Source: Prochlorococcus marinus str. NATL2A (GTDB taxonomy: Bacteria > Cyanobacteriota > Cyanobacteriia > PCC-6307 > Cyanobiaceae). From it: a stretch of DNA of 32,000 nt. A program made the translations under genes and the position numbers. The stretch spans positions 1,200,001 through 1,232,000 of the forward strand of contig NC_007335.2 of the NCBI RefSeq assembly GCF_000012465.1. The letters are read 5' to 3'. Position 1 is the stretch's first letter. The number at the start of each line of letters is the position of its first letter. Shown here piece by piece: positions 1 to 32,000 of this stretch. The notes under the pieces are model-generated. The model had not been told where the DNA came from. It saw nothing but the letters and a program-made list of their open reading frames with translations, and did not search any database.

Positions 1-1
1 T

Positions 2-1393
2 GGAGATACTCTATACAAAATAAATAAGGAAGGGAATCTATCACCAAGCTTAGCTAAAGATTTACCAAAAGTAAGTAAGAATGGTTTGCTAATAGATATT
101 CCACTCAAAGAAAATATTTCTTTTCACGACGGAAGTATTTTCAATGCGGAAGCGATGGCATTTAGTCTTAATCGATTCAGAAAAATTGGAACTTTAAATT
201 ATCTATTAAATGACAAAATAGAAGATATTGAAGTCAAAGGAAAATTTCTTTTAAGAATAAAATTAAAAAAACCATCGAGTTCATTAGCAAGTCTTTTAAC
301 ATCAGTAAATTTGACACCTGTCTCTCCTAATTCATATTCAAACTATAAAGATAGTTTCAATAATAAAAAGTTTATAGGGACAGGACCTTATTTCTTAGAA
401 AGTTTCAACTCAAGTCAACAAATAATAAAGCCATTCAAAAATTATTGGGGAGAAAAACCCCTAAATAAAGGTATTAACTTTATAAATTATAGTAATTCTA
501 GTACTCTTTTTGGAGCTATCAAAACAAAGGAAGTTGACGTCCTGATCTCAAATTCTATAGATGATTTGCAGCGATTAACATTAAATAATATGGCTAAGAA
601 AGATCAACTAAAATCAGGAGAGGGTGAACCAATAGAGATAGGATACATTACATTTAAAAGCAATAAATTACCTTTAAAAAATAAAGTAGTTAGGAAGGCT
701 CTTTCCTACACTATTGATAGAGAATTAATTAGTCAACAAGTAAGTTTCGGAACAAGAGAACCATTAAGATCAATTGTGCCTCCTCAACTACATAAAAAAG
801 AATTTAAGCCATGGCCTAAATATAATCCTAATACTGCAAGATCTTTATTAAAAACAGAAGGCTACTGTGGAACAGAAATTCTTTCTATTCCATTAACATT
901 TAGATCTAATGTACCTGCAGATAAATTACTTGCCCTTACTTGGAGAGATCAAATCAAAAGAGATTTATCTGATTGTTTAGAAATAACTTTAAATGGAATT
1001 GAGTCAACCACAGTTTACAAACAACTTTCCGAAGGGGCTTTTGAAGCGGTTATATTAGATTGGACTGGGGCATATCCTGACCCAGAAGCATATTTAACTC
1101 CCTTACTAAGTTGTAATGAACTAAATAATAATTCTTGCCTCAAGGGTGAAGCTGTATTCAGTGGTAGTTTTTGGGGTGATAAAAAATTACAAGAACTCTT
1201 GGAGAAAAGTGAAGAACTAGAGGGAGAAAGCAGACTCAATAATTTGATAAAAGTTGAAAAACTTGCAGCACAAGGAGTTGCCTACTTACCAATTTGGCTC
1301 GTTAATCCTAAAGCTTGGTCTCTAAAAGATATAAGCCAACCAGAATTTTCAAAAGATGGATTAATTATCCTGAAAAACTTAGAAAGAGACTAG
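2..1393 (+). CDS. ABC transporter substrate-binding protein, family 5 (peptide/nickel type), 5'-partial
   Basis: Frame 2 is open from the window edge: GDTLYKINKEGNLSPSLAKDLPKVSKNG precedes the TTG listed at 86. No ATG/GTG/TTG occurs upstream, so the true start lies outside the window. The ...ISFHDGS.F.A..., ...GTGPY... and ...W.G.YPDPE... segments are typical of DppA/OppA/NikA-like SBP_bac_5 proteins. Confidence 0.85.
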   Translation, partial: GDTLYKINKEGNLSPSLAKDLPKVSKNGLLIDIPLKENISFHDGSIFNAEAMAFSLNRFRKIGTLNYLLNDKIEDIEVKGKFLLRIKLKKPSSSLASLLTSVNLTPVSPNSYSNYKDSFNNKKFIGTGPYFLESFNSSQQIIKPFKNYWGEKPLNKGINFINYSNSSTLFGAIKTKEVDVLISNSIDDLQRLTLNNMAKKDQLKSGEGEPIEIGYITFKSNKLPLKNKVVRKALSYTIDRELISQQVSFGTREPLRSIVPPQLHKKEFKPWPKYNPNTARSLLKTEGYCGTEILSIPLTFRSNVPADKLLALTWRDQIKRDLSDCLEITLNGIESTTVYKQLSEGAFEAVILDWTGAYPDPEAYLTPLLSCNELNNNSCLKGEAVFSGSFWGDKKLQELLEKSEELEGESRLNNLIKVEKLAAQGVAYLPIWLVNPKAWSLKDISQPEFSKDGLIILKNLERD

Positions 1394-1395
1394 TT

Positions 1396-2418
1396 TTGTC
1401 AACTAAAAAGGCCCTTTTCAAATATATCCTTTCAAGATTAACTCTATTGCCAATAATGCTTTGGATCATTTCGAGCTTAGTTTTTATATTGTTAAGAATT
1501 GCCCCAGGCGATCCGGTAGATGCAATTCTAGGCACTCGAGCGAATGAATTTGCAAGGGAAAGCCTAAGAATTAAACTTGGATTAGATAAACCTCTAATTA
1601 ATCAATATATTGAATATTTAAATCAATTAATTCATGGAAATTTAGGAATCTCATTAAACACACAAGAACCTGTAAAAGTAATTATTTCAAAGGCTCTTCC
1701 AGCAAGTTTGGAATTAGCTATATTTTCAATATTAATAGCATCATTATTAGGTTATTTAATTGGTTTTTTAGGAGCAGTTAAGCCAGAAAGCAAAATAGAT
1801 TTTTCAGGAAGGATTTTTGGCATTGGTACCTATGCTCTCCCCCCTTTCTGGGCAGCAATGTTAATTCAAATTATCTTCGCTGTTTTTTTAGGTTGGTTAC
1901 CCATTGGTGGAAGATTACCTCCTGGAGCTATCCCTCCGCCCCCAATCACTGGTTTCTTACTTTTAGATAGTATTTTAGATAAAAACGTTGAAATCATTTT
2001 TAATTCTATTCAACATTTAATATTACCCTCCGTCACTCTAGGGATCTTATTAAGCGGAATATTTAGTCGAGCATTAAGATTAAATCTAGAAGAAATTTTA
2101 AAAAAAGATTACATTGAAGCCGCCAAAAGTAGAGGTATAAATAACTCCAGAGTATTAGTTAAACATGCCTTACCAAATACTCTTCTCCCAATATTGACAA
2201 TTACTGGCTTAACAGTTTCTTCTTTAGTTGGTGGAGCACTTTTAATTGAAATAACATTCTCATGGCCTGGAATAGCTCTTGGACTTCAAGAAGCTATAAA
2301 TCAAAGAGATTATCCTGTTGTACAAGGAATAGTTGTTGTAATATCTAGCCTTGTTGTAATGATTAGTGTTTGTATAGATATCGCTATTGCATATATTGAT
2401 CCAAGGGTTAGTTACTGA
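1396..2418 (+). CDS. ABC transporter permease, DppB/OppB-like
   Basis: The ORF track lists 1315..2418. The N-terminus KKALFKYILSRLTLLPIMLW matches the usual DppB/OppB start, and a TTG at 1396 sits right after the upstream stop (1391-1393), so I favour 1396. The exact start is uncertain. It has multiple TM segments and an EAA-type loop (DYIEAAKSRGINNSRVLVKHALPN). Confidence 0.85.
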   Translation: MSTKKALFKYILSRLTLLPIMLWIISSLVFILLRIAPGDPVDAILGTRANEFARESLRIKLGLDKPLINQYIEYLNQLIHGNLGISLNTQEPVKVIISKALPASLELAIFSILIASLLGYLIGFLGAVKPESKIDFSGRIFGIGTYALPPFWAAMLIQIIFAVFLGWLPIGGRLPPGAIPPPPITGFLLLDSILDKNVEIIFNSIQHLILPSVTLGILLSGIFSRALRLNLEEILKKDYIEAAKSRGINNSRVLVKHALPNTLLPILTITGLTVSSLVGGALLIEITFSWPGIALGLQEAINQRDYPVVQGIVVVISSLVVMISVCIDIAIAYIDPRVSY

Positions 2419-4007
2419 ATATTGATAAGTTGTTCAATTATATTACTGTCTAAGATATGAAACTTAAGCTCGCCTTTAGTTAAATTCGTATTCAAAGGGA
2501 CTGTTTTATTCTCTTCTAATTTTTCTAGGAAGTTGATGATCTCAAAAGCTAATAAGCTCTGAACAGAAAGTGGATGATATCCAACTATTGATTCTCCTAG
2601 ATTAAATAAATCCTTACCTTTAGACTGATTCATTTGTCCCTCTACTCTAATAGGTGAAAAATGGCTAGCTCTCTCAATTAAAAGAACTCTACTTAATGGG
2701 CTTGAACTCAAAGCAAGCATTAATCCTAGTTGTTCACTAATAGAAGGAGTAACTAAATCAAAAGTTCCTCCTGTAAGGAAAAGAGGAATATTTATTTTAT
2801 TTTCTAAATTTTTTGGCCACAAAAAACTCCCAAAACTGTTCATACCAACAATAGCTGAAAGATTTTCTATACCTTTAGTATCTGACAAAGTAATATCTAT
2901 TAGTTGACATTGTAAAAGTGAAGATAAATTAGAAAGAGAAAGATTATCAAGGACCTCTTGACATCTATTTTCAAGTTGGTCATCTATTTTTACTCCTGAA
3001 GCCAAAATAGCTGTGAGAGCTCCTAACGAATGCCCCATCAAGACAACATTCTCTGCCGATAAATCAATTGTTCCTGATTTTTTTGCCTTGAGGATGCTAT
3101 CGATATCGTTCAAACGTTCAGGAATTATTTCAGCACCTGGTAAAGGTAGTCTTCCTTTTACCAAGGCTTCCAATGCTAATGAGTCACTACCTGGATGATC
3201 CAAGACAACAACAGGCCAACCATTGTGACTAAGACTTCTTGCAAGCCAATTAAAATGATTACGATCTCCTCCTAAACCAGGCATTAAAAGAACCCAATTT
3301 TTTCTATTTTTCTTCCTAAAAGATGGGTTCCAAACCTCTAAAATCAAAGGCTCTTTTCGATGAGAAACAGTTAAGGAAAATAATTCATATTCGGTTTCTT
3401 TTATTTCAAGAGGTAAAACATTCATTTCCTCTCTCTTAACTGATAAATCATTAGTTGAGACTAAATCAGTTATGAGTTTCTGTTGTTTGTTTAACTCACT
3501 TCTCCAATTATTAGCTACTTCAATCCACCCATCCAAATCAATGTGAATTGCTTTAACAGAAAGAGAATTTAAAAGATCAAAAGTTGTCACCTCATCTTTT
3601 TCATTTAAAAGTTTTTCTAGAGTATCGAGAACACTTTCGCCAGAGCTGTCTTCATCCATAAGTATTAGATCACTTACTTCATCAAGCAATTTTCGTCCTG
3701 ACCAACTTCTCAAAATTTGTCTTGCCATACTTTTATCTCTTACCAACGGTGTACTTAAAAACTTTGCCAAACCTTTCCTTTCCTTAAAGCCAAGTAAATT
3801 AAGCCAACTAGCTAATTCAGAATTTTTTTCCTCTGCACCATTACTCCAATCAATCAATTCTTTTATCGAAATTGGGATGGACATTCCATCGAAATGAATT
3901 TCAAATCTCTCTGCTGCTTGAAGTTTTGGATAAAAACAATAAGGAGCTAGTAAGCTTCCAACTGTTCCAAGAACAACTAATTTTTTAATGAATGAATTTG
4001 TTCTCAA
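2412..4007 (-). CDS. Secreted alpha/beta hydrolase with DUF1400-like N-terminal domain
   Basis: It has an N-terminal signal-like hydrophobic segment (KKLVVLGTVGSLLAPY). The FEIHFDGMSIPISIKELIDW region resembles cyanobacterial DUF1400. The C-terminal half carries a nucleophile elbow, LMGHSLGAL (G-x-S-x-G). Confidence 0.7.
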   Translation of the reverse strand: MRTNSFIKKLVVLGTVGSLLAPYCFYPKLQAAERFEIHFDGMSIPISIKELIDWSNGAEEKNSELASWLNLLGFKERKGLAKFLSTPLVRDKSMARQILRSWSGRKLLDEVSDLILMDEDSSGESVLDTLEKLLNEKDEVTTFDLLNSLSVKAIHIDLDGWIEVANNWRSELNKQQKLITDLVSTNDLSVKREEMNVLPLEIKETEYELFSLTVSHRKEPLILEVWNPSFRKKNRKNWVLLMPGLGGDRNHFNWLARSLSHNGWPVVVLDHPGSDSLALEALVKGRLPLPGAEIIPERLNDIDSILKAKKSGTIDLSAENVVLMGHSLGALTAILASGVKIDDQLENRCQEVLDNLSLSNLSSLLQCQLIDITLSDTKGIENLSAIVGMNSFGSFLWPKNLENKINIPLFLTGGTFDLVTPSISEQLGLMLALSSSPLSRVLLIERASHFSPIRVEGQMNQSKGKDLFNLGESIVGYHPLSVQSLLAFEIINFLEKLEENKTVPLNTNLTKGELKFHILDSNIIEQLINIQ

Positions 4008-5230
4008 CTTCTAGTGTTAGAAATTATTGGGAGAAATTCCCTATATCCCTAAGACTAATCATAAAAGCTCGTTTGTGGACAGGGATAGGAGCAGGAGGGG
4101 TATTATATTTAAGTCCGATAATATTCAATAGTTTAGGTTTTTCAGCAGAGCAAATCGGTAGAGGAATAACCACAGCTGCATTTGCTGGAATAACGACAAG
4201 ATTTGGTACGGGATATTTACTTGACAAAAAATTTAGCTCTATAAAAACAATTAAAGTTGCATGTTTATTTGCAATTTTATCGGATTTTATACTTTTTTAT
4301 TCGCAAAATTTCTTAGCTTTCCTTTGTGGTCAGTTTTTCTTAGGAGCTGCAGCTGGAATATATTGGCCTTCTGCTGAATTAGCTATTCCACTAAATTGTA
4401 ATACCAAAATAAAATCAAGTGAAGGTTATTCTCTTGCAAGAAGTGCTGATGCAATTGGAGTCACATTAGGAGTCTTACTAGGTACTATAGGATCTTATTT
4501 TGAATTCACAAGAATAATATATTTGTTAGATATTTTATGCATGTTATATATATTAAATATATTATTAAATAAGCTAGGCATAAGTAGAAAGAAAATCGCT
4601 TTCAAGATCAAAGACGATTCAGATATTAAATATAAATCTCTAGAAAAAAAATATAATCTAAAATGGATAATAAATTTATTACCTTTATTATTAATAACTC
4701 TATTTGTGACAGGAGTAATGAGTTTATTGCAAAGCATCCTTCCGATAGATTTAGCGAACGGAGGTATAATAAGGCAATCATTCACAGACCAAAAAGTAGC
4801 TACATTATTAACAATAAAACTAATTTTACTTGCTATTTTTCAATGGCCAGTCGGTTATATTTTAAGAAATAAAAATTCACCTTTTAAATTCAGATTATGC
4901 TTAATATCGCTACTCATAGGTTTTATTTTTTTATCACTTTCAAATTTCTTACTTGACGGATATCTATTAATACTTATAGCTTTCATACCACTAACAATAT
5001 CTCTATGTATATTTCTACCCTCTGCTTCAAATGCAATTATAAAGTCTGCTCCAATTAAATATCAAGGTTCAGCAATAGCCTTATATTCTCAATGTTTTGG
5101 CATTAGTTCTTTAACAGTACCTTGGATGGCAGGAAAATTAATTGATACCCATGACACAGCCCTTCAGCTATGGTTAATTGTTAGTATTATTTGTATACTT
5201 TTAGTACCAATATCTAAGAATATTAAATAA
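3992..5230 (+). CDS. MFS-type transporter (polytopic membrane protein)
   Basis: The 412-aa protein has about 12 hydrophobic segments split by a basic central loop (RKKIAFKIKDDSDIKYKSLEKKYNLK). A GYLLDKKF segment resembles MFS motif A. The family call is moderate and the substrate is unknown. Confidence 0.6.
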   Translation: MNLFSTSSVRNYWEKFPISLRLIIKARLWTGIGAGGVLYLSPIIFNSLGFSAEQIGRGITTAAFAGITTRFGTGYLLDKKFSSIKTIKVACLFAILSDFILFYSQNFLAFLCGQFFLGAAAGIYWPSAELAIPLNCNTKIKSSEGYSLARSADAIGVTLGVLLGTIGSYFEFTRIIYLLDILCMLYILNILLNKLGISRKKIAFKIKDDSDIKYKSLEKKYNLKWIINLLPLLLITLFVTGVMSLLQSILPIDLANGGIIRQSFTDQKVATLLTIKLILLAIFQWPVGYILRNKNSPFKFRLCLISLLIGFIFLSLSNFLLDGYLLILIAFIPLTISLCIFLPSASNAIIKSAPIKYQGSAIALYSQCFGISSLTVPWMAGKLIDTHDTALQLWLIVSIICILLVPISKNIK

Positions 5231-5243
5231 TAAAATTTTTAAT

Positions 5244-5594
5244 TTAATTCCTATTCATCTCTTCAATTCTTAATTCCCTTAGATATAGAAAAAGAGGAGC
5301 TGAAAAAGCAAATGCGATTGTAAATGTAGTCAATATTACAATCCATAGATTTTTCATCTCTAATCTCTTTGATTCAGAAATTATCCAAACGAATACAGCT
5401 GATGACCCTATAAAAAGATCTCTAGATAATGACTGAGAGGCTGGATTATTATTAGCTAACTCTATAAATAATTGAATATCAAAAGCAGGTCCATAGCTTT
5501 TTGCAAATTCAATATTTGCAAGTGTAGGTAAAACGGCTCCTAATATAGCCAAAAACAAATAAACCCATTTTAACCATTTAATCTGTCTTACCAT
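5244..5594 (-). CDS. Small integral membrane protein (DUF2834-like)
   Basis: 116 aa with four hydrophobic segments. Its size and pattern (KWVYLFLAILGAVLPTL...FIELANNNPASQSLSRDLFIGS...) resemble DUF2834 proteins as I recall them. A profile search was not possible. Confidence 0.5.
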   Translation of the reverse strand: MVRQIKWLKWVYLFLAILGAVLPTLANIEFAKSYGPAFDIQLFIELANNNPASQSLSRDLFIGSSAVFVWIISESKRLEMKNLWIVILTTFTIAFAFSAPLFLYLRELRIEEMNRN

Positions 5595-5729
5595 AAGTAA
5601 TTTTTAATTTAATAAGAAATAATATATCAGAAGAATTATAAAGTTTGTCTGTTTTATGAATAAAAAAAATATCATAGTTCTACCTATGAACCTAACTTAC
5701 TATATTAGAAATAACATAATAATTTGCGA

Positions 5730-6572
5730 ATGAGAATTGATGCTCCTAAAGAAATACTTAGCCTTCCTAACCTTAAATTAGCGGTGATCGGTCATGTTGA
5801 ATGGGTAACATTCTTAAAGGTTGATCAGCTCCCATTAGCGGGACAAATTTCGCATGCAAAAGATTGCTTTGAAGAAGCAGCAGGTGGTGCGGCAGTCGCA
5901 GCTGTTCAGATGGCAAGGCTAATAAATAACCCTGTTGACTTAATCACATCATTGGGCAAAGACAATTATGGTGAAAAATGCTACGAAAGACTCACTAAAC
6001 TTGGTTTAAATTTAAAAGTAGCTTGGCGTGAGAAACCAACTAGAAAAGGGATTAGCCTAATCAGCAAAGATGGAGAAAGAGCAATTACAGTTATTGGAGA
6101 AAGATTACAGCCAATCGGTTCTGATAATTTACCTTGGAGTGATTTGAAAAATTACGATGGTGTTTTTGTTACCGCTACTGACAAAGAAGGAATAAGATTC
6201 GCTAGGAAAGCTAGATTCCTCTCTGCGACTCCCCGAACAGGTCAACAAACCCTAAAGAATTCAAAAGTAAAACTCAATGCATTGATTGGGAGTGGTCTTG
6301 ATCCTGGTGAAAAGATAAATTACGAAGAGCTTGAACCTAAACCAGACATATACATTTCAACAAAAGGTGAATCAGGTGGAACAATTTTTCCCGAAAATAT
6401 TAAATACAAACCCATTACTCCTAGTTCTGAAGAAATAGATACCTATGGTTGTGGGGACAGTTTCGCGGGAGCTGTGACTACTGCCCTCTCAGCAAAGCTA
6501 AATTTAGAGCAAGCGATTAATATAGGTGCATATTGCGGTGCTGAATGCTCAACTCATTACGGGCCTTACTAA
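5730..6572 (+). CDS. PfkB-family carbohydrate/ribokinase-like kinase
   Basis: An N-terminal GG motif (EEAAGGAAVAAVQMARL) and a C-terminal DTxGAGD-type motif (DTYGCGDSFAGAV) are characteristic of the PfkB family. The ATG at 5730 is preferred over the TTG at 5724. Confidence 0.8.
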   Translation: MRIDAPKEILSLPNLKLAVIGHVEWVTFLKVDQLPLAGQISHAKDCFEEAAGGAAVAAVQMARLINNPVDLITSLGKDNYGEKCYERLTKLGLNLKVAWREKPTRKGISLISKDGERAITVIGERLQPIGSDNLPWSDLKNYDGVFVTATDKEGIRFARKARFLSATPRTGQQTLKNSKVKLNALIGSGLDPGEKINYEELEPKPDIYISTKGESGGTIFPENIKYKPITPSSEEIDTYGCGDSFAGAVTTALSAKLNLEQAINIGAYCGAECSTHYGPY

Positions 6573-6573
6573 A

Positions 6574-6780
6574 ATGAAAAAGCGAGAGTATAAAGATTCC
6601 AAAAAAATCAATAATAATTCTATTACATATAACTTTATAATCCTAATTTTTTCAATTATTTATCTTTTTACCGAGTCAATAATAACCATTATCAGTTTAT
6701 TTAAAAAAGGTGTTTTTAAAAAAGAAATACTTTCAAAGAGAACAGATCTAGGCTTCGACTTGATAATTAAGAGAAAATAA
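6574..6780 (+). CDS. Hypothetical small membrane protein
   Basis: The ATG at 6574 lies immediately after the pfkB stop and is in frame with listed ORF 6526..6780. There is one hydrophobic segment (ITYNFIILIFSIIYLFTESIITIISLF). I recognise no family. Confidence 0.3.
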   Translation: MKKREYKDSKKINNNSITYNFIILIFSIIYLFTESIITIISLFKKGVFKKEILSKRTDLGFDLIIKRK

Positions 6781-6876
6781 AGAAACAAATGAAAGAGAAC
6801 TCAATTTGACAATCTTCATTTAACTGGCTTTATTCCTAGATGTTGCTTTAATTAGATAAGATCATAATAATCAATA

Positions 6877-7239
6877 GTGAAACTGATTCCAATATTAATA
6901 ATAGTATTCTTTTTTTATATATTCTTAACTTTAAAAAAGAGAAATAAATTTTCTAATAGAAAGACTTTAATAGAAAGATTCAAGAAAAGGTTCAAGAATA
7001 TCAATGTTCGTCGAAAAAGGATCTCTGAAGAATTTACAAATTCTCTTTTACTTGATCCTTGCAAAAACATCCCTTTAGGTACATGGTATTCAGAGGATGA
7101 GCTAAGAGAAAAAGCAGATATTCATAGATCTAGATTAAGTAAATTTGGTAAATCAAAAATTAATGGCGAAATGCTATTTGTTGGACCAAAAGGAGGGATT
7201 TACAAGATAAGTGGAGATGGAAAGAAAAAATATGTGTAA
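6877..7239 (+). CDS. Hypothetical protein with N-terminal TM anchor, basic region and C-terminal GPKGG.Y....G.KKY motif
   Basis: 120-aa ORF with a GTG start. It has a hydrophobic N-terminus (LIPILIIVFFFYIFLTL) and a very basic linker. The C-terminal FVGPKGGIYKISGDGKKKYV is reminiscent of the PBCV-type basic adaptor motif. Confidence 0.45.
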   Translation: MKLIPILIIVFFFYIFLTLKKRNKFSNRKTLIERFKKRFKNINVRRKRISEEFTNSLLLDPCKNIPLGTWYSEDELREKADIHRSRLSKFGKSKINGEMLFVGPKGGIYKISGDGKKKYV

Positions 7240-7305
7240 ATCTTGAAAGACAAAAAGTAATAATTATAAAAAATCTAATTGTTGCTAAAGTGAAGAAGAT
7301 AAATC

Positions 7306-7461
7306 ATGAGTAAATTGAATTTTTCCCTAACAGTCTCATTTGGAGAATTAGAGCTATCTAATCTAACTTTTTGGAGCCTTGTTGCTATTACAGTATTATT
7401 CGTAGTATCTTTTATTTTATCAACAATTCCTCTTACAAAAAATATTTCTTCAAAAAAATAG
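7306..7461 (+). CDS. Possible small membrane protein (51 aa, not in ORF track)
   Basis: ATG at 7306 and TAG at 7459-7461. The translation is MSKLNFSLTVSFGELELSNLTFWSLVAITVLFVVSFILSTIPLTKNISSKK, with one TM segment. There is no family support. Confidence 0.25.
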   Translation: MSKLNFSLTVSFGELELSNLTFWSLVAITVLFVVSFILSTIPLTKNISSKK

Positions 7462-7464
7462 ATT

Positions 7465-7710
7465 TCAAGCAGCCTTTTTATATTCTGAAAAGTCTCTATT
7501 AGCCCAATGTATTCTTTTGATAGATAAATTAGCGATCGAAATCTTCTTATCTTCTTCTTTCATAGATACTAAATTCCTATTATCTAAAAATTGATTTGAA
7601 ACTTCATTAGATGAGACGCTGGAGCTGGAGATCTTCAAACGATATCTATCAGCAAGATTTTTAATAGAAAACCCCTTAGCATCAGACCGATGTGGCCAAA
7701 AATTCTTCAC
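7465..7710 (-). CDS. Hypothetical protein
   Basis: 81-aa ORF with no recognisable motif. It lies downstream of a hairpin terminator on the same strand, so it would need its own promoter. Confidence 0.3.
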   Translation of the reverse strand: MKNFWPHRSDAKGFSIKNLADRYRLKISSSSVSSNEVSNQFLDNRNLVSMKEEDKKISIANLSIKRIHWANRDFSEYKKAA

Positions 7711-7744
7711 GATAAATAAAGTCTCTTTTTTTAAGAAAACTAAG

Positions 7745-7775
7745 AAAAAGAGAATTGCAAGTAATTCTCTTTTTT
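7745..7775. terminator. Hairpin terminator downstream of the pentapeptide-repeat gene (bidirectional shape)
   Basis: The sequence aaaagagaatt-gcaagt-aattctctttt forms an 11-bp stem. It is flanked by an A-run upstream and a T-run downstream, so it reads as hairpin plus U-run on both strands. It lies 33 nt 3' of the minus-strand stop at 7808. Confidence 0.6.
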
Positions 7776-7807
7776 ATTAACAAATAATTTCGATCGATTC
7801 TTAGATT

Positions 7808-8362
7808 TTACGCTGAAGGCATAGAAGGTTTATCTCCTTTACATTCAAGACTAGCCCTAGTAGAAACTCCTGTAGTTGGATTCACACCATCAGCTATTTT
7901 ACAGAGATTTCTTTGATCTTCACTGTCAAGAATCGCAAATGTAAAATCAGCTCCTTCAATTTGAGCACCAGCAAAACTGCTACCTGATGCAATCATATTT
8001 ACTAGAATGGAATTTCTAAGATCGGTCTTCTGAAAATTAACCCTGTCCGAAAGAGTATCAGTAAGATCTACACCATTAAGGTTGGAACCTTTGAGGTCTG
8101 ACAAAGTTAGTGTTGTTCCATGAAGATCGACGTTACTGAAATCAGCATCTCTTGCCATTGCACCAGCGATAGAGGAAAGATGTAAGTCTTCACCATGAAA
8201 ATCGAATCCTGTGATATCAGAACGAACATAACTTGGGACTTCGTCTCCTTCTCCCTTAACTGCCACATTGGCACCAGCAAATACAGGGGTCACCCCAAAA
8301 AATATGATTAAAAAGCTGAGTACATATTTGATAATTTTTGAAAAAAGAAGATCAAATTTCAT
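7808..8362 (-). CDS. Pentapeptide-repeat protein with signal peptide (thylakoid-lumen type)
   Basis: It has an N-terminal signal-like segment (YVLSFLIIFFGVTPVFAGA). This is followed by runs of A(D/N)(L/F)xx pentapeptides, such as ADFSNVDLHGTTLTLSDLKGSNLNGVDLTDTLSDRVNFQKTDLRNSIL. Confidence 0.85.
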   Translation of the reverse strand: MKFDLLFSKIIKYVLSFLIIFFGVTPVFAGANVAVKGEGDEVPSYVRSDITGFDFHGEDLHLSSIAGAMARDADFSNVDLHGTTLTLSDLKGSNLNGVDLTDTLSDRVNFQKTDLRNSILVNMIASGSSFAGAQIEGADFTFAILDSEDQRNLCKIADGVNPTTGVSTRASLECKGDKPSMPSA

Positions 8363-8468
8363 GAGTAAAAATGATAACCCACCTGATTAATGCAATTATC
8401 TCTCCTATTAAAGAATTTTAAGTACATTGATAAGACAAATTAATGTAAGAGGGATTATCTAGTGGTTA

Positions 8469-8657
8469 TTACAAAAGAGGTCTTCCAGAGATAAATTCAT
8501 GCATTACTGGGTTCATCCAATATAGACCTACAAATAACATTAAAAACACATTAAAAACTATCAAAACACCACCAAGTAAAAAGGTCTGATCATTCGAAGT
8601 ATTATTTTCTCTCGTGTTTTGAACAATGGCTTGAAAATTCTGGTTCATTTTTCTCAA
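8469..8657 (-). CDS. Hypothetical small membrane protein
   Basis: 62 aa with a single TM segment (FLLGGVLIVFNVFLMLFVGLYW). It lacks the ExxNGRxAM motif of high-light-inducible proteins. Confidence 0.35.
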   Translation of the reverse strand: MRKMNQNFQAIVQNTRENNTSNDQTFLLGGVLIVFNVFLMLFVGLYWMNPVMHEFISGRPLL

Positions 8658-8853
8658 TAAGACCCGACCAAGTTACTAGAAAAAGAGAAATAATGAGGCT
8701 CTAACAGGAGAATTAACAGGATCTTTCTATTTATTTAAGATTTGAAAAATATTTCTGTTGATAATTTTGGAGAAAAGAGGCTTAGATCTTTCTATCTTTT
8801 TAAAAATCAATCTCCCATTCAAGTATTAATATCTTTCAAAGACTGATTCACTT

Positions 8854-9195
8854 ATGCCATTCATTCAAATCAACACATCCTCCAAAAGTGTTGTAGAAAA
8901 TGATGATTTGCTCCAAAAAGATATTTCAAAAATGATTGCTGTTTTAACCGGAAAACCGGAAAATTACGTAATGACGATGATCCAAAGAAATGCCAAAATG
9001 ACATTTGCTGGATCCGATGAACCATGCTGTTTTATCAAGGTTCAATCAATTGGCTCACTAAACCCATCCTCGATGAGCAAGGCTTTGTGCGAGTTAATTG
9101 CATCTAAAACCAATATAAATACAAATAGAATTTATATTGAATTTTTCGACGTTAAAGCCTCAAATTGGGGATTCAATGGTTCAACATTTGGATAG
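8854..9195 (+). CDS. MIF / tautomerase-superfamily protein (phenylpyruvate tautomerase-like)
   Basis: 113 aa beginning MPFIQINTS, so Pro-1 would be exposed after Met removal. That is the catalytic hallmark of the family. The size and the ...ENYVMT...FAGS.EP.CF..V.SIG.L... pattern match MIF homologs. Confidence 0.8.
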   Translation: MPFIQINTSSKSVVENDDLLQKDISKMIAVLTGKPENYVMTMIQRNAKMTFAGSDEPCCFIKVQSIGSLNPSSMSKALCELIASKTNINTNRIYIEFFDVKASNWGFNGSTFG

Positions 9196-9262
9196 GAAAT
9201 TTATTATCTTTTGTAATCATTGTTGAAAATATTTTAATTGAATCAACCAACTATTCATTTAA

Positions 9263-9676
9263 CTAAGAGAGTTTACAACCCTTTTCAGTACATAATTTCT
9301 CAATAGAAGGTCGAAAAGTTAATTTTAATCTGTATTTTGCCCATATCCCATAAATAAACTCAATAAATTTATCAAAAATGGGCAATTTTGTTGGTGCATA
9401 AATCCAACCCAAGCCAATCAAAGTATAAGCCTCTTGAAAAACCTTAATATCCTTAATTACTGAACCATCACTTTTCAAAGCATGGATTCTCTCCATCGCT
9501 TGTTTATAGGTAATGCCATATTTAAGATCTAAATAAAAATCAGAAGTATTTATATCAATAAAACTTAGGTATCCCTTTTGATTTCTTGATTGCAAGAAAT
9601 CAACCTCTCTTTTGCATAAGGGGCATCCTCCATCAAAAAAAATAGTAAGCTTGGCTGTGTTCATAAAAAATTTCAA
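9263..9676 (-). CDS. Thiol-disulfide oxidoreductase, DCC family (DUF393)
   Basis: The N-terminal TIFFDGGCPLCKREVDFL carries the D-x-x-C-x-x-C signature of the DCC family, and the length (137 aa) fits. Confidence 0.8.
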   Translation of the reverse strand: MKFFMNTAKLTIFFDGGCPLCKREVDFLQSRNQKGYLSFIDINTSDFYLDLKYGITYKQAMERIHALKSDGSVIKDIKVFQEAYTLIGLGWIYAPTKLPIFDKFIEFIYGIWAKYRLKLTFRPSIEKLCTEKGCKLS

Positions 9677-9791
9677 AACTTTTAAGAGCTTTATTTAAGA
9701 AATAAAGGCTATCTTCGTTGTTCAATGTAAATAAACACTTGATAGCAGCACAAATAAGAGCGATCTTAATGATATCTAACTGATAAAAAAA

Positions 9792-10433
9792 ATGGGTGCA
9801 CTATTTATTTTCATATTAATCTCAGTATCAGTAATTTCCGCCTTGCTTTTCTTCAATAAAGGGGAGAAAGCTCAAGAGATCAAAAGCACTCTTAAAAACA
9901 TATATGAAAATTTTAAAGAACTCTTCTCAAATTTTAAAAAGCTTTTTTTGATAGTTAAAGAGCTAATTCAATCAAAATTAGATCAAGGACCTACTCAGCT
10001 GAAAGATGAATCAACAGAGTCGCAACCTGAGGCAACTCCTGAACCTGAGGCAACTCCTGAACCTGAGGCAACTCCTGAACCTGAGGCAACTCCTGAACCT
10101 GAGGTAACGCCTGAACCTGAGGTAACGCCTGAACCTGAGGTAACGCCTGAACCTGAGGTAACGCCTGAACCTGAGGTAACGCCTGAACCTGAGGTAACGC
10201 CTGAACCTGAGGTAACGCCTGAACCTGAGGTAACGCCTGAACCTGAGGTAACGCCTGAACCTGAGGTAACGCCTGAACCTGAGGTAACGCCTGAACCTGA
10301 GGTAACGCCTGAACCTGAGGTAACGCCTGAACCTGAGGTAACGCCTGAACCTGAATTCATCCCAACTAGCGAATTAGAAAAAACTTCTGAAAATTCAATT
10401 GATGACGAAAATATTGATATAAAAACGGAGTAA
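9792..10433 (+). CDS. Membrane-anchored acidic Pro/Glu/Thr repeat protein, (PEPE[A/V]T)x18
   Basis: ATG start and an N-terminal TM segment ([19 protein letters not shown]). A predicted helical K/E-rich segment follows, then 110 aa of hexapeptide repeats and an acidic tail. A strong terminator lies 3' of the stop. Confidence 0.75.
10026..10355 (+). repeat. 18-bp perfect tandem repeat, about 18.3 copies in two homogeneous blocks
   Basis: cctgaggcaactcctgaa occurs 4 times, followed by cctgaggtaacgcctgaa 14 times. The count comes from the 110-aa repeat segment of the ORF. I saw no internal mismatches within either block. Confidence 0.95.
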
Positions 10434-10454
10434 TTTTTTAGATTTCTTCCCAAT

Positions 10455-10488
10455 AAAAAGCCTCATCAAATTTGATGAGGCTTTTTTA
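10455..10488. terminator. Bidirectional intrinsic terminator between the repeat protein gene (+) and the first pcb gene (-)
   Basis: aaaa-agcctcatcaaa/tttgatgaggct-ttttt is a perfect 12-bp palindromic stem flanked by an A-run and a T-run. Confidence 0.8.
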
Positions 10489-10510
10489 TTGAAATTTAAG
10501 TTTGAATCAA

Positions 10511-11566
10511 CTAACTCTCAGTTGTTGCGAGAGAAGCTACTGATCCAACAACACGACGGAAATCAAAGCCCATGGCTCTAAGAGCATGCCAAATATGACC
10601 TTGAATAAAGAAAAATCCAAAGTAATAATGAACATTTGACAATGCTGCTCTAGTTGTATGACCTAAAAACGCAGTGCTATCTGAGACATCTCCCGTGTCT
10701 ACCCAATAAGGAGAAATTCCAAATTTCAAAGCTAAAGGCTCTCCATACCAGTCAATTGGATAAACAGTTGTATTTTGTGCGCACCAGAATGCAGCAACAA
10801 TTGCCATCCAACCAATACCAGCAAGAGACCAGGAGAGAACGGCTTCTGCTGAAAGCAATCCTTTACCTTTGAACTCAGTGTATTCGCCTAGTTGTTTTGT
10901 AGCGATGTGCCATGCACCACCACTTATTTGAACGAATGCTAAGAATGCATGACCGCTCATTACTTCTTCTAGGCTGTCAATGGTAAGGAAGTCGAACTGA
11001 TGCCCGTAAACCATTCCAAAATCACCATATCCAGGGAAGATTGTTCTGATTTCACCTATGGCTGGATCATAAATTCCATGCCACCTTGCCCACTCGACGA
11101 ACCAAATATTTGCAACCCCAAAGAAAATCAAGTGATGTCCAAGAATGAATGTCAAATTATCTGGATTGTCCCATTCAAGTTTGAATTTCTTGGTGGTAGG
11201 AATTGGACCATCTTTCAAGTCCGGGTCAAATAAGAGTGAATGAGCTAATCCAGCTGTTCCATATACAGCTGAAAAAATCAAATGGAAAATAGCAATTGTT
11301 GCTACACCAGCTCCGGTCCATACTCCTGCTTCATCAAAGCCGAGGCCAAGAGATGCTAGATGAGCAAGAAAAATGGAACTTTGATGTCCCATTGGTATTT
11401 CTGGGTTGTAGCGAGCAAGCTCCCAAAGGGTACTTCCACCAGCTGCAAAGCAAATCAGGCCTGTGTGTCCGATATGTGACCCTATGAATCGACCAGCGCG
11501 ATTGGTCACCACAGAATTGCCAACCCACCACCCGTAGGTGACGTCTGGGTTTCCGTAGGTCTGCAT
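10511..11566 (-). CDS. pcb: Chlorophyll a/b-binding light-harvesting protein Pcb (CP43/IsiA family), copy 1
   Basis: Contains MQTYGNPDVTYGWWVGN..., HIGHTGL, NPDNLTFILGHH and HYYFGFFFIQGHIWHALRAMGFDF. The ORF track starts at a GTG at 11605, but alignment with the four paralogs places the start at the ATG 13 codons downstream (11566). Confidence 0.93.
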   Translation of the reverse strand: MQTYGNPDVTYGWWVGNSVVTNRAGRFIGSHIGHTGLICFAAGGSTLWELARYNPEIPMGHQSSIFLAHLASLGLGFDEAGVWTGAGVATIAIFHLIFSAVYGTAGLAHSLLFDPDLKDGPIPTTKKFKLEWDNPDNLTFILGHHLIFFGVANIWFVEWARWHGIYDPAIGEIRTIFPGYGDFGMVYGHQFDFLTIDSLEEVMSGHAFLAFVQISGGAWHIATKQLGEYTEFKGKGLLSAEAVLSWSLAGIGWMAIVAAFWCAQNTTVYPIDWYGEPLALKFGISPYWVDTGDVSDSTAFLGHTTRAALSNVHYYFGFFFIQGHIWHALRAMGFDFRRVVGSVASLATTES

Positions 11567-11694
11567 AATTAAGGAATTAAAGTCGAAATTTTGGCTACCA
11601 TACACTTTTTGGAATTGTTTTTACCAGAATAGTTAGAGGTCTTTATAGGTCTCTCTCATTTTTTACCAAAAAAGCTCTATTTATTTAAAAATAG

Positions 11695-11728
11695 ACAAAA
11701 AAAATACCCCCCATAATAGAGGGGTATT
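11695..11728 (-). terminator. Intrinsic terminator of pcb copy 2
   Basis: The stem atacccc/ggggtat lies about 18 nt 3' of the stop. On the minus strand it is followed by a U-run (an A-run on the plus strand at about 11697-11704). Confidence 0.65.
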
Positions 11729-11745
11729 TTTGTTTTTTTTTTAAT

Positions 11746-12858
11746 CTATCTTGGAGCTCTTCCATTGAAACCAGCGCCTTCAACCCTGACTGTTGCGCCT
11801 TCAGTATTACCAATTGCTTCGGAAACTTTCTTGAAGTCAAATCCTAAAGCACGTAAAGCATGCCAGAAATGACCCTGTAAGAAGAAAAATCCAAAGTAAT
11901 AATGAACATTAACTAAAGCAGCCCTAGTTGTGTGACCAAAGAAAGCTGTTATGCCAGTGCTATCTGCTGTATCAATCCAATATGGAGCAACTGAGAACTG
12001 TAACTTCAAAGGCTCACCAAACCACTCAATGGGATAAACGGTTGTATTGGTAGCAGCCCAGAATGCTGCAACAATTGCCATCCAACCTATACCTGCAAGA
12101 GACCATGAAAGGACTGCCTCTGCAGAAAGCAATTCAGCTCCTTTGTACTTACTCCATTCACCAAGTCTCTTGTTTTCCCATTGAGTTGAACCTGCAACCA
12201 TATGAATAGTTGCTCCGGTCAATTCTGCAAAAGCAAGAAATGCATGTCCACCCATTACATCTTCGAGACTATCAATTCCGATGAAATCAAATTGACGATT
12301 CCATATCATCGTCAAATCAAGATTGTAATTGACCTGTCTAACCGAACCAATAGCTGGATCATATATGCCGTGGATTCTTGCCCATTCAACAAAGGCTATG
12401 CAAGCCATTCCAAAGAAGAATAAATGATGGCCCAGGATAAACGTCTGATTATCCGGATTATTCCATTCCAATTTAAACTTTCTAGCTCTTGGAACCTCAC
12501 TATCTGCAACATCAGCTTCAAAATAAACTGCATGCAATAAAGCACCACCTCCGTAAACCATTGACAAAACCAAGTGAACAATGGCTACGGCTGCTACACC
12601 AACACCAGTCCAAGCTCCAGCCTCGTCAAAACCTACGCCAAAGGCGGCAAGATGCCCCAAGAATAAGGAGCTTTGATGCCCCATAGGGATCTCTGGATTG
12701 TAGCGAGCAAGTTCCCAAAGGGTACTTCCTCCAGCCGCGAATGCGATCAAGCCTGTATGCCCAATATGGGAGGCTATGAATCGACCAGAACGACTTGTGA
12801 CCACAGAATTACCAGCCCACCACTCGTAAGTAACGTCTGGATTTCCATAGCTCTGCAT
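11746..12858 (-). CDS. pcb: Chlorophyll a/b-binding light-harvesting protein Pcb, copy 2 (extended C-terminal tail)
   Basis: MQSYGNPDVTYEWWAGN... with the same conserved core. At 370 aa it has the longest C-terminal tail of the five (...GNTEGATVRVEGAGFNGRAPR). Confidence 0.93.
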   Translation of the reverse strand: MQSYGNPDVTYEWWAGNSVVTSRSGRFIASHIGHTGLIAFAAGGSTLWELARYNPEIPMGHQSSLFLGHLAAFGVGFDEAGAWTGVGVAAVAIVHLVLSMVYGGGALLHAVYFEADVADSEVPRARKFKLEWNNPDNQTFILGHHLFFFGMACIAFVEWARIHGIYDPAIGSVRQVNYNLDLTMIWNRQFDFIGIDSLEDVMGGHAFLAFAELTGATIHMVAGSTQWENKRLGEWSKYKGAELLSAEAVLSWSLAGIGWMAIVAAFWAATNTTVYPIEWFGEPLKLQFSVAPYWIDTADSTGITAFFGHTTRAALVNVHYYFGFFFLQGHFWHALRALGFDFKKVSEAIGNTEGATVRVEGAGFNGRAPR

Positions 12859-13035
12859 AATGTCTAAGCGAATCAGGGAAATATGCGTGCAGATTACACT
12901 CTGTTCAATTGATATGTGCAGAATAGTTAAAGGTCGTTATGTTTGAAATTCTTTTTTCCGGATAATTAAGAGAGACGCAAAGTCTTTTATTAGCTTTATC
13001 AAATCAATGCTTCGAAAGAATTTATTCGACCAAGT

Positions 13036-13073
13036 AAAAAAAAACAAAAAAAAGAGAGGATTAAATCCTCTCT
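13036..13073 (-). terminator. Intrinsic terminator of pcb copy 3
   Basis: The stem agagagga-ttaaa-tcctctct is preceded on the plus strand by a long A-run. This reads as hairpin plus U-run on the minus strand, about 25 nt 3' of the stop at 13098. Confidence 0.75.
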
Positions 13074-13097
13074 TTTAAAAAACAAGTTTTTAATTGT

Positions 13098-14147
13098 TTA
13101 TTCGTAAAGCTGAGCAGGAAGAGGCTCCTTAAGAATTCTCTTAAAATCAAATCCCATAGCTCTTAAAGCATGCCATAGATGACCTTGAAGGAAGAAAAAT
13201 CCAAAGTAATAATGAACATTTGCTAGAGCCGCCCTAGTCGTATGACCAAAGAAAGCTGGACCTCCTGAAAGATCAACACTATCTATCCAATAAGGAGCAA
13301 TACCAAACTTCAAGATCAATGCTTCGCCATACCAAGCTTCTGGGTAAACGGTTGTGTTCTGTGCACACCAGAAAGCAGCAACAACAGCCATCCAACCAAG
13401 ACCTGCACAAGAGAAAGAAAGAATTGCTTCTGCAGAAAGAAGACCAGCTCCTTTGAACTTGGTATATTCACCAACTTGCTTAGTAGCGATATGGAAAGCT
13501 CCACCTGTTATTTCCAAGAAAGCCAAGAAAGCATGGCCTCCCAAAACATCTTCAAGACTATCAATAGCCAAGAAATCAAACTGATGGTTCCAAATACTGG
13601 TCAAGTTAAGGTTGTACTCAACTTGTCGAACAGCTCCTATAGCAGGATCATAAATTCCATGGATTCTTGCCCATTCAACGAACCAAATACATGCAACACC
13701 AAAGAAAAGTAAATGGTGACCAAGTATAAAAGTCTGATTATCTGGGTTGTCCCACTCAAGTTTGAACTTTCTTGCTTGAGGGACCTCTGAATCTTGCATA
13801 TCGCCAACGAATAGCACCGAGTGCAATAAGCCACCGGCTCCATAGACCATGGAAAGAACCAAATGTACGATTGCAATAGAGGCAACTCCTGCCCCTGTCC
13901 AAGCACCAGCCTCATCAAAGCCGATACCAATTGAAGCTAAATGAGCAAGAAAGATCGAACTCTGATGTCCCATTGGAATCTCAGGGTTGTATCTCGCTAG
14001 TTCCCAAAGGGTACTTCCACCTGCTGCAAAGGCTATTAAGCCAGTATGAGCAATGTGTGCAGCAATGAATTTACCTGATTTGTTTGTAACCCCAGCATTT
14101 CCAGCCCACCAACCATAGGTGACATCCGGGTTTCCGTAGGTCTGCAT
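13098..14147 (-). CDS. pcb: Chlorophyll a/b-binding light-harvesting protein Pcb, copy 3
   Basis: MQTYGNPDVTYGWWAGN... with a conserved Pcb core over the full 349 aa. Confidence 0.93.
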   Translation of the reverse strand: MQTYGNPDVTYGWWAGNAGVTNKSGKFIAAHIAHTGLIAFAAGGSTLWELARYNPEIPMGHQSSIFLAHLASIGIGFDEAGAWTGAGVASIAIVHLVLSMVYGAGGLLHSVLFVGDMQDSEVPQARKFKLEWDNPDNQTFILGHHLLFFGVACIWFVEWARIHGIYDPAIGAVRQVEYNLNLTSIWNHQFDFLAIDSLEDVLGGHAFLAFLEITGGAFHIATKQVGEYTKFKGAGLLSAEAILSFSCAGLGWMAVVAAFWCAQNTTVYPEAWYGEALILKFGIAPYWIDSVDLSGGPAFFGHTTRAALANVHYYFGFFFLQGHLWHALRAMGFDFKRILKEPLPAQLYE

Positions 14148-14324
14148 GATTTAAGTTTTTTGGCGTAATACGGTGAGCACACCTTACAGGCACCTGAATT
14201 CAAAAACTACCAATAGTCATAAGGCGTATAAAGAAGTAGTAAAGTTTTTTTTCTTCAAATTGGCTCAACCCCCAACTAAACTAGGTTTTCATGGAAATAC
14301 TCAAGAAAAATTTAAATATCAAAA

Positions 14325-14519
14325 ATGAAATCTGCTTTACAACTTGAATTACAAGACCTTCATGGACTTCCTTATGTAGCAACAATAATTTGGTTTGTTC
14401 TGCTTGGAGTTTCTCTTTTAGCTGTGGTTTTTTATCTTTTTCAGAAAAATTCACCATCCAAAAGAAAAGTTGATGAGGTTTCTCCCACTGAGAAGAAATC
14501 TCGTGCAAAAGGGTTTTAA
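14325..14519 (+). CDS. Hypothetical single-TM small protein inside the pcb array
   Basis: 64 aa with an ATG start, one TM segment (YVATIIWFVLLGVSLLAVVFYLF) and a basic C-terminal tail. There is no family assignment. Confidence 0.35.
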   Translation: MKSALQLELQDLHGLPYVATIIWFVLLGVSLLAVVFYLFQKNSPSKRKVDEVSPTEKKSRAKGF

Positions 14520-14634
14520 ATGACTAAGAAAATTTTGTTTTTCAATGTTAGTTCTCAAATTAATGTAATATCCTCAAACACGGGTTTGGCATAGTGGCCA
14601 CCTGGGTTAACTATAAAAACAATTTTTTTATTCA

Positions 14635-14841
14635 ATGATTGATTTTTCTCACCTTCTTGATTTTGCCACTCAGCTTCCACACCCATCAGATATTGGTTTA
14701 ATCAAACCATCCGGTGGATTTAATATAGCCGCAGCTCTTTGTGGACTTGGAGCAGTTTTTGGAGCGTCTCAATTCTTCTACTATTCTGATGATTCAAAAA
14801 GGATCGATCCTTGGGCTAAGCCTGACAACTACAAAAACTAA
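14635..14841 (+). CDS. Hypothetical single-TM small protein inside the pcb array
   Basis: 68 aa with an ATG start and a Gly/Ala-rich TM segment (FNIAAALCGLGAVFGASQFFYY). A strong hairpin terminator follows within about 35 nt. Confidence 0.45.
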   Translation: MIDFSHLLDFATQLPHPSDIGLIKPSGGFNIAAALCGLGAVFGASQFFYYSDDSKRIDPWAKPDNYKN

Positions 14842-14872
14842 AGAAAGTTAAAACCTCTTTAATTTTTTTCAA

Positions 14873-14911
14873 TAAAAAAAGAGTCTCGTCTTTTGACGAG
14901 ACTCTTTTTTA
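14873..14911. terminator. Bidirectional intrinsic terminator (small ORF on +, pcb copy 4 on -)
   Basis: aaaaaaa-gagtctcgtc-tttt-gacgagactc-tttttt forms a 10-bp stem with A- and T-runs on either side. Confidence 0.8.
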
Positions 14912-14931
14912 ATGCTGAAAGACTCAGAAAA

Positions 14932-16020
14932 TCAATCAGTTAGAGTAACTCTTGCTCCATCAAGATTACTAATTGCATCAGTAACCTTTTTGAAATCAAA
15001 GCCTAGAGCACGTATTGCATGCCAAAGGTGTCCTTGAATAAAGAAGAAACCAAGATAGTAATGAACATTCGCAAGCCAAGCTCTTGAAGTATGACCACTA
15101 ACGACACCAGTCATATCAGCAGTATCAATCCAATATGGAGAGATTCCAAACTTAAGAGCTAATGTTTCTCCGTACCAAGCCTCTGGATAAACAGTTGTAT
15201 TGGTTGCACACCAGAAAGCGGCAATAATTGCCATCCAACCAATACCAGCAAGAGACCAGGAAAGAACTGCTTCAGCAGAAAGAATATTCTTCCCTTTGAA
15301 TTCTGTGTATTCTCCAGTCTGCTTCGTAGCGATATGGAAAGCACCACCTGTGATCTCAACAAATGCTAAGAATGCATGACCACCCATAACATCCTCCAGA
15401 CTATCAATAGCCAAGAAATCAAACTGATGATTCCAAATGTTGGTCAAGTTTAAGTTGTACTCGACTTGTCGAACAGCTCCTATTGCAGGATCGTAAATCC
15501 CATGTATTCGAGCCCACTCAACAAACCAAATACATGCAACACCAAAGAAAATCAAATGGTGACCAAGAATAAAAGTCTGATTATCTGGATTATCCCATTC
15601 AAGCTTGTATCTTGCTGCCTGACGATGTTCAGGACGATCATCAGCAAACAAACCTGAACTATTTTGGGTATCTTCGCTAAAAATCAGAGAGTGCAATAGA
15701 CCTGCACCCGCATAAACCATTGAACAAATCAGATGGAATACTCCGATAAAAGCAATTGATGTTCCGTCGAATACTGTTCCAGTTGGATCAAATCCAATAC
15801 CAATAGAAGCAAGGTGTGGGATGCTCACCATTCCTTGGTGTCCCATTGGAATATCTGGGTTGTATCTAGCGAGCTCCCAAAGTGTGTTGGCACCAGCTGC
15901 GAAACAAATCAATCCTGTATGAGCAACATGCGAGCCAATAAATCGGCTTGACTTATTTGTTACGACAGAATTACCAACCCACCACCCGTAGGTGACGTCT
16001 GGGTTTCCGTAGGACTGCAT
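14932..16020 (-). CDS. pcb: Chlorophyll a/b-binding light-harvesting protein Pcb, copy 4 (divergent, with loop insertion)
   Basis: MQSYGNPDVTYGWWVGN... with the conserved core. It has a divergent segment (MGHQGMVSIPHLASIGIGFDPTGTVFDGTS). It also has a 9-residue longer loop before the (F/Y)KLEW motif (SEDTQNSSGLFADDRPEHRQAARYKLEW). Confidence 0.93.
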   Translation of the reverse strand: MQSYGNPDVTYGWWVGNSVVTNKSSRFIGSHVAHTGLICFAAGANTLWELARYNPDIPMGHQGMVSIPHLASIGIGFDPTGTVFDGTSIAFIGVFHLICSMVYAGAGLLHSLIFSEDTQNSSGLFADDRPEHRQAARYKLEWDNPDNQTFILGHHLIFFGVACIWFVEWARIHGIYDPAIGAVRQVEYNLNLTNIWNHQFDFLAIDSLEDVMGGHAFLAFVEITGGAFHIATKQTGEYTEFKGKNILSAEAVLSWSLAGIGWMAIIAAFWCATNTTVYPEAWYGETLALKFGISPYWIDTADMTGVVSGHTSRAWLANVHYYLGFFFIQGHLWHAIRALGFDFKKVTDAISNLDGARVTLTD

Positions 16021-16213
16021 AATTGAGGAAATTGAAGTCGAAATTCGACCTACCTTACATTTAGTGCAATAAATTTGCTTGAAATCGTAAAAGGTCTTTA
16101 TTTAATGCACAAAAATAATCAATAGAAGAGCTTTAATTATTCATTGATTTTGCTTACAAAACTAGTATCAAAAAGGATTTGAGAATCCTAGTTAAATAGC
16201 AGTCAATATTTTA

Positions 16214-16244
16214 ATAAAAAAAGCCCCGCAAAAATTACGGGGCT
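16214..16244 (-). terminator. Intrinsic terminator of pcb copy 5
   Basis: The stem agccccg-caaaaatta-cggggct is preceded on the plus strand by an A-run, giving hairpin plus U-run on the minus strand. It lies about 29 nt 3' of the stop at 16273. Confidence 0.8.
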
Positions 16245-16272
16245 TCAGAGATTATCCAATCAATTGAATTAG

Positions 16273-17337
16273 TTAGTCATTAAGAGTGATTTGTGCCCTA
16301 TCTAAACCAGCTACAGCATTTGTAACTCTCCTAAAGTCAAAGCCTAATGCACGAATAGCGTGCCATAAATGACCTTGTAAGAAGAAGAATCCAAAATAAT
16401 AATGGACATTTGTTAAAGCAGCTCTTGTGGTGTGACCTGCTAGTGCAGTGCTCTCACTTACCTCTACAGTATCGATCCAATAGGGAGAAATTCCAAATTT
16501 CAAAGCTAAAGGCTCTCCAAACCAAGGTTCAGGATAAACAGTTGTATTTGTTGCGCACCAGAATGCTGCGACAATCGCCATCCAACCAATACCTGCCAAT
16601 GAGAAAGATAAAACAGCTTCGGCAGAAAGGATCCCAGCTCCTTTGAATTCTGTGTATTCTCCTACCTGCTTAGTTGCGATATGGAAAGCACCACCAGTTA
16701 TCTCAACAAATGCTAAAAACGCATGGCCGCCCAAAACATCTTCAAGATTATCTATAGCTAAGAAATCAAACTGATGGTTCCAAATATTGGTCAAATTAAG
16801 GTTGTACTCAACTTGTCGAACAGCTCCTATTGCTGGGTCATAAATCCCGTGAATTCTGGCCCATTCAACAAAAGCAATACAAGCCACCCCAAAGAAAATA
16901 AGATGGTGACCCAAAATAAATGTCAAATTATCGGGATTGTCCCATTCAAGCTTGAATTTTTGAGTAGTAGGTCCTGGCCCATCAGCCAAATCCCCATCAA
17001 AGAGCAGAGAGTGAGAAAGAGCTCCTCCTGCATAAACAAGAGAAGCAATAATATGGACAATTGCTACTGAAGCAACATTCGCTCCAGTCCAAACACCTGC
17101 ATCATCAAATCCAATTCCAATAGATGCAAGATGAGCGAGAAAGATAGAGCTTTGGTGCCCCATGGCTATAGAAGGATCAAACCTAGCTAGCTCCCAAAGA
17201 GTGCTAGCTCCTGCAGCAAATGAAATTAGGCCAGTATGACCAGCATGGGCTGCAATGAACTTTCCAGCGCGGTTGGTAACCCTTGAATTACCAGCCCACC
17301 ACCCGTAGGTGACATCTGGATTTCCATAGGTCTGCAT
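16273..17337 (-). CDS. pcb: Chlorophyll a/b-binding light-harvesting protein Pcb, copy 5
   Basis: MQTYGNPDVTYGWWAGN... with a conserved Pcb core over 354 aa. Confidence 0.93.
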   Translation of the reverse strand: MQTYGNPDVTYGWWAGNSRVTNRAGKFIAAHAGHTGLISFAAGASTLWELARFDPSIAMGHQSSIFLAHLASIGIGFDDAGVWTGANVASVAIVHIIASLVYAGGALSHSLLFDGDLADGPGPTTQKFKLEWDNPDNLTFILGHHLIFFGVACIAFVEWARIHGIYDPAIGAVRQVEYNLNLTNIWNHQFDFLAIDNLEDVLGGHAFLAFVEITGGAFHIATKQVGEYTEFKGAGILSAEAVLSFSLAGIGWMAIVAAFWCATNTTVYPEPWFGEPLALKFGISPYWIDTVEVSESTALAGHTTRAALTNVHYYFGFFFLQGHLWHAIRALGFDFRRVTNAVAGLDRAQITLND

Positions 17338-17793
17338 ATAAAACAGGGGGAATATATATTTTACAGACTACAAGTTAGTAGACTTTTTAACTATAAAAAA
17401 CCAAAACAAACAAGCATTGATTAATAATCAAACATCATTTTATACTCGCATATAAGTAAAACTTAACAGTAAAATTAGTGACTAATTATACAAAAAGTCA
17501 TTATAAGTTTAGTGTCTCGAAATACAAAAAAAGATAAGTTCTACTTAACTATTGATACCGTTTTTTTTTTGTTGTTGGAAGAGCGCAAGCACTCTTCCGA
17601 TGTTGACAGAGAAACGAACTTCGACTTCAATTCCTATCAACAAAGACTGTCATAACAAAAATCAATCATAAGTGTGAGAACAAATAATTCTTTTCATACA
17701 TCCAAAACAAATTGATTAACAATGAAGTTTTATAAATCCAAGAAAATTCTTAGGGATATACGTACCATTACCAACGAAAATCTCTTCTAAGAT

Positions 17794-18063
17794 TTGCTCA
17801 GTTTCATTGCAACACAAATCGTACTTAAAAGGCTAACTTCAGCTGAGGTTGATCGCATTATCGAAATGGCCTGGGAAGACAGGACACCTTTTGATGCTAT
17901 CGATTTTCAATTCAATCTCAAAGAGAAAGAAGTTATTAATTTAATGCGATCTAATTTAAAAACATCTTCTTTTAAAATGTGGAGAAAAAGGGTTACTGGA
18001 AGGAAACTTAAGCATGGCTTCCCTGACAAGAGGACAAGGTTCAAGTCAGCAAATCAAAAGTGA
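17794..18063 (+). CDS. DUF2805 / TIGR03643-family small protein
   Basis: [61 protein letters not shown] matches the family core as I recall it (MAWEDRTPF...F.L.E.EV..LMR......F..WRKRV.GR..KH). The TTG start is uncertain. Confidence 0.7.
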
Positions 18064-18191
18064 AATTCAAATTGATAAAAAATTGTCCGATTTGCTTGAG
18101 AGATTTTCAATGGAGAAAAAAATGGGCTAAAGACTGGGATAATGTCATTTACTGTTCAGAAAGATGTAGAAGAAGGAAAAATCAAAATTAA
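18060..18191 (+). CDS. DUF2256-type small zinc-ribbon protein (43 aa, not in ORF track)
   Basis: A GTG at 18060 overlaps the upstream TGA (GTGA). The translation is (M)[42 protein letters not shown], ending at TAA 18189-18191. The C-x2-C...F.WRKKW...W..V.YCS..C pattern is the DUF2256 signature. Confidence 0.7.
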
Positions 18192-18290
18192 CCATGTTGA
18201 GTTTTTCGCACTTAAAAAAGAAACCAGTTATTTTAGGAAATTAACTTCTTAATTTTTTTTGAGAAGTAACAAATTTATTAATCGACTAAA

Positions 18291-19781
18291 TTGAGAAAGA
18301 TTTTCCTGATTTTTCCAAATCAATTATTCAAAATAAAAAAACAATTTACTGACGTTAATCATATTGCTCTAATTCAAGACAACTTATTTTTTGGTTGTGA
18401 TTCTCAATGGCAACAAAAGTTTCATTGTCAAAAAATAATTTTCCACAAAGCTACAATGGACTCTTACGAAGAAGATCTCAAATCTCAGGGTTTCAATGTA
18501 ATTTATTTACAACATAAGAGAGAAAGCAGAACGGAAGATAATCTCAATTATCTATTAGAAAAAGGTTTTAATTATTTCATCACTTATGAAGCATTTGATT
18601 GGTCGCTAGAAAAAAGAATTAAGGATTTCTCTTTGAAAAATAATATAAAGTTGGAAATAAGAAAAAATGATATGTTTTTAACTTGTCCAGATATATCTGA
18701 AGAAATACTTAATCAAAAAAAAATTTATGGAATGCAGAAATTTTATAAGATTCAAAGAAAAAGCCTAAATATACTTATCGAAAAAGATGGCTCGCCAACA
18801 GGGGGGGCATGGAATTTTGACAACATGAATAGAAAGAAGCTCCCAAATTCAATTGAAGTTCCAAAAATACCAACTATAAAAACAAATAGATTACTAAACA
18901 AAGCGAAGAAAGAAGTTTCTACAAATTATAAAGATTATTATGGTAGAATAGCAAACTTTAATTATCCATTGTCTCATAAAGATGCTGAAGAATGGTTAGA
19001 TAATTTTTTAATTGAAAGATTTAATTTATTTGGAGATTATGAAGATGCAATACATTCAAATCATAGGACACTTTGGCATAGTGTTCTTTCTCCATTAATT
19101 AATTCCGGATTACTTACTCCGAGACAAATAATAGATAAATCATGGGAGTTTTATCAATCAAACAATATTGGGATTAATTCCTATGAAGGATTTGTTAGAC
19201 AAATTATTGGCTGGCGTGAATTTATCCTATTAATGTATAAACGAAATAGTTTAGAACTAAGAAATGGAAATTTCTGGGATTTTGAGGACAAACCAATACC
19301 CTTAAGTTTTTACACTGGTCAAACAGGAATAAGGCCTTTAGATGACTCAATAAGAAATATTTTAGAGACAGGTTATGCACATCATATAGAAAGACTAATG
19401 ATAGTTGGAAATTTAATGCTTCTATGCAGATTCCATCCAAATCAAGTATACAAATGGTTTATGGAATTATTTATAGATTCATATGATTGGGTTATGGTTC
19501 CAAATGTTTATGGAATGAGTCAATTTTCAGATGGAGGGCTATTTACAACCAAACCATATATATCTGGCTCTAATTATATTCGAAAAATGTCTAATTATAA
19601 ATCTGAAGATTGGTGCTCAACTTGGGATAGTCTTTTTTGGACATTTATAGATGATTATAAAAATAAGTTCAAGGACCAATATCGTTTATCTATGATTTTA
19701 AGGACTTTAGAAAAAATGGACCCTAATAAAAAATTGAACCACAGACGCAATGCTAATGAGTTCATGTCTAAACTAAGTTAA
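18291..19781 (+). CDS. Cryptochrome/photolyase-family protein, COG3046 / FeS-BCP ((6-4) photolyase-related) type, lacking Fe-S cysteines
   Basis: The 496-aa protein contains GGAWNFDNMNRKKLP and ETGYAHHIERLMIVGNLMLL. It also contains FIDSYDWVMVPNVYGMSQFSDGG.FTTKPYISGSNYIRKMSNY. These segments are typical of the PhrB/CryB-like branch. TTG start. Confidence 0.85.
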   Translation: MRKIFLIFPNQLFKIKKQFTDVNHIALIQDNLFFGCDSQWQQKFHCQKIIFHKATMDSYEEDLKSQGFNVIYLQHKRESRTEDNLNYLLEKGFNYFITYEAFDWSLEKRIKDFSLKNNIKLEIRKNDMFLTCPDISEEILNQKKIYGMQKFYKIQRKSLNILIEKDGSPTGGAWNFDNMNRKKLPNSIEVPKIPTIKTNRLLNKAKKEVSTNYKDYYGRIANFNYPLSHKDAEEWLDNFLIERFNLFGDYEDAIHSNHRTLWHSVLSPLINSGLLTPRQIIDKSWEFYQSNNIGINSYEGFVRQIIGWREFILLMYKRNSLELRNGNFWDFEDKPIPLSFYTGQTGIRPLDDSIRNILETGYAHHIERLMIVGNLMLLCRFHPNQVYKWFMELFIDSYDWVMVPNVYGMSQFSDGGLFTTKPYISGSNYIRKMSNYKSEDWCSTWDSLFWTFIDDYKNKFKDQYRLSMILRTLEKMDPNKKLNHRRNANEFMSKLS

Positions 19782-19905
19782 TAATTTCAACTCAGATATT
19801 TAGAACAACAAATTTCTATAAACTTTGTCTAGGTGTTGTTTTTACTCCAAAAGAGCGCTCTCGAAAAGCAGTTAATTAACTATAATTATGATTTGATTAT
19901 TCAGA

Positions 19906-20355
19906 GTGAAGCTGAAAGTTGGTGATCAGATTCCATCATTTTCTTTGAAAGATCAAAAAGGGAATATCAGAACATCAAATAATCTGAAAAAGTCTCTGGT
20001 TTTGTTTTTTTACCCGAAAGATGATACACCTGGTTGCACTATCGAAGCTTGTGGCTTCCGAGACAAATATGATCTTTTCAAAATTCTAGGTGCTGAGGTG
20101 TGGGGAATAAGTAATGGTAGTACTCAAAGTCATCTAGGATTTGCAAATAAAAATAAACTTCAATATCCATTACTTTGCGACCAAAACAATATTCTTAGAA
20201 ATCAATTTGGAGTGCCGAAAAAACTAGGATTCATAGAAGGAAGAGTAACCTACATCATAAATTCTGAAGGAGTAATAAAACATATATTTGAAGACCTTCT
20301 TAATGGTCCAGCTCATATAAAAGAAGCTATAAAAGCATTAAAAAAACTTCAATAA
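19906..20355 (+). CDS. bcp: Peroxiredoxin, Bcp/PrxQ type
   Basis: LVLFFYPKDDTPGCTIEACGFRD contains the peroxidatic Cys in the PxxxTxxC context plus a second Cys five residues later, as in Bcp/PrxQ. 149 aa with a GTG start. Confidence 0.85.
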   Translation: MKLKVGDQIPSFSLKDQKGNIRTSNNLKKSLVLFFYPKDDTPGCTIEACGFRDKYDLFKILGAEVWGISNGSTQSHLGFANKNKLQYPLLCDQNNILRNQFGVPKKLGFIEGRVTYIINSEGVIKHIFEDLLNGPAHIKEAIKALKKLQ

Positions 20356-20371
20356 CAAATTTAATAATCAT

Positions 20372-21487
20372 ATGAATATTTTTGATGAGGCTAATGATTT
20401 ATTAGATAATTTCATTTTCGATCACCTTAATTCATACCATCAACTAAGAAATTACGATTATGGGATCGAAAACAGGACTAATGTTTCTCAGATTTCTAAA
20501 TATACATCTCATAGAATCCTTTACGAATTTGACATAATTGAAAAATTGAAAAAGTATGATAAGAAACAAAAGTACACTGATGAAATCCTTTGGAGGATCT
20601 ACTGGAAGGGTTATCTTGAAAATTACAAATCCATATGGTTTGAATATATAAATTTCAAAGAAAACTCAAATAATTCATACTTAATTAGTTCTGCGATGAA
20701 TGGTAAGACAGGTATAGATTGCTTTGATACATGGATAGAGGAGCTTAAAGAAAATAACTATTTGCATAATCACGCAAGGATGTGGTTCGCAAGTATATGG
20801 ATTTTCACTCTGGGACTTCCATGGCAATTAGGAGCGAGGCTTTTCATGAAACATCTACTAGATGGAGATGCTGCATCAAACACCCTTAGCTGGAGATGGG
20901 TGGCTGGTATGCACACGAATAAGAAGCCTTACTTAGCATCTAAAGAAAACATCAATAAGTACACAGTTAATCGATTTAGAGATACTCCAATCAGCATCTC
21001 GAGCAAAATTAATATCATAAAACATAGTCAACATCAATCGAACAAACTTCCAGTTCAAAGAAGTTTCCCTAATAGTAATATTCTAATAATGTTTGATAAT
21101 GATATGGATATCATGAACAGATCAACGTTATTTAATTCATACTCAAAAGTTTATATATTGCGTAATATACCCATAAATAATGAATTTGAGCTAAGTGAAA
21201 ACGTGAGTCAATTCAAACGAGGTCTAATTGATAAAATAAATAAGTTAATCCCAAACTCAAAAGTATTAAAATTAACTGACCTAGGAATTAATTTGTCTGG
21301 TCACAGTATAATTGATGTTATCTACCCAGGAATTGGGCATAACCTAGATTCAATAAATAAATTTGCCAATCAAAATCAAATCATTATTAATTATATATAT
21401 AGAGAAGAAGATCTTAAATGTTGGAATTATACAAATTCAGGATTTTACAAATTTAAAACTTTATTTTATAGACTGAATATGATCTAA
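20372..21487 (+). CDS. Photolyase/cryptochrome-superfamily protein with N-terminal FAD-binding domain and an uncharacterised C-terminal domain (NewPHL-like topology)
   Basis: Residues about 20-190 carry FAD_binding_7-type motifs: TNVSQISKYTSHRIL, ILWRIYWKGYLE and TGIDCFDTWIEELKENNYLHNHARMWFASIWIF. The same stretch also carries LLDGDAASNTLSWRWVAGMHTNKKPY. No N-terminal alpha/beta photolyase domain precedes them. About 180 aa of unrelated sequence follows. Confidence 0.7.
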   Translation: MNIFDEANDLLDNFIFDHLNSYHQLRNYDYGIENRTNVSQISKYTSHRILYEFDIIEKLKKYDKKQKYTDEILWRIYWKGYLENYKSIWFEYINFKENSNNSYLISSAMNGKTGIDCFDTWIEELKENNYLHNHARMWFASIWIFTLGLPWQLGARLFMKHLLDGDAASNTLSWRWVAGMHTNKKPYLASKENINKYTVNRFRDTPISISSKINIIKHSQHQSNKLPVQRSFPNSNILIMFDNDMDIMNRSTLFNSYSKVYILRNIPINNEFELSENVSQFKRGLIDKINKLIPNSKVLKLTDLGINLSGHSIIDVIYPGIGHNLDSINKFANQNQIIINYIYREEDLKCWNYTNSGFYKFKTLFYRLNMI

Positions 21488-21588
21488 AATCTTATCAATT
21501 CATATTAAATCAATGCAAACATGCTTATCTACATCGACCACAATTAAAACAAATCATAATTATAGTAAAACAACATATTGAAATAATT

Positions 21589-22515
21589 ATGGTTAGATTA
21601 AATGAAATCAAGATGCAAGATGGAAAAATATTCTTAATCACTGGAGCCAATAGCGGTCTTGGTTATGAAACATCAAAATTCCTTCTAGAAAGAGGGGCAA
21701 CAGTAATCATGTGTTGCAGAGACTTGCTCAAAGGGGAGAAAGCCAAAAAAGAACTTTTAAAATTTAAGTTTTCTGGAAAAATTGAACTAGTTGAATTAGA
21801 TTTATCCGATTTAATTAATGTTAAAAAATTTGCTGAATCAATAAAAAATACATTTGATCACTTAGATGTCTTAATCAATAATGCTGGAATAATGGCTCCC
21901 CCAAAGACTCTTAGCAAGCAAGGTTTCGAAATACAGTTTGCTGTTAATCATCTTGCACACATGTTTTTAACCTTAGAGTTACTACCCATGCTTGAAGAAA
22001 AAAATAATTCTAGGGTTGTCACAGTAACCTCAGGCGTTCAATATTTTGGAAAAATTCAATGGGAGGATCTACAAGGAAATCTTAAATATGATAGGTGGGC
22101 TTCATATGCGCAGAGCAAGCTTGCAAACGTAATGTTTGGATTGGAACTCGATTCAAAACTTAAGGAAACCAATTCAAAAACTTCTTCACTACTAGCTCAT
22201 CCAGGATTTGCACGTACAAATTTACAGCCAAAGTCTGTTGAGGCTAATCAATCATGGCAAGAAGAACTTGCTTATAAATTGATGGATCCCATGTTTCAAA
22301 GCGCGAAAATGGGAGCATTACCTCAAATAACTGCCGCCACATTAACTAGCGCTTCGGGAGGAGAACAATATGGACCTAGGTTCAACTTCAGAGGGTTCCC
22401 GAAAATCTGTAGAAATGCTCCAAAAGCATTAAATCAAACTTCAAGAAAAAAATTGTGGGACATAAGCGAAAAGCTCATAAAAGATTTTGATACCCTCTCA
22501 AAACAAAGTAAGTAA
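21589..22515 (+). CDS. Short-chain dehydrogenase/reductase (SDR), classical type
   Basis: It has a cofactor motif (ITGANSGLGYET), an NNAG motif (LINNAGIM) and a catalytic Y-x3-K (YAQSKLAN). 308 aa. Confidence 0.85.
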   Translation: MVRLNEIKMQDGKIFLITGANSGLGYETSKFLLERGATVIMCCRDLLKGEKAKKELLKFKFSGKIELVELDLSDLINVKKFAESIKNTFDHLDVLINNAGIMAPPKTLSKQGFEIQFAVNHLAHMFLTLELLPMLEEKNNSRVVTVTSGVQYFGKIQWEDLQGNLKYDRWASYAQSKLANVMFGLELDSKLKETNSKTSSLLAHPGFARTNLQPKSVEANQSWQEELAYKLMDPMFQSAKMGALPQITAATLTSASGGEQYGPRFNFRGFPKICRNAPKALNQTSRKKLWDISEKLIKDFDTLSKQSK

Positions 22516-23091
22516 TTCTTCTCCTTTTTCACATATTTCTTGTTGTGAAGGGCATTCTGTTTTTCCAGTCCAATGAATTAAGCCTTTTCTAATTGAACAA
22601 TTACATTTATCCTCACCAGTTAATTCATTGAGTTCTTTCCCTGTCCAAGGAGATGCCTTATCACTAAGCATTATTTCTTTCAATCGATCAGAAAACGACT
22701 TATTTAAACCGTCAAAAACTTGCACAGACTGAAGGAAATCATCAAACGCCTCGGATTTATCGTCATAGTTTCTTTTTTCTAATTCTTTATCAAAAACAGC
22801 TCTCATAAATTTTGTACAATTAATTGCTTCAGAATTAGTGAATGGTTTTAACTTTTGACTTAAGTATTCACGATTACTGACTATTGATTCAAGTGTAAAT
22901 AACATTTTTTCTAAATTTTTTATCTTATTAACTGAAGACAAATCAATATTTTGGTTATCATTATCAGATAAGGACTTAGTAACTAAATCAGTAATATGCT
23001 CGGTTAGGCTTTTGCCAGACATCATTGCCTGTCGCTTAACTTTAATTAATAAGTCTTTTGAGATTTTTATATTAAACTGGCTTTTAGTCAT
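22498..23091 (-). CDS. Hypothetical protein with N-terminal ribbon-helix-helix-like segment
   Basis: The N-terminus FNIKISKDLLIKVKRQAMMSGKSLTEHITDLVTKSL fits the strand-helix-helix pattern of CopG/Arc/MetJ-type RHH domains. The C-terminal half is Cys-containing (GEDKCNCSIRKGLIHWTGKTECPSQQEIC) and I do not recognise it. Its 3' end overlaps the convergent SDR gene by 18 nt. Confidence 0.5.
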   Translation of the reverse strand: MTKSQFNIKISKDLLIKVKRQAMMSGKSLTEHITDLVTKSLSDNDNQNIDLSSVNKIKNLEKMLFTLESIVSNREYLSQKLKPFTNSEAINCTKFMRAVFDKELEKRNYDDKSEAFDDFLQSVQVFDGLNKSFSDRLKEIMLSDKASPWTGKELNELTGEDKCNCSIRKGLIHWTGKTECPSQQEICEKGEELLTLF

Positions 23092-23187
23092 TTATTTAAA
23101 AGCATGACTGGGATAACTATAGTCATTTGTTTAACAATAGCAAGAACATGAACAAAAAAAAAAGATTCTCTTCGAACGACAATGTAC

Positions 23188-23235
23188 TTTACTGTTTTTA
23201 CTATCTTTACTACTTTTACTAGTAAAGATAGTAAG
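23188..23235. promoter_or_regulatory. 9-bp-periodic TTTACT direct repeats (x4) abutting inverted AGTAA(A/G) copies (x2); candidate operator or RNA hairpin
   Basis: TTTACT occurs at 23188, 23197, 23206 and 23215. AGTAAA occurs at 23221 and AGTAAG at 23230. The sequences 23199-23212 and 23220-23233 form a perfect 14-bp inverted repeat (tactatctttacta / tagtaaagatagta). The array lies between the transglutaminase-like gene stop (23249) and the RHH-like gene start (23091). Confidence 0.45.
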
Positions 23236-23248
23236 TTTATCTTTCTAG

Positions 23249-24094
23249 TTAAGTGATATCAATTTTCCACTCTAGTTCACTTTTTAAGTTAGAAGGTCCA
23301 ACAAAACTTCCTCTTAGTGGTGCTACAAGTTCAGATTTTGAAGAAGAGGCCAAAGCAACATAATTATGATTAATCAGTCCGCACCCACTGGGGTCAAAAC
23401 CTCTCCATCCAAAACCAGGTATATAAACCTCTGTCCATGCATGTAATTCATACTTATCAGGAGCTTGATCCATAAATTGATATCCGCTTACAAAACGACT
23501 GGGTATACCAACACATCTACAAGTTTCCATTAACAATATTGCTAAATCTCGGCAAGAACCTACTCTCTCGCTCAGAGTCCTTCCAGAAGTCCATGCTGGT
23601 CCAATATGTCTTGGAGTATATTTAACTCTATCTTTAATTAATTCAATTAAATGATATAAAAAATCCAAAACATTATTATTTATTCCTGCTAAAGCCTCTT
23701 GGGCAATTCTAATAGCGGCAGGATCATGCTGGCCATTAGGAAACCATCCTTTAATAAAACCAATTAATGAATCATTGGATTCAATCTTCAAAGGTAAACT
23801 TAAATCATAATCATTCTTCAACTGATATAAATCTGGGTGGATATTTGTTTCTATATCACTTTCTGTTTTTATCTTTAAAGAATTTGTAGACCCTGTAAAT
23901 AGCAATTTAAAAATATCATCTCCATTATCTGATAGCAAAGGGAAAATAGAATATGGAGAGGGAAAGATTTGCAGATCGAAATTAGATAATTCCTGAAAGC
24001 TATTAGACCTTGGCTTAAGACAAATTAAATGCTCTTCTAGTGATACCGGAATTTCATAATTATAAACTAATGTATGAATTATTTTCTTTTTCAT
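23249..24094 (-). CDS. Transglutaminase-like cysteine peptidase-fold protein
   Basis: A catalytic Cys context (GSCRDLAILLMETCRCVGIPSRFVSGY) is followed by HAWTEVYIPGFGWRGFDPS (His and Asp of the triad). The start overlaps the upstream gene by 4 nt (ATGA). Confidence 0.85.
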   Translation of the reverse strand: MKKKIIHTLVYNYEIPVSLEEHLICLKPRSNSFQELSNFDLQIFPSPYSIFPLLSDNGDDIFKLLFTGSTNSLKIKTESDIETNIHPDLYQLKNDYDLSLPLKIESNDSLIGFIKGWFPNGQHDPAAIRIAQEALAGINNNVLDFLYHLIELIKDRVKYTPRHIGPAWTSGRTLSERVGSCRDLAILLMETCRCVGIPSRFVSGYQFMDQAPDKYELHAWTEVYIPGFGWRGFDPSGCGLINHNYVALASSSKSELVAPLRGSFVGPSNLKSELEWKIDIT

Positions 24095-25065
24095 CCTTGT
24101 AAAGATTCAAAATCAAACTTTTTATCATTTCTAAAATAAATCCCATGTATAAGATCATGCAATTTATTTAAATCAATTTGAAGACTATCAATAGCCTCAT
24201 GTAAACCATCTTTAATCAAGTGATCGATTCTTACAAAGCTCCATTTTGAAAGCAATAATCCTATTAAACATTCAAGATCATTTGGTTTTTTTGAAACGGG
24301 TGAATTTTGAATTTTACTCAAAGATTCATTAATACCTTCGAGGCAAAATCTAACTGATCTTGGAAAGATAGGGTCCAGCAACAAAAAGCTAGCAATTGCA
24401 TTTGGTGTTATTGAACCTTGCTCAGATATTCTAAACATTTGATAAGCACCCGCTGATCGTAATAAAGAAATCCACTGAAGCTCATCCAAGGCTCCTCCAA
24501 GTTCTTTTAGATTTGGTAAAAGTAAAAAGTATTTTACATCTAATATCCTAGAAGTTTTATCAGCTCTCTCAATCAACCTTCCTAATTTACTAAAATTCCA
24601 TGCTATATCATGACTAAAAGTAGCATCAGTAACTCCATAAAACAATTGACAACCTCTTCTAATTTCAAATAATTGTTCTTGAGCAGGTTGATGCCAGATC
24701 ACCTCACCTTCTTGAATACTCCAATATAAACTATTAATTTGTTCCCACATTTCAGAAGTGATCACATCTCTTATTTGACGTGCATTTTCTCTTGCCATAC
24801 AAATACAGCTTAAAATGCTATTAGGATTTTCTCTATCTTTAATAAGGAAATTTGCGACATCACTAGGAGTTTTATTTAGATAGCTTTCATCAAACTTATT
24901 TCTATCTCCACTAGCGTCTACCAAAGGCAACCAAGGCTCAGCACTCCCAGGAGGACAATCTAGTGCCATAGACTCACTCACCTCAACAAATCTAGAAATA
25001 TTTTCTGCACGTTCAAGATATCTGTTAATCCAATAAAGTGATTCAGCGACTCTGCTTAATAACAT
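24091..25065 (-). CDS. Alpha-E domain protein (DUF403)
   Basis: MLLSRVAESLYWINRYLERAENISRFVEV is the characteristic N-terminus of alpha-E/DUF403 proteins. The all-helical 324-aa protein sits between the ATP-grasp and transglutaminase-like genes. Confidence 0.8.
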   Translation of the reverse strand: MLLSRVAESLYWINRYLERAENISRFVEVSESMALDCPPGSAEPWLPLVDASGDRNKFDESYLNKTPSDVANFLIKDRENPNSILSCICMARENARQIRDVITSEMWEQINSLYWSIQEGEVIWHQPAQEQLFEIRRGCQLFYGVTDATFSHDIAWNFSKLGRLIERADKTSRILDVKYFLLLPNLKELGGALDELQWISLLRSAGAYQMFRISEQGSITPNAIASFLLLDPIFPRSVRFCLEGINESLSKIQNSPVSKKPNDLECLIGLLLSKWSFVRIDHLIKDGLHEAIDSLQIDLNKLHDLIHGIYFRNDKKFDFESLQG

Positions 25066-25074
25066 TTTTTATTA

Positions 25075-26514
25075 TTAACCAACCACCCAAGTATCCTTAC
25101 ATCCACCTCCTTGAGAAGAGTTAACAATCAAAGAATCGCGTTTTAAGGCTACTCTTGTTAATCCTCCAGGACTTACCCAAGTATTCTTTCCTCTAAGGAC
25201 ATAGGGTCTCAAATCAACATGACAGGGATAAACTTCACCATCACTAAGGGATGGAACTGTAGACAAGTCTAATGTTGGTTGAGCTATATAATTTCTTGGA
25301 TTAGCTTTTATCTTTGCTGAAAATTTATCAATATCTATTTGAGATGAGTGTGGTCCAATTAACATTCCATAACCGCCTGCTTCAGAGACACTTTTAACAA
25401 CTAACTTACCAAGGTTTTCTAGTACAAAACTAAGGTCACTTGATCTTGCACAAACATATGTTTTAACATTATTAATTATTGGTTCCTCTTTTAGATAATA
25501 CCTAATCATTTCAGGTACAAAAGTATAAATTAATTTATCATCTGCTAGCCCTGTTCCAGGTGCATTTGCAATAGCCACTCGACCTTTCTTCAATACATCA
25601 ATAAGACCTGGAACTCCAAGCATTGAATCTTTTCTAAAAAACTTAGGGTCTAAATAATCATCATCTATTCGACGATATATTACATCAACTTTTTTAATCC
25701 CAGAAGTAGTTTTCAAATAAACATTTTGGTTCTGACAAACTAAATCACTTCCTTCTACTAGTTGAATACCCATTTGTTGGGCTAAGTAACTGTGCTCAAA
25801 ATATGCACTATTAAAAACACCAGGAGTCAGCAGAACAACTTTCGGTGTATCCGTCCAGACGGCTAATTCCTGGAGTGATTTCAGTAAATATGACGGATAA
25901 TCTTCAATAGGCCTAACAACTCTGCCGTTAAAAAGGCTTGGGAAAATCCTTTTCATTACTAATCTATTTTCTAAGAAATAAGCAACTCCTGAAGGACAGC
26001 GAAGGTTGTCCTCTAAAACAAGCCATTCGCCATTTCCATCTCTAATAAGATCTAGACCAGATACATGGCACCATTTCCCAAGAGGAAGAACAAAGCCCTT
26101 CATTTGAGGTCTCCAGCCATCAGAGCTTTCAATGAAATCTCTTGGAATAATCCCATCATTAATTATTTGTTGTTTTCCATATACATCAGCTAAAAATAAA
26201 TCTATGGCTTCGAGTCTTTGTATAAGTCCCCTCTCTAAACCTAACCATTCTAAAGAACCTATTACTCTTGGAAGAGGGTCAAAAGGGAGAATCCTTTCAG
26301 AACCTTTGCTACCTGAATCATTGAGACGAAAAGTAGCTCCATGACGAAGAAGAAGCTTTCTCGCGATCTCATGACTAATGTTCAACTGATGTAAGCCCAT
26401 CTCTCCTAAAGAGGTAAGTAAAGGCTCTAGTGATGACCTCGGCAAAAAATCATCAGAAGAAAAATATTCATCGAAACCCTTTTTAGGTTGATAATCTTTA
26501 AACATATCAACCAA
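25075..26514 (-). CDS. Circularly permuted ATP-grasp type 2 protein (DUF404/DUF407)
   Basis: The 479-aa protein has its length and motifs (RPDGW..., VLEDNLRCPSGVAYFLENR, VVKSVSEAGGYGMLIGP, LTRVALKRDSLIVNSSQGGGCKDTWV) typical of this family. It is the first gene of a three-gene operon. The listed start is TTG at 26514, with an alternative ATG three codons in. Confidence 0.8.
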   Translation of the reverse strand: MVDMFKDYQPKKGFDEYFSSDDFLPRSSLEPLLTSLGEMGLHQLNISHEIARKLLLRHGATFRLNDSGSKGSERILPFDPLPRVIGSLEWLGLERGLIQRLEAIDLFLADVYGKQQIINDGIIPRDFIESSDGWRPQMKGFVLPLGKWCHVSGLDLIRDGNGEWLVLEDNLRCPSGVAYFLENRLVMKRIFPSLFNGRVVRPIEDYPSYLLKSLQELAVWTDTPKVVLLTPGVFNSAYFEHSYLAQQMGIQLVEGSDLVCQNQNVYLKTTSGIKKVDVIYRRIDDDYLDPKFFRKDSMLGVPGLIDVLKKGRVAIANAPGTGLADDKLIYTFVPEMIRYYLKEEPIINNVKTYVCARSSDLSFVLENLGKLVVKSVSEAGGYGMLIGPHSSQIDIDKFSAKIKANPRNYIAQPTLDLSTVPSLSDGEVYPCHVDLRPYVLRGKNTWVSPGGLTRVALKRDSLIVNSSQGGGCKDTWVVG

Positions 26515-26783
26515 AAAAATAACTTTATAAAATATGGAGCAAGTTTTAAATTAACTAGGTAGCTAAAAATACAAAAAGCACTCTAAAAGCTTTAAAGAAT
26601 TAAGATGTGTATATTTAAATACGCTTTAAAAGATTTCGTAGCTTTCGAAAGATAAGTAGCCGTCAATTTAAAGAAGTCCTATATTTATAAGATCTAAGAA
26701 TTCAACTTATCTAGAATGCTTCAATAAAATTAGATAGCAAATATGAACCTAAAAACATCCAATCGTAATAGATATTTTGAACT

Positions 26784-29700
26784 TTAGAACAAACCAGTTA
26801 CCTCACTAAATAAAGCCTTATTCTCTAACGACTCAGCAAAACCTAATAACAATTCTCCTCTATTTTCTTGCCCACTGTCTAACTGCTCAACCCAATAATC
26901 ATAACCACCTTGATCTGCATCTCTACCAAGAATATTTTTATATAGATTGTTCACATACGTTCCTGTGTCAACATCAGCTCCATAAGTAGATTTAAACTCT
27001 TCAGAACCTAAGAAAGAATCAGCTACTTGACGGTTACTATTTTCACCAGACGAGTTTTTATCAATCCAATATTCAAGTCCATCAGAATCAGGGAATCTTG
27101 CAAAAGCAGCGTTGTAAACCCTAAACATTTGTCCCGTTGAATCATCTTTCGATTTCACCTGATCAAACGTCTCTTTAATATCGCTAATTCCACTAAAAGA
27201 TTTATCATTAAACTCCAGTTTTGGAACGCCAGTAATATCATCGAATCCATCCTCAGTCTTAACTTCTATTGTTCCATCTTCTCTTTTAAAGAATTTAAAG
27301 TCTTTACTATCACCCGTATATGTTTTAACAACATCTAGTTTAGAAACGTCTACCTTCTGATCGGCGAATTGAATATATTCGACATTCTTTAAAGTGTCAT
27401 TTCCATCATTCAGTCCCTCTCTTTGATCTTGAATCGCAACTGTATCTTTTGTTCGATCAAACTTATAATCAGCAAAATTTCCGGCATAGAACGCAACATC
27501 TTCTCCTTCTCCTCCATCAATAAAGTCTGACCCCAAGCCACCAAAAATCTTGTCAGAAGTCTCGCCTCCTTCCAATCTGTCATCACCGTCATCTTTACTC
27601 TTTACTAGCGACGCCCAATGGCTTGTCGAATCCAATTCAGCTCCATCTCCTTGGGGTTTCTTTAAATCATCAATTTCTTGCCATGGATAAGCGACTTCAC
27701 TAATGGGTTTTTTATCTAAAGCAACTGCCGTTGGATCTAGATTCGCTAATGAAATCACAGCAAGTGCATCTGCTTCTACTGCTTCGGCATGAGCTCTACC
27801 TTCATCAGTCAATGCCCAATCAGCAACACTTAGTCCTGCAGCTAATGCTGCTTCTTCAGGTATCAGACTCACTTCATTTGAAGTAAGAAGGGAATTTGCT
27901 AAGTTTGCTGCCTCTTTAATGGGATCCGTAGTCGCTCCCCAGTAACCCGCTGTTTTATTCGCCTCATTATCTAGTGACGTATCAAAATGCTTGGCATCTG
28001 TCACCCAAGCACCATTAGTAGCCTGATACCCTCCTGCTGATTTGATTTCTTCCGCTGTAATCCCTTCTGGAATTGCAGGCTTTACTTCTCCTTCTGGTGC
28101 TTTCCATCCATCTTTCTCAAAATCTTCTGATTTCACCCATTGGCCAAATGGATCCCAAAAACCTCCATCAGTTTTAATATCCGTCGCTGCAGGTGGTGCC
28201 CAGGCAACAGTTTGAGCATCCGCGCTTCCTTCTCCAAAATGAGCTACGGAAGAAACCCATTTTTTATCGGCATCAAAATATCCACCGTTCTTTTTAATTT
28301 CATCGGTTTCAGGAACAGTTCCCGTGTTATTCAAAAACTCCTTGGATGTGACCCACTTACCATTGGGGTTTCTAAAACCACCATCTTTTTTAATCAATTC
28401 ATCTGGAGGGACAGTCCATCCAGCTGATGATGGATCTTTGAAATAATCGTCTTCTTTAACAAACGTTCCATCAGATTTTGTAAAGCCTCCTGATTTAGCA
28501 ATTGCATCTGCTTCTGGTGGAGTCCAAACAGTCGTTTCTGCTGGTTTATCTCCAGTTGTTCGTTTGCCAAAGAAAGAATCTGCTGTCATCCATTCACCAT
28601 CAGGTCCCCGTAGACCGCCTTCCCAGCGAATGATCTCGTCTTTTGGAAGCACCCAATTTTTAACTGCTGCCGCAGCATCAGGTGCCATTTTTGCTAATTG
28701 ATCCGGAGTAACCGCAGCAAATGATTCTGGATCAAGTTCTTTTAAGGTCTGACCTTTAAATCCAGCCATTGCTTCTGCGTCAAACGCTGCAATGTGCGTT
28801 GGATCAAATCCCTCCATCGCCAAGGGATCAAACGCTGCAATCTGATCTTTTCCAAAGCCTGCTACTGCAGTTGGGGCAAACGCTGCAAAATGATCTTTAT
28901 CAAAACCGGCCATCGCCATTGGATCAAACGCCGCAGCATGCGTGTGATCAAATCCAGCAACTGCCATTGGATCAAACGCCGCAGCATGCGTGTGATCAAA
29001 TCCAGCAACTGCCATTGGGTCAAACGCCGCAGCATGCGTGTGATCAAATCCAGCAACTGCCATTGGATCAAAGGCTGCAAAATGCGTGTGATCAAATCCA
29101 GCAACTGCCATTGGGTCAAACGCAGCAACATGCTCGGGATCAAATCCAGCGACTGCCATTGGGTCAAAGGCTGCAAAATGCGTGTGATCAAATCCAGCAA
29201 CTGCCATTGGGTCAAACGCCGCAGCATGCGTGTGATCAAATCCAGCAACTGCCATTGGATCAAAGGCTGCAAAATGCGTGTGATCAAATCCAGCAACTGC
29301 CATTGGGTCAAACGCCGCAGCATGCGTGTGATCAAATCCAGCAACTGCCATTGGATCAAAGGCTGCAAAATGCGTGTGATCAAATCCAGCAACTGCCATT
29401 GGGTCAAACGCGGCAACATGATCGGGATCAAATCCAGCGACTGCCATTGGGTCAAACGCAGCAACATGCTCGGGATCAAATCCAGCCATTGCCATTGGAT
29501 CAAAGGCTGCAAAATGCGTGTGATCAAACCCTGCAACTGCCATCGGGTCAAAGGCTGCAAAATGCGTATGATCGAACCCTGCAACTGCCATCGGGTCAAA
29601 CGCAGCAACATGCTCGGGATCAAAACCAGCCATGGCCATTGGATCAAAAGCAGCAACATGGTCTTTACCTAGACCTGCCATGTAGCCGTAATCAATCGCC

Positions 29701-32000
29701 GCAAAATGATCCGCATTAAACCCAGCCATCGCTGTTGGATCAAATGCAGCAAATTGATCTTGATCTAAACCTGCTATAGCTTGTGCATCTAAGGCAGCGA
29801 CATGGTCAGCTTTAAATCCAGCCATCGCTTCAGTATCAAAAGCACCCATGTGCTGGTAATCAAAACCAGCCATGGCCATTGGATCAAAAGCAGCAACATG
29901 GTCTTTACCTAGACCTGCCATGTAGCCGTAATCAATCGCCGCAAAATGATCCGCATTAAACCCAGCCATCGCTGTTGGATCAAATGCAGCAAATTGATCT
30001 TGATCTAAACCTGCTATAGCTTGTGCATCTAAGGCAGCGACATGGTCAGCTTTAAATCCAGCCATCGCTTCAGTATCAAAAGCACCCATGTGCTGGTAAT
30101 CAAAACCAGCCATGGCCATTGGATCAAAAGCAGCAACATGGTCTTTACCTAGACCTGCCATGTAGCCGTAATCAATCGCCGCAAAATGATCCGCATTAAA
30201 CCCAGCCATCGCTGTTGGATCAAATGCAGCAAATTGATCTTGATCTAAACCTGCTATAGCTTGTGCATCTAAGGCAGCGACATGGTCAGCTTTAAATCCA
30301 GCCATCGCTTCAGTATCAAAAGCACCCATGTGCTGGTAATCAAAACCAGCCATGGCCATTGGATCAAAAGCAGCAACATGGTCTTTACCTAGACCTGCCA
30401 TGTAGCCGTAATCAATCGCCGCAAAATGATCCGCATTAAACCCAGCCATCGCTGTTGGATCAAATGCAGCAAATTGATCTTGATCTAAACCTGCTATAGC
30501 TTGTGCATCTAAGGCAGCGACATGGTCAGCTTTAAATCCAGCCATCGCTTCAGTATCAAAAGCACCCATGTGCTGGTAATCAAAACCAGCCATGGCCATT
30601 GGATCAAAAGCAGCAACATGGTCTTTACCTAGACCTGCCATGTAGCCGTAATCAATCGCCGCAAAATGATCCGCATTAAACCCAGCCATCGCTGTTGGAT
30701 CAAATGCAGCAAATTGATCTTGATCTAAACCTGCTATAGCTTGTGCATCTAAGGCAGCGACATGGTCAGCTTTAAATCCAGCCATCGCTTCAGTATCAAA
30801 AGCACCCATGTGCTGGTAATCAAAACCAGCCATGGCTGCAGTATCAAAAGCAGCAACATGGTCTTTACCAAAACCGGCGACTGCGGTTGGGTCAAAAGCG
30901 GCAAAGTGATCTCTACCAAAACCGGCGACTGCGGTTGGGTCAAAAGCGGCAAAGTGATCTTTTCCAAAACCGGCGACTGCCGTTGGAGCAAACGAGGCAA
31001 ATTGATCTCTATCAAAATCGCTAACCAAAGAAAACTCAAGATTGGAAATATCTTCTTCACTAAAGGAATCTGGTCTTATTCCACCTATAAGTTCAGCTTT
31101 TGCCCTAGCTTCTGCCCTTCTCCCCATCTCTTCCGCCCTAGCTCTACCTTCTGGGGTATCTGAGTAGTCTTCAGGTGCTAGGCCTGCTGCTGCTGCTGCT
31201 GCCTCAAACTCATCTCTTTCAGCTAAATCTTGAGCACTTGGTCCTTCAGGAGGTTCAAATCCATAAATGCCTTGTCCTTCTCCAGCCAATGTCATTTGGG
31301 CTAAAGCTTCCTCTTCTACTGCTTGAGAATGTGCTCGTCCTTCTGCAGTGTTTGCCCAGTCCGCAACACTAAGCCCTGCTGCAGCTGCTTGCTGATCTGG
31401 GCTCAATAGACCAGAAGGAGAAGGGTCAGGAGGAGAGAAAACATATCCACCTTGACCATCAACAGCCCAATTTGCTGGGGGCATTAAGGATCCATCTTCA
31501 CCTCTTTGCCATCCATCAATTTCACTTTGGCTGGCTTGCTGACCTAGATTATTGCCCGGTGAAGGGAGTATTAGTCCTGCGGCTATGTCCCTTTCTTCTG
31601 CCCTTCTACCCATCTCCTCAGCTCTAGCCCTGCCTTCAGGAGTATCCGAGTAGTCCTCTAAAGCGAGGCCTGCTGCTGCTGCTGCTGCTTCTAACTCTGC
31701 TATATCAGCTAAAGCTTCAGCAGATAGTCCTGGTGGCTCTTCTCTTCGATGATTTCTATCAAAATCATTTTCTGCTTCTCCAGGAACATATTCTCCTGAA
31801 GCTATATCCATAGCCTCCTGCCTATCTGCAAACGCCATACCCTCTTCAGTCATTGCCCAGTCAGCTTCACTAAGACCTGCTGCTGCCGCTGCTGCCTGGC
31901 TCTCGTTTCTGGCAGCTAGATCTCGCTCACTTAGATCTGGTGGTACATATCCTGGGATTTCAGATGGTGGTACATATCCGGGATCTCCATGTGGTGGTAC
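26784..32000 (-). CDS. Giant repetitive Ala/Asp/Gly-rich protein, 5'-partial; RTX-like Ca-binding motif and DUF4214-like C-terminus (probable secreted or cell-surface protein)
   Basis: The frame stays open from 31853 to the window edge. The upstream translation is ...VPPHGDPGYVPPSEIPGYVPPDLSERDLAARNESQAAAAAAGLSEADWA-MTEEG... with no stop and no ATG/GTG/TTG. The listed Met is therefore internal and the start lies beyond 32000. The C-terminal part contains GGLGSDFIDGGEGED. The last roughly 110 aa (VYNAAFARFPDSDGLEYW...NNLYKNILGRDADQGGYDYWVEQL...LLLGFAESLEN) resemble DUF4214. Confidence 0.85.
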   Translation of the reverse strand, partial: VPPHGDPGYVPPSEIPGYVPPDLSERDLAARNESQAAAAAAGLSEADWAMTEEGMAFADRQEAMDIASGEYVPGEAENDFDRNHRREEPPGLSAEALADIAELEAAAAAAGLALEDYSDTPEGRARAEEMGRRAEERDIAAGLILPSPGNNLGQQASQSEIDGWQRGEDGSLMPPANWAVDGQGGYVFSPPDPSPSGLLSPDQQAAAAGLSVADWANTAEGRAHSQAVEEEALAQMTLAGEGQGIYGFEPPEGPSAQDLAERDEFEAAAAAAGLAPEDYSDTPEGRARAEEMGRRAEARAKAELIGGIRPDSFSEEDISNLEFSLVSDFDRDQFASFAPTAVAGFGKDHFAAFDPTAVAGFGRDHFAAFDPTAVAGFGKDHVAAFDTAAMAGFDYQHMGAFDTEAMAGFKADHVAALDAQAIAGLDQDQFAAFDPTAMAGFNADHFAAIDYGYMAGLGKDHVAAFDPMAMAGFDYQHMGAFDTEAMAGFKADHVAALDAQAIAGLDQDQFAAFDPTAMAGFNADHFAAIDYGYMAGLGKDHVAAFDPMAMAGFDYQHMGAFDTEAMAGFKADHVAALDAQAIAGLDQDQFAAFDPTAMAGFNADHFAAIDYGYMAGLGKDHVAAFDPMAMAGFDYQHMGAFDTEAMAGFKADHVAALDAQAIAGLDQDQFAAFDPTAMAGFNADHFAAIDYGYMAGLGKDHVAAFDPMAMAGFDYQHMGAFDTEAMAGFKADHVAALDAQAIAGLDQDQFAAFDPTAMAGFNADHFAAIDYGYMAGLGKDHVAAFDPMAMAGFDPEHVAAFDPMAVAGFDHTHFAAFDPMAVAGFDHTHFAAFDPMAMAGFDPEHVAAFDPMAVAGFDPDHVAAFDPMAVAGFDHTHFAAFDPMAVAGFDHTHAAAFDPMAVAGFDHTHFAAFDPMAVAGFDHTHAAAFDPMAVAGFDHTHFAAFDPMAVAGFDPEHVAAFDPMAVAGFDHTHFAAFDPMAVAGFDHTHAAAFDPMAVAGFDHTHAAAFDPMAVAGFDHTHAAAFDPMAMAGFDKDHFAAFAPTAVAGFGKDQIAAFDPLAMEGFDPTHIAAFDAEAMAGFKGQTLKELDPESFAAVTPDQLAKMAPDAAAAVKNWVLPKDEIIRWEGGLRGPDGEWMTADSFFGKRTTGDKPAETTVWTPPEADAIAKSGGFTKSDGTFVKEDDYFKDPSSAGWTVPPDELIKKDGGFRNPNGKWVTSKEFLNNTGTVPETDEIKKNGGYFDADKKWVSSVAHFGEGSADAQTVAWAPPAATDIKTDGGFWDPFGQWVKSEDFEKDGWKAPEGEVKPAIPEGITAEEIKSAGGYQATNGAWVTDAKHFDTSLDNEANKTAGYWGATTDPIKEAANLANSLLTSNEVSLIPEEAALAAGLSVADWALTDEGRAHAEAVEADALAVISLANLDPTAVALDKKPISEVAYPWQEIDDLKKPQGDGAELDSTSHWASLVKSKDDGDDRLEGGETSDKIFGGLGSDFIDGGEGEDVAFYAGNFADYKFDRTKDTVAIQDQREGLNDGNDTLKNVEYIQFADQKVDVSKLDVVKTYTGDSKDFKFFKREDGTIEVKTEDGFDDITGVPKLEFNDKSFSGISDIKETFDQVKSKDDSTGQMFRVYNAAFARFPDSDGLEYWIDKNSSGENSNRQVADSFLGSEEFKSTYGADVDTGTYVNNLYKNILGRDADQGGYDYWVEQLDSGQENRGELLLGFAESLENKALFSEVTGLF
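28921..29640 (-). repeat. 48-bp near-identical tandem repeat x15 (16-aa units FDPMAVAGFD[HTH/PEH/PDH][F/A/V]AA)
   Basis: Units such as ggatcaaacgccgcagcatgcgtgtgatcaaatccagcaactgccatt repeat head to tail from 28921. The variants differ at a handful of positions and encode HTHFAA, HTHAAA, PEHVAA or PDHVAA. Confidence 0.9.
29619..30836 (-). repeat. 240-bp tandem repeat, 5 copies, identical at every position I compared (80-aa super-units of five 16-aa sub-units)
   Basis: The sequence lines starting at 29641, 29881, 30121, 30361 and 30601, and the three lines after each, are letter-for-letter identical. The protein repeats one 80-aa unit five times. That unit is GFDYQHMGAFDTEAMAGFKADHVAALDAQAIAGLDQDQFAAFDPTAMAGFNADHFAAIDYGYMAGLGKDHVAAFDPMAMA. 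Confidence 0.95.

Follow-up and report, generated by a model that had tools for sequence, protein, structure and literature searches.

Six open reading frames lie on the plus strand between positions 17794 and 22515 of the window, the 32,000-nucleotide stretch of DNA analysed here, which derives from a low-light Prochlorococcus of the LLI type (Table 1). Four nucleotides (GTGA, as read in the sequence) are shared by the first two, and the later spacers are, in order, 99, 124, 16 and 101 nt. On the ORF list this co-directional layout is exactly that given in the first-pass annotation, and family profile scores set against curated cut-offs confirm all six of its gene assignments, and the fifth protein does have its domains in inverted order.

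Table 1. Genes and candidate regulatory features of the cluster, in window positions.
Feature	Position	Strand	Description
Conserved upstream block	17575..17725	+ (inferred)	~150 nt, nearly invariant; alignments of 7 LLI loci
15-mer AGGGATATACGTACC	17752..17766	+	Candidate operator or leader element; 27 nt before DUF2805 start codon
DUF2805 / TIGR03643	17794..18063	+	89 aa; TTG start
DUF2256 zinc ribbon	18060..18191	+	43 aa; GTG start overlapping DUF2805 stop codon
Promoter-like TTCGCA, 18-nt spacer, TATTTT	18205..18234	+	DUF2256-phr2 spacer; alignment of 6 LLI loci
phr2	18291..19781	+	496 aa; DPRP N-terminal domain and FAD-binding domain
Conserved TTGTCTAGGTGTTGTT (19825-19840) and -10-like TATAAT (19881-19886)	19825..19886	+	Candidate internal promoter/operator
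Bcp/PrxQ-type thiol peroxidase	19906..20355	+	149 aa; GTG start; TPGC-x4-C active-site motif
phr7 / NewPHL	20372..21487	+	371 aa; N-terminal FAD-binding catalytic domain, C-terminal 'Z-domain'
Conserved ATAATTATAGT with -10-like TATAGT (21561-21566)	21550..21566	+	Candidate internal promoter
SDR (classical short-chain dehydrogenase/reductase), PRK06197 subfamily	21589..22515	+	308 aa; TGxxxGxG and YxxxK motifs

Both photolyase homologues belong to characterised families (PMC9426592, PMC7736829, bioRxiv 10.1101/366252). The phr2 product scores 183 bits against DPRP, also carries FAD_binding_7, and matches solved FeS-BCP structures (E 8e-82 to 2e-59). It retains only one of the four Fe-S cluster cysteines, and this COG3046 protein is Phr2/PromaPL, a (6-4) photolyase of the FeS-BCP/CryPro family and its Fe-S-less PromaPL subgroup. 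Prochlorococcus Phr2 has previously been equated with PromaPL by Haney et al. In the phr7 product, FAD_binding_7 matches residues 71-188 only, that is, the N-terminus; the catalytic FAD domain occupies about residues 7-190 and the Z-domain about residues 190-371 (~180 aa). The Z-domain has no match to any Pfam family, and the structure model of the protein is of low confidence (pLDDT 61). Prochlorococcus orthologues of NewPHL/Phr7 have been named in the literature, and the protein is Phr7/NewPHL, a topologically inverted photolyase for cyclobutane pyrimidine dimers (CPDs) in single-stranded DNA. The thiol peroxidase is placed at the level of the Pfam family only (AhpC-TSA, 112 bits), scoring below the NCBIfam equivalog cut-offs, while the SDR matches adh_short and scores 294.8 with the PRK06197 subfamily model, above the cut-off of 268.

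These enzymes are already known, and the point of interest is the two tiny uncharacterised proteins, whose genes adjoin those of photolyases in many groups of bacteria; our literature search turned up no functional study of DUF2805 or of DUF2256. Membership of the first is clear (DUF2805, 112 bits against a cut-off of 22.5; TIGR03643, 115.4 against 66.55). Its AlphaFold model (pLDDT 82), read together with the family alignment, suggests an HTH-like domain of five helices and, after it, a basic tail (...RFKS). Matches to HTH domains and sigma-70 region 4 are weak (best Foldseek E 1.9, best Pfam HTH E 0.003), and the HTH assignment is statistically not significant. The DUF2256 protein (62 bits against a cut-off of 25) combines a four-cysteine motif, C9-x2-C12 ... 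C32-x3-C36, with the invariant core F.WRKKW..W..YCS, and its family is a member of the TRASH clan (PMC4047054).

The six genes occur in identical order at seven related loci (L001, L002, L003, L164, L084, L085 and L087, the last counted up to its contig end), with protein identities of 58-93% and with the GTGA-type stop/start overlap of the small genes kept in most of them. Because these loci keep the same genes in the same order, chance does not account for the arrangement within its lineage. The genes form a genuine cluster for light-driven DNA repair that is specific to this lineage, its order being kept within LLI but not in the genus as a whole. The MED4 orthologues of the two photolyase genes, PMM0425 and PMM1360, are at distant sites and follow different diel expression patterns (PMC3441193), and a locus probably from a high-light clade, L103, has only DUF2805-DUF2256-phr2. 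Downstream of the cluster, gene content varies even among LLI strains, with psbA or TPR genes in some and transglutaminase and ATP-grasp genes in others.

The block upstream of DUF2805 contains a hairpin, GGAAGAG-N8-CTCTTCC (17577-17598), and a promoter-like TTGACA (17603-17608) separated by a 17-nt spacer from TTCAAT (17626-17631). It gave no Rfam match, and an 18-mer within it, CGAACTTCGACTTCAATT (17615-17632), is present again in a pcb 5' leader. The block may serve the DUF2805 unit as promoter and leader, a role and an orientation that we infer from sequence. The 15-mer nearer the start codon is identical in six of seven LLI loci, with a single substitution in L165. Promoter-like motifs are also conserved across six LLI loci in each of the 99-, 124- and 101-nt spacers, well beyond the neutral level (27% of four-fold sites invariant in flanking genes). 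The first of these is followed by a predicted AT-rich hairpin with partly conserved arms; TATAAT lies 19 nt before the GTG of bcp, and TATAGT 22 nt before the ATG of the SDR gene. A 17-mer, ACTATAATTATGATTTG (19879-19895), recurs inverted at 21550-21566, and the 16-nt bcp-phr7 spacer varies in length and sequence across LLI loci.

The first-pass annotation had read the cluster as one dedicated module for UV and photo-oxidative repair, and a single operon transcribed from one promoter upstream of DUF2805 would agree with several observations: six same-strand genes with gaps of no more than 124 nt, gene order kept by LLI relatives, a strong promoter-like TTGACA-N17-TTCAAT in the conserved upstream block, and a cluster interior in which no intrinsic terminators and, on folding, no stable spacer structures were found. 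Nevertheless, we regard a single operon, or one conserved module, as doubtful. Conserved promoter-like motifs occupy all three long spacers, the MED4 orthologues are dispersed and differently expressed, DUF2805-DUF2256-phr2 stands alone in L103, and, among other cyanobacteria, DUF2805 adjoins a photolyase in only one of 18 loci, marine Synechococcus DUF2805 being away from photolyases. As each of the three long gaps holds such conserved motifs, the cluster would rather consist of four adjacent units, [DUF2805-DUF2256], [phr2], [bcp-phr7] and [SDR].

Another reading is that DUF2805, possibly with DUF2256, is not an enzyme partner but a transcription factor that binds the spacer motifs and controls the photolyase and peroxidase genes. 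Its HTH-like helices and basic tail, its first position in the cluster, and conserved candidate operators (AGGGATATACGTACC, TTGTCTAGGTGTTGTT and the 17-mer shared before bcp and, inverted, before the SDR gene) point in this direction. However, operators of repressors and activators change between lineages, and the identity of DUF2805 between cyanobacteria and Bacteroidota (44-70%) is unusually high for such a regulator. Furthermore, a search of the fetched non-Prochlorococcus loci with one core motif did not recover the candidate operators, and the exact 17-mer is not conserved in other LLI loci. A role purely as transcription factor seems unlikely.

As was also proposed on first inspection, both small proteins are associated with photolyase genes in diverse genomes: 33 of 74 DUF2805-anchored and 26 of 50 DUF2256-anchored loci contain a photolyase-family gene no more than 1 kb away, and the linkage recurs across phyla. 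Many linked loci are from Flavobacteriaceae that share one ancestral arrangement, and these counts therefore overstate the number of independent events. The arrangements are many, often with overlapping start and stop codons: DUF2256 before Cry-DASH, DUF2256 before or after FeS-BCP, DUF2805 before NewPHL with overlapping codons, DUF2805 and DUF2256 adjacent in both orders, and AlkB before DUF2805. Photolyase clusters of flavobacteria, like two metagenome loci of high GC, also contain glutathione peroxidase (GPx) and an SDR. The linkage is real but partial, about half of the DUF2805 and DUF2256 loci having no photolyase nearby. Because many loci, and most of the 77 IMG/VR contigs with DUF2805 (putative large phage contigs included), lack a photolyase, the function of the small proteins cannot depend strictly on a neighbouring one. 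That the cluster is an accident of genome streamlining near a variable region, the small proteins having general roles unrelated to photolyases, might be argued from these unlinked loci and phage contigs, from the differing downstream gene content of LLI strains and from a metagenome correlation study that put DUF2805 among translation-related domains (PMC3597751), but it is decidedly improbable, given that, in a metagenome sample of 80 loci, the genes repeatedly met next to DUF2256 are limited to photolyase-family genes, DUF2805 and an SDR, that the linkage spans many arrangements and GC backgrounds (0.27 to 0.74 for all DUF2256-anchored loci, 0.28 to 0.72 for those with a photolyase-family gene nearby), and that ~45-50% adjacency is far above chance, which by a rough, uncomputed estimate would place a random site within 1 kb of a photolyase gene in about 1% of cases or fewer, given a few such genes per multi-megabase genome.

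We therefore favour, as probable, a set of photoprotection units lying side by side, each with its own promoter and co-regulated by light or UV rather than carried on one mRNA, with DUF2256 an accessory of photolyases and DUF2805 a DNA-binding protein. Phr2, as an Fe-S-less FeS-BCP, would photorepair (6-4) lesions and Phr7/NewPHL cyclobutane dimers in single-stranded DNA, while Bcp would remove peroxides arising under the same light stress. DUF2256, through the invariant Trp/Arg/Lys face of its zinc ribbon, may be produced in step with the photolyase-family enzymes and assist them by DNA or protein contact; DUF2805, with its HTH-like domain and basic tail, may bind DNA, either to regulate genes or to target the repair enzymes.

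How do these proteins compare with known systems? DUF2256 resembles YacG and other TRASH-clan zinc fingers in its short C-x2-C ... C-x3-C ribbon and Pfam clan, but its match to YacG is weak (E 0.0077, below the YacG cut-off) and, whereas YacG binds GyrB, DUF2256 has its own invariant core. Phr2 shares the DPRP and FAD-binding domains of PromaPL, the FeS-BCP/CryPro enzyme of marine picocyanobacteria that has no Fe-S cluster. The characterised PromaPL is, however, another Prochlorococcus protein (WP_011132061), with a very low published activity (0.012 per min versus 405 for PhrB), and the activity of Phr2 from this LLI strain is predicted. Compared with NewPHL (Emmerich et al. 2020), Phr7 keeps equivalents of the proximal and medial Trp (W174 and W151) and a C-terminal domain with the conserved Trp and GF[Y/F] motif, here GFY rather than GFF; the members studied biochemically come from Dinoroseobacter and Methylobacterium.

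Similar gene sets make up light responses elsewhere. The content of the Rhodobacter sigmaE-ChrR singlet-oxygen regulon, like that of the Pseudomonas LitR/PplR regulon, includes photolyase, a CryB-type FeS-BCP after a small hypothetical gene, an SDR, folE and oxidative-stress enzymes. The LitR/PplR genes are induced together by light (PMC9758184, PMC7074977). Those sets have known regulators (LitR plus LOV, or sigmaE/ChrR) with proven co-induction; the Prochlorococcus cluster contains no such regulator gene. Another similar system is a flavobacterial photolyase/cryptochrome supercluster, also co-directional, with DUF2256, Cry-DASH, FeS-BCP, DUF2805, an SDR, a thiol peroxidase and a class I-type photolyase. 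Its peroxidase is a GPx rather than a Bcp, its single-stranded DNA photolyase is DASH in place of NewPHL, its SDR is only distantly related to that in the window, and it has additional genes (folE, TspO, an NmrA/DUF2867 protein, AlkB, a flavin reductase, TetR and ABC1). The two clusters are analogous, sharing their theme and both of the small proteins.

The six plus-strand genes for DUF2805, DUF2256, Phr2 (496 aa), Bcp, Phr7 (371 aa) and an SDR lie where the first-pass annotation had placed them, and both the ORF list and the sequence itself give the 4-nt GTGA overlap followed by gaps of 99, 124, 16 and 101 nt. All of its family calls are likewise borne out by Pfam and NCBIfam (DUF2805/TIGR03643, DUF2256, DPRP plus FAD_binding_7, AhpC-TSA, an N-terminal FAD_binding_7 protein and SDR). 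The window has a GC content of ~30%, and its five-gene pcb array marks it as low-light Prochlorococcus. The six genes occur in unchanged order after the same array in a complete Prochlorococcus genome (L001) and in three further loci (L002, L003 and L164), and the order is also found on the metagenome contigs L084, L085 and L087; across these loci, all of the low-light clade of the window (LLI) type, protein identity is 58-93%. Gene content downstream of the cluster varies between LLI strains: the ORF convergent with the SDR gene is kept at 72-82% in several LLI loci, with other genes in its place in L002, and has no Pfam or NCBIfam match. Two further features of the window are a tandem repeat within an ORF just upstream of the pcb array, and a long repetitive ORF whose region has a GC content of 45-49%, against ~30% elsewhere; its product may be a giant surface protein, of foreign origin or of a composition distinct from its surroundings.

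Coordinates and positions of features in the window and on two comparison contigs
Feature	Position	Strand	Sequence or description
ORF containing repeat array	9792-10433		would encode a hexapeptide-repeat acidic protein
Tandem array of 18-nt unit	10024-10354		AACCTGAGGTAACGCCTG, 18.4 copies, 99% matches
pcb array	10511-17337	-	five tandem antenna genes (PF00421)
pcb gene preceded by 18-mer	14932-16020	-	CGAAYTTCGACTTCAATT, sense strand, 10 nt before the ATG
18-mer, second copy	16030-16047	-	CGAAYTTCGACTTCAATT
Upstream block	17575-17725		hairpin, promoter-like TTGACA-N17-TTCAAT and CGAAYTTCGACTTCAATT
Six-gene cluster	17794-22515	+	DUF2805, DUF2256, phr2, bcp, phr7, SDR
Promoter-like motif	before phr2		TTCGCA-N18-TATTTT, conserved in LLI alignment
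Conserved block	before bcp		TTGTCTAGGTGyTGTT, and TATAAT 19 nt from bcp, conserved in LLI alignment
Conserved motif	22 nt before SDR		ATAATTATAGT, conserved in LLI alignment
17-nt inverted repeat, first copy	19879-19895	+	ACTATAATTATGATTTG
17-nt inverted repeat, second copy	21550-21566	-	ACTATAATTATGATTTG
ORF convergent with SDR	22498-23091	-	197 aa, 18-nt overlap with SDR
Repetitive ORF	26784-31853	-	1,689 aa; DUF4214, ALTTAQ and RTX-type repeats
DUF2256-DUF3253 fusion	L147, 975-1394		high-GC (0.74) metagenome contig
DUF2805 on IMG/VR contig	L227, 6010-6243		example from IMG/VR

The six-gene arrangement is not general for the genus. The MED4 orthologues are dispersed, that of Phr2 (PMM0425) being without a clear diel pattern and the FAD-domain-only protein (PMM1360) peaking at noon like phrA (PMC3441193). 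A low-GC contig that is probably from high-light-clade Prochlorococcus (L103) carries lepA, an opp permease, trmH, DUF2805, DUF2256, Phr2 (52% identity) and a cyanobacterial-type rsmB, with bcp, phr7 and the SDR gene absent. From the dispersal in MED4 and the content of L103, we take DUF2805-DUF2256-phr2 as the conserved core, to which bcp-phr7 and the SDR gene have been appended in LLI. The Prochlorococcus clades LLII-LLV have no photolyase genes at all.

In an alignment of six LLI loci, where the invariant share of four-fold degenerate sites is just 27%, all three long spacers contain promoter-like motifs that are invariant or nearly so, while the 16-nt bcp-phr7 spacer is variable in both length and sequence; the stop-start overlap of DUF2805 and DUF2256 is retained in most LLI loci. 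No terminators or stable structures were found inside the cluster (spacer z-scores ~0). Given the conservation of the spacer motifs and the absence of internal terminators, we infer four neighbouring transcription units, with possible read-through between them. A single six-gene operon, read from one promoter as one transcript, would also be in keeping with the missing terminators, but it is less likely in view of the promoter-like motifs conserved in three spacers and the scattered orthologues in MED4. The proposal that the cluster is a dedicated repair module stands as regards its enzyme families and, in part, the linkage of the small proteins to photolyases; a single operon is the less favoured reading, and the arrangement is not conserved across the genus.

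Motifs of the cluster DNA that are candidate operators comprise AGGGATATACGTACC, TTGTCTAGGTGTTGTT and the exact 17-nt inverted repeat that brackets bcp-phr7, which has two matches in the window against 0.06 expected and whose copies overlap the -10-like boxes that precede bcp and the SDR gene. We rejected the idea that this repeat forms the ends of an inserted cassette, since other LLI loci lack it in exact form; a shared operator, an insertion relic or chance may account for it.

The 456-nt intergenic region between pcb and DUF2805 contains a ~150-nt block with almost no variation among seven LLI loci. The 18-mer within it recurs upstream of the pcb gene in every LLI locus, and a 15-mer 27 nt before the DUF2805 start is identical in six of seven loci, with one substitution in the remaining locus (L165). 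Rfam gave no hit at the gathering threshold over the whole window and only noise for 17300-18350 at E up to 10, and RNAalifold slightly favours the minus strand for the block. The block may be a promoter or leader, or may encode a small RNA, and could in this way connect the antenna genes with those for photorepair.

By family, Phr2 is a (6-4) photolyase of the FeS-BCP clade, an activity that is predicted from its sequence. It has an N-terminal PhrB-like DPRP domain (PF04244, residues 6-225, E 1.1e-53) followed by an FAD-binding domain (FAD_binding_7, residues 339-401, 27.1 bits against a cut-off of 27), and its homology to solved FeS-BCP structures (PhrB 4DJA, CryB 3ZXS and others; E from 7.8e-82 for 9hnk to 1.6e-58 for 3zxs) is full-length, spanning residues ~42-495. 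The four [4Fe-4S] cysteines are not all present, however: in alignment to 9hnk there is a proline at the position of C349, the segment C437-x2-C440 is deleted, and the equivalent of C453 is the sole cysteine retained. The same losses are seen in all LLI Phr2 homologues. With three of four ligand cysteines missing, we place Phr2 in the Fe-S-less FeS-BCP subgroup typified by PromaPL. Haney et al. equate Phr2 with PromaPL, a (6-4) photolyase of the FeS-BCP clade without an Fe-S cluster, and Phr7 with the NewPHL of Emmerich et al., and record both proteins in all HL and LLI Prochlorococcus (PMC9426592). Among 53 FeS-BCP genes in the comparison loci L001-L273, 26 have the cysteine ligands and 27 do not, and both kinds occur in Flavobacteriia and other lineages; loss of the Fe-S cluster is thus frequent and not confined to cyanobacteria.

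NewPHL is a CPD photolyase specific for ssDNA. Its catalytic domain is N-terminal and is followed by a 'Z-domain', a C-terminal region of ~150 aa defined by a GFF motif and a conserved Trp (PMC7736829); an antenna-like alpha/beta fold of this Z-domain makes the architecture of NewPHL a reversed bilobal one. Phr7 has the inverted order: residues 7-188 align to positions ~211-400 in models of class I and DASH photolyases, giving an N-terminal catalytic FAD domain without a preceding alpha/beta antenna domain, and the C-terminal part (residues ~190-371), which has no Pfam match, carries the conserved Trp and GF motif of a Z-domain (W351, G357 and F358 conserved at at least 90% in 27 homologues; the motif reads SGFYKF, i.e. 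GFY). W174 and W151, which align with the proximal and medial electron-transfer tryptophans W382 and W359 of the E. coli enzyme, are invariant in the homologue alignment (A4). In the AlphaFold model, with a mean pLDDT of only 60.9, the first half is all-helical and five beta-alpha units occupy 237-369; Foldseek on this low-confidence model returned photolyases and Rossmann-like PPAT, all weak and none at E <= 0.001. Locus L168 is an example of a stand-alone NewPHL; its reading as a high-light Prochlorococcus phr7 was rejected, as its neighbours (HtpX of the PRK05457 type, DsrC and a CshA-like helicase) are not diagnostic of the organism.

Bcp matches PF00578 (E 3e-32) and has the peroxidatic cysteine in a TPGC motif with the resolving cysteine five residues on (DDTPGCTIEAC; TPGC-x4-C). 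Because it scores below the NCBIfam equivalog cut-offs (104 against 140, and 89 against 260), its Bcp/PrxQ assignment is at family level only. The SDR has ITGANSGLG (TGxxxGxG) and YAQSK (YxxxK) motifs and belongs to the PRK06197 subfamily (294.8 bits against NF004846, cut-off 268).

Nothing functional was found in the literature on this cluster or on DUF2805 or DUF2256. The DUF2805 protein scores 115.4 bits against TIGR03643 (cut-off 66.55) and 112.3 against Pfam (cut-off 22.5), and has the invariant core R..MAWEDRT.F ... WR.R. At E <= 0.001 the family has 1,331 cluster representatives, of which the 150 listed are without exception short stand-alone proteins, and in the aligned subset identity to the window protein is 44-70% across phyla. 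Its predicted structure has five helices, with good core confidence (pLDDT 82), and then a disordered basic tail. The best matches, to sigma-70 region 4 and other HTH domains, are suggestive of an HTH fold, but a confident assignment was rejected, with a best Foldseek E of 1.9 and Pfam HTH hits only below threshold; no sequence match was found in the PDB. The DUF2256 protein (62.2 bits against a Pfam cut-off of 25) is a TRASH-clan zinc ribbon with the invariant core F.WRKKW..W..YCS and a weak match to YacG; its C9, C12, C32 and C36 (C-x2-C ... C-x3-C) are invariant across the family alignment (A2). A natural fusion with DUF3253 is the sole genuine DUF2256 fusion seen, the other long 'fusion' ORFs on high-GC contigs being stop-to-stop artefacts.

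Both families had been described as known mainly from their association with photolyase genes, a description that fits about half of the loci. The comparison drew on 80 loci around DUF2805 genes of GTDB species, chiefly Bacteroidota and cyanobacteria, and on 80 metagenome loci around DUF2256 genes. Neighbours were scored with HMMs built from these loci, and the family names of the HMMs were checked on representatives against Pfam and NCBIfam. A photolyase-family gene lies within 1 kb in 33 of the 74 DUF2805 loci and 26 of the 50 DUF2256 loci with full 1-kb flanks. Within 3 kb of DUF2805 (n=64), a photolyase is present in 28 loci, an SDR in 22, a thiol peroxidase in 16, and folE and TspO in 13 each; the only recurrent neighbours of DUF2256 are DUF2805, an SDR and three photolyase groups, namely FeS-BCP, NewPHL and classical photolyases, several of the last passing the Cry-DASH model. 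The linkage is seen over a GC range of 0.28-0.72, and adjacency to, or overlap with, photolyase-family genes occurs in cyanobacteria, Bacteroidota and other bacteria. DUF2256 precedes DASH, or precedes or follows FeS-BCP; DUF2805 precedes NewPHL; and the two small genes are adjacent in either order, stop and start codons often overlapping. AlkB also precedes DUF2805: in five loci from Flavobacteriia (L004, L036, L050, L054 and L073) an AlkB-type 2OG-Fe(II) oxygenase gene is directly upstream, a second kind of DNA-repair enzyme (DNA alkylation repair) linked to DUF2805.

The linkage is missing in about half of all loci, including 17 of 18 non-Prochlorococcus cyanobacterial loci, and on most IMG/VR contigs with DUF2805, and the linked loci are not independent events, since many are Flavobacteriaceae with one common ancestral arrangement. 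Both small proteins are encoded on IMG/VR (putatively viral) contigs. DUF2805 occurs on 77 of these (L213-L289), several of them ~173-178 kb, where its neighbours are an HNH endonuclease, a phage-type GroEL, a flavodoxin-like protein, a 304-aa protein and a NUDIX hydrolase, and where no photolyase was found near it. A phage origin of the small genes was rejected, as neither protein matches any of 50,697 GenBank phage records.

In our working model, inferred from these data, DUF2256 would be a partner whose production goes along with that of photolyase-family enzymes, while DUF2805 would be a DNA-binding factor. PromaPL is reported to carry out light-dependent (6-4) photoproduct repair in vitro, weakly, and the recombinant enzyme produced alone is poorly expressed, poorly loaded with FAD and ~30,000-fold slower than PhrB (bioRxiv 10.1101/366252), properties that the working model fits. 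The Prochlorococcus FeS-BCP is barely active in vitro, despite the fact that the UV tolerance of marine picocyanobacteria comes mostly from photoreactivation (PMC9426592). A more specific version, which we put forward only tentatively and consider rather doubtful, is that both proteins are dedicated accessory factors of 'non-class-I' photolyases (FeS-BCP, Cry-DASH and NewPHL), and that the leader 18-mer ties photorepair to light control of the antenna. On this view DUF2256 would act as a zinc-ribbon subunit and DUF2805 as a DNA-binding factor of the HTH type, and the enzymes would depend on them for full activity, for folding or for the targeting of lesions; the 150-nt leader, by sharing its 18-mer with the pcb leader, could place photorepair and light harvesting under one light-responsive control. 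If true, this would explain the weakness of recombinant PromaPL made without them. A role for the DUF2256 zinc ribbon as a stand-in for the lost Fe-S cluster was rejected: the FeS-BCP genes that have DUF2256 at a distance of at most 300 nt include 15 Fe-S-less and 8 Fe-S-containing ones, and each kind is represented by several lineages. Should the small proteins be partners or regulators, a missing component would be added to the textbook one-enzyme repair reaction, and both domains of unknown function would gain a role.

The cluster is a further example of the gathering of photoprotection genes, built from enzymes already published; its interest is modest and comes from the conserved upstream block and from the pair of small proteins that await characterisation, and its chief value is as a compact site for testing the small-protein partner idea. 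A large co-directional photolyase cluster is present in Flavobacteriaceae (L006, L010, L021, L030, L031, L040, L056 and other loci), in the order TetR, ABC1 kinase, flavin reductase, NmrA/DUF2867, DUF2256, Cry-DASH, FeS-BCP, a 142-aa protein, DUF2805, folE or SDR, a 74-aa protein, GPx, TspO, a 155-aa protein and a class I-type photolyase; Pfam has no family for three of its conserved proteins. The literature also reports neighbouring FeS-BCP and NewPHL-like genes in lake Nitrospira. The window's cluster belongs to a kind already known from the light-induced LitR regulon of Pseudomonas, where photolyases are grouped with an SDR and with enzymes of pterin synthesis and oxidative stress, and where a hypothetical gene is co-transcribed with cryB (PMC9758184); the same theme is found in the singlet-oxygen response of Rhodobacter (PMC7074977).

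What the first reader, a model, noticed from the sequence alone, without database searches (positions are those of the whole stretch)
23249..26514. Translationally coupled circularly-permuted ATP-grasp / alpha-E / transglutaminase-like operon (function experimentally unknown)
Three co-directional genes are tightly packed. There is a 9-nt gap between the ATP-grasp and alpha-E genes and a 4-nt ATGA overlap between the alpha-E and transglutaminase-like genes. This triad is a widespread conserved neighbourhood. Comparative genomics from Aravind and co-workers predicted that it acts as a peptide ligase or peptide-tagging system with an associated peptidase or transglutaminase. To my knowledge no physiological substrate has been established. 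Retention in a streamlined picocyanobacterial genome argues for an important role. Its position directly beside a giant putative surface protein raises the speculative possibility of a functional link, such as cross-linking or processing.
Basis: partly seen in the sequence, partly recalled or inferred. Interest (0 to 1): 0.65.

Follow-up and report, generated by a model that had tools for sequence, protein, structure and literature searches.

The report
Nitrogen-regulated ATP-grasp/alpha-E/transglutaminase operon
This is a real, tightly packed three-gene enzyme operon of a known but biochemically unsolved kind; it is unrelated to the giant gene beside it, and its conserved upstream NtcA-type boxes point to switch-on under nitrogen shortage in marine picocyanobacteria.

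Summary
Three minus-strand genes (25075-26505, 24091-25065, 23249-24094) encode a circularly permuted ATP-grasp ligase, an alpha-E protein and a transglutaminase-fold Cys-His-Asp enzyme, separated by a 9-nt gap and an ATGA overlap. The ATP-grasp start is ATG 26505, not TTG 26514.

In Prochlorococcus the triad follows a hypervariable slot after ychF. That slot holds a giant-gene homologue only in this strain and MIT 0916; elsewhere it is empty or holds unrelated genes. In Synechococcus/Cyanobium the triad lies just downstream of urease ureABC, with nitrate or nitrite assimilation genes downstream in most lineages.

New here:
- Two of the window's four GTA-N8-TAC (NtcA-type) boxes lie in the 269 nt upstream of the operon.
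- The proximal box is present in the window and all 16 related Prochlorococcus loci, and in near-consensus form in 6 of 7 Synechococcus loci.
- Published transcriptomes show homologous operons induced by nitrogen limitation in Pseudomonas and Burkholderia.

Best reading: a nitrogen-limitation amide ligase/amidase module with unknown substrate. Alpha-E is an internal tandem duplication with no fold match in the PDB.

The parts
25075..26505 (-). Circularly permuted ATP-grasp amide ligase gene (476 aa; start ATG 26505, not TTG 26514)
   Evidence: Pfam CP_ATPgrasp_2 matches 1-374 of 374 profile positions, E 6.6e-159. PDB 3n6x matches at E 1.6e-156 over residues 10-478. There are 74 invariant columns across 13 homologues down to 36% identity, including L164-E165-D166-N167, R169, D322-D323-K324, K371, D431, R433 and K470. 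The start codon position is conserved as ATG, TTG or GTG.
24091..25065 (-). Alpha-E gene (324 aa), all-alpha partner protein carrying two ER motifs
   Evidence: Pfam Alpha-E, E 7.5e-95. W12, R15, E18, R19, R25 and E166 are invariant across 117 diverse homologues. The N half (residues 9-146) aligns to the C half (157-306) with hhalign probability 99.5%, E 2.9e-23, showing an internal duplication. AlphaFold2 model: pLDDT 92.6, pTM 0.91, all helices. No PDB fold match: best E 0.29, TM at most 0.25.
23249..24094 (-). Transglutaminase-fold Cys-His-Asp enzyme gene (281 aa), with a Bact_transglu_N domain
   Evidence: Pfam Bact_transglu_N (residues 4-82) and Transglut_core (130-235). C181, H218 and D234 are invariant across 10 homologues. 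C181 and H218 align with Cys and His in 3isr and in TgpA 6g49; D234 aligns with Asp in 3isr. The start overlaps the alpha-E stop in ATGA.
26559..26572 (.). Proximal NtcA-type box GTATTTTTAGCTAC (read on the minus strand), 67 nt upstream of ATG 26505
   Evidence: One of only 4 GTA-N8-TAC matches in the 32-kb window. A box at -62 to -70 is present in the window and all 16 related Prochlorococcus loci, including the low-GC loci L019/L020 whose upstream DNA shares little else with the others; TTTTGTA...TAC is invariant in the alignment. The chance of such a box in that 18-nt span is about 0.005 per lineage.
26609..26622 (.). Distal NtcA-type box GTATTTAAATATAC, 117 nt upstream of the ATG and 50 nt from the proximal box
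   Evidence: A perfect box is present at -113 to -120 in the window and 11 of the 16 related Prochlorococcus loci; three more have one mismatch; it is absent in MIT 0916 and in L019/L020.
26531..26536 (-). Candidate -10 element CATATT, 22 nt downstream of the proximal box. The implied transcription start is near 26524.
   Evidence: The motif TCATATT is conserved in all 11 aligned low-light-type sequences, the window included, but not in L019/L020. The 22-nt spacing matches the textbook NtcA class II promoter geometry (my knowledge). No transcript mapping is available, so this is inferred.
23197..23235 (.). 16-bp inverted repeat starting 14 nt after the transglutaminase-like gene's stop codon; possible transcript end or stabiliser
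   Evidence: Terminator-like scan found a 16-pair stem with a 7-nt loop. The T-run lies on the plus-strand side, and on the operon strand no U-tract follows directly. Its function is inferred, and its conservation was not tested.

Best explanation
The three genes form one operon with its own NtcA-type promoter. It belongs to the nitrogen-limitation response of marine picocyanobacteria and is functionally independent of the neighbouring giant gene.

Proposed mechanism:
1. When 2-oxoglutarate-charged NtcA binds the conserved box or boxes, the operon is transcribed and the three cytoplasmic proteins are made in fixed proportion through the tight gene junctions.
2. The circularly permuted ATP-grasp enzyme activates a carboxylate as an acyl-phosphate and joins it to an amine, forming an amide or isopeptide (gamma-glutamyl-type) bond. 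It does this together with alpha-E, a two-lobed, internally duplicated helical protein whose invariant Glu/Arg motifs probably bind the substrate or regulate the ligase.
3. The transglutaminase-fold Cys-His-Asp enzyme then hydrolyses or transfers that amide.

My preferred substrate class is peptide or protein carboxylates. On that reading this is a tag-and-cleave cycle that feeds protein and peptide nitrogen back into metabolism when nitrogen is scarce.

Status of each step:
- Shown here: gene structure, domain identity, intact catalytic residues, synteny, and conservation of the boxes.
- Shown by others, in proteobacteria only: induction under nitrogen limitation.
- Inferred: NtcA binding, induction in cyanobacteria, the chemistry, and the substrate.
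For: Operon and enzymes:
- Gene structure and domains.
- Intact catalytic or signature residues.
- Conserved gene order and tight junctions within picocyanobacteria; the ATP-grasp/alpha-E pair is adjacent in every phylum sampled.
- A natural 635-aa fusion of Alpha-E with Bact_transglu_N and Transglut_core (P0317).

Nitrogen link in sequence:
- Two of the window's 4 GTA-N8-TAC boxes lie in the 269-nt upstream region. The whole-window expectation is 2.9, which is about 0.02 for that region.
- The proximal box is present in the window and all 16 related Prochlorococcus loci, with invariant arms and a variable spacer, including the divergent low-GC lineages. Chance is about 0.005 per lineage.
- A GTA-N8-nAC box lies at -64 to -82 in 6 of 7 Synechococcus/Cyanobium loci.
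- Boxes of the same type sit upstream of urtA and the nitrate permease gene in the same loci, which serves as a positive control.

Nitrogen link in genome context:
- In all six distinct Synechococcus/Cyanobium protein lineages sampled, the triad lies about 0.1-2.7 kb downstream of ureABC. In the three marine-type lineages it sits beside moaA/mobA/nitrate permease/narB, and one freshwater-type locus (L075) has nirA downstream.
- In marine metagenomes, Bact_transglu_N, DUF403, DUF404 and DUF407 were associated with urea-metabolism domains in correlation networks (PMC3597751).

Experimental induction of homologous operons:
- B. cenocepacia I35_5080-83 is NtrC/sigma-54 dependent, 6- to 9.4-fold (PMC5491218).
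- In P. putida the operon is the most upregulated under nitrogen limitation (PMC3235984 note added in proof).
- P. putida PP_2688 and PP_2685 change by log2 4.0 and 4.4 on nitrate versus ammonium (PMC8050072).
- The Yersinia ATP-grasp releases orthophosphate from ATP (PMC6376114).
Against: - No expression or NtcA-binding data for these genes in any cyanobacterium were found.
- GTA-N8-TAC is a short motif in an AT-rich genome. Its conservation could reflect another factor or a 5'-UTR element.
- The -10 element is only approximately canonical, and its spacing does not fit well in the low-GC lineages.
- One Synechococcus lineage (L068) has only GTA...TGC.
- In Prochlorococcus itself the triad is not next to nitrogen genes.
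- No candidate tag protein or Anbu-type peptidase is encoded at the locus.
- In Yersinia, no stable complexes among the operon proteins and no Anbu peptidase activity were detected.
- The nearest solved relative of the ligase is labelled as a small-molecule amide synthase (a putative glutathionylspermidine synthase), so a metabolite substrate is about as likely as a protein substrate.
Confidence: 0.5

Rival explanations
1. Same nitrogen-limitation operon, but the substrates are small molecules. The ATP-grasp makes a gamma-glutamyl or glutathionylspermidine-like amide on an amine, polyamine or amino acid, and the transglutaminase-fold enzyme is the matching amidase. The role would be scavenging or buffering organic nitrogen rather than tagging proteins.
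For: - The closest solved structure, 3n6x, was deposited as a putative glutathionylspermidine synthase.
- No tag gene or peptidase gene is present at the locus.
- Yersinia Anbu showed no peptidase activity.
- Neighbours in Synechococcus are small-molecule nitrogen enzymes. These are urease, a GATase/Peptidase_C26-type gene directly upstream in L063 and L071, and asparagine synthase, OTCase and an M20 peptidase in L065.
- Polyamine transporters are co-regulated with the cluster in Burkholderia.
Against: - Transglutaminase-core enzymes with Bact_transglu_N are generally protein- or peptide-directed (my knowledge of the family).
- Elsewhere the triad is linked to the proteasome-like Anbu.
- Rv2411c lysate did not make the one metabolite tested, which is a very narrow test.
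Confidence: 0.27
2. One reading: the triad cross-links, tags or processes the adjacent giant RTX/DUF4214 surface protein.
For: - The two are co-directional and separated by only 269 nt in this strain, and also adjacent in MIT 0916.
- DUF4214-ending proteins recur in the slot upstream of the triad or within a few kb of it in several strains.
Against: - Adjacency is absent in most Prochlorococcus loci and in all Synechococcus loci.
- Where DUF4214 genes occur in L011 and L015 they lie on the opposite strand.
- The slot behaves as a hypervariable island between ychF and the triad.
- The giant gene has 45-49% GC against about 33% for the triad.
- The triad keeps its own conserved promoter boxes.
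- The enzymes appear cytoplasmic while the giant protein looks exported.
Confidence: 0.03
3. The operon is a constitutive housekeeping module (for example protein quality control) that is not controlled by nitrogen. The conserved GTA-N8-TAC sequence would serve another regulator or an RNA-level function.
For: - There are no expression data in cyanobacteria.
- The triad is not beside nitrogen genes in Prochlorococcus.
- The -10 geometry is imperfect.
- Text searches of the supplements of two nitrogen-limitation studies, for SS120 and WH7803, found no entries for these gene names. These were weak tests, because annotation names differ.
Against: - The pattern of invariant arms with a variable spacer is what a dimeric CRP-family site predicts.
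- The same kind of box occurs at the same distance in Synechococcus and upstream of known NtcA targets.
- The triad is syntenic with urease genes in every lineage sampled and with nitrate or nitrite genes in most.
- Homologues are induced by nitrogen limitation in two proteobacterial genera.
Confidence: 0.15
4. The triad is a RiPP (graspetide-like) biosynthetic cluster or an anti-phage defence cassette carried by the adjacent genomic island.
For: ATP-grasp enzymes make graspetides (my knowledge of the family), and the locus borders a hypervariable island.
Against: - There is no plausible precursor-peptide ORF in either flank.
- The ligase is of the circularly permuted type, not the RimK-like type that I understand graspetide ligases to be.
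- No PADLOC match.
- No relatives in viral contigs.
- The triad itself is the conserved, vertically inherited part, at 70-75% identity to Synechococcus, and is not the variable cargo.
Confidence: 0.02

Closest known systems
COG2308/COG2307/COG1305 neighbourhood (circularly permuted ATP-grasp + alpha-E + transglutaminase-like), predicted to be a peptide-synthesis or peptide-tagging system (Iyer, Abhiman, Burroughs & Aravind 2009, as cited in PMC6376114 and PMC3597751)
   Same: The same three Pfam families in the same order ATP-grasp -> alpha-E -> transglutaminase. Signature residues are intact and gene packing is tight.
   Different: Nothing structural differs, so this is a plain member. What is added here is the cyanobacterial regulatory context, namely the NtcA-type boxes and the synteny with urease and nitrate-assimilation genes.
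Anbu operon of proteobacteria (ATP-grasp, alpha-E, transglutaminase, Anbu proteasome-like subunit), e.g. P. putida PP_2685-2688 and Yersinia bercovieri
   Same: The first three genes are homologous and in the same order. Those operons are induced by nitrogen limitation, which matches the nitrogen-type control predicted here.
   Different: No Anbu gene is present. The gene downstream is a 197-aa protein with no Pfam match, and no proteasome-family gene appears in any annotated picocyanobacterial locus. The regulator would be NtcA (CRP family) rather than NtrC/sigma-54.
Four-gene variant with a 'large transglutaminase-like protein' (B. cenocepacia I35_5080-83); the DUF2126 gene downstream in Cyanobium-type loci may be its counterpart
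   Same: The DUF404/407, DUF403 and transglutaminase-like genes are shared. The Burkholderia cluster is NtrC-dependent. Freshwater Cyanobium-like loci carry a DUF2126 gene downstream of the triad, directly or after a glycogen phosphorylase gene.
   Different: Prochlorococcus and the marine-type Synechococcus loci sampled lack the DUF2126 gene near the triad, so this is the minimal three-gene form. That DUF2126 equals the Burkholderia 'large protein' is my inference and was not tested.
Pup-proteasome system of actinobacteria (PafA ligase, Dop deamidase)
   Same: This is a functional analogy only: an ATP-dependent carboxylate-amine ligase paired with an amidase. The pup-proteasome system is said to be needed for amino-acid recycling under nutrient limitation (my knowledge, not checked here).
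   Different: The enzyme folds are unrelated (ATP-grasp versus glutamine-synthetase-like). There is no Pup-like tag gene and no proteasome at the locus.

Membership tests
CP ATP-grasp / alpha-E / transglutaminase-like triad (COG2308-COG2307-COG1305) | Full-length circularly permuted ATP-grasp domain | tested here: met
   PF14403 matches 1-374 of 374 positions, E 6.6e-159, and PF04174 matches 1-332 of 332. 3n6x matches at E 1.6e-156.
CP ATP-grasp / alpha-E / transglutaminase-like triad (COG2308-COG2307-COG1305) | Alpha-E domain with conserved ER motif(s) | tested here: met
   PF04168, E 7.5e-95. E18-R19 and E166 are invariant and R167 is nearly invariant (at least 90%) across 117 homologues.
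CP ATP-grasp / alpha-E / transglutaminase-like triad (COG2308-COG2307-COG1305) | Transglutaminase-core protein with Bact_transglu_N and an intact Cys-His-Asp triad | tested here: met
   PF08379 and PF01841. C181, H218 and D234 are invariant across 10 homologues and correspond to the conserved Cys, His and Asp of 3isr.
CP ATP-grasp / alpha-E / transglutaminase-like triad (COG2308-COG2307-COG1305) | Three genes co-directional and adjacent in the order ligase, alpha-E, transglutaminase | tested here: met
   9-nt gap and 4-nt overlap. The same order is found across Prochlorococcus, Synechococcus, Verrucomicrobiota and Planctomycetota loci.
CP ATP-grasp / alpha-E / transglutaminase-like triad (COG2308-COG2307-COG1305) | ATP-dependent amide ligation and amide hydrolysis or transfer activity | not testable with these tools
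   The only related data are orthophosphate release from ATP by the Yersinia homologue (PMC6376114).
Anbu operon | Fourth gene encoding the Anbu proteasome-beta-like subunit | tested here: not met
   The gene downstream (22498-23091) has no Pfam or NCBIfam match. No proteasome-family gene is called within about 10 kb in any annotated picocyanobacterial locus. The rest of the genome was not searched.
NtcA regulon (NtcA-activated promoter) | GTA-N8-TAC palindrome upstream of the first gene | tested here: met
   Boxes at 26559-26572 and 26609-26622, two of only four in 32 kb.
NtcA regulon (NtcA-activated promoter) | Box conserved in position across diverged relatives while the flanks drift | tested here: met
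   Present in the window and all 16 related Prochlorococcus loci, with invariant arms. Six of 7 Synechococcus/Cyanobium loci have GTA-N8-nAC at -64 to -82. Control boxes occur upstream of urtA and the nitrate permease gene.
NtcA regulon (NtcA-activated promoter) | -10 element (TAN3T) about 22 nt downstream of the box | tested here: inconclusive
   CATATT lies at 22 nt and TATTTT at 24 nt in the low-light-type loci. The fit is poor in L019/L020.
NtcA regulon (NtcA-activated promoter) | NtcA binding and induction on nitrogen deprivation | not testable with these tools
   No cyanobacterial data were found.
Graspetide / RiPP cluster | Adjacent precursor peptide gene | tested here: not met
   The flanks contain only 24-31-aa ORFs in AT-rich sequence, four of the five starting at TTG.
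Anti-phage defence system | Match to a known or candidate defence protein model | tested here: not met
   No PADLOC match for any of four proteins. No relative in viral contigs.

The most novel reading that the evidence does not exclude
The triad is the effector of a nitrogen-starvation response shared by distant bacterial phyla and wired to each phylum's own nitrogen regulator: NtcA in picocyanobacteria and NtrC/sigma-54 in proteobacteria. In the ocean's most abundant phototrophs it would work as a pupylation-like, ATP-driven covalent tagging and untagging system that marks proteins or peptides for nitrogen recycling. Alpha-E, an internally duplicated fold with no solved relative, would act as a new kind of ligase co-factor or substrate adaptor.
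Probability: 0.15. Interest if true: 0.8.

Novelty: new member of a known kind. Interest (0 to 1): 0.45.

Why it matters
This triad is one of the more widespread bacterial enzyme neighbourhoods that still lacks a substrate. Alpha-E alone has about 5,900 clusters at 50% identity.

Prochlorococcus and Synechococcus are often nitrogen-limited in the ocean, and their nitrogen regulon is small and well studied. If this operon is a conserved NtcA target next to the urease and nitrate-assimilation genes, then the nitrogen economy of these cells includes an ATP-consuming step of unknown chemistry.

The result also gives the triad a defined inducing condition and a tractable host, namely genetically manipulable marine Synechococcus. 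That makes the long-open substrate question directly testable.

Finally, it removes a tempting but false lead, the giant surface protein.

Tried and rejected
1. Link to the giant gene: rejected by synteny.
2. Alpha-E fold assignment:
   - A shallow-alignment AlphaFold2 model was poor (pLDDT 73) and its fold search gave nothing.
   - A deep-alignment model was excellent (pLDDT 92.6), but Foldseek against the PDB still found nothing (best E 0.29).
   - So fold comparison gave no mechanistic clue. A sequence search of the PDB was also empty.
3. A second homologue search with a mixed alignment returned the same picocyanobacterial set and added no diversity. Diversity came from the representative search instead.
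4. Literature:
   - No paper was found that assigns a substrate or links NtcA to these genes.
   - Iyer et al. 2009 and Tolonen et al. 2006 are not held.
   - Supplements of the Synechocystis NtcA regulon paper are not held.
   - Supplements for SS120 and WH7803 gave no usable hits.
   - The 2026 M. tuberculosis preprint used Rv2411c only as a negative control.
5. NCBIfam has no model for any of the three proteins.
6. Defence and RiPP readings: no PADLOC hits, no viral relatives, and no precursor ORFs.
7. Rfam found no RNA family in the window.
8. The sigma-70 consensus scan found no promoter-like site in the 269-nt region upstream of the ATP-grasp gene and nothing above shuffle expectation overall.

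Full report
**1. Observation**

The minus strand carries three consecutive ORFs: 25075-26514 (479 aa from TTG), 24091-25065 (324 aa) and 23249-24094 (281 aa).

Pfam gives full-length, very strong matches:
- CP_ATPgrasp_2 (E 6.6e-159) and CP_ATPgrasp_1.
- Alpha-E (E 7.5e-95).
- Bact_transglu_N plus Transglut_core.

NCBIfam has no model for any of them.

The ATP-grasp start should be moved to ATG 26505 (476 aa). In 16 related loci that codon is ATG, TTG or GTG, while the upstream TTG is not conserved. Gene callers on identical contigs also give 476 aa.

**2. Source and conservation**

- The exact alpha-E protein occurs on Prochlorococcus contigs of 1.84 Mb, one of them 1,842,899 bp. By my recollection that is the size of the NATL2A chromosome, so the window is from a low-light-I type Prochlorococcus.
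- Sixteen further Prochlorococcus loci carry the triad. ATP-grasp identity is 74-96%, alpha-E 75-97% and the transglutaminase-like protein 56-91%.
- Two low-GC loci (31% GC) have an alpha-E protein that falls in a 3,335-member cluster, which also contains a protein from the high-light strain GP2.
- Synechococcus and Cyanobium homologues are about 72-76% (ATP-grasp), 70-72% (alpha-E) and 49-52% (transglutaminase-like) identical.
- The ATGA overlap is kept in every Prochlorococcus locus. Synechococcus has 7-nt and 16-28-nt overlaps.

So the triad is an old, vertically inherited and strongly constrained part of the picocyanobacterial genome.

**3. The enzymes look active**

- The transglutaminase-like protein keeps Cys181, His218 and Asp234. 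These are invariant among ten homologues down to 20% identity and correspond to the conserved Cys, His and Asp of the structural-genomics entry 3isr; Cys181 and His218 also align with TgpA 6g49.
- The ATP-grasp has 74 invariant columns across 13 homologues down to 36% identity. It is very close to 3n6x, a structural-genomics entry labelled putative glutathionylspermidine synthase.
- Alpha-E keeps W12, R15, E18, R19, R25 and E166 across 117 diverse homologues.

Two new anatomical points on alpha-E:
- Its N half aligns to its C half with hhalign probability 99.5% (E 2.9e-23). It is therefore a tandem duplication with one ER motif per half.
- A high-confidence AlphaFold2 model (pLDDT 92.6, pTM 0.91; all helical) has no Foldseek match in the PDB. 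The best E is 0.29 and TM is at most 0.25.

A 635-aa protein elsewhere fuses Alpha-E to Bact_transglu_N and Transglut_core, which fits the two acting together. It is a single case and could be a gene-calling artefact.

**4. The giant-gene link**

The giant ORF runs off the window end. On identical contigs it is 1821 aa, rich in Ala, Asp and Gly. Pfam scans of the in-window 1689 aa find ALTTAQ and RTX repeats and a C-terminal DUF4214 domain. Its GC content is 45-49%, against about 33% for the triad.

Across Prochlorococcus the conserved backbone is cysS-polA-HlyD-ychF, then a variable slot, then the triad. The slot contents are:
- nothing in L013 and L019;
- psbA in MIT 1012;
- a pentapeptide-repeat gene in L014;
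- a hypothetical gene in L016;
- 762-aa and 655-aa DUF4214 genes on the opposite strand in L011 and L015;
- a true homologue of the giant gene only in the window strain and MIT 0916.

Synechococcus has urease genes there instead. The giant gene is island cargo that happens to have landed next to a core operon.

**5. What the surroundings say instead**

Genome context:
- In all six distinct Synechococcus/Cyanobium lineages sampled, the triad lies about 0.1-2.7 kb downstream of ureABC.
- In the three marine-type lineages it is followed by moaA, mobA, the nitrate permease gene, narB and moaC/moeA.
- One freshwater-type locus (L075) has nirA downstream.
- In short, the triad sits inside the nitrogen-assimilation region.
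- An independent metagenome study found Bact_transglu_N, DUF403, DUF404 and DUF407 associated with urea-metabolism domains in marine samples (PMC3597751).

Upstream boxes in the window:
- GTA-N8-TAC, the NtcA consensus, occurs only four times in 32 kb.
- Two of those lie in the 269 nt upstream of the ATP-grasp gene, at 26559-26572 and 26609-26622.

Conservation in Prochlorococcus:
- The proximal box is present at -62 to -70 in the window and all 16 related loci.
- In the alignment TTTTGTA...TAC is invariant while the spacer and flanks vary. In the low-GC lineages little else upstream is conserved.
- A shuffle test puts the chance of such a box in that 18-nt span at about 0.005 per lineage.
- The distal box is perfect in the window and 11 of the 16 loci.

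Conservation in Synechococcus and Cyanobium:
- Six of seven loci have GTA-N8-nAC at -64 to -82.
- The same near-consensus type occurs upstream of urtA and the nitrate permease gene in those same loci.

A CATATT element lies 22 nt downstream of the proximal box in all low-light-type sequences. This places the predicted transcription start near 26524.

**6. Experimental context from the literature**

- In P. putida the homologous operon (with Anbu) is the most upregulated under nitrogen limitation (PMC3235984 note added in proof). PP_2688 and PP_2685 rise by log2 4.0 and 4.4 on nitrate versus ammonium (PMC8050072).
- In B. cenocepacia the cluster depends on NtrC and sigma-54, with 6- to 9.4-fold effects (PMC5491218).
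- The Yersinia ATP-grasp releases orthophosphate from ATP. No stable complexes among the operon proteins and no Anbu peptidase activity were detected (PMC6376114).
- I found no paper that gives a substrate or connects NtcA to these genes.

**7. Mechanism**

Best reading (confidence about 0.5 overall): an NtcA-activated nitrogen-limitation operon that encodes a cytoplasmic pair of amide ligase and amidase, with alpha-E as the ligase's partner.

My confidence in the separate layers:
- operon and enzyme identities, about 0.95;
- nitrogen control, about 0.7;
- the ligate-then-cleave cycle, about 0.35;
- a protein or peptide substrate (about 0.3) only slightly favoured over a small amine or amino-acid substrate (0.27).

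RiPP and defence readings are rejected: there is no precursor ORF, no PADLOC match and no viral relative.

**8. Comparison and novelty**

This is a plain member of the known COG2308/COG2307/COG1305 neighbourhood in its minimal three-gene form. It lacks Anbu, and it lacks the DUF2126 gene found downstream in Cyanobium-type loci.

What is new, as far as the searchable literature shows:
- the conserved NtcA-type promoter and the nitrogen-cluster synteny in picocyanobacteria;
- the internal duplication of alpha-E;
- the absence of any solved structural relative for alpha-E.

Interest is moderate. The object is known and annotated, but its regulation now gives a concrete experimental handle on an old open question.

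Noticed in passing
window 26784-32000 (minus strand); L001:2817-8282: The 'giant' gene runs off the window end and is 1821 aa on identical contigs. It is Ala/Asp/Gly-rich with PSGDPGY-type N-terminal repeats; Pfam scans of the in-window 1689 aa find ALTTAQ and RTX repeats and a C-terminal DUF4214 domain. GC is 45-49% against about 33% nearby. A second giant gene (1538 aa) and psbA lie just beyond it on those contigs.
   Followed up: partly
L010-L022, region between ychF and the triad: The slot between ychF and the triad is hypervariable. Depending on the strain it is empty or holds psbA, a pentapeptide-repeat gene, a hypothetical gene, DUF4214-ending genes of 655-762 aa in either orientation, or a giant gene. 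A HlyD-family membrane-fusion gene is part of the conserved backbone next to it, which may relate to export of the RTX/DUF4214 proteins.
   Followed up: partly
window 24091-25065 (alpha-E protein): Alpha-E is an internal tandem duplication: residues 9-146 align to 157-306 with hhalign probability 99.5%. A confident AlphaFold2 model (pLDDT 92.6) has no Foldseek match in the PDB.
   Followed up: yes
P0317 and P0353 (representative-library hits to alpha-E): P0317 (635 aa) is a natural fusion of Alpha-E with Bact_transglu_N and Transglut_core. P0353 is a 5,975-aa protein with 49 matched alpha-E-like stretches; it is odd and was not examined.
   Followed up: partly
window 22498-23091 (minus strand): A 197-aa ORF with no Pfam, NCBIfam or PADLOC match lies 157 nt downstream of the triad. 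Its 3' end overlaps the convergent SDR gene by 18 nt, and it contains one of the window's four GTA-N8-TAC matches (22864-22877). It is adjacent to the triad only in the closest relatives of the window strain (six loci, including MIT 1012 and MIT 0916), so it is probably not part of the system.
   Followed up: partly
window 23197-23235: A perfect 16-bp inverted repeat with a 7-nt loop starts 14 nt after the transglutaminase-like gene's stop codon. The T-run lies on the plus-strand side. It may be a transcript end or an RNA-stabilising hairpin.
   Followed up: no
window 10511-17337 (minus strand): Five ORFs of 349-370 aa lie in a row, in a region whose GC is higher (36-44%) than its surroundings. 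Two were scanned against Pfam here and match the Photosystem II family at Pcb-antenna length, and three are called as that family on identical contigs.
   Followed up: partly
window 18291-22515: A cluster of light and oxidative-stress type genes: a DPRP/cryptochrome-like gene (496 aa), an AhpC/TSA-family redoxin gene (149 aa), a photolyase-like FAD_binding_7 gene (371 aa, family taken from precomputed Pfam hits on identical contigs) and a PRK06197-type SDR oxidoreductase (308 aa). It is conserved downstream of the triad in the closest relatives of the window strain.
   Followed up: no
L063:7684-8412, L071:7354-8100, L065:1251-8206, L068:12020-14107: In marine-type Synechococcus loci a class-I glutamine amidotransferase gene (with a weak Peptidase_C26 hit in L071) sits between ureC and the triad. 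In another lineage, DUF1028, an M20 peptidase, asparagine synthase, OTCase and a sodium-solute symporter sit there. In Cyanobium-type loci a 688-695-aa DUF2126 protein follows the triad, directly or after a glycogen phosphorylase gene. These may be functional partners of the triad.
   Followed up: no
window 86-2418: A family-5 solute-binding protein (as found in peptide and nickel ABC importers) and a permease lie at the window start. The binding-protein ORF may be truncated by the window edge.
   Followed up: no

Follow-up and report, generated by a model that had tools for sequence, protein, structure and literature searches.

The analysed stretch of the Prochlorococcus marinus NATL2A genome (32,000 nt, hereafter the window) ends inside a long, repetitive minus-strand reading frame, which raises the question of what its repeats are, how they fold and what such a protein could do for the cell. 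In translation, the ORF at 26784-32000 has 1738 codons plus a stop and no internal stops, and its frame is still open at the window edge (32000); the ORF listing gives 26784..31853 because the ORF tool begins at the first ATG. The first-pass annotation had described a giant protein whose N-terminus was missing. The N-terminus is indeed cut off by the edge, but the missing part is short: the complete gene, obtained from a genome that matches 16.9 kb of the window without a difference, encodes 1821 aa, 83 of which lie outside the window, and "giant" was a generous term for a protein of this length. The full gene occupies positions 4257-9722 of a 21-kb locus (L001), its true start is 249 nt past the window edge, an in-frame TAA lies directly 5' of its ATG, and the encoded protein begins with MTGTPENISPPPSGDPGY. 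The whole protein contains no Cys and has 303 acidic and 105 basic residues.

The neighbouring gene encodes AAZ58224.1 (P. marinus NATL2A), in line with the picocyanobacterial origin that the first-pass annotation had assumed. A psbA copy and a near-identical paralogue adjoin the repeat gene, and the site is prone to recombination. Neither the 1821-aa protein nor a 1490-aa protein had an exact match in the protein cluster collection, and a promoter and terminator scan 3' of the gene found none. GC3 (0.24-0.31) was similar to that of host genes, by which a foreign origin was ruled out; the elevated GC is due to Ala, Gly, Asp and Pro codons. A scan of viral contigs with the repeat gave no match, and a phage origin was therefore rejected. 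Plus-strand ORFs within the array (28769-29719 and others) were dismissed as by-products of stop-free repeat frames.

When the protein is cut from FDRDQFASFAPTAVAG, 47 consecutive 16-aa units follow each other in perfect register without a single indel, and two degenerate units come after them (Table 1). The array spans nt 31016 to 28761, extending to 28665 if the degenerate units are counted, and its core comprises 784 residues, equal to 49 double octads or about 98 octads. The hierarchy in the first-pass annotation, namely diverged 16-mers, five 80-aa super-units and fifteen further 16-mers in some 47 units with an 8-residue period, was borne out by unit alignment and TRF. No nucleotide difference exists among the five 240-nt super-unit copies, for which TRF returned a period of 240, 5.2 copies and 99% matches (score 2467). 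Odd octads read F/L-D/G-x-D/T-H-(F/V)-A-A and even octads F/L/I-D-P-x-A-(M/V)-A-G, the latter with D at position 2 in 45 of 47 cases and P at position 3 in 30 of 47. The 8-residue period is real and far above chance. The array contains 6.5% His and 13% Asp; His occupies octad position 5 in 40 of the 47 odd octads, and the 15 FDHTH units carry an additional His. The paralogue and the ortholog of strain MIT 0916 both conserve the end of the array (units 45-49).

Table 1. Features of the gene in window coordinates, ordered from the N-terminal to the C-terminal side of the protein.
Feature	Position	Strand	Evidence
End of Pro-rich N-terminal repeats (PPxGDPGYVPP / SEIPGYVPP)	31935..32000	-	translation; TRF period 27
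Acidic N-terminal region	31017..31934	-	motif positions
Ala-rich motif AAAAAAGL(S/A)x(A/E)D(W/Y)xxTxEG(R/M)A, 4 copies	31773-31895, 31566-31688, 31272-31388, 31080-31202	-	motif positions
IDGWxRGxDGSLMPPxNWAVDGxGGYV motif, 1 copy	31428-31520	-	motif positions
Repeat units 1-4, diverged 16-aa double octads, array start	30825..31016	-	weak ALTTAQ match, 13 bits
Repeat units 5-29, five 80-aa (240-nt) super-units	29625..30824	-	DNA 100% identical; bears Pfam ALTTAQ_rpt signal
Repeat units 30-44, fifteen near-identical FD(H/P)(T/E/D)H(F/V/A)AAFDPMA(V/M)AG 16-mers, His-rich	28905..29624	-	unit alignment
Repeat units 45-49, diverged/degenerate, capping the array, end ...FKGQTLKELDPESFAAVTPDQLAKMAPDAAAA	28665..28904	-	unit alignment, Pfam
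Orphan region, six ~26-aa motifs P-x-x-(D/E)-I-x-x-x-GG(F/Y)-x3-(D/N)G-x-W-V-x5-F	27909..28664	-	motif positions
Ala-rich AAGLSVADWALTDEGRAHAEAVEADALAV motif, fifth copy	27732..27842	-	motif positions
RTX-type calcium-binding nonapeptides (DDRLEGGETSDKIFGGLGSDFIDGGEGEDVAFY)	27486..27584	-	PF00353 25.4-28.5 bits, cutoff 23
Post-RTX beta-rich module (AGNFADYKFD...VEYIQFADQKVDVSKL...)	27129..27485	-	alignment to 9cse_A, E 1.7e-3
C-terminal DUF4214, two stretches, to the last residue	26787..27128	-	PF13946 110-117 bits
Stop codon TAA	26784..26786	-	translation

On the profile evidence, the repeats belong to Pfam PF20080 (ALTTAQ_rpt). The whole protein scored 56.7 bits with five individually scoring stretches, and the array alone 66.0 bits with six, against a gathering threshold of 26.4 bits. 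The match was absent in three scrambled controls (global shuffle, fixed within-octad permutation and reversal). One super-unit alone reached 22 bits, which is short of the Pfam threshold; for the 15 HTH units (30-44) alone there was no ALTTAQ match. An exhaustive HMMER search returned 572 cluster representatives, of which 41 had E<=1e-30; PF20080 was found reciprocally in seven of nine sampled top matches (33-133 bits), and several matches of the first homology search already carried this annotation. In hhalign, the array aligned with actinobacterial ALTTAQ arrays at 99.3% (E 2.6e-20) in the 16-aa register. Summed HMM scores over perfect repeats can be spurious, as illustrated by a Tsi6 match of 53.9 bits in the reversed-sequence control; the Pfam hits UBA_3, PPARgamma_N, HTH_Tnp_Mu_2 and DUF1421, which were summed scores on the repeats with no individually scoring stretch, were regarded as artefacts. 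NCBIfam yielded nothing but a sub-threshold RTX_toxin match.

The first-pass annotation had seen no recognisable core family here, a claim overturned by PF20080 together with the RTX and DUF4214 matches (Table 1); the gene is unusual yet not unclassifiable. The loose likeness to L-T-x-x-Q-x-A-A octads that it had remarked on is real, except that those octads are PF20080 itself. As for a match to a well-characterised repeat family of known function, which it had named as evidence against its view, the match is confident, but PF20080 is a named family and not a functionally characterised one; ALTTAQ went unmentioned in the literature searched, which described no function for PF20080. Members of the family share with the array the 8-residue period (hydrophobic, polar cap, P/T, x, Q/H, hydrophobic, A, A/G) and the 16-residue double-octad register, and they are likewise long (600-5500 aa). 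Compared with them, the NATL2A array is a divergent Phe/Asp/His-rich subtype, FxxDH(V)AA-FDPxA(M)AG, joined with RTX, DUF4214 and orphan modules in a protein without a signal peptide. Many relatives carry signal peptides or Ig-like (Big_5) domains, which points to an extracellular location. In addition, "D-H" was observed at the same octad position in marine relatives of other phyla (P0006, P0010 and P0055).

The octad logo (F/L, D, P, x, A/H, M/V/F, A, G/A) follows the ALTTAQ arrangement, in which positions 1 and 6 are hydrophobic, position 2 is a polar cap and positions 7 and 8 are occupied by small residues. The same pattern, L-(S/T)-P-(E/D)-(Q/K)-(I/V/F)-A-A, occurs in HeliScrew4 (9ZEM), a de novo crystallised 8-mer alpha-helical screw (bioRxiv 10.64898/2025.12.04.691947), which was the top and sole strong match in the PDB sequence search (9zem_A, E 2e-10; 4.4e-13 with a profile) and aligned to the block of units 30-44. 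Such 8-mer screws have an apolar core, Pro at N1 and S/T/D/N as N-cap (bioRxiv 10.64898/2025.12.04.691947). AlphaFold2 modelled units 20-39 (320 residues) with pLDDT 93.2 and pTM 0.84, a confidence that is possibly inflated by an alignment made of shifted copies of one array. DSSP assigned 40 helices of 4-6 residues to these 320 residues, and the array is thus predicted to have the one short helix per octad of the HeliScrew-type architecture as described; in the reference structures of this fold, 9ZEM and 7QLR, the superhelix runs clockwise and each turn takes 2.5-4 units. Foldseek with the rod model did not return 9ZEM from the PDB and gave weak solenoid matches only (mesothelin, TM ~0.3), and against the viral BFVD no match exceeded TM 0.26. 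Taken together, a helical-screw fold is predicted for the array.

In MIT 0916 the orthologous ORF is intact and has ~31-33 repeat units versus 49, comprising 4.3 super-units and 6 HTH units; its N-terminus differs and is of the (PA)n type. Strains differ in copy number, as the first-pass annotation had anticipated for orthologs. The disruption in related strains that it had considered was not seen, since the MIT 0916 gene is intact, metagenomic fragments read through to the stop, and dN/dS against MIT 0916 is 0.09; the gene is intact and under purifying selection. The paralogue and metagenomic variants carry different repeat units. A genome scan found five loci only, all in Prochlorococcus and four of them cut within or near the repeats, and a metagenome scan found two short contigs only.

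These data also bear on the idea that the array is a low-structure, low-complexity spacer or partly an assembly artefact, with an exact hierarchy that carries no functional meaning. Short-read contigs do break at the gene, short-read assemblies cannot count the super-units because the five copies are identical in DNA, and spurious HMM sums arise on perfect repeats, as the Tsi6 hit on the reversed sequence illustrates. We nevertheless consider this explanation very improbable: two Mb-scale assemblies agree on the array copy number, the closed MIT 0916 genome has the same five-unit order within super-units with its own homogenised copies, the register is perfect and indel-free over 784 residues, and a confident fold prediction is joined by a crystallised sequence analogue.

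The His content invites another interpretation, in which a regular stripe of His and Asp running down the rod would sense pH or, at the cell surface, bind divalent trace metals (Zn, Ni, Co, Cu) by chelation. The 6.5% His and 13% Asp of the array, the D-H-T-H block conserved between NATL2A and MIT 0916, and the recurrence of "D-H" in P0006, P0010 and P0055 speak for it. Position 5 is, however, Gln or Lys in most ALTTAQ members and in HeliScrew4, so that His is most simply a structural equivalent in a hydrogen-bond ladder, and no known metal-binding motif or family was matched in Pfam or NCBIfam. A metal- or pH-related role is in our judgement quite improbable, and the structural reading of the octads is preferred.

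The regions around the array divide into those with and those without known relatives. For the acidic N-terminal region no family was found, with no match in Pfam or PHROGs and only chance-level PDZ matches in the PDB search. The orphan region likewise had no Pfam or PHROGs match, and PHROGs gave nothing on three non-repeat regions; homologs of the orphan region are a few marine fragments and Prochlorococcus loci, all Prochlorococcus-type sequences, its dN/dS is 0.12, and its AlphaFold2 model is of low confidence. The fifth Ala-rich copy sits in a 164-nt stretch, in place of which the upstream paralogue has 26 nt. AlphaFold2 on the C-terminal 674 residues (five homologs) gave an unusable model with a mean pLDDT of 37, in which this copy is the sole part outside DUF4214 at pLDDT ~70. 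The RTX nonapeptides number only ~3-4 (residues 1473-1505 of the window protein), lie ~235 residues from the C-terminus, and align to PDB 9cse, "Large adhesion protein", and to the RTX repeats of the epimerase 2agm. The post-RTX module also occurs in the RTX proteins P0033 and P0034 and follows RTX repeats in many secreted proteins. dN/dS is 0.03 for this module and 0.036 for the DUF4214 region. No paper pairing Prochlorococcus with DUF4214 was found in the literature searched.

How the protein leaves the cell was approached through its sequence and its gene neighbourhood. The first-pass annotation had looked to the missing N-terminus for a signal or secretion domain; the true start was recovered and RTX repeats were found in the C-terminus, but no hydrophobic N-terminal signal peptide was seen by eye. 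Of the properties typical of RTX-type T1SS substrates, the protein has C-terminal nonapeptides, an acidic and Cys-free composition and no signal peptide, and lacks a linked transporter. The ABC transporter, membrane-fusion protein and outer-membrane factor of a T1SS are usually linked to the substrate gene. No such genes were detected in the 26 kb of window 3' of the gene or in the ~4 kb 5' of it in L001. In MIT 0916 the only such gene, on the opposite strand 4.4 kb upstream, encodes a short HlyD-family adaptor (357 aa), which may be an unrelated efflux component. We know of no consensus for a C-terminal T1SS secretion signal. Given the absence of a signal peptide, the acidic and Cys-free composition, and the RTX, beta module and DUF4214 regions, T1SS export of the unfolded protein is most likely.

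Comparison with described systems indicates where such a protein might act. Picocyanobacterial giant proteins with haemolysin-like or adhesion domains are present in exoproteomes and are thought to shield cells. SwmB and other giant surface proteins of marine Synechococcus are similarly large, highly repetitive and strain-specific members of the surface or exoproteome, implicated in grazing evasion and shielding. Compared by description, SwmB has 10,791 aa and serves swimming motility, whereas the NATL2A protein has 1821 aa and belongs to a non-motile genus; it is not a SwmB-type protein, a class set at >10,000 aa in motile Synechococcus. With RTX adhesins and T1SS substrates such as PDB 9CSE the protein shares GGxGxD nonapeptides followed by the same beta module (E 1.7e-3), an acidic and Cys-free composition, the lack of a signal peptide and a long repetitive extender. 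It differs from them in that its extender is a predicted helical-screw array rather than Ig-like/BIg repeats; it also has 3-4 nonapeptides only, lacks an N-terminal retention module and is encoded by a gene that has no transporter genes beside it.

This likeness to adhesins raises the alternative that the protein is released rather than retained, as a free or vesicle-associated RTX exoprotein or an adhesin for particles, cells or heterotroph partners, with the rod as a reach-extending stalk comparable to those of MpIBP and LapA. The alignment of the RTX and post-RTX modules with 9cse, the occurrence of giant haemolysin- and adhesin-like proteins as free components of Synechococcus exoproteomes, and the many ALTTAQ proteins bearing Big_5 Ig-like domains and signal peptides are all consistent with it. 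On the other hand, Pfam searches recognised neither a ligand-binding or adhesin domain nor an N-terminal retention module in the protein, and Prochlorococcus is a free-living, planktonic cell. Furthermore, DUF4214 has been tied to surface association of an RTX protein (bioRxiv 10.64898/2026.09.02.748959). Release or adhesion is therefore thought unlikely, and retention at the surface is preferred.

An architectural parallel to such a retained protein is Psh (PP_1794) of Pseudomonas putida KT2440, an RTX-DUF4214 protein that is exported by a T1SS and gives phage resistance (bioRxiv 10.64898/2026.09.02.748959). Psh was suggested to cover the surface and hide phage receptors, O-antigen binding being indicated by in-silico docking (bioRxiv 10.64898/2026.09.02.748959). 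Both proteins have RTX repeats followed by a helix-rich C-terminal DUF4214, a likeness known at the domain level only. Psh as described has neither an ALTTAQ rod nor a Pro-rich N-terminus, and its gene adjoins T1SS and O-antigen genes, which the NATL2A gene does not in the window or in L001. By analogy with these systems, we infer the secretion route, surface retention and shielding role, and a cell-surface function in phage or grazer interaction, as put forward in the first-pass annotation, is still the leading functional hypothesis.

Considering all the above results, we propose a plausible model in which the gene would encode a native, functional 1821-aa exoprotein of P. marinus NATL2A-type cells. 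Each octad would form one short helix, with Asp as N-cap, Pro at N1, Phe, Val or Met in the core and small Ala or Gly residues at packing positions, and the helices would wind round a common axis into an alpha-helical screw, giving a stiff and narrow rod. Its length would be set by copy number and may, as a rough estimate, reach a few tens of nm. Unequal recombination among the identical 240-nt or near-identical 48-nt units could make the rod longer or shorter, and units would be homogenised within a genome while differing between strains. A T1SS would export the protein unfolded, extracellular calcium would fold it, and the C-terminal module would keep it on the outer surface. The rod and the variable Pro-rich N-terminus may then project outward as a variable coat or spacer affecting phage or grazer access. 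We give an even chance to this reading as a whole, that of a calcium-dependent, probably T1SS-secreted surface rod of variable length that is possibly a phage or grazer shield.

The finding provides a concrete structural hypothesis for PF20080, supported by the crystal structure of a designed protein whose octads follow the same pattern. The alpha-helical screw has lately been described as structural "dark matter", the PDB containing just one natural example; the large extracellular proteins of the ALTTAQ family form hundreds of clusters spread over the bacteria, with relatives in at least one eukaryote. The finding suggests that nature may make wide use of a fold considered nearly absent from it, as the stalk in large surface proteins of bacteria. 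More speculatively, and in our view less probably than not, ALTTAQ could be the natural home of the alpha-helical screw, and Prochlorococcus could have placed it as a recombination-tuned rigid spacer on a type-I-secreted RTX-DUF4214 anchor, so that populations could alter how thick a phage- or grazer-excluding coat is, and what it consists of, by gain or loss of identical 48-nt or 240-nt units.

For Prochlorococcus, whose cell-surface proteins have been proposed to be under diversifying selection, a conserved gene whose rod length and N-terminus differ between close strains offers a plausible route of cell-surface variation, and such variation bears on phage coexistence and grazer avoidance. 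The gene is under-represented in metagenomic catalogues because short-read assemblies break there. The parallel with Psh makes the shield idea directly testable.

The repeat-protein gene is a single uninterrupted frame, which on translation has no internal stop and is open at the window edge; the ORF listing shows only 26784..31853 because it begins at the first ATG. The window is identical to the NCBI assembly GCA_047285275.1 (L001) across 16.9 kb, where the gene is complete, so that just 83 residues lie outside the window, and the 476-aa neighbour is identical to AAZ58224.1 of P. marinus NATL2A. An in-frame TAA adjoins the ATG on its 5' side, therefore the N-terminus must be MTGTPENISPPPSGDPGYMPPP..., a nonapeptide repeat rich in Pro in which a hydrophobic signal sequence is absent. 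The first-pass annotation correctly held that more than 1738 aa are encoded and that the N-terminus was missing; its word "giant" does not suit the complete length. The raised GC of the gene (0.45-0.49) is due to Ala, Gly, Asp and Pro codons, its GC3 (0.24-0.31) being the same as in adjacent genes, and a foreign origin was rejected on both grounds. The long ORFs in other frames or on the other strand of the array were rejected as genes, as by-products of stop-free repetitive sequence.

Coordinates of the features discussed (window positions unless a locus is named)
Feature	Coordinates	Strand	Content
Repeat-protein gene, in window	26784-32000	-	1738 sense codons + TAA
Repeat-protein gene, complete	L001:4257-9722		1821 aa
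Repeat array	31016 to 28665	-	47 units in perfect register + 2 degenerate
Units 1-4			diverged
Units 5-29			five super-units of 80 aa
Units 30-44			fifteen near-identical FD(H/P)xH(F/V/A)AAFDPMA(V/M)AG units
Units 45-49			diverged again
Array difference, unit 40	29134; L002:7372		GAG to GCG, Glu to Ala
psbA difference	L002:3471		one base
ORF within array	28769-29719	+	rejected as gene
ORF within array	28794-29672	+	rejected as gene
ORF within array	28862-29659	-	rejected as gene
ORF within array	30762-31163	+	rejected as gene
Short-read contig break	26784-26829		L003-L006
Paralogue	L001:1-2760		1538 aa
psbA copy	L001:2845-3927		
MIT 0916 ortholog	L009:7277-11749		1490 aa
MIT 0916, ychF to ortholog	L009:4170-7276		3 kb
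Conserved triad	23249-26505	-	circularly permuted ATP-grasp/Alpha-E/transglutaminase-like
Small repeat-bearing ORF	9792-10433	+	213 aa
Tandem genes	10511-17337	-	five, 349-370 aa

Cut from FDRDQFASFAPTAVAG, the array consists of successive 16-residue units, each of which splits into an odd octad, F-(D/G)-x-(D/T)-H-(F/V)-A-A, and an even octad, F-D-P-x-A-(M/V)-A-G. Tandem Repeats Finder returned periods of 48, 240 (5.2 copies, 99%) and 480 nt, and the five 240-nt super-units have no nucleotide differences among them. The roughly 47 consecutive units, the 8-residue period and the three-level order previously described from the sequence proved accurate in all structural details. Relative to the window, GCA_047285065.1 (L002) carries a single nonsynonymous array difference and one changed base in the adjacent psbA, which could be real substrain variants or errors of the draft assembly; L001 has one N.

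Against Pfam PF20080 (ALTTAQ_rpt; gathering cutoff 26.4 bits), the protein scored 56.7 bits and the array alone 66.0 bits, with 5-6 stretches scoring individually. Perfect repeats can pile up spurious summed scores, and therefore three controls were run on the array (global shuffle, fixed within-octad permutation and reversal), none of which matched ALTTAQ; the reversed array gave a spurious "Tsi6" match of 53.9 bits with no individual stretch. The signal came mainly from the super-units (22 bits for a single one), and the block of units 30-44 alone was undetected, so that, as judged by these profile scores, the Prochlorococcus repeats are assigned to a divergent ALTTAQ subtype. An exhaustive HMMER search with units 1-20 against 1.84 billion cluster representatives found 572 proteins at E<=1e-3, including 41 at E<=1e-30, mostly of 600-5500 aa and many with N-terminal signal peptides; seven of nine sampled matches were PF20080-positive (33-133 bits), and two also had Big_5 Ig-like domains. 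Profile-profile comparison with actinobacterial ALTTAQ arrays gave 99.3% probability (E 2.6e-20) with a shared 16-residue register. The earlier statement that there is no recognisable core family is contradicted by these results, and by the known RTX and DUF4214 modules. Named sources of relatives include Acidimicrobiaceae, Burkholderiaceae, a Pseudomonadota MAG, SAR202 and an amoebozoan transcriptome, and the exact subtype F-x-x-D-(H/Q)-V-A-A-(F/L)-D-P-T-A-(M/V)-A-G also occurs in marine relatives. Two HMMER matches, P0058 and P0072, combine octad repeats with a signal peptide and a C-terminal transmembrane anchor; P0058 is PF20080-positive and comes from the amoebozoan Soliformovum irregulare (transcriptome), therefore this repeat type is not confined to bacteria, and P0072 has no Pfam match. 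Our literature search found no paper naming ALTTAQ, so the family is named yet uncharacterised.

The array is predicted to form a rigid alpha-helical-screw rod. A PDB sequence search with the array gave one strong match, 9zem_A "HeliScrew4" (E 2e-10; 4.4e-13 with a profile), whose octad L-(S/T)-P-(E/D)-(Q/K)-(I/V/F)-A-A matches the Prochlorococcus octads position by position. HeliScrew4 is a designed protein, so homology was rejected and the likeness represents convergence on a fold-determining pattern. Alpha-helical screws with 8-residue repeats are short helices tightly wound about a central axis, with an apolar core, Pro at N1, an S/T/D/N N-cap and 2.5-4 octads to each superhelical turn; the structure of one design was determined at 2.2 A, and the fold was termed structural "dark matter", with 7QLR as the sole natural PDB example (10.64898/2025.12.04.691947). 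AlphaFold2, given an alignment of shifted copies of the array itself, modelled units 20-39 with mean pLDDT 93.2 and pTM 0.84, as 40 helices of 4-6 residues over 320 residues, one per octad; Foldseek of this model against PDB and BFVD gave only weak solenoid matches. As a rough estimate, 98 octads at 2.5-4 per turn would make a rod of ~25-40 nm, assuming a rise of ~1 nm per turn. A His/Asp-striped rod that binds metal was also considered, as octad position 5 holds a conserved His that is found again in marine relatives, but Gln is the family norm there, so a structural role of His is simpler and metal binding is improbable.

Outside the array, the N-terminal side holds four copies of an Ala-rich motif, AAAAAAGL(S/A)x(A/E)D(W/Y)xxTxEG(R/M)A..., and a single IDGWxRGxDGSLMPPxNWAVDG motif; the C-terminal side holds six ~26-aa GG(F/Y)...G-W-V copies and a fifth Ala-rich motif. 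No relatives of these orphan regions were found in Pfam, PHROGs or PDB, and, apart from a few fragments of marine origin, homologs of the orphan repeats occur only in Prochlorococcus loci. They are followed by RTX nonapeptides (PF00353, 25-28 bits), a beta module resembling PDB 9cse "Large adhesion protein" (E 1.7e-3) that follows RTX in other proteins as well, and two DUF4214 stretches (110-117 bits) extending to the final residue. The whole protein contains no Cys, and acidic residues outnumber basic ones (303 vs 105). AlphaFold2 gave no usable model of the C-terminal part (pLDDT 37).

Prochlorococcus sp. MIT 0916, whose genome is closed, carries an ortholog in the same genomic position, upstream of the circularly permuted ATP-grasp gene. 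In an alignment of 599 C-terminal codons, dN/dS was 0.09 (0.03 for RTX and the beta module, 0.036 for DUF4214), indicating strong purifying selection there. The gene is native and selected, and encodes an ALTTAQ-type repeat protein with C-terminal RTX and DUF4214 modules that lacks a signal peptide. Both arrays are similarly organised, with five unit types in one order within the super-unit; in MIT 0916 the homogenised super-units number 4.3 and the units of the FDHTH type 6, and the copy-number comparison that the first-pass annotation had suggested gave ~31-33 units vs 49 in NATL2A. The two arrays show concerted evolution with copy-number change, and metagenomic fragments hold additional unit variants. 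A structureless spacer or an assembly artefact is the least credible of the readings considered, since the long assemblies agree and super-unit order is conserved in MIT 0916. The MIT 0916 N-terminus, a (PA)n/PSPEPSPGR repeat, is unlike that of NATL2A.

Upstream of window position 32000, beyond a psbA copy, NATL2A has a paralogue, compared here without its N-terminal 618 residues. Its octad units (FGKDQVAGFDPTAMAG...) are unlike those of the repeat gene, and its 3' 2 kb shares 98.7-99.9% DNA identity with it, which suggests, at the sequence level, recent duplication or gene conversion; it lacks the fifth Ala-rich stretch (26 nt vs 164 nt). The contigs of four independent short-read assemblies all stop within the ORF, 45 nt from its 3' end and 325 nt upstream of the neighbouring gene, therefore the gene is systematically lost from such assemblies, the near-identical paralogue being the likely cause. 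The interval holding psbA and the paralogue in NATL2A contains only small ORFs without Pfam matches in MIT 0916, therefore this is a variable, island-like spot.

The closest functional analogue of the C-terminal module is Psh (PP_1794) of Pseudomonas putida, likewise an RTX-DUF4214 protein, which requires a restored T1SS for export and gives broad phage resistance with no cross-protection of neighbouring cells, its binding to O-antigen being supported by modelling alone (10.64898/2026.09.02.748959). On the favoured reading, the Prochlorococcus protein would leave the cell through a type I system and fold upon calcium binding, the C-terminal module would keep it on the cell surface, and the rod and variable N-terminus would stick outward as a variable coat. 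Against it, there are no T1SS genes near the repeat-protein gene, and all that MIT 0916 offers is a short HlyD-family adaptor at a distance of 4.4 kb. Giant proteins of picocyanobacteria that carry haemolysin-like domains have been found in exoproteomes and have been suggested to shield cells; that the present protein is instead a released adhesin or exoprotein is unlikely, albeit the strongest of the rival readings.

Directly downstream of the gene, the conserved triad is syntenic in MIT 0916, and beyond position there is no sign of a functional link in the window or MIT 0916. Elsewhere in the window, the small ORF encodes an N-terminal hydrophobic helix and 18.4 perfect copies of an 18-nt repeat specifying TPEPE(A/V); it has only a sub-threshold low-complexity Pfam match and could be a second, possibly membrane-anchored repeat-bearing protein. 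Two of the five tandem genes, checked with Pfam, match PF00421 (Pcb/IsiA-like antenna proteins), and the other three are presumably alike given their similar size and GC; their GC of 0.42-0.44 explains why the window has a second GC-rich block.

What was already known is a named Pfam family, of which this is a divergent member, here joined to RTX and DUF4214 modules. The His/Phe-rich 16-mer subtype and the domain architecture are new, in our searches found only in Prochlorococcus-type sequences, and so is the rod length variation documented between strains. Equally new is the connection, still a hypothesis, of ALTTAQ repeats with the helical-screw fold. Prochlorococcus surface proteins have been proposed as targets of diversifying selection by phages and grazers, and both the fold and the surface-shield hypotheses are concrete and testable.

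What the first reader, a model, noticed from the sequence alone, without database searches (positions are those of the whole stretch)
29619..30836. Five 240-bp units with 100% nucleotide identity inside a coding region
The five copies are identical letter for letter over about 1.2 kb. Other internal duplications in the same gene have accumulated many synonymous differences, for example the EDYSDTPEGRARAEEMGRRAE modules at about 31100-31200 and 31590-31690. This implies very recent expansion or continuous homogenisation by unequal recombination. It also makes the locus a likely contingency or copy-number-variable site. The same property makes it a classic place for assembly collapse or expansion, so the true copy number is uncertain.
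Basis: seen in the sequence. Interest (0 to 1): 0.65.

Follow-up and report, generated by a model that had tools for sequence, protein, structure and literature searches.

The report
Perfect 240-bp repeats, Prochlorococcus surface-protein gene
A giant, probably secreted or surface protein gene of a low-light Prochlorococcus carries five letter-identical 240-bp (80-amino-acid) modules, and related strains carry one or four, so this is a real variable-length repeat of a familiar bacterial kind.

Summary
Window 29619-30836 is perfectly 240-periodic (5 copies plus 18 nt, no mismatch). It lies in a minus-strand gene whose start is beyond the window end; the full product is 1821 aa.

Each 240-bp module is a higher-order repeat of five different 16-aa units (A-E), within an array of 47-48 such units. 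These belong to the Pfam ALTTAQ repeat family and are predicted as a solenoid of 8-residue helices. The array is followed by an RTX motif and a C-terminal DUF4214 domain.

The same A-E block sits at the same locus in other LLI-clade genomes:
- MIT1214: 1 copy.
- MIT0916 (PacBio-closed): 4 copies, with one synonymous difference.
- This strain: 5 copies.

Copies are identical within a genome but only 77-83% identical between genomes. That means lineage-specific amplification or homogenisation by unequal recombination. In the single-copy state the block is flanked by a 33-nt direct repeat 240 nt apart, which is a ready substrate.

A strict contingency (on/off) locus is not supported, because the units are in frame. 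The exact copy number in this assembly could not be checked against reads.

This is a new member of a known kind, of moderate interest.

The parts
26784..32000 (-). Giant repeat-protein gene. The N-terminal 83 codons lie beyond the window end; the full product is 1821 aa and the stop codon is at 26784-26786.
   Evidence: The translation is open from 32000 to 26787. The gene is called as 1821 aa in L001/L055. The window is identical to L001 over 17,910 nt. Orthologues are found in MIT0916, MIT1214 and single-cell genomes. GC3 of 0.24-0.31 is close to neighbouring genes, so the high GC comes from amino-acid composition.
29619..30836 (-). The finding itself: a perfectly 240-periodic tract, five identical 80-aa superunits [A B C D E] plus 18 nt.
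   Evidence: Lag-240 identity run of 978 nt. TRF reports period 240. The unit table shows units 5-29 repeating exactly.
28704..31007 (-). The whole array of 47-48 units of 48 nt (16 aa). The consensus is xDHxAAFDPxAMAGFx, which is two 8-residue half-repeats per unit.
   Evidence: Unit tables. TRF period 48. Pfam ALTTAQ_rpt scores 56.7 bits against a cut-off of 26.4. AF2 predicts one short helix per 8 residues at pLDDT 93 in 5 of 5 models. PDB 9ZEM HeliScrew4 matches at E=1.2e-9.
30816..30863 (-). Unit 4 (E-prime), a diverged copy of unit E just upstream of the perfect tract. Its last 18 nt start the perfect periodicity.
   Evidence: Unit 4 reads DHVAAFDTAAMAGFDY and unit 9 reads DHVAAFDPMAMAGFDY. 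In single-copy MIT1214 the equivalent E-prime and E share a 33-nt perfect direct repeat 240 nt apart.
28896..29663 (-). Second sub-array, units 29-44 (DPMAVAGFDHTH[F/A]AAF type). It is less homogeneous and contains nested 96-nt and 192-nt perfect stretches.
   Evidence: Unit table. Identity runs at lag 96 (29164-29315) and lag 192 (28986-29123). It is absent from MIT1214, has 5-6 units of another sequence type in MIT0916, and 11 in AG-424-E20.
27905..28928 (-). Segment shared at 98.7% nt identity with a tandem paralogue (1538 aa) that lies beyond psbA, outside the window.
   Evidence: blastn of L055:1-2900 against L055:4257-9900. Translations of the paralogue.
26794..27741 (-). 3' segment shared at 99.9% nt identity (1 mismatch in 948) with the same upstream paralogue.
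   Evidence: C-terminal protein identity is 99% between the paralogues against 82-92% for orthologues. Short-read Logan contigs end about 45 nt inside the gene's 3' end, within about a k-mer of the border of paralogue identity.
27495..27593 (-). RTX calcium-binding nonapeptide motif.
   Evidence: Pfam HemolysinCabind, 25.4 bits against a cut-off of 23, residues 1470-1502 of the window translation.
26808..27023 (-). C-terminal DUF4214 domain.
   Evidence: Pfam PF13946, E=5.5e-32, full-length match 1-72 of 72.
31110..31172 (-). Older internal duplicate: EDYSDTPEGRARAEEMGRRAE module, copy 2. Copy 1 is at 31596-31658.
   Evidence: 10 synonymous differences in 63 nt between the two copies. The wider 150-nt repeat pair is 79% identical.
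31938..32000 (-). Start of the N-terminal proline-rich 27-nt repeats (PPPSGDPGY), which continue beyond the window.
   Evidence: TRF. Full N-terminus in L001. MIT0916 and MIT1214 have different Pro-rich repeats at this position.

Best explanation
**What it is.** The tract is a recently amplified higher-order tandem repeat inside the gene for a giant, probably exported or cell-surface protein of a low-light (LLI-clade) Prochlorococcus.

**Ancestral state.** The ancestral gene held one block of five different 16-aa units (A-E). It was bracketed by two similar E-type units 240 nt apart.

**Mechanism (inferred).**
- Misaligned recombination or slipped replication between those E-type units duplicated the 240-bp block.
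- Once two identical blocks existed, unequal sister-strand exchange could add or remove whole 240-bp blocks.
- This keeps copies identical within a genome while copy number drifts between lineages (1, 4, 5).

**Effect on the protein.**
- Each block is 80 codons, so the reading frame is kept.
- Each step adds or removes ten 8-residue helical repeats from a rod-like solenoid. The change is in the length of the protein, not its expression.

**What is shown.**
- Perfect identity of the copies.
- The in-frame higher-order structure.
- Orthology of the block across genomes.
- Different copy numbers in different genomes.
- The flanking direct repeat in the single-copy state.
- The predicted fold.

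**What is inferred.**
- The recombination mechanism.
- Export by a type I secretion system and surface attachment through RTX and DUF4214.
- Any selective value of length variation, for example against phage or grazers.
For: - **Perfect periodicity.** 29619-30836 is perfectly 240-periodic.
- **Higher-order structure.** Each 240-nt block is five distinct 48-nt units sharing only 21-36 of 48 nt with each other.
- **Old block.** Window units A-E best match A-E of MIT0916, MIT1214 and L057 in the same order, so the block predates strain divergence.
- **Same locus.** The gene sits immediately upstream of the CP_ATPgrasp / Alpha-E / transglutaminase genes in all three genomes.
- **Copy numbers.** 1 in MIT1214 (CP114777), 4 in MIT0916 (CP138980, closed with PacBio) with a single synonymous difference in the edge copy, and 5 here.
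- **Divergence between genomes.** The blocks are 77-83% identical in nt.
- **Substrate for the first duplication.** The single-copy MIT1214 has E-prime and E sharing a 33-nt perfect repeat 240 nt apart.
- **Selection on the protein is not enough.** Old duplicates in the same gene show 10 synonymous changes in 63 nt, so protein-level selection alone cannot explain zero differences.
- **Homogenisation at a larger scale.** The 3' 2 kb is 98.7-99.9% identical to a tandem paralogue.
- **Fold.** AF2 gives pLDDT 92-93 in 5 of 5 models, with one helix per 8 residues. There is a sequence match to the crystallised 8-mer helical screw 9ZEM.
- **Extracellular context of the repeat family.** Relatives carry ALTTAQ repeats together with Big_5, fn3, subtilase, FG-GAP and RTX domains.
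- **Functional precedent.** The RTX-DUF4214 protein Psh of Pseudomonas putida is exported by a type I system and binds O-antigen (bioRxiv 10.64898/2026.09.02.748959).
Against: - **No read-level check.** The copy number and the perfect identity in this assembly were not checked against reads.
- **The two assemblies are weak confirmation.** They differ only inside repeated DNA, one difference being an N. That looks like polishing noise, which weakens them as independent evidence and could mean small differences between copies were erased.
- **No variation within the strain.** Both assemblies have five copies.
- **Two scenarios not separated.** Independent amplification from a single copy and a long-standing array kept uniform by conversion cannot be told apart with three genomes.
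- **No secretion genes nearby.** No type I secretion genes are in the window. Only a HlyD-family gene lies near the MIT0916 orthologue.
- **No N-terminal signal peptide is evident** (by eye).
- **Nothing in metagenomes.** Metagenome contigs gave no exact copy of the block.
Confidence: 0.8

Rival explanations
1. Assembly or polishing artefact. The true array in this strain has a different number of 240-bp blocks, or the blocks are not strictly identical, and the assembler or a mapping-based polishing step produced five perfect copies.
For: - A 1.2-kb perfect repeat cannot be resolved by short reads. Logan short-read contigs from related runs stop at this gene.
- L001 carries an N in psbA, and all differences between the two assemblies lie in multi-copy DNA. 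That is typical of consensus polishing with ambiguously mapped reads.
- I could not find the sequencing method for GCA_047285275.1.
Against: - Two assemblies (1,836,414 and 1,837,263 bp contigs) both have five copies.
- Chromosome-scale contigs that pass through a 2-kb 99% paralogue repeat and multi-copy psbA and pcb genes imply long reads or equivalent.
- PacBio-closed MIT0916 has the same architecture, with 4 near-perfect copies and one preserved synonymous difference.
- A 1.2-kb array is trivially spanned by long reads.
Confidence: 0.12
2. An ancient multi-copy array kept uniform by continuous gene conversion (concerted evolution), rather than recent independent amplifications from a single-copy ancestor. 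On this view the single-copy genomes are contractions.
For: - Two diverged lineages (window strain and MIT0916) both carry multi-copy arrays at the same position in the gene.
- The only variant in MIT0916 is in the edge copy. This is the classical pattern for arrays homogenised by unequal exchange.
- The upstream paralogue has a diverged (79%) 240-nt periodicity, so five-unit periodicity recurs in the family.
- The 3' ends of the paralogues are also homogenised.
Against: - MIT1214 (complete genome) has one block and retains the E-prime / E direct repeat that would seed a first duplication.
- AG-424-E20 also appears to have one block, although a collapse in that short-read single-cell assembly is possible.
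- The tract boundaries differ between the window strain (5 x 240 + 18 nt) and MIT0916 (4 x 240 + 70 nt).
Confidence: 0.3
3. A true contingency locus: high-frequency, reversible gain and loss of blocks within clonal populations, selected because it changes the phage or grazer susceptibility of subpopulations.
For: - Perfect 240-bp tandem copies are good substrates for RecA-dependent unequal exchange (established knowledge, not tested here).
- Copy number differs between strains.
- DUF4214-RTX protein Psh masks phage receptors in P. putida.
Against: - The units are in frame, so there is no on/off switching.
- Both assemblies of the strain have five copies.
- No population data are available.
- No simple-sequence tract is involved.
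Confidence: 0.15

Closest known systems
Alp/Rib family surface proteins of streptococci (alpha C protein of group B Streptococcus), with large DNA-identical in-frame tandem repeats whose number varies between isolates (from my own knowledge, not tested here)
   Same: - Long in-frame repeat units (about 240-250 bp), identical at the nucleotide level within a strain.
- Copy number differs between strains.
- Gain and loss by recombination between repeats changes protein length, not expression.
   Different: - The fold is different: Ig-like Rib domains there, 8-residue helical solenoid here.
- The export route is different: Gram-positive LPXTG anchoring there.
- Here the unit is itself a higher-order repeat of five diverged 16-aa units.
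- There is no evidence here for immune or phage selection.
Giant RTX adhesins exported by type I secretion (LapA, SiiE, Marinomonas MpIBP with about 120 DNA-identical 104-aa repeats) (from my own knowledge)
   Same: - A very large repetitive extender region, followed by a C-terminal RTX motif.
- Repeats can be identical at the DNA level.
- The extender length is set by the repeat number.
   Different: - The extender here is alpha-helical (ALTTAQ or helical-screw type), not BIg beta-sandwich.
- There is only one short RTX stretch.
- No N-terminal retention module was recognised.
- No adjacent type I secretion genes are in the window.
Psh, the RTX-DUF4214 protein of Pseudomonas putida KT2440 (bioRxiv 10.64898/2026.09.02.748959)
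   Same: - Both have an RTX motif next to a C-terminal DUF4214 domain.
- Psh is exported by a type I system, binds O-antigen and shields phage receptors. This gives a concrete model for how the C-terminus of this protein could work.
   Different: - Psh is small and has no ALTTAQ array.
- The authors report RTX-DUF4214 fusions mainly in Gammaproteobacteria.
- Nothing about export or LPS binding was tested here.
Pfam ALTTAQ repeat (PF20080) and the designed 8-mer alpha-helical screw HeliScrew4 (PDB 9ZEM; bioRxiv 10.64898/2025.12.04.691947)
   Same: - 8-residue periodicity, with an apolar core and a Pro or Asp helix start.
- The whole-protein Pfam score is above the cut-off.
- phmmer gives E=1.2e-9 to 9ZEM over 111 residues.
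- AF2 predicts one short helix per 8 residues.
- Relatives carry strong ALTTAQ hits.
   Different: - The Prochlorococcus units are a divergent FAAFDP / AMAGF version, and no single stretch passes the Pfam domain threshold.
- No solved natural structure is close. The best Foldseek hit is mesothelin at TM about 0.3, and 7QLR scores only E=1.9.
- HeliScrew4 is a design, not a homologue.
Higher-order repeats of satellite DNA (alpha-satellite HORs), as a formal analogy only
   Same: Diverged monomers (here 48 nt, 44-75% identical to each other) are grouped into a multi-monomer block that is amplified as a unit, with near-100% identity between blocks.
   Different: - This array is coding, in frame and only five blocks long.
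- It is bacterial.
- It has no structural chromosomal role.

Membership tests
Variable-number in-frame tandem repeats in bacterial surface/exported protein genes | The repeat unit is a multiple of 3 nt and lies inside an intact ORF. | tested here: met
   240 nt equals 80 codons. The ORF is open across the array and the full product is 1821 aa.
Variable-number in-frame tandem repeats in bacterial surface/exported protein genes | Copies are (near-)identical at the nucleotide level within a genome, including at synonymous sites. | tested here: met
   0 differences over 1218 nt. MIT0916 has 1 synonymous difference among 4 copies.
Variable-number in-frame tandem repeats in bacterial surface/exported protein genes | Copy number differs between strains at the orthologous locus. 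| tested here: met
   1 (MIT1214), 4 (MIT0916) and 5 (window strain), with conserved downstream synteny.
Variable-number in-frame tandem repeats in bacterial surface/exported protein genes | The protein is exported or surface exposed. | not testable with these tools
   The evidence is only indirect: the RTX motif and DUF4214, and the extracellular domain partners of related ALTTAQ proteins.
Contingency locus (phase-variable gene, sensu Moxon) | A simple-sequence tract whose length changes switch expression on or off, by frameshift or promoter spacing. | tested here: not met
   The unit is 240 nt and in frame. No homopolymer or short-unit tract is involved in the finding.
Contingency locus (phase-variable gene, sensu Moxon) | High-frequency reversible variation within a clonal population. 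| not tested
   Only two assemblies of the strain were available, and both have five copies. No reads were available.
Pfam ALTTAQ repeat (PF20080) | The whole-protein score is above Pfam's gathering cut-off. | tested here: met
   56.7 bits against 26.4, E=1.9e-15.
Pfam ALTTAQ repeat (PF20080) | Individual repeats match the model significantly. | tested here: inconclusive
   0 stretches pass on their own. However, relatives found by exhaustive HMMER with this array as query score 82-203 bits for ALTTAQ_rpt.
Type I secretion (RTX) substrates | Glycine- and aspartate-rich nonapeptide repeats near the C-terminus. | tested here: met
   HemolysinCabind scores 25.4 bits against a cut-off of 23, in one stretch. 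The match is weak and short.
Type I secretion (RTX) substrates | Cognate ABC transporter, membrane-fusion protein and outer-membrane genes, usually nearby. | tested here: inconclusive
   None in the window or the fetched flanks of the source strain. A HlyD-family gene lies about 4.4 kb upstream of the MIT0916 orthologue.
DUF4214 (PF13946) proteins | A full-length match to the domain model above the cut-off. | tested here: met
   110.1 bits against 23.2, model positions 1-72 of 72, at the extreme C-terminus.
Psh-like phage-shield proteins (RTX-DUF4214, O-antigen binding) | Type I secretion-dependent export, binding to LPS O-antigen, and protection from phage. | not testable with these tools
   Only the RTX plus DUF4214 arrangement is shared.

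The most novel reading that the evidence does not exclude
The array is a natural alpha-helical-screw rod, a fold recently reported as almost absent from known natural structures. It sits in a type I-secreted protein anchored to the cell envelope by DUF4214, in the most abundant marine phototroph. Recombination tunes the rod's length in quanta of ten 8-residue repeats (80 aa). This would give wild LLI populations a standing length polymorphism that alters access of phages or grazers to the cell surface.
Probability: 0.2. Interest if true: 0.7.

Novelty: new member of a known kind. Interest (0 to 1): 0.45.

Why it matters
**Relevance to Prochlorococcus.** Its genomes are streamlined, and strain-level differences in cell-surface genes are thought to govern who is killed by which phage (my own knowledge). 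A gene whose product changes from 1276 to 1821 aa between LLI strains, mainly by gain of identical repeat blocks, is a plausible contributor to that surface diversity. It is also a practical strain marker.

**Relevance to assembly.** Short-read assemblies and single-cell genomes break or may collapse at this locus, so its diversity is likely under-reported.

**Side result.**
- The repeat is predicted with high confidence as an 8-residue helical solenoid.
- It matches in sequence a designed 'helical screw' whose authors asked why the fold is so rare in nature.
- The Pfam ALTTAQ family appears to be its natural home. An exhaustive search found 572 clusters at 50% identity, and the four top hits tested sit in extracellular domain contexts.

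Tried and rejected
- **Phage origin.** megablast of the non-repeat part against phage genomes gave no match.
- **Foreign origin as the cause of high GC.** Rejected. The excess is in codon positions 1 and 2, and GC3 is close to the neighbours.
- **Exact look-up of the 1821-aa protein.** It is not in the 15-billion-protein collection, with or without the stop codon. No cluster-based list of length variants was therefore possible.
- **Look-ups of artificial 0-10-copy variants.** I built them but did not submit them. One search had already shown nothing more than 71% identical in that collection.
- **Protein searches.** Both were saturated by word-sharing candidates and returned few relatives. The second missed P0001, so absence there means little.
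- **Metagenome scan for the D-unit motif (FAAIDYGYMAG).** 0 hits.
- **Metagenome scan with the C-terminus.** Only short contigs that end at or near the array.
- **Pseudo-alignment of shifted array segments for AF2.** MAFFT re-registered the rows, so it was not used.
- **Strain name and sequencing method of GCA_047285275.1.** Literature searches by accession and run numbers found nothing.
- **Literature on this gene.** Searches for Prochlorococcus with DUF4214, and for ALTTAQ, found nothing.
- **tRNA-linked island boundary.** There are no tRNA genes in the window.
- **Plus-strand ORFs over the array (28769-29719 and others).** Dismissed as by-products of the repeat, because homologues confirm the minus-strand frame.
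Full report
**1. The observation**

A self-comparison of the window at lag 240 gives one uninterrupted identity run of 978 nt, from 29619 to 29619+977. So 29619-30836 (1218 nt) is perfectly 240-periodic: five full copies plus 18 nt. These are exactly the coordinates given. Tandem Repeats Finder independently reports period 240, 5.2 copies, 99% matches over 29619-30869. With a per-base match chance of about 0.26, such a run has probability near 1e-570 (my arithmetic).

The tract is coding on the minus strand. The frame is open from the window end (32000) down to a stop at 26784-26786. The 1689-aa ORF listed is only the part after the first in-window ATG.

The two EDYSDTPEGRARAEEMGRRAE modules (31596-31658 and 31110-31172) are identical in protein but differ at 10 of 63 nt, all synonymous. 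The wider 150-nt pair is 79% identical.

**2. Where the window comes from**

A neighbouring gene (Alpha-E protein, 24091-25065) is found on two NCBI chromosome-scale contigs:
- JBJBDO010000002.1 of GCA_047285275.1, 1,836,414 bp.
- JBJBDY010000002.1 of GCA_047285065.1, 1,837,263 bp.

It is also found on many short Logan contigs. The window is identical to the first NCBI contig over 17,910 nt and differs from the second at one base, window 29134.

The context is a low-GC genome (about 30-35%) with five tandem pcb genes, psbA, photolyase-like genes and a CP_ATPgrasp / Alpha-E / transglutaminase trio. Relatives are Prochlorococcus of the LLI clade. I could not find the strain name or the sequencing method.

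The full gene is 1821 aa (L001:2817-8282), and its first 83 codons lie beyond the window. Its high GC (41-49%) sits in codon positions 1 and 2. GC3 (0.24-0.31) is close to that of the neighbours (0.18-0.22) and of the pcb genes (0.30-0.34). It therefore reflects an Ala/Gly/Asp/Pro-rich composition and not foreign origin.

**3. Anatomy of the gene**

From N to C, the protein contains:
- Proline-rich 9-aa repeats (PPPSGDPGY).
- Acidic/alanine modules.
- An array of 47-48 units of 16 aa (48 nt), window 31007 to 28704.
- Six diverged Trp-rich repeats, about 35-40 aa each by eye.
- One RTX nonapeptide stretch.
- A C-terminal DUF4214 domain.

Inside the array, units 5-29 are five exact repetitions of a block of five different units:
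- A: QHMGAFDTEAMAGFKA
- B: DHVAALDAQAIAGLDQ
- C: DQFAAFDPTAMAGFNA
- D: DHFAAIDYGYMAGLGK
- E: DHVAAFDPMAMAGFDY

The five unit types share only 21-36 of 48 nt with each other. The 240-bp unit is therefore a higher-order repeat of old, diverged monomers.

The block is preceded by a diverged E-like unit (unit 4). It is followed by a second, less uniform sub-array (units 29-44, DPMAVAGFDHTH[F/A]AAF) that contains its own nested perfect 96-nt and 192-nt stretches.

**4. Comparison with other genomes**

The orthologous gene sits at the same place, immediately upstream of the CP_ATPgrasp / Alpha-E / transglutaminase genes, in two complete LLI genomes:
- **MIT1214** (CP114777, protein P0001, 1276 aa) has 12-13 units in all and exactly one A-E block.
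- **MIT0916** (CP138980) was closed from PacBio reads according to PMC12675747. It has four A-E blocks that differ by a single synonymous base in the first copy, followed by five perfect 48-nt units of another type.

The upstream flank differs between the three genomes (noted in section 9).

Unit types are positionally orthologous between genomes: A best matches A, B matches B, and so on, in the window strain against MIT0916, MIT1214 and metagenome contig L057. Whole blocks are only 77-83% identical between genomes, while they are 100% (here) or at least 99.6% (MIT0916) identical within a genome.

The block is therefore older than the strains, but its copies are much younger than the strains, or are kept uniform.

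In the single-copy MIT1214, the E-like unit before the block and the E unit at its end share a 33-nt perfect direct repeat exactly 240 nt apart. That is the substrate needed for a first duplication by misaligned recombination or slippage.

Single-cell genome contigs (L011, L014, L015) and metagenome contigs (L057-L059) end at or within the array or short of it. The AG-424-E20 contig L013 instead reads through a single A-E block before it ends. Overall, short-read data handle this locus poorly.

**5. A second scale of homogenisation**

In the source genome a tandem paralogue (1538 aa) lies upstream beyond psbA, outside the window. Its last 2 kb is 98.7% (1024 nt) and 99.9% (948 nt) identical to window 27905-28928 and 26794-27741. 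The two C-termini are 99% identical in protein, while orthologues in other strains are 82-92% identical.

The Logan short-read contigs start about 45 nt inside the gene's 3' end, within about a k-mer of the border of this paralogue identity. This is as expected if the duplication is present in those read sets.

The paralogue's own array has a 240-nt periodicity at only 79% identity. Five-unit periodicity therefore recurs in the family, and only the window gene's copy has been freshly amplified.

**6. Most likely mechanism**

*Shown.*
- Identity of the copies including synonymous sites.
- The in-frame higher-order structure.
- The orthology and age of the block.
- Different copy numbers in different genomes.
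- The flanking direct repeat in the single-copy state.

*Inferred.*
- Unequal exchange between the E-type units created a duplication.
- Further unequal sister-strand exchange between 240-bp blocks adds or removes blocks and keeps them uniform.

Selection on the protein cannot explain zero synonymous differences, because older duplicates in the same gene have accumulated many.

Whether the four- and five-copy arrays arose independently from a single copy, or descend from an older array kept uniform by conversion, cannot be decided with three genomes. The single-copy MIT1214 and the different tract boundaries (5 x 240 + 18 nt here, 4 x 240 + 70 nt in MIT0916) favour independent amplification. 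The edge-copy variant in MIT0916 and the paralogue's old periodicity favour the older-array view.

**7. What the repeat encodes**

- The array scores above the Pfam whole-protein cut-off for the ALTTAQ repeat (56.7 against 26.4 bits), although no single stretch passes alone.
- AlphaFold2 on units 1-16 gave pLDDT 93 in one of five models from the single sequence. With an 11-row alignment it gave 92-93 in all five models (pTM 0.85), with one short helix every 8 residues.
- phmmer against PDB sequences hits 9ZEM, 'HeliScrew4', at E=1.2e-9 over 111 residues. This is a designed 8-residue alpha-helical screw. Its authors state that only one natural example (7QLR) was known (bioRxiv 10.64898/2025.12.04.691947).
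- Foldseek finds no close solved natural fold. The best hit is mesothelin at TM about 0.3, and 7QLR scores E=1.9. 9ZEM did not appear among the Foldseek matches, and I assume it is not in that library copy.
- An exhaustive HMMER search of 1.84 billion cluster representatives finds 572 relatives at E<=1e-3 and 227 at E<=1e-10. Most of the best hits listed are long proteins.
- Four of four top hits tested carry strong ALTTAQ hits next to Big_5, fn3, subtilase, FG-GAP or RTX domains. These are extracellular contexts.

Each 240-bp block therefore adds ten 8-residue helical repeats to a rod-like solenoid.

The C-terminal RTX motif plus DUF4214 resembles Psh of Pseudomonas putida. Psh is exported by a type I system and binds O-antigen, masking phage receptors (bioRxiv 10.64898/2026.09.02.748959). 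That is a lead for function and not a test. No secretion genes are in the window. Only a HlyD-family gene lies near the MIT0916 orthologue.

**8. Reliability of the copy number**

Two assemblies agree on five copies. Their only three differences in 21 kb lie in repeated DNA:
- Two are in multi-copy psbA, and one of these is an N.
- One is in array unit 40, where the variant base equals the base of neighbouring units.

This pattern suggests mapping-based polishing. The assemblies are therefore weak independent evidence, and tiny differences between blocks could have been erased. The PacBio-closed MIT0916 array shows that multi-copy near-perfect blocks are real in this gene family. I rate an artefact in copy number or identity at about 0.12.

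**9. Verdict**

A strict contingency locus is not supported, because the units are in frame and there is no within-strain variation in the data at hand.

The phenomenon belongs to a well-known class: DNA-identical in-frame repeats in large exported or surface proteins, such as the Alp/Rib proteins and giant RTX adhesins. It is a new member of a known kind.

Added value comes from three points:
- The higher-order structure of the unit.
- The two scales of homogenisation at a variable genomic boundary. The upstream flank differs in all three genomes, while the downstream flank is conserved.
- The likely natural helical-screw fold.

Interest is 0.45.

Noticed in passing
window 28704-31007 (minus strand): The 16-aa units are two 8-residue repeats. 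They match the designed 'HeliScrew4' crystal structure (PDB 9ZEM) at E=1.2e-9 and are predicted by AF2 (pLDDT 93, 5 of 5 models) as one short helix per 8 residues. The preprint that describes the fold says it is almost absent from natural structures. Pfam ALTTAQ repeats (572 clusters found here) look like its natural counterpart.
   Followed up: partly
L055:1-2760 (outside the window, upstream of psbA; equivalent to window coordinates above about 33.7 kb): A tandem paralogue of the giant gene (1538 aa in one assembly, 1536 aa in the other). Its 3' 2 kb is 98.7-99.9% identical to window 26794-28928. psbA sits between the two direct repeats, so recombination between them would delete psbA and fuse the genes.
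   Followed up: partly
window 10024-10354, in ORF 9792-10433 (+): Another near-perfect coding tandem repeat: 18.4 copies of an 18-nt unit at 99% identity. It encodes (PEVTPE)n in a small protein with a hydrophobic N-terminus.
   Followed up: no
window 10511-17337 (minus strand): Five tandem paralogous genes of 349-370 aa. The two nearest the giant gene match Pfam PSII (PF00421), as expected for pcb chlorophyll a/b antenna proteins. Their GC (42-44%) is higher than the background. Short-read contigs also break here.
   Followed up: no
window 29134 (L002:5932): This is the only difference between the two assemblies inside the window (A to C, Glu1039Ala). It lies in array unit 40 and makes that position equal to the base of neighbouring units (ACGCAT). 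It could be a micro-conversion or a polishing artefact.
   Followed up: partly
L001:2031 and L001:2121 (psbA, outside the window): The source assembly has a base difference and an ambiguous base (N) in multi-copy psbA relative to its sister assembly. This suggests consensus polishing with ambiguously mapped reads.
   Followed up: partly
window 27742-27904 (minus strand): A 54-aa insertion relative to the upstream paralogue contains an AAGLSVADWALTDEGRAHAEAVE module. This module is related (75% nt) to N-terminal modules of the same gene at 31339-31389, so a module has been copied within the gene.
   Followed up: no
window 31938-32000 and L001:2817-3100; L012:7289-7606; P0001 residues 1-90: The N-terminal proline-rich repeats have completely different sequence types in the three genomes: PPPSGDPGY here, PAPAPA/PSPEPSPGR in MIT0916, and PPPQG/PPPPGEFA in MIT1214. 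This is a second hypervariable region of the protein.
   Followed up: no
L012:1-7276, L111:1-10000, L055:1-4256: The DNA upstream of the giant gene differs in all three genomes. It is paralogue plus psbA here, TPR/methyltransferase genes plus psbA in MIT1214, and a HlyD-family gene plus YchF in MIT0916. Downstream synteny is conserved. The gene therefore sits at the edge of a variable region.
   Followed up: partly
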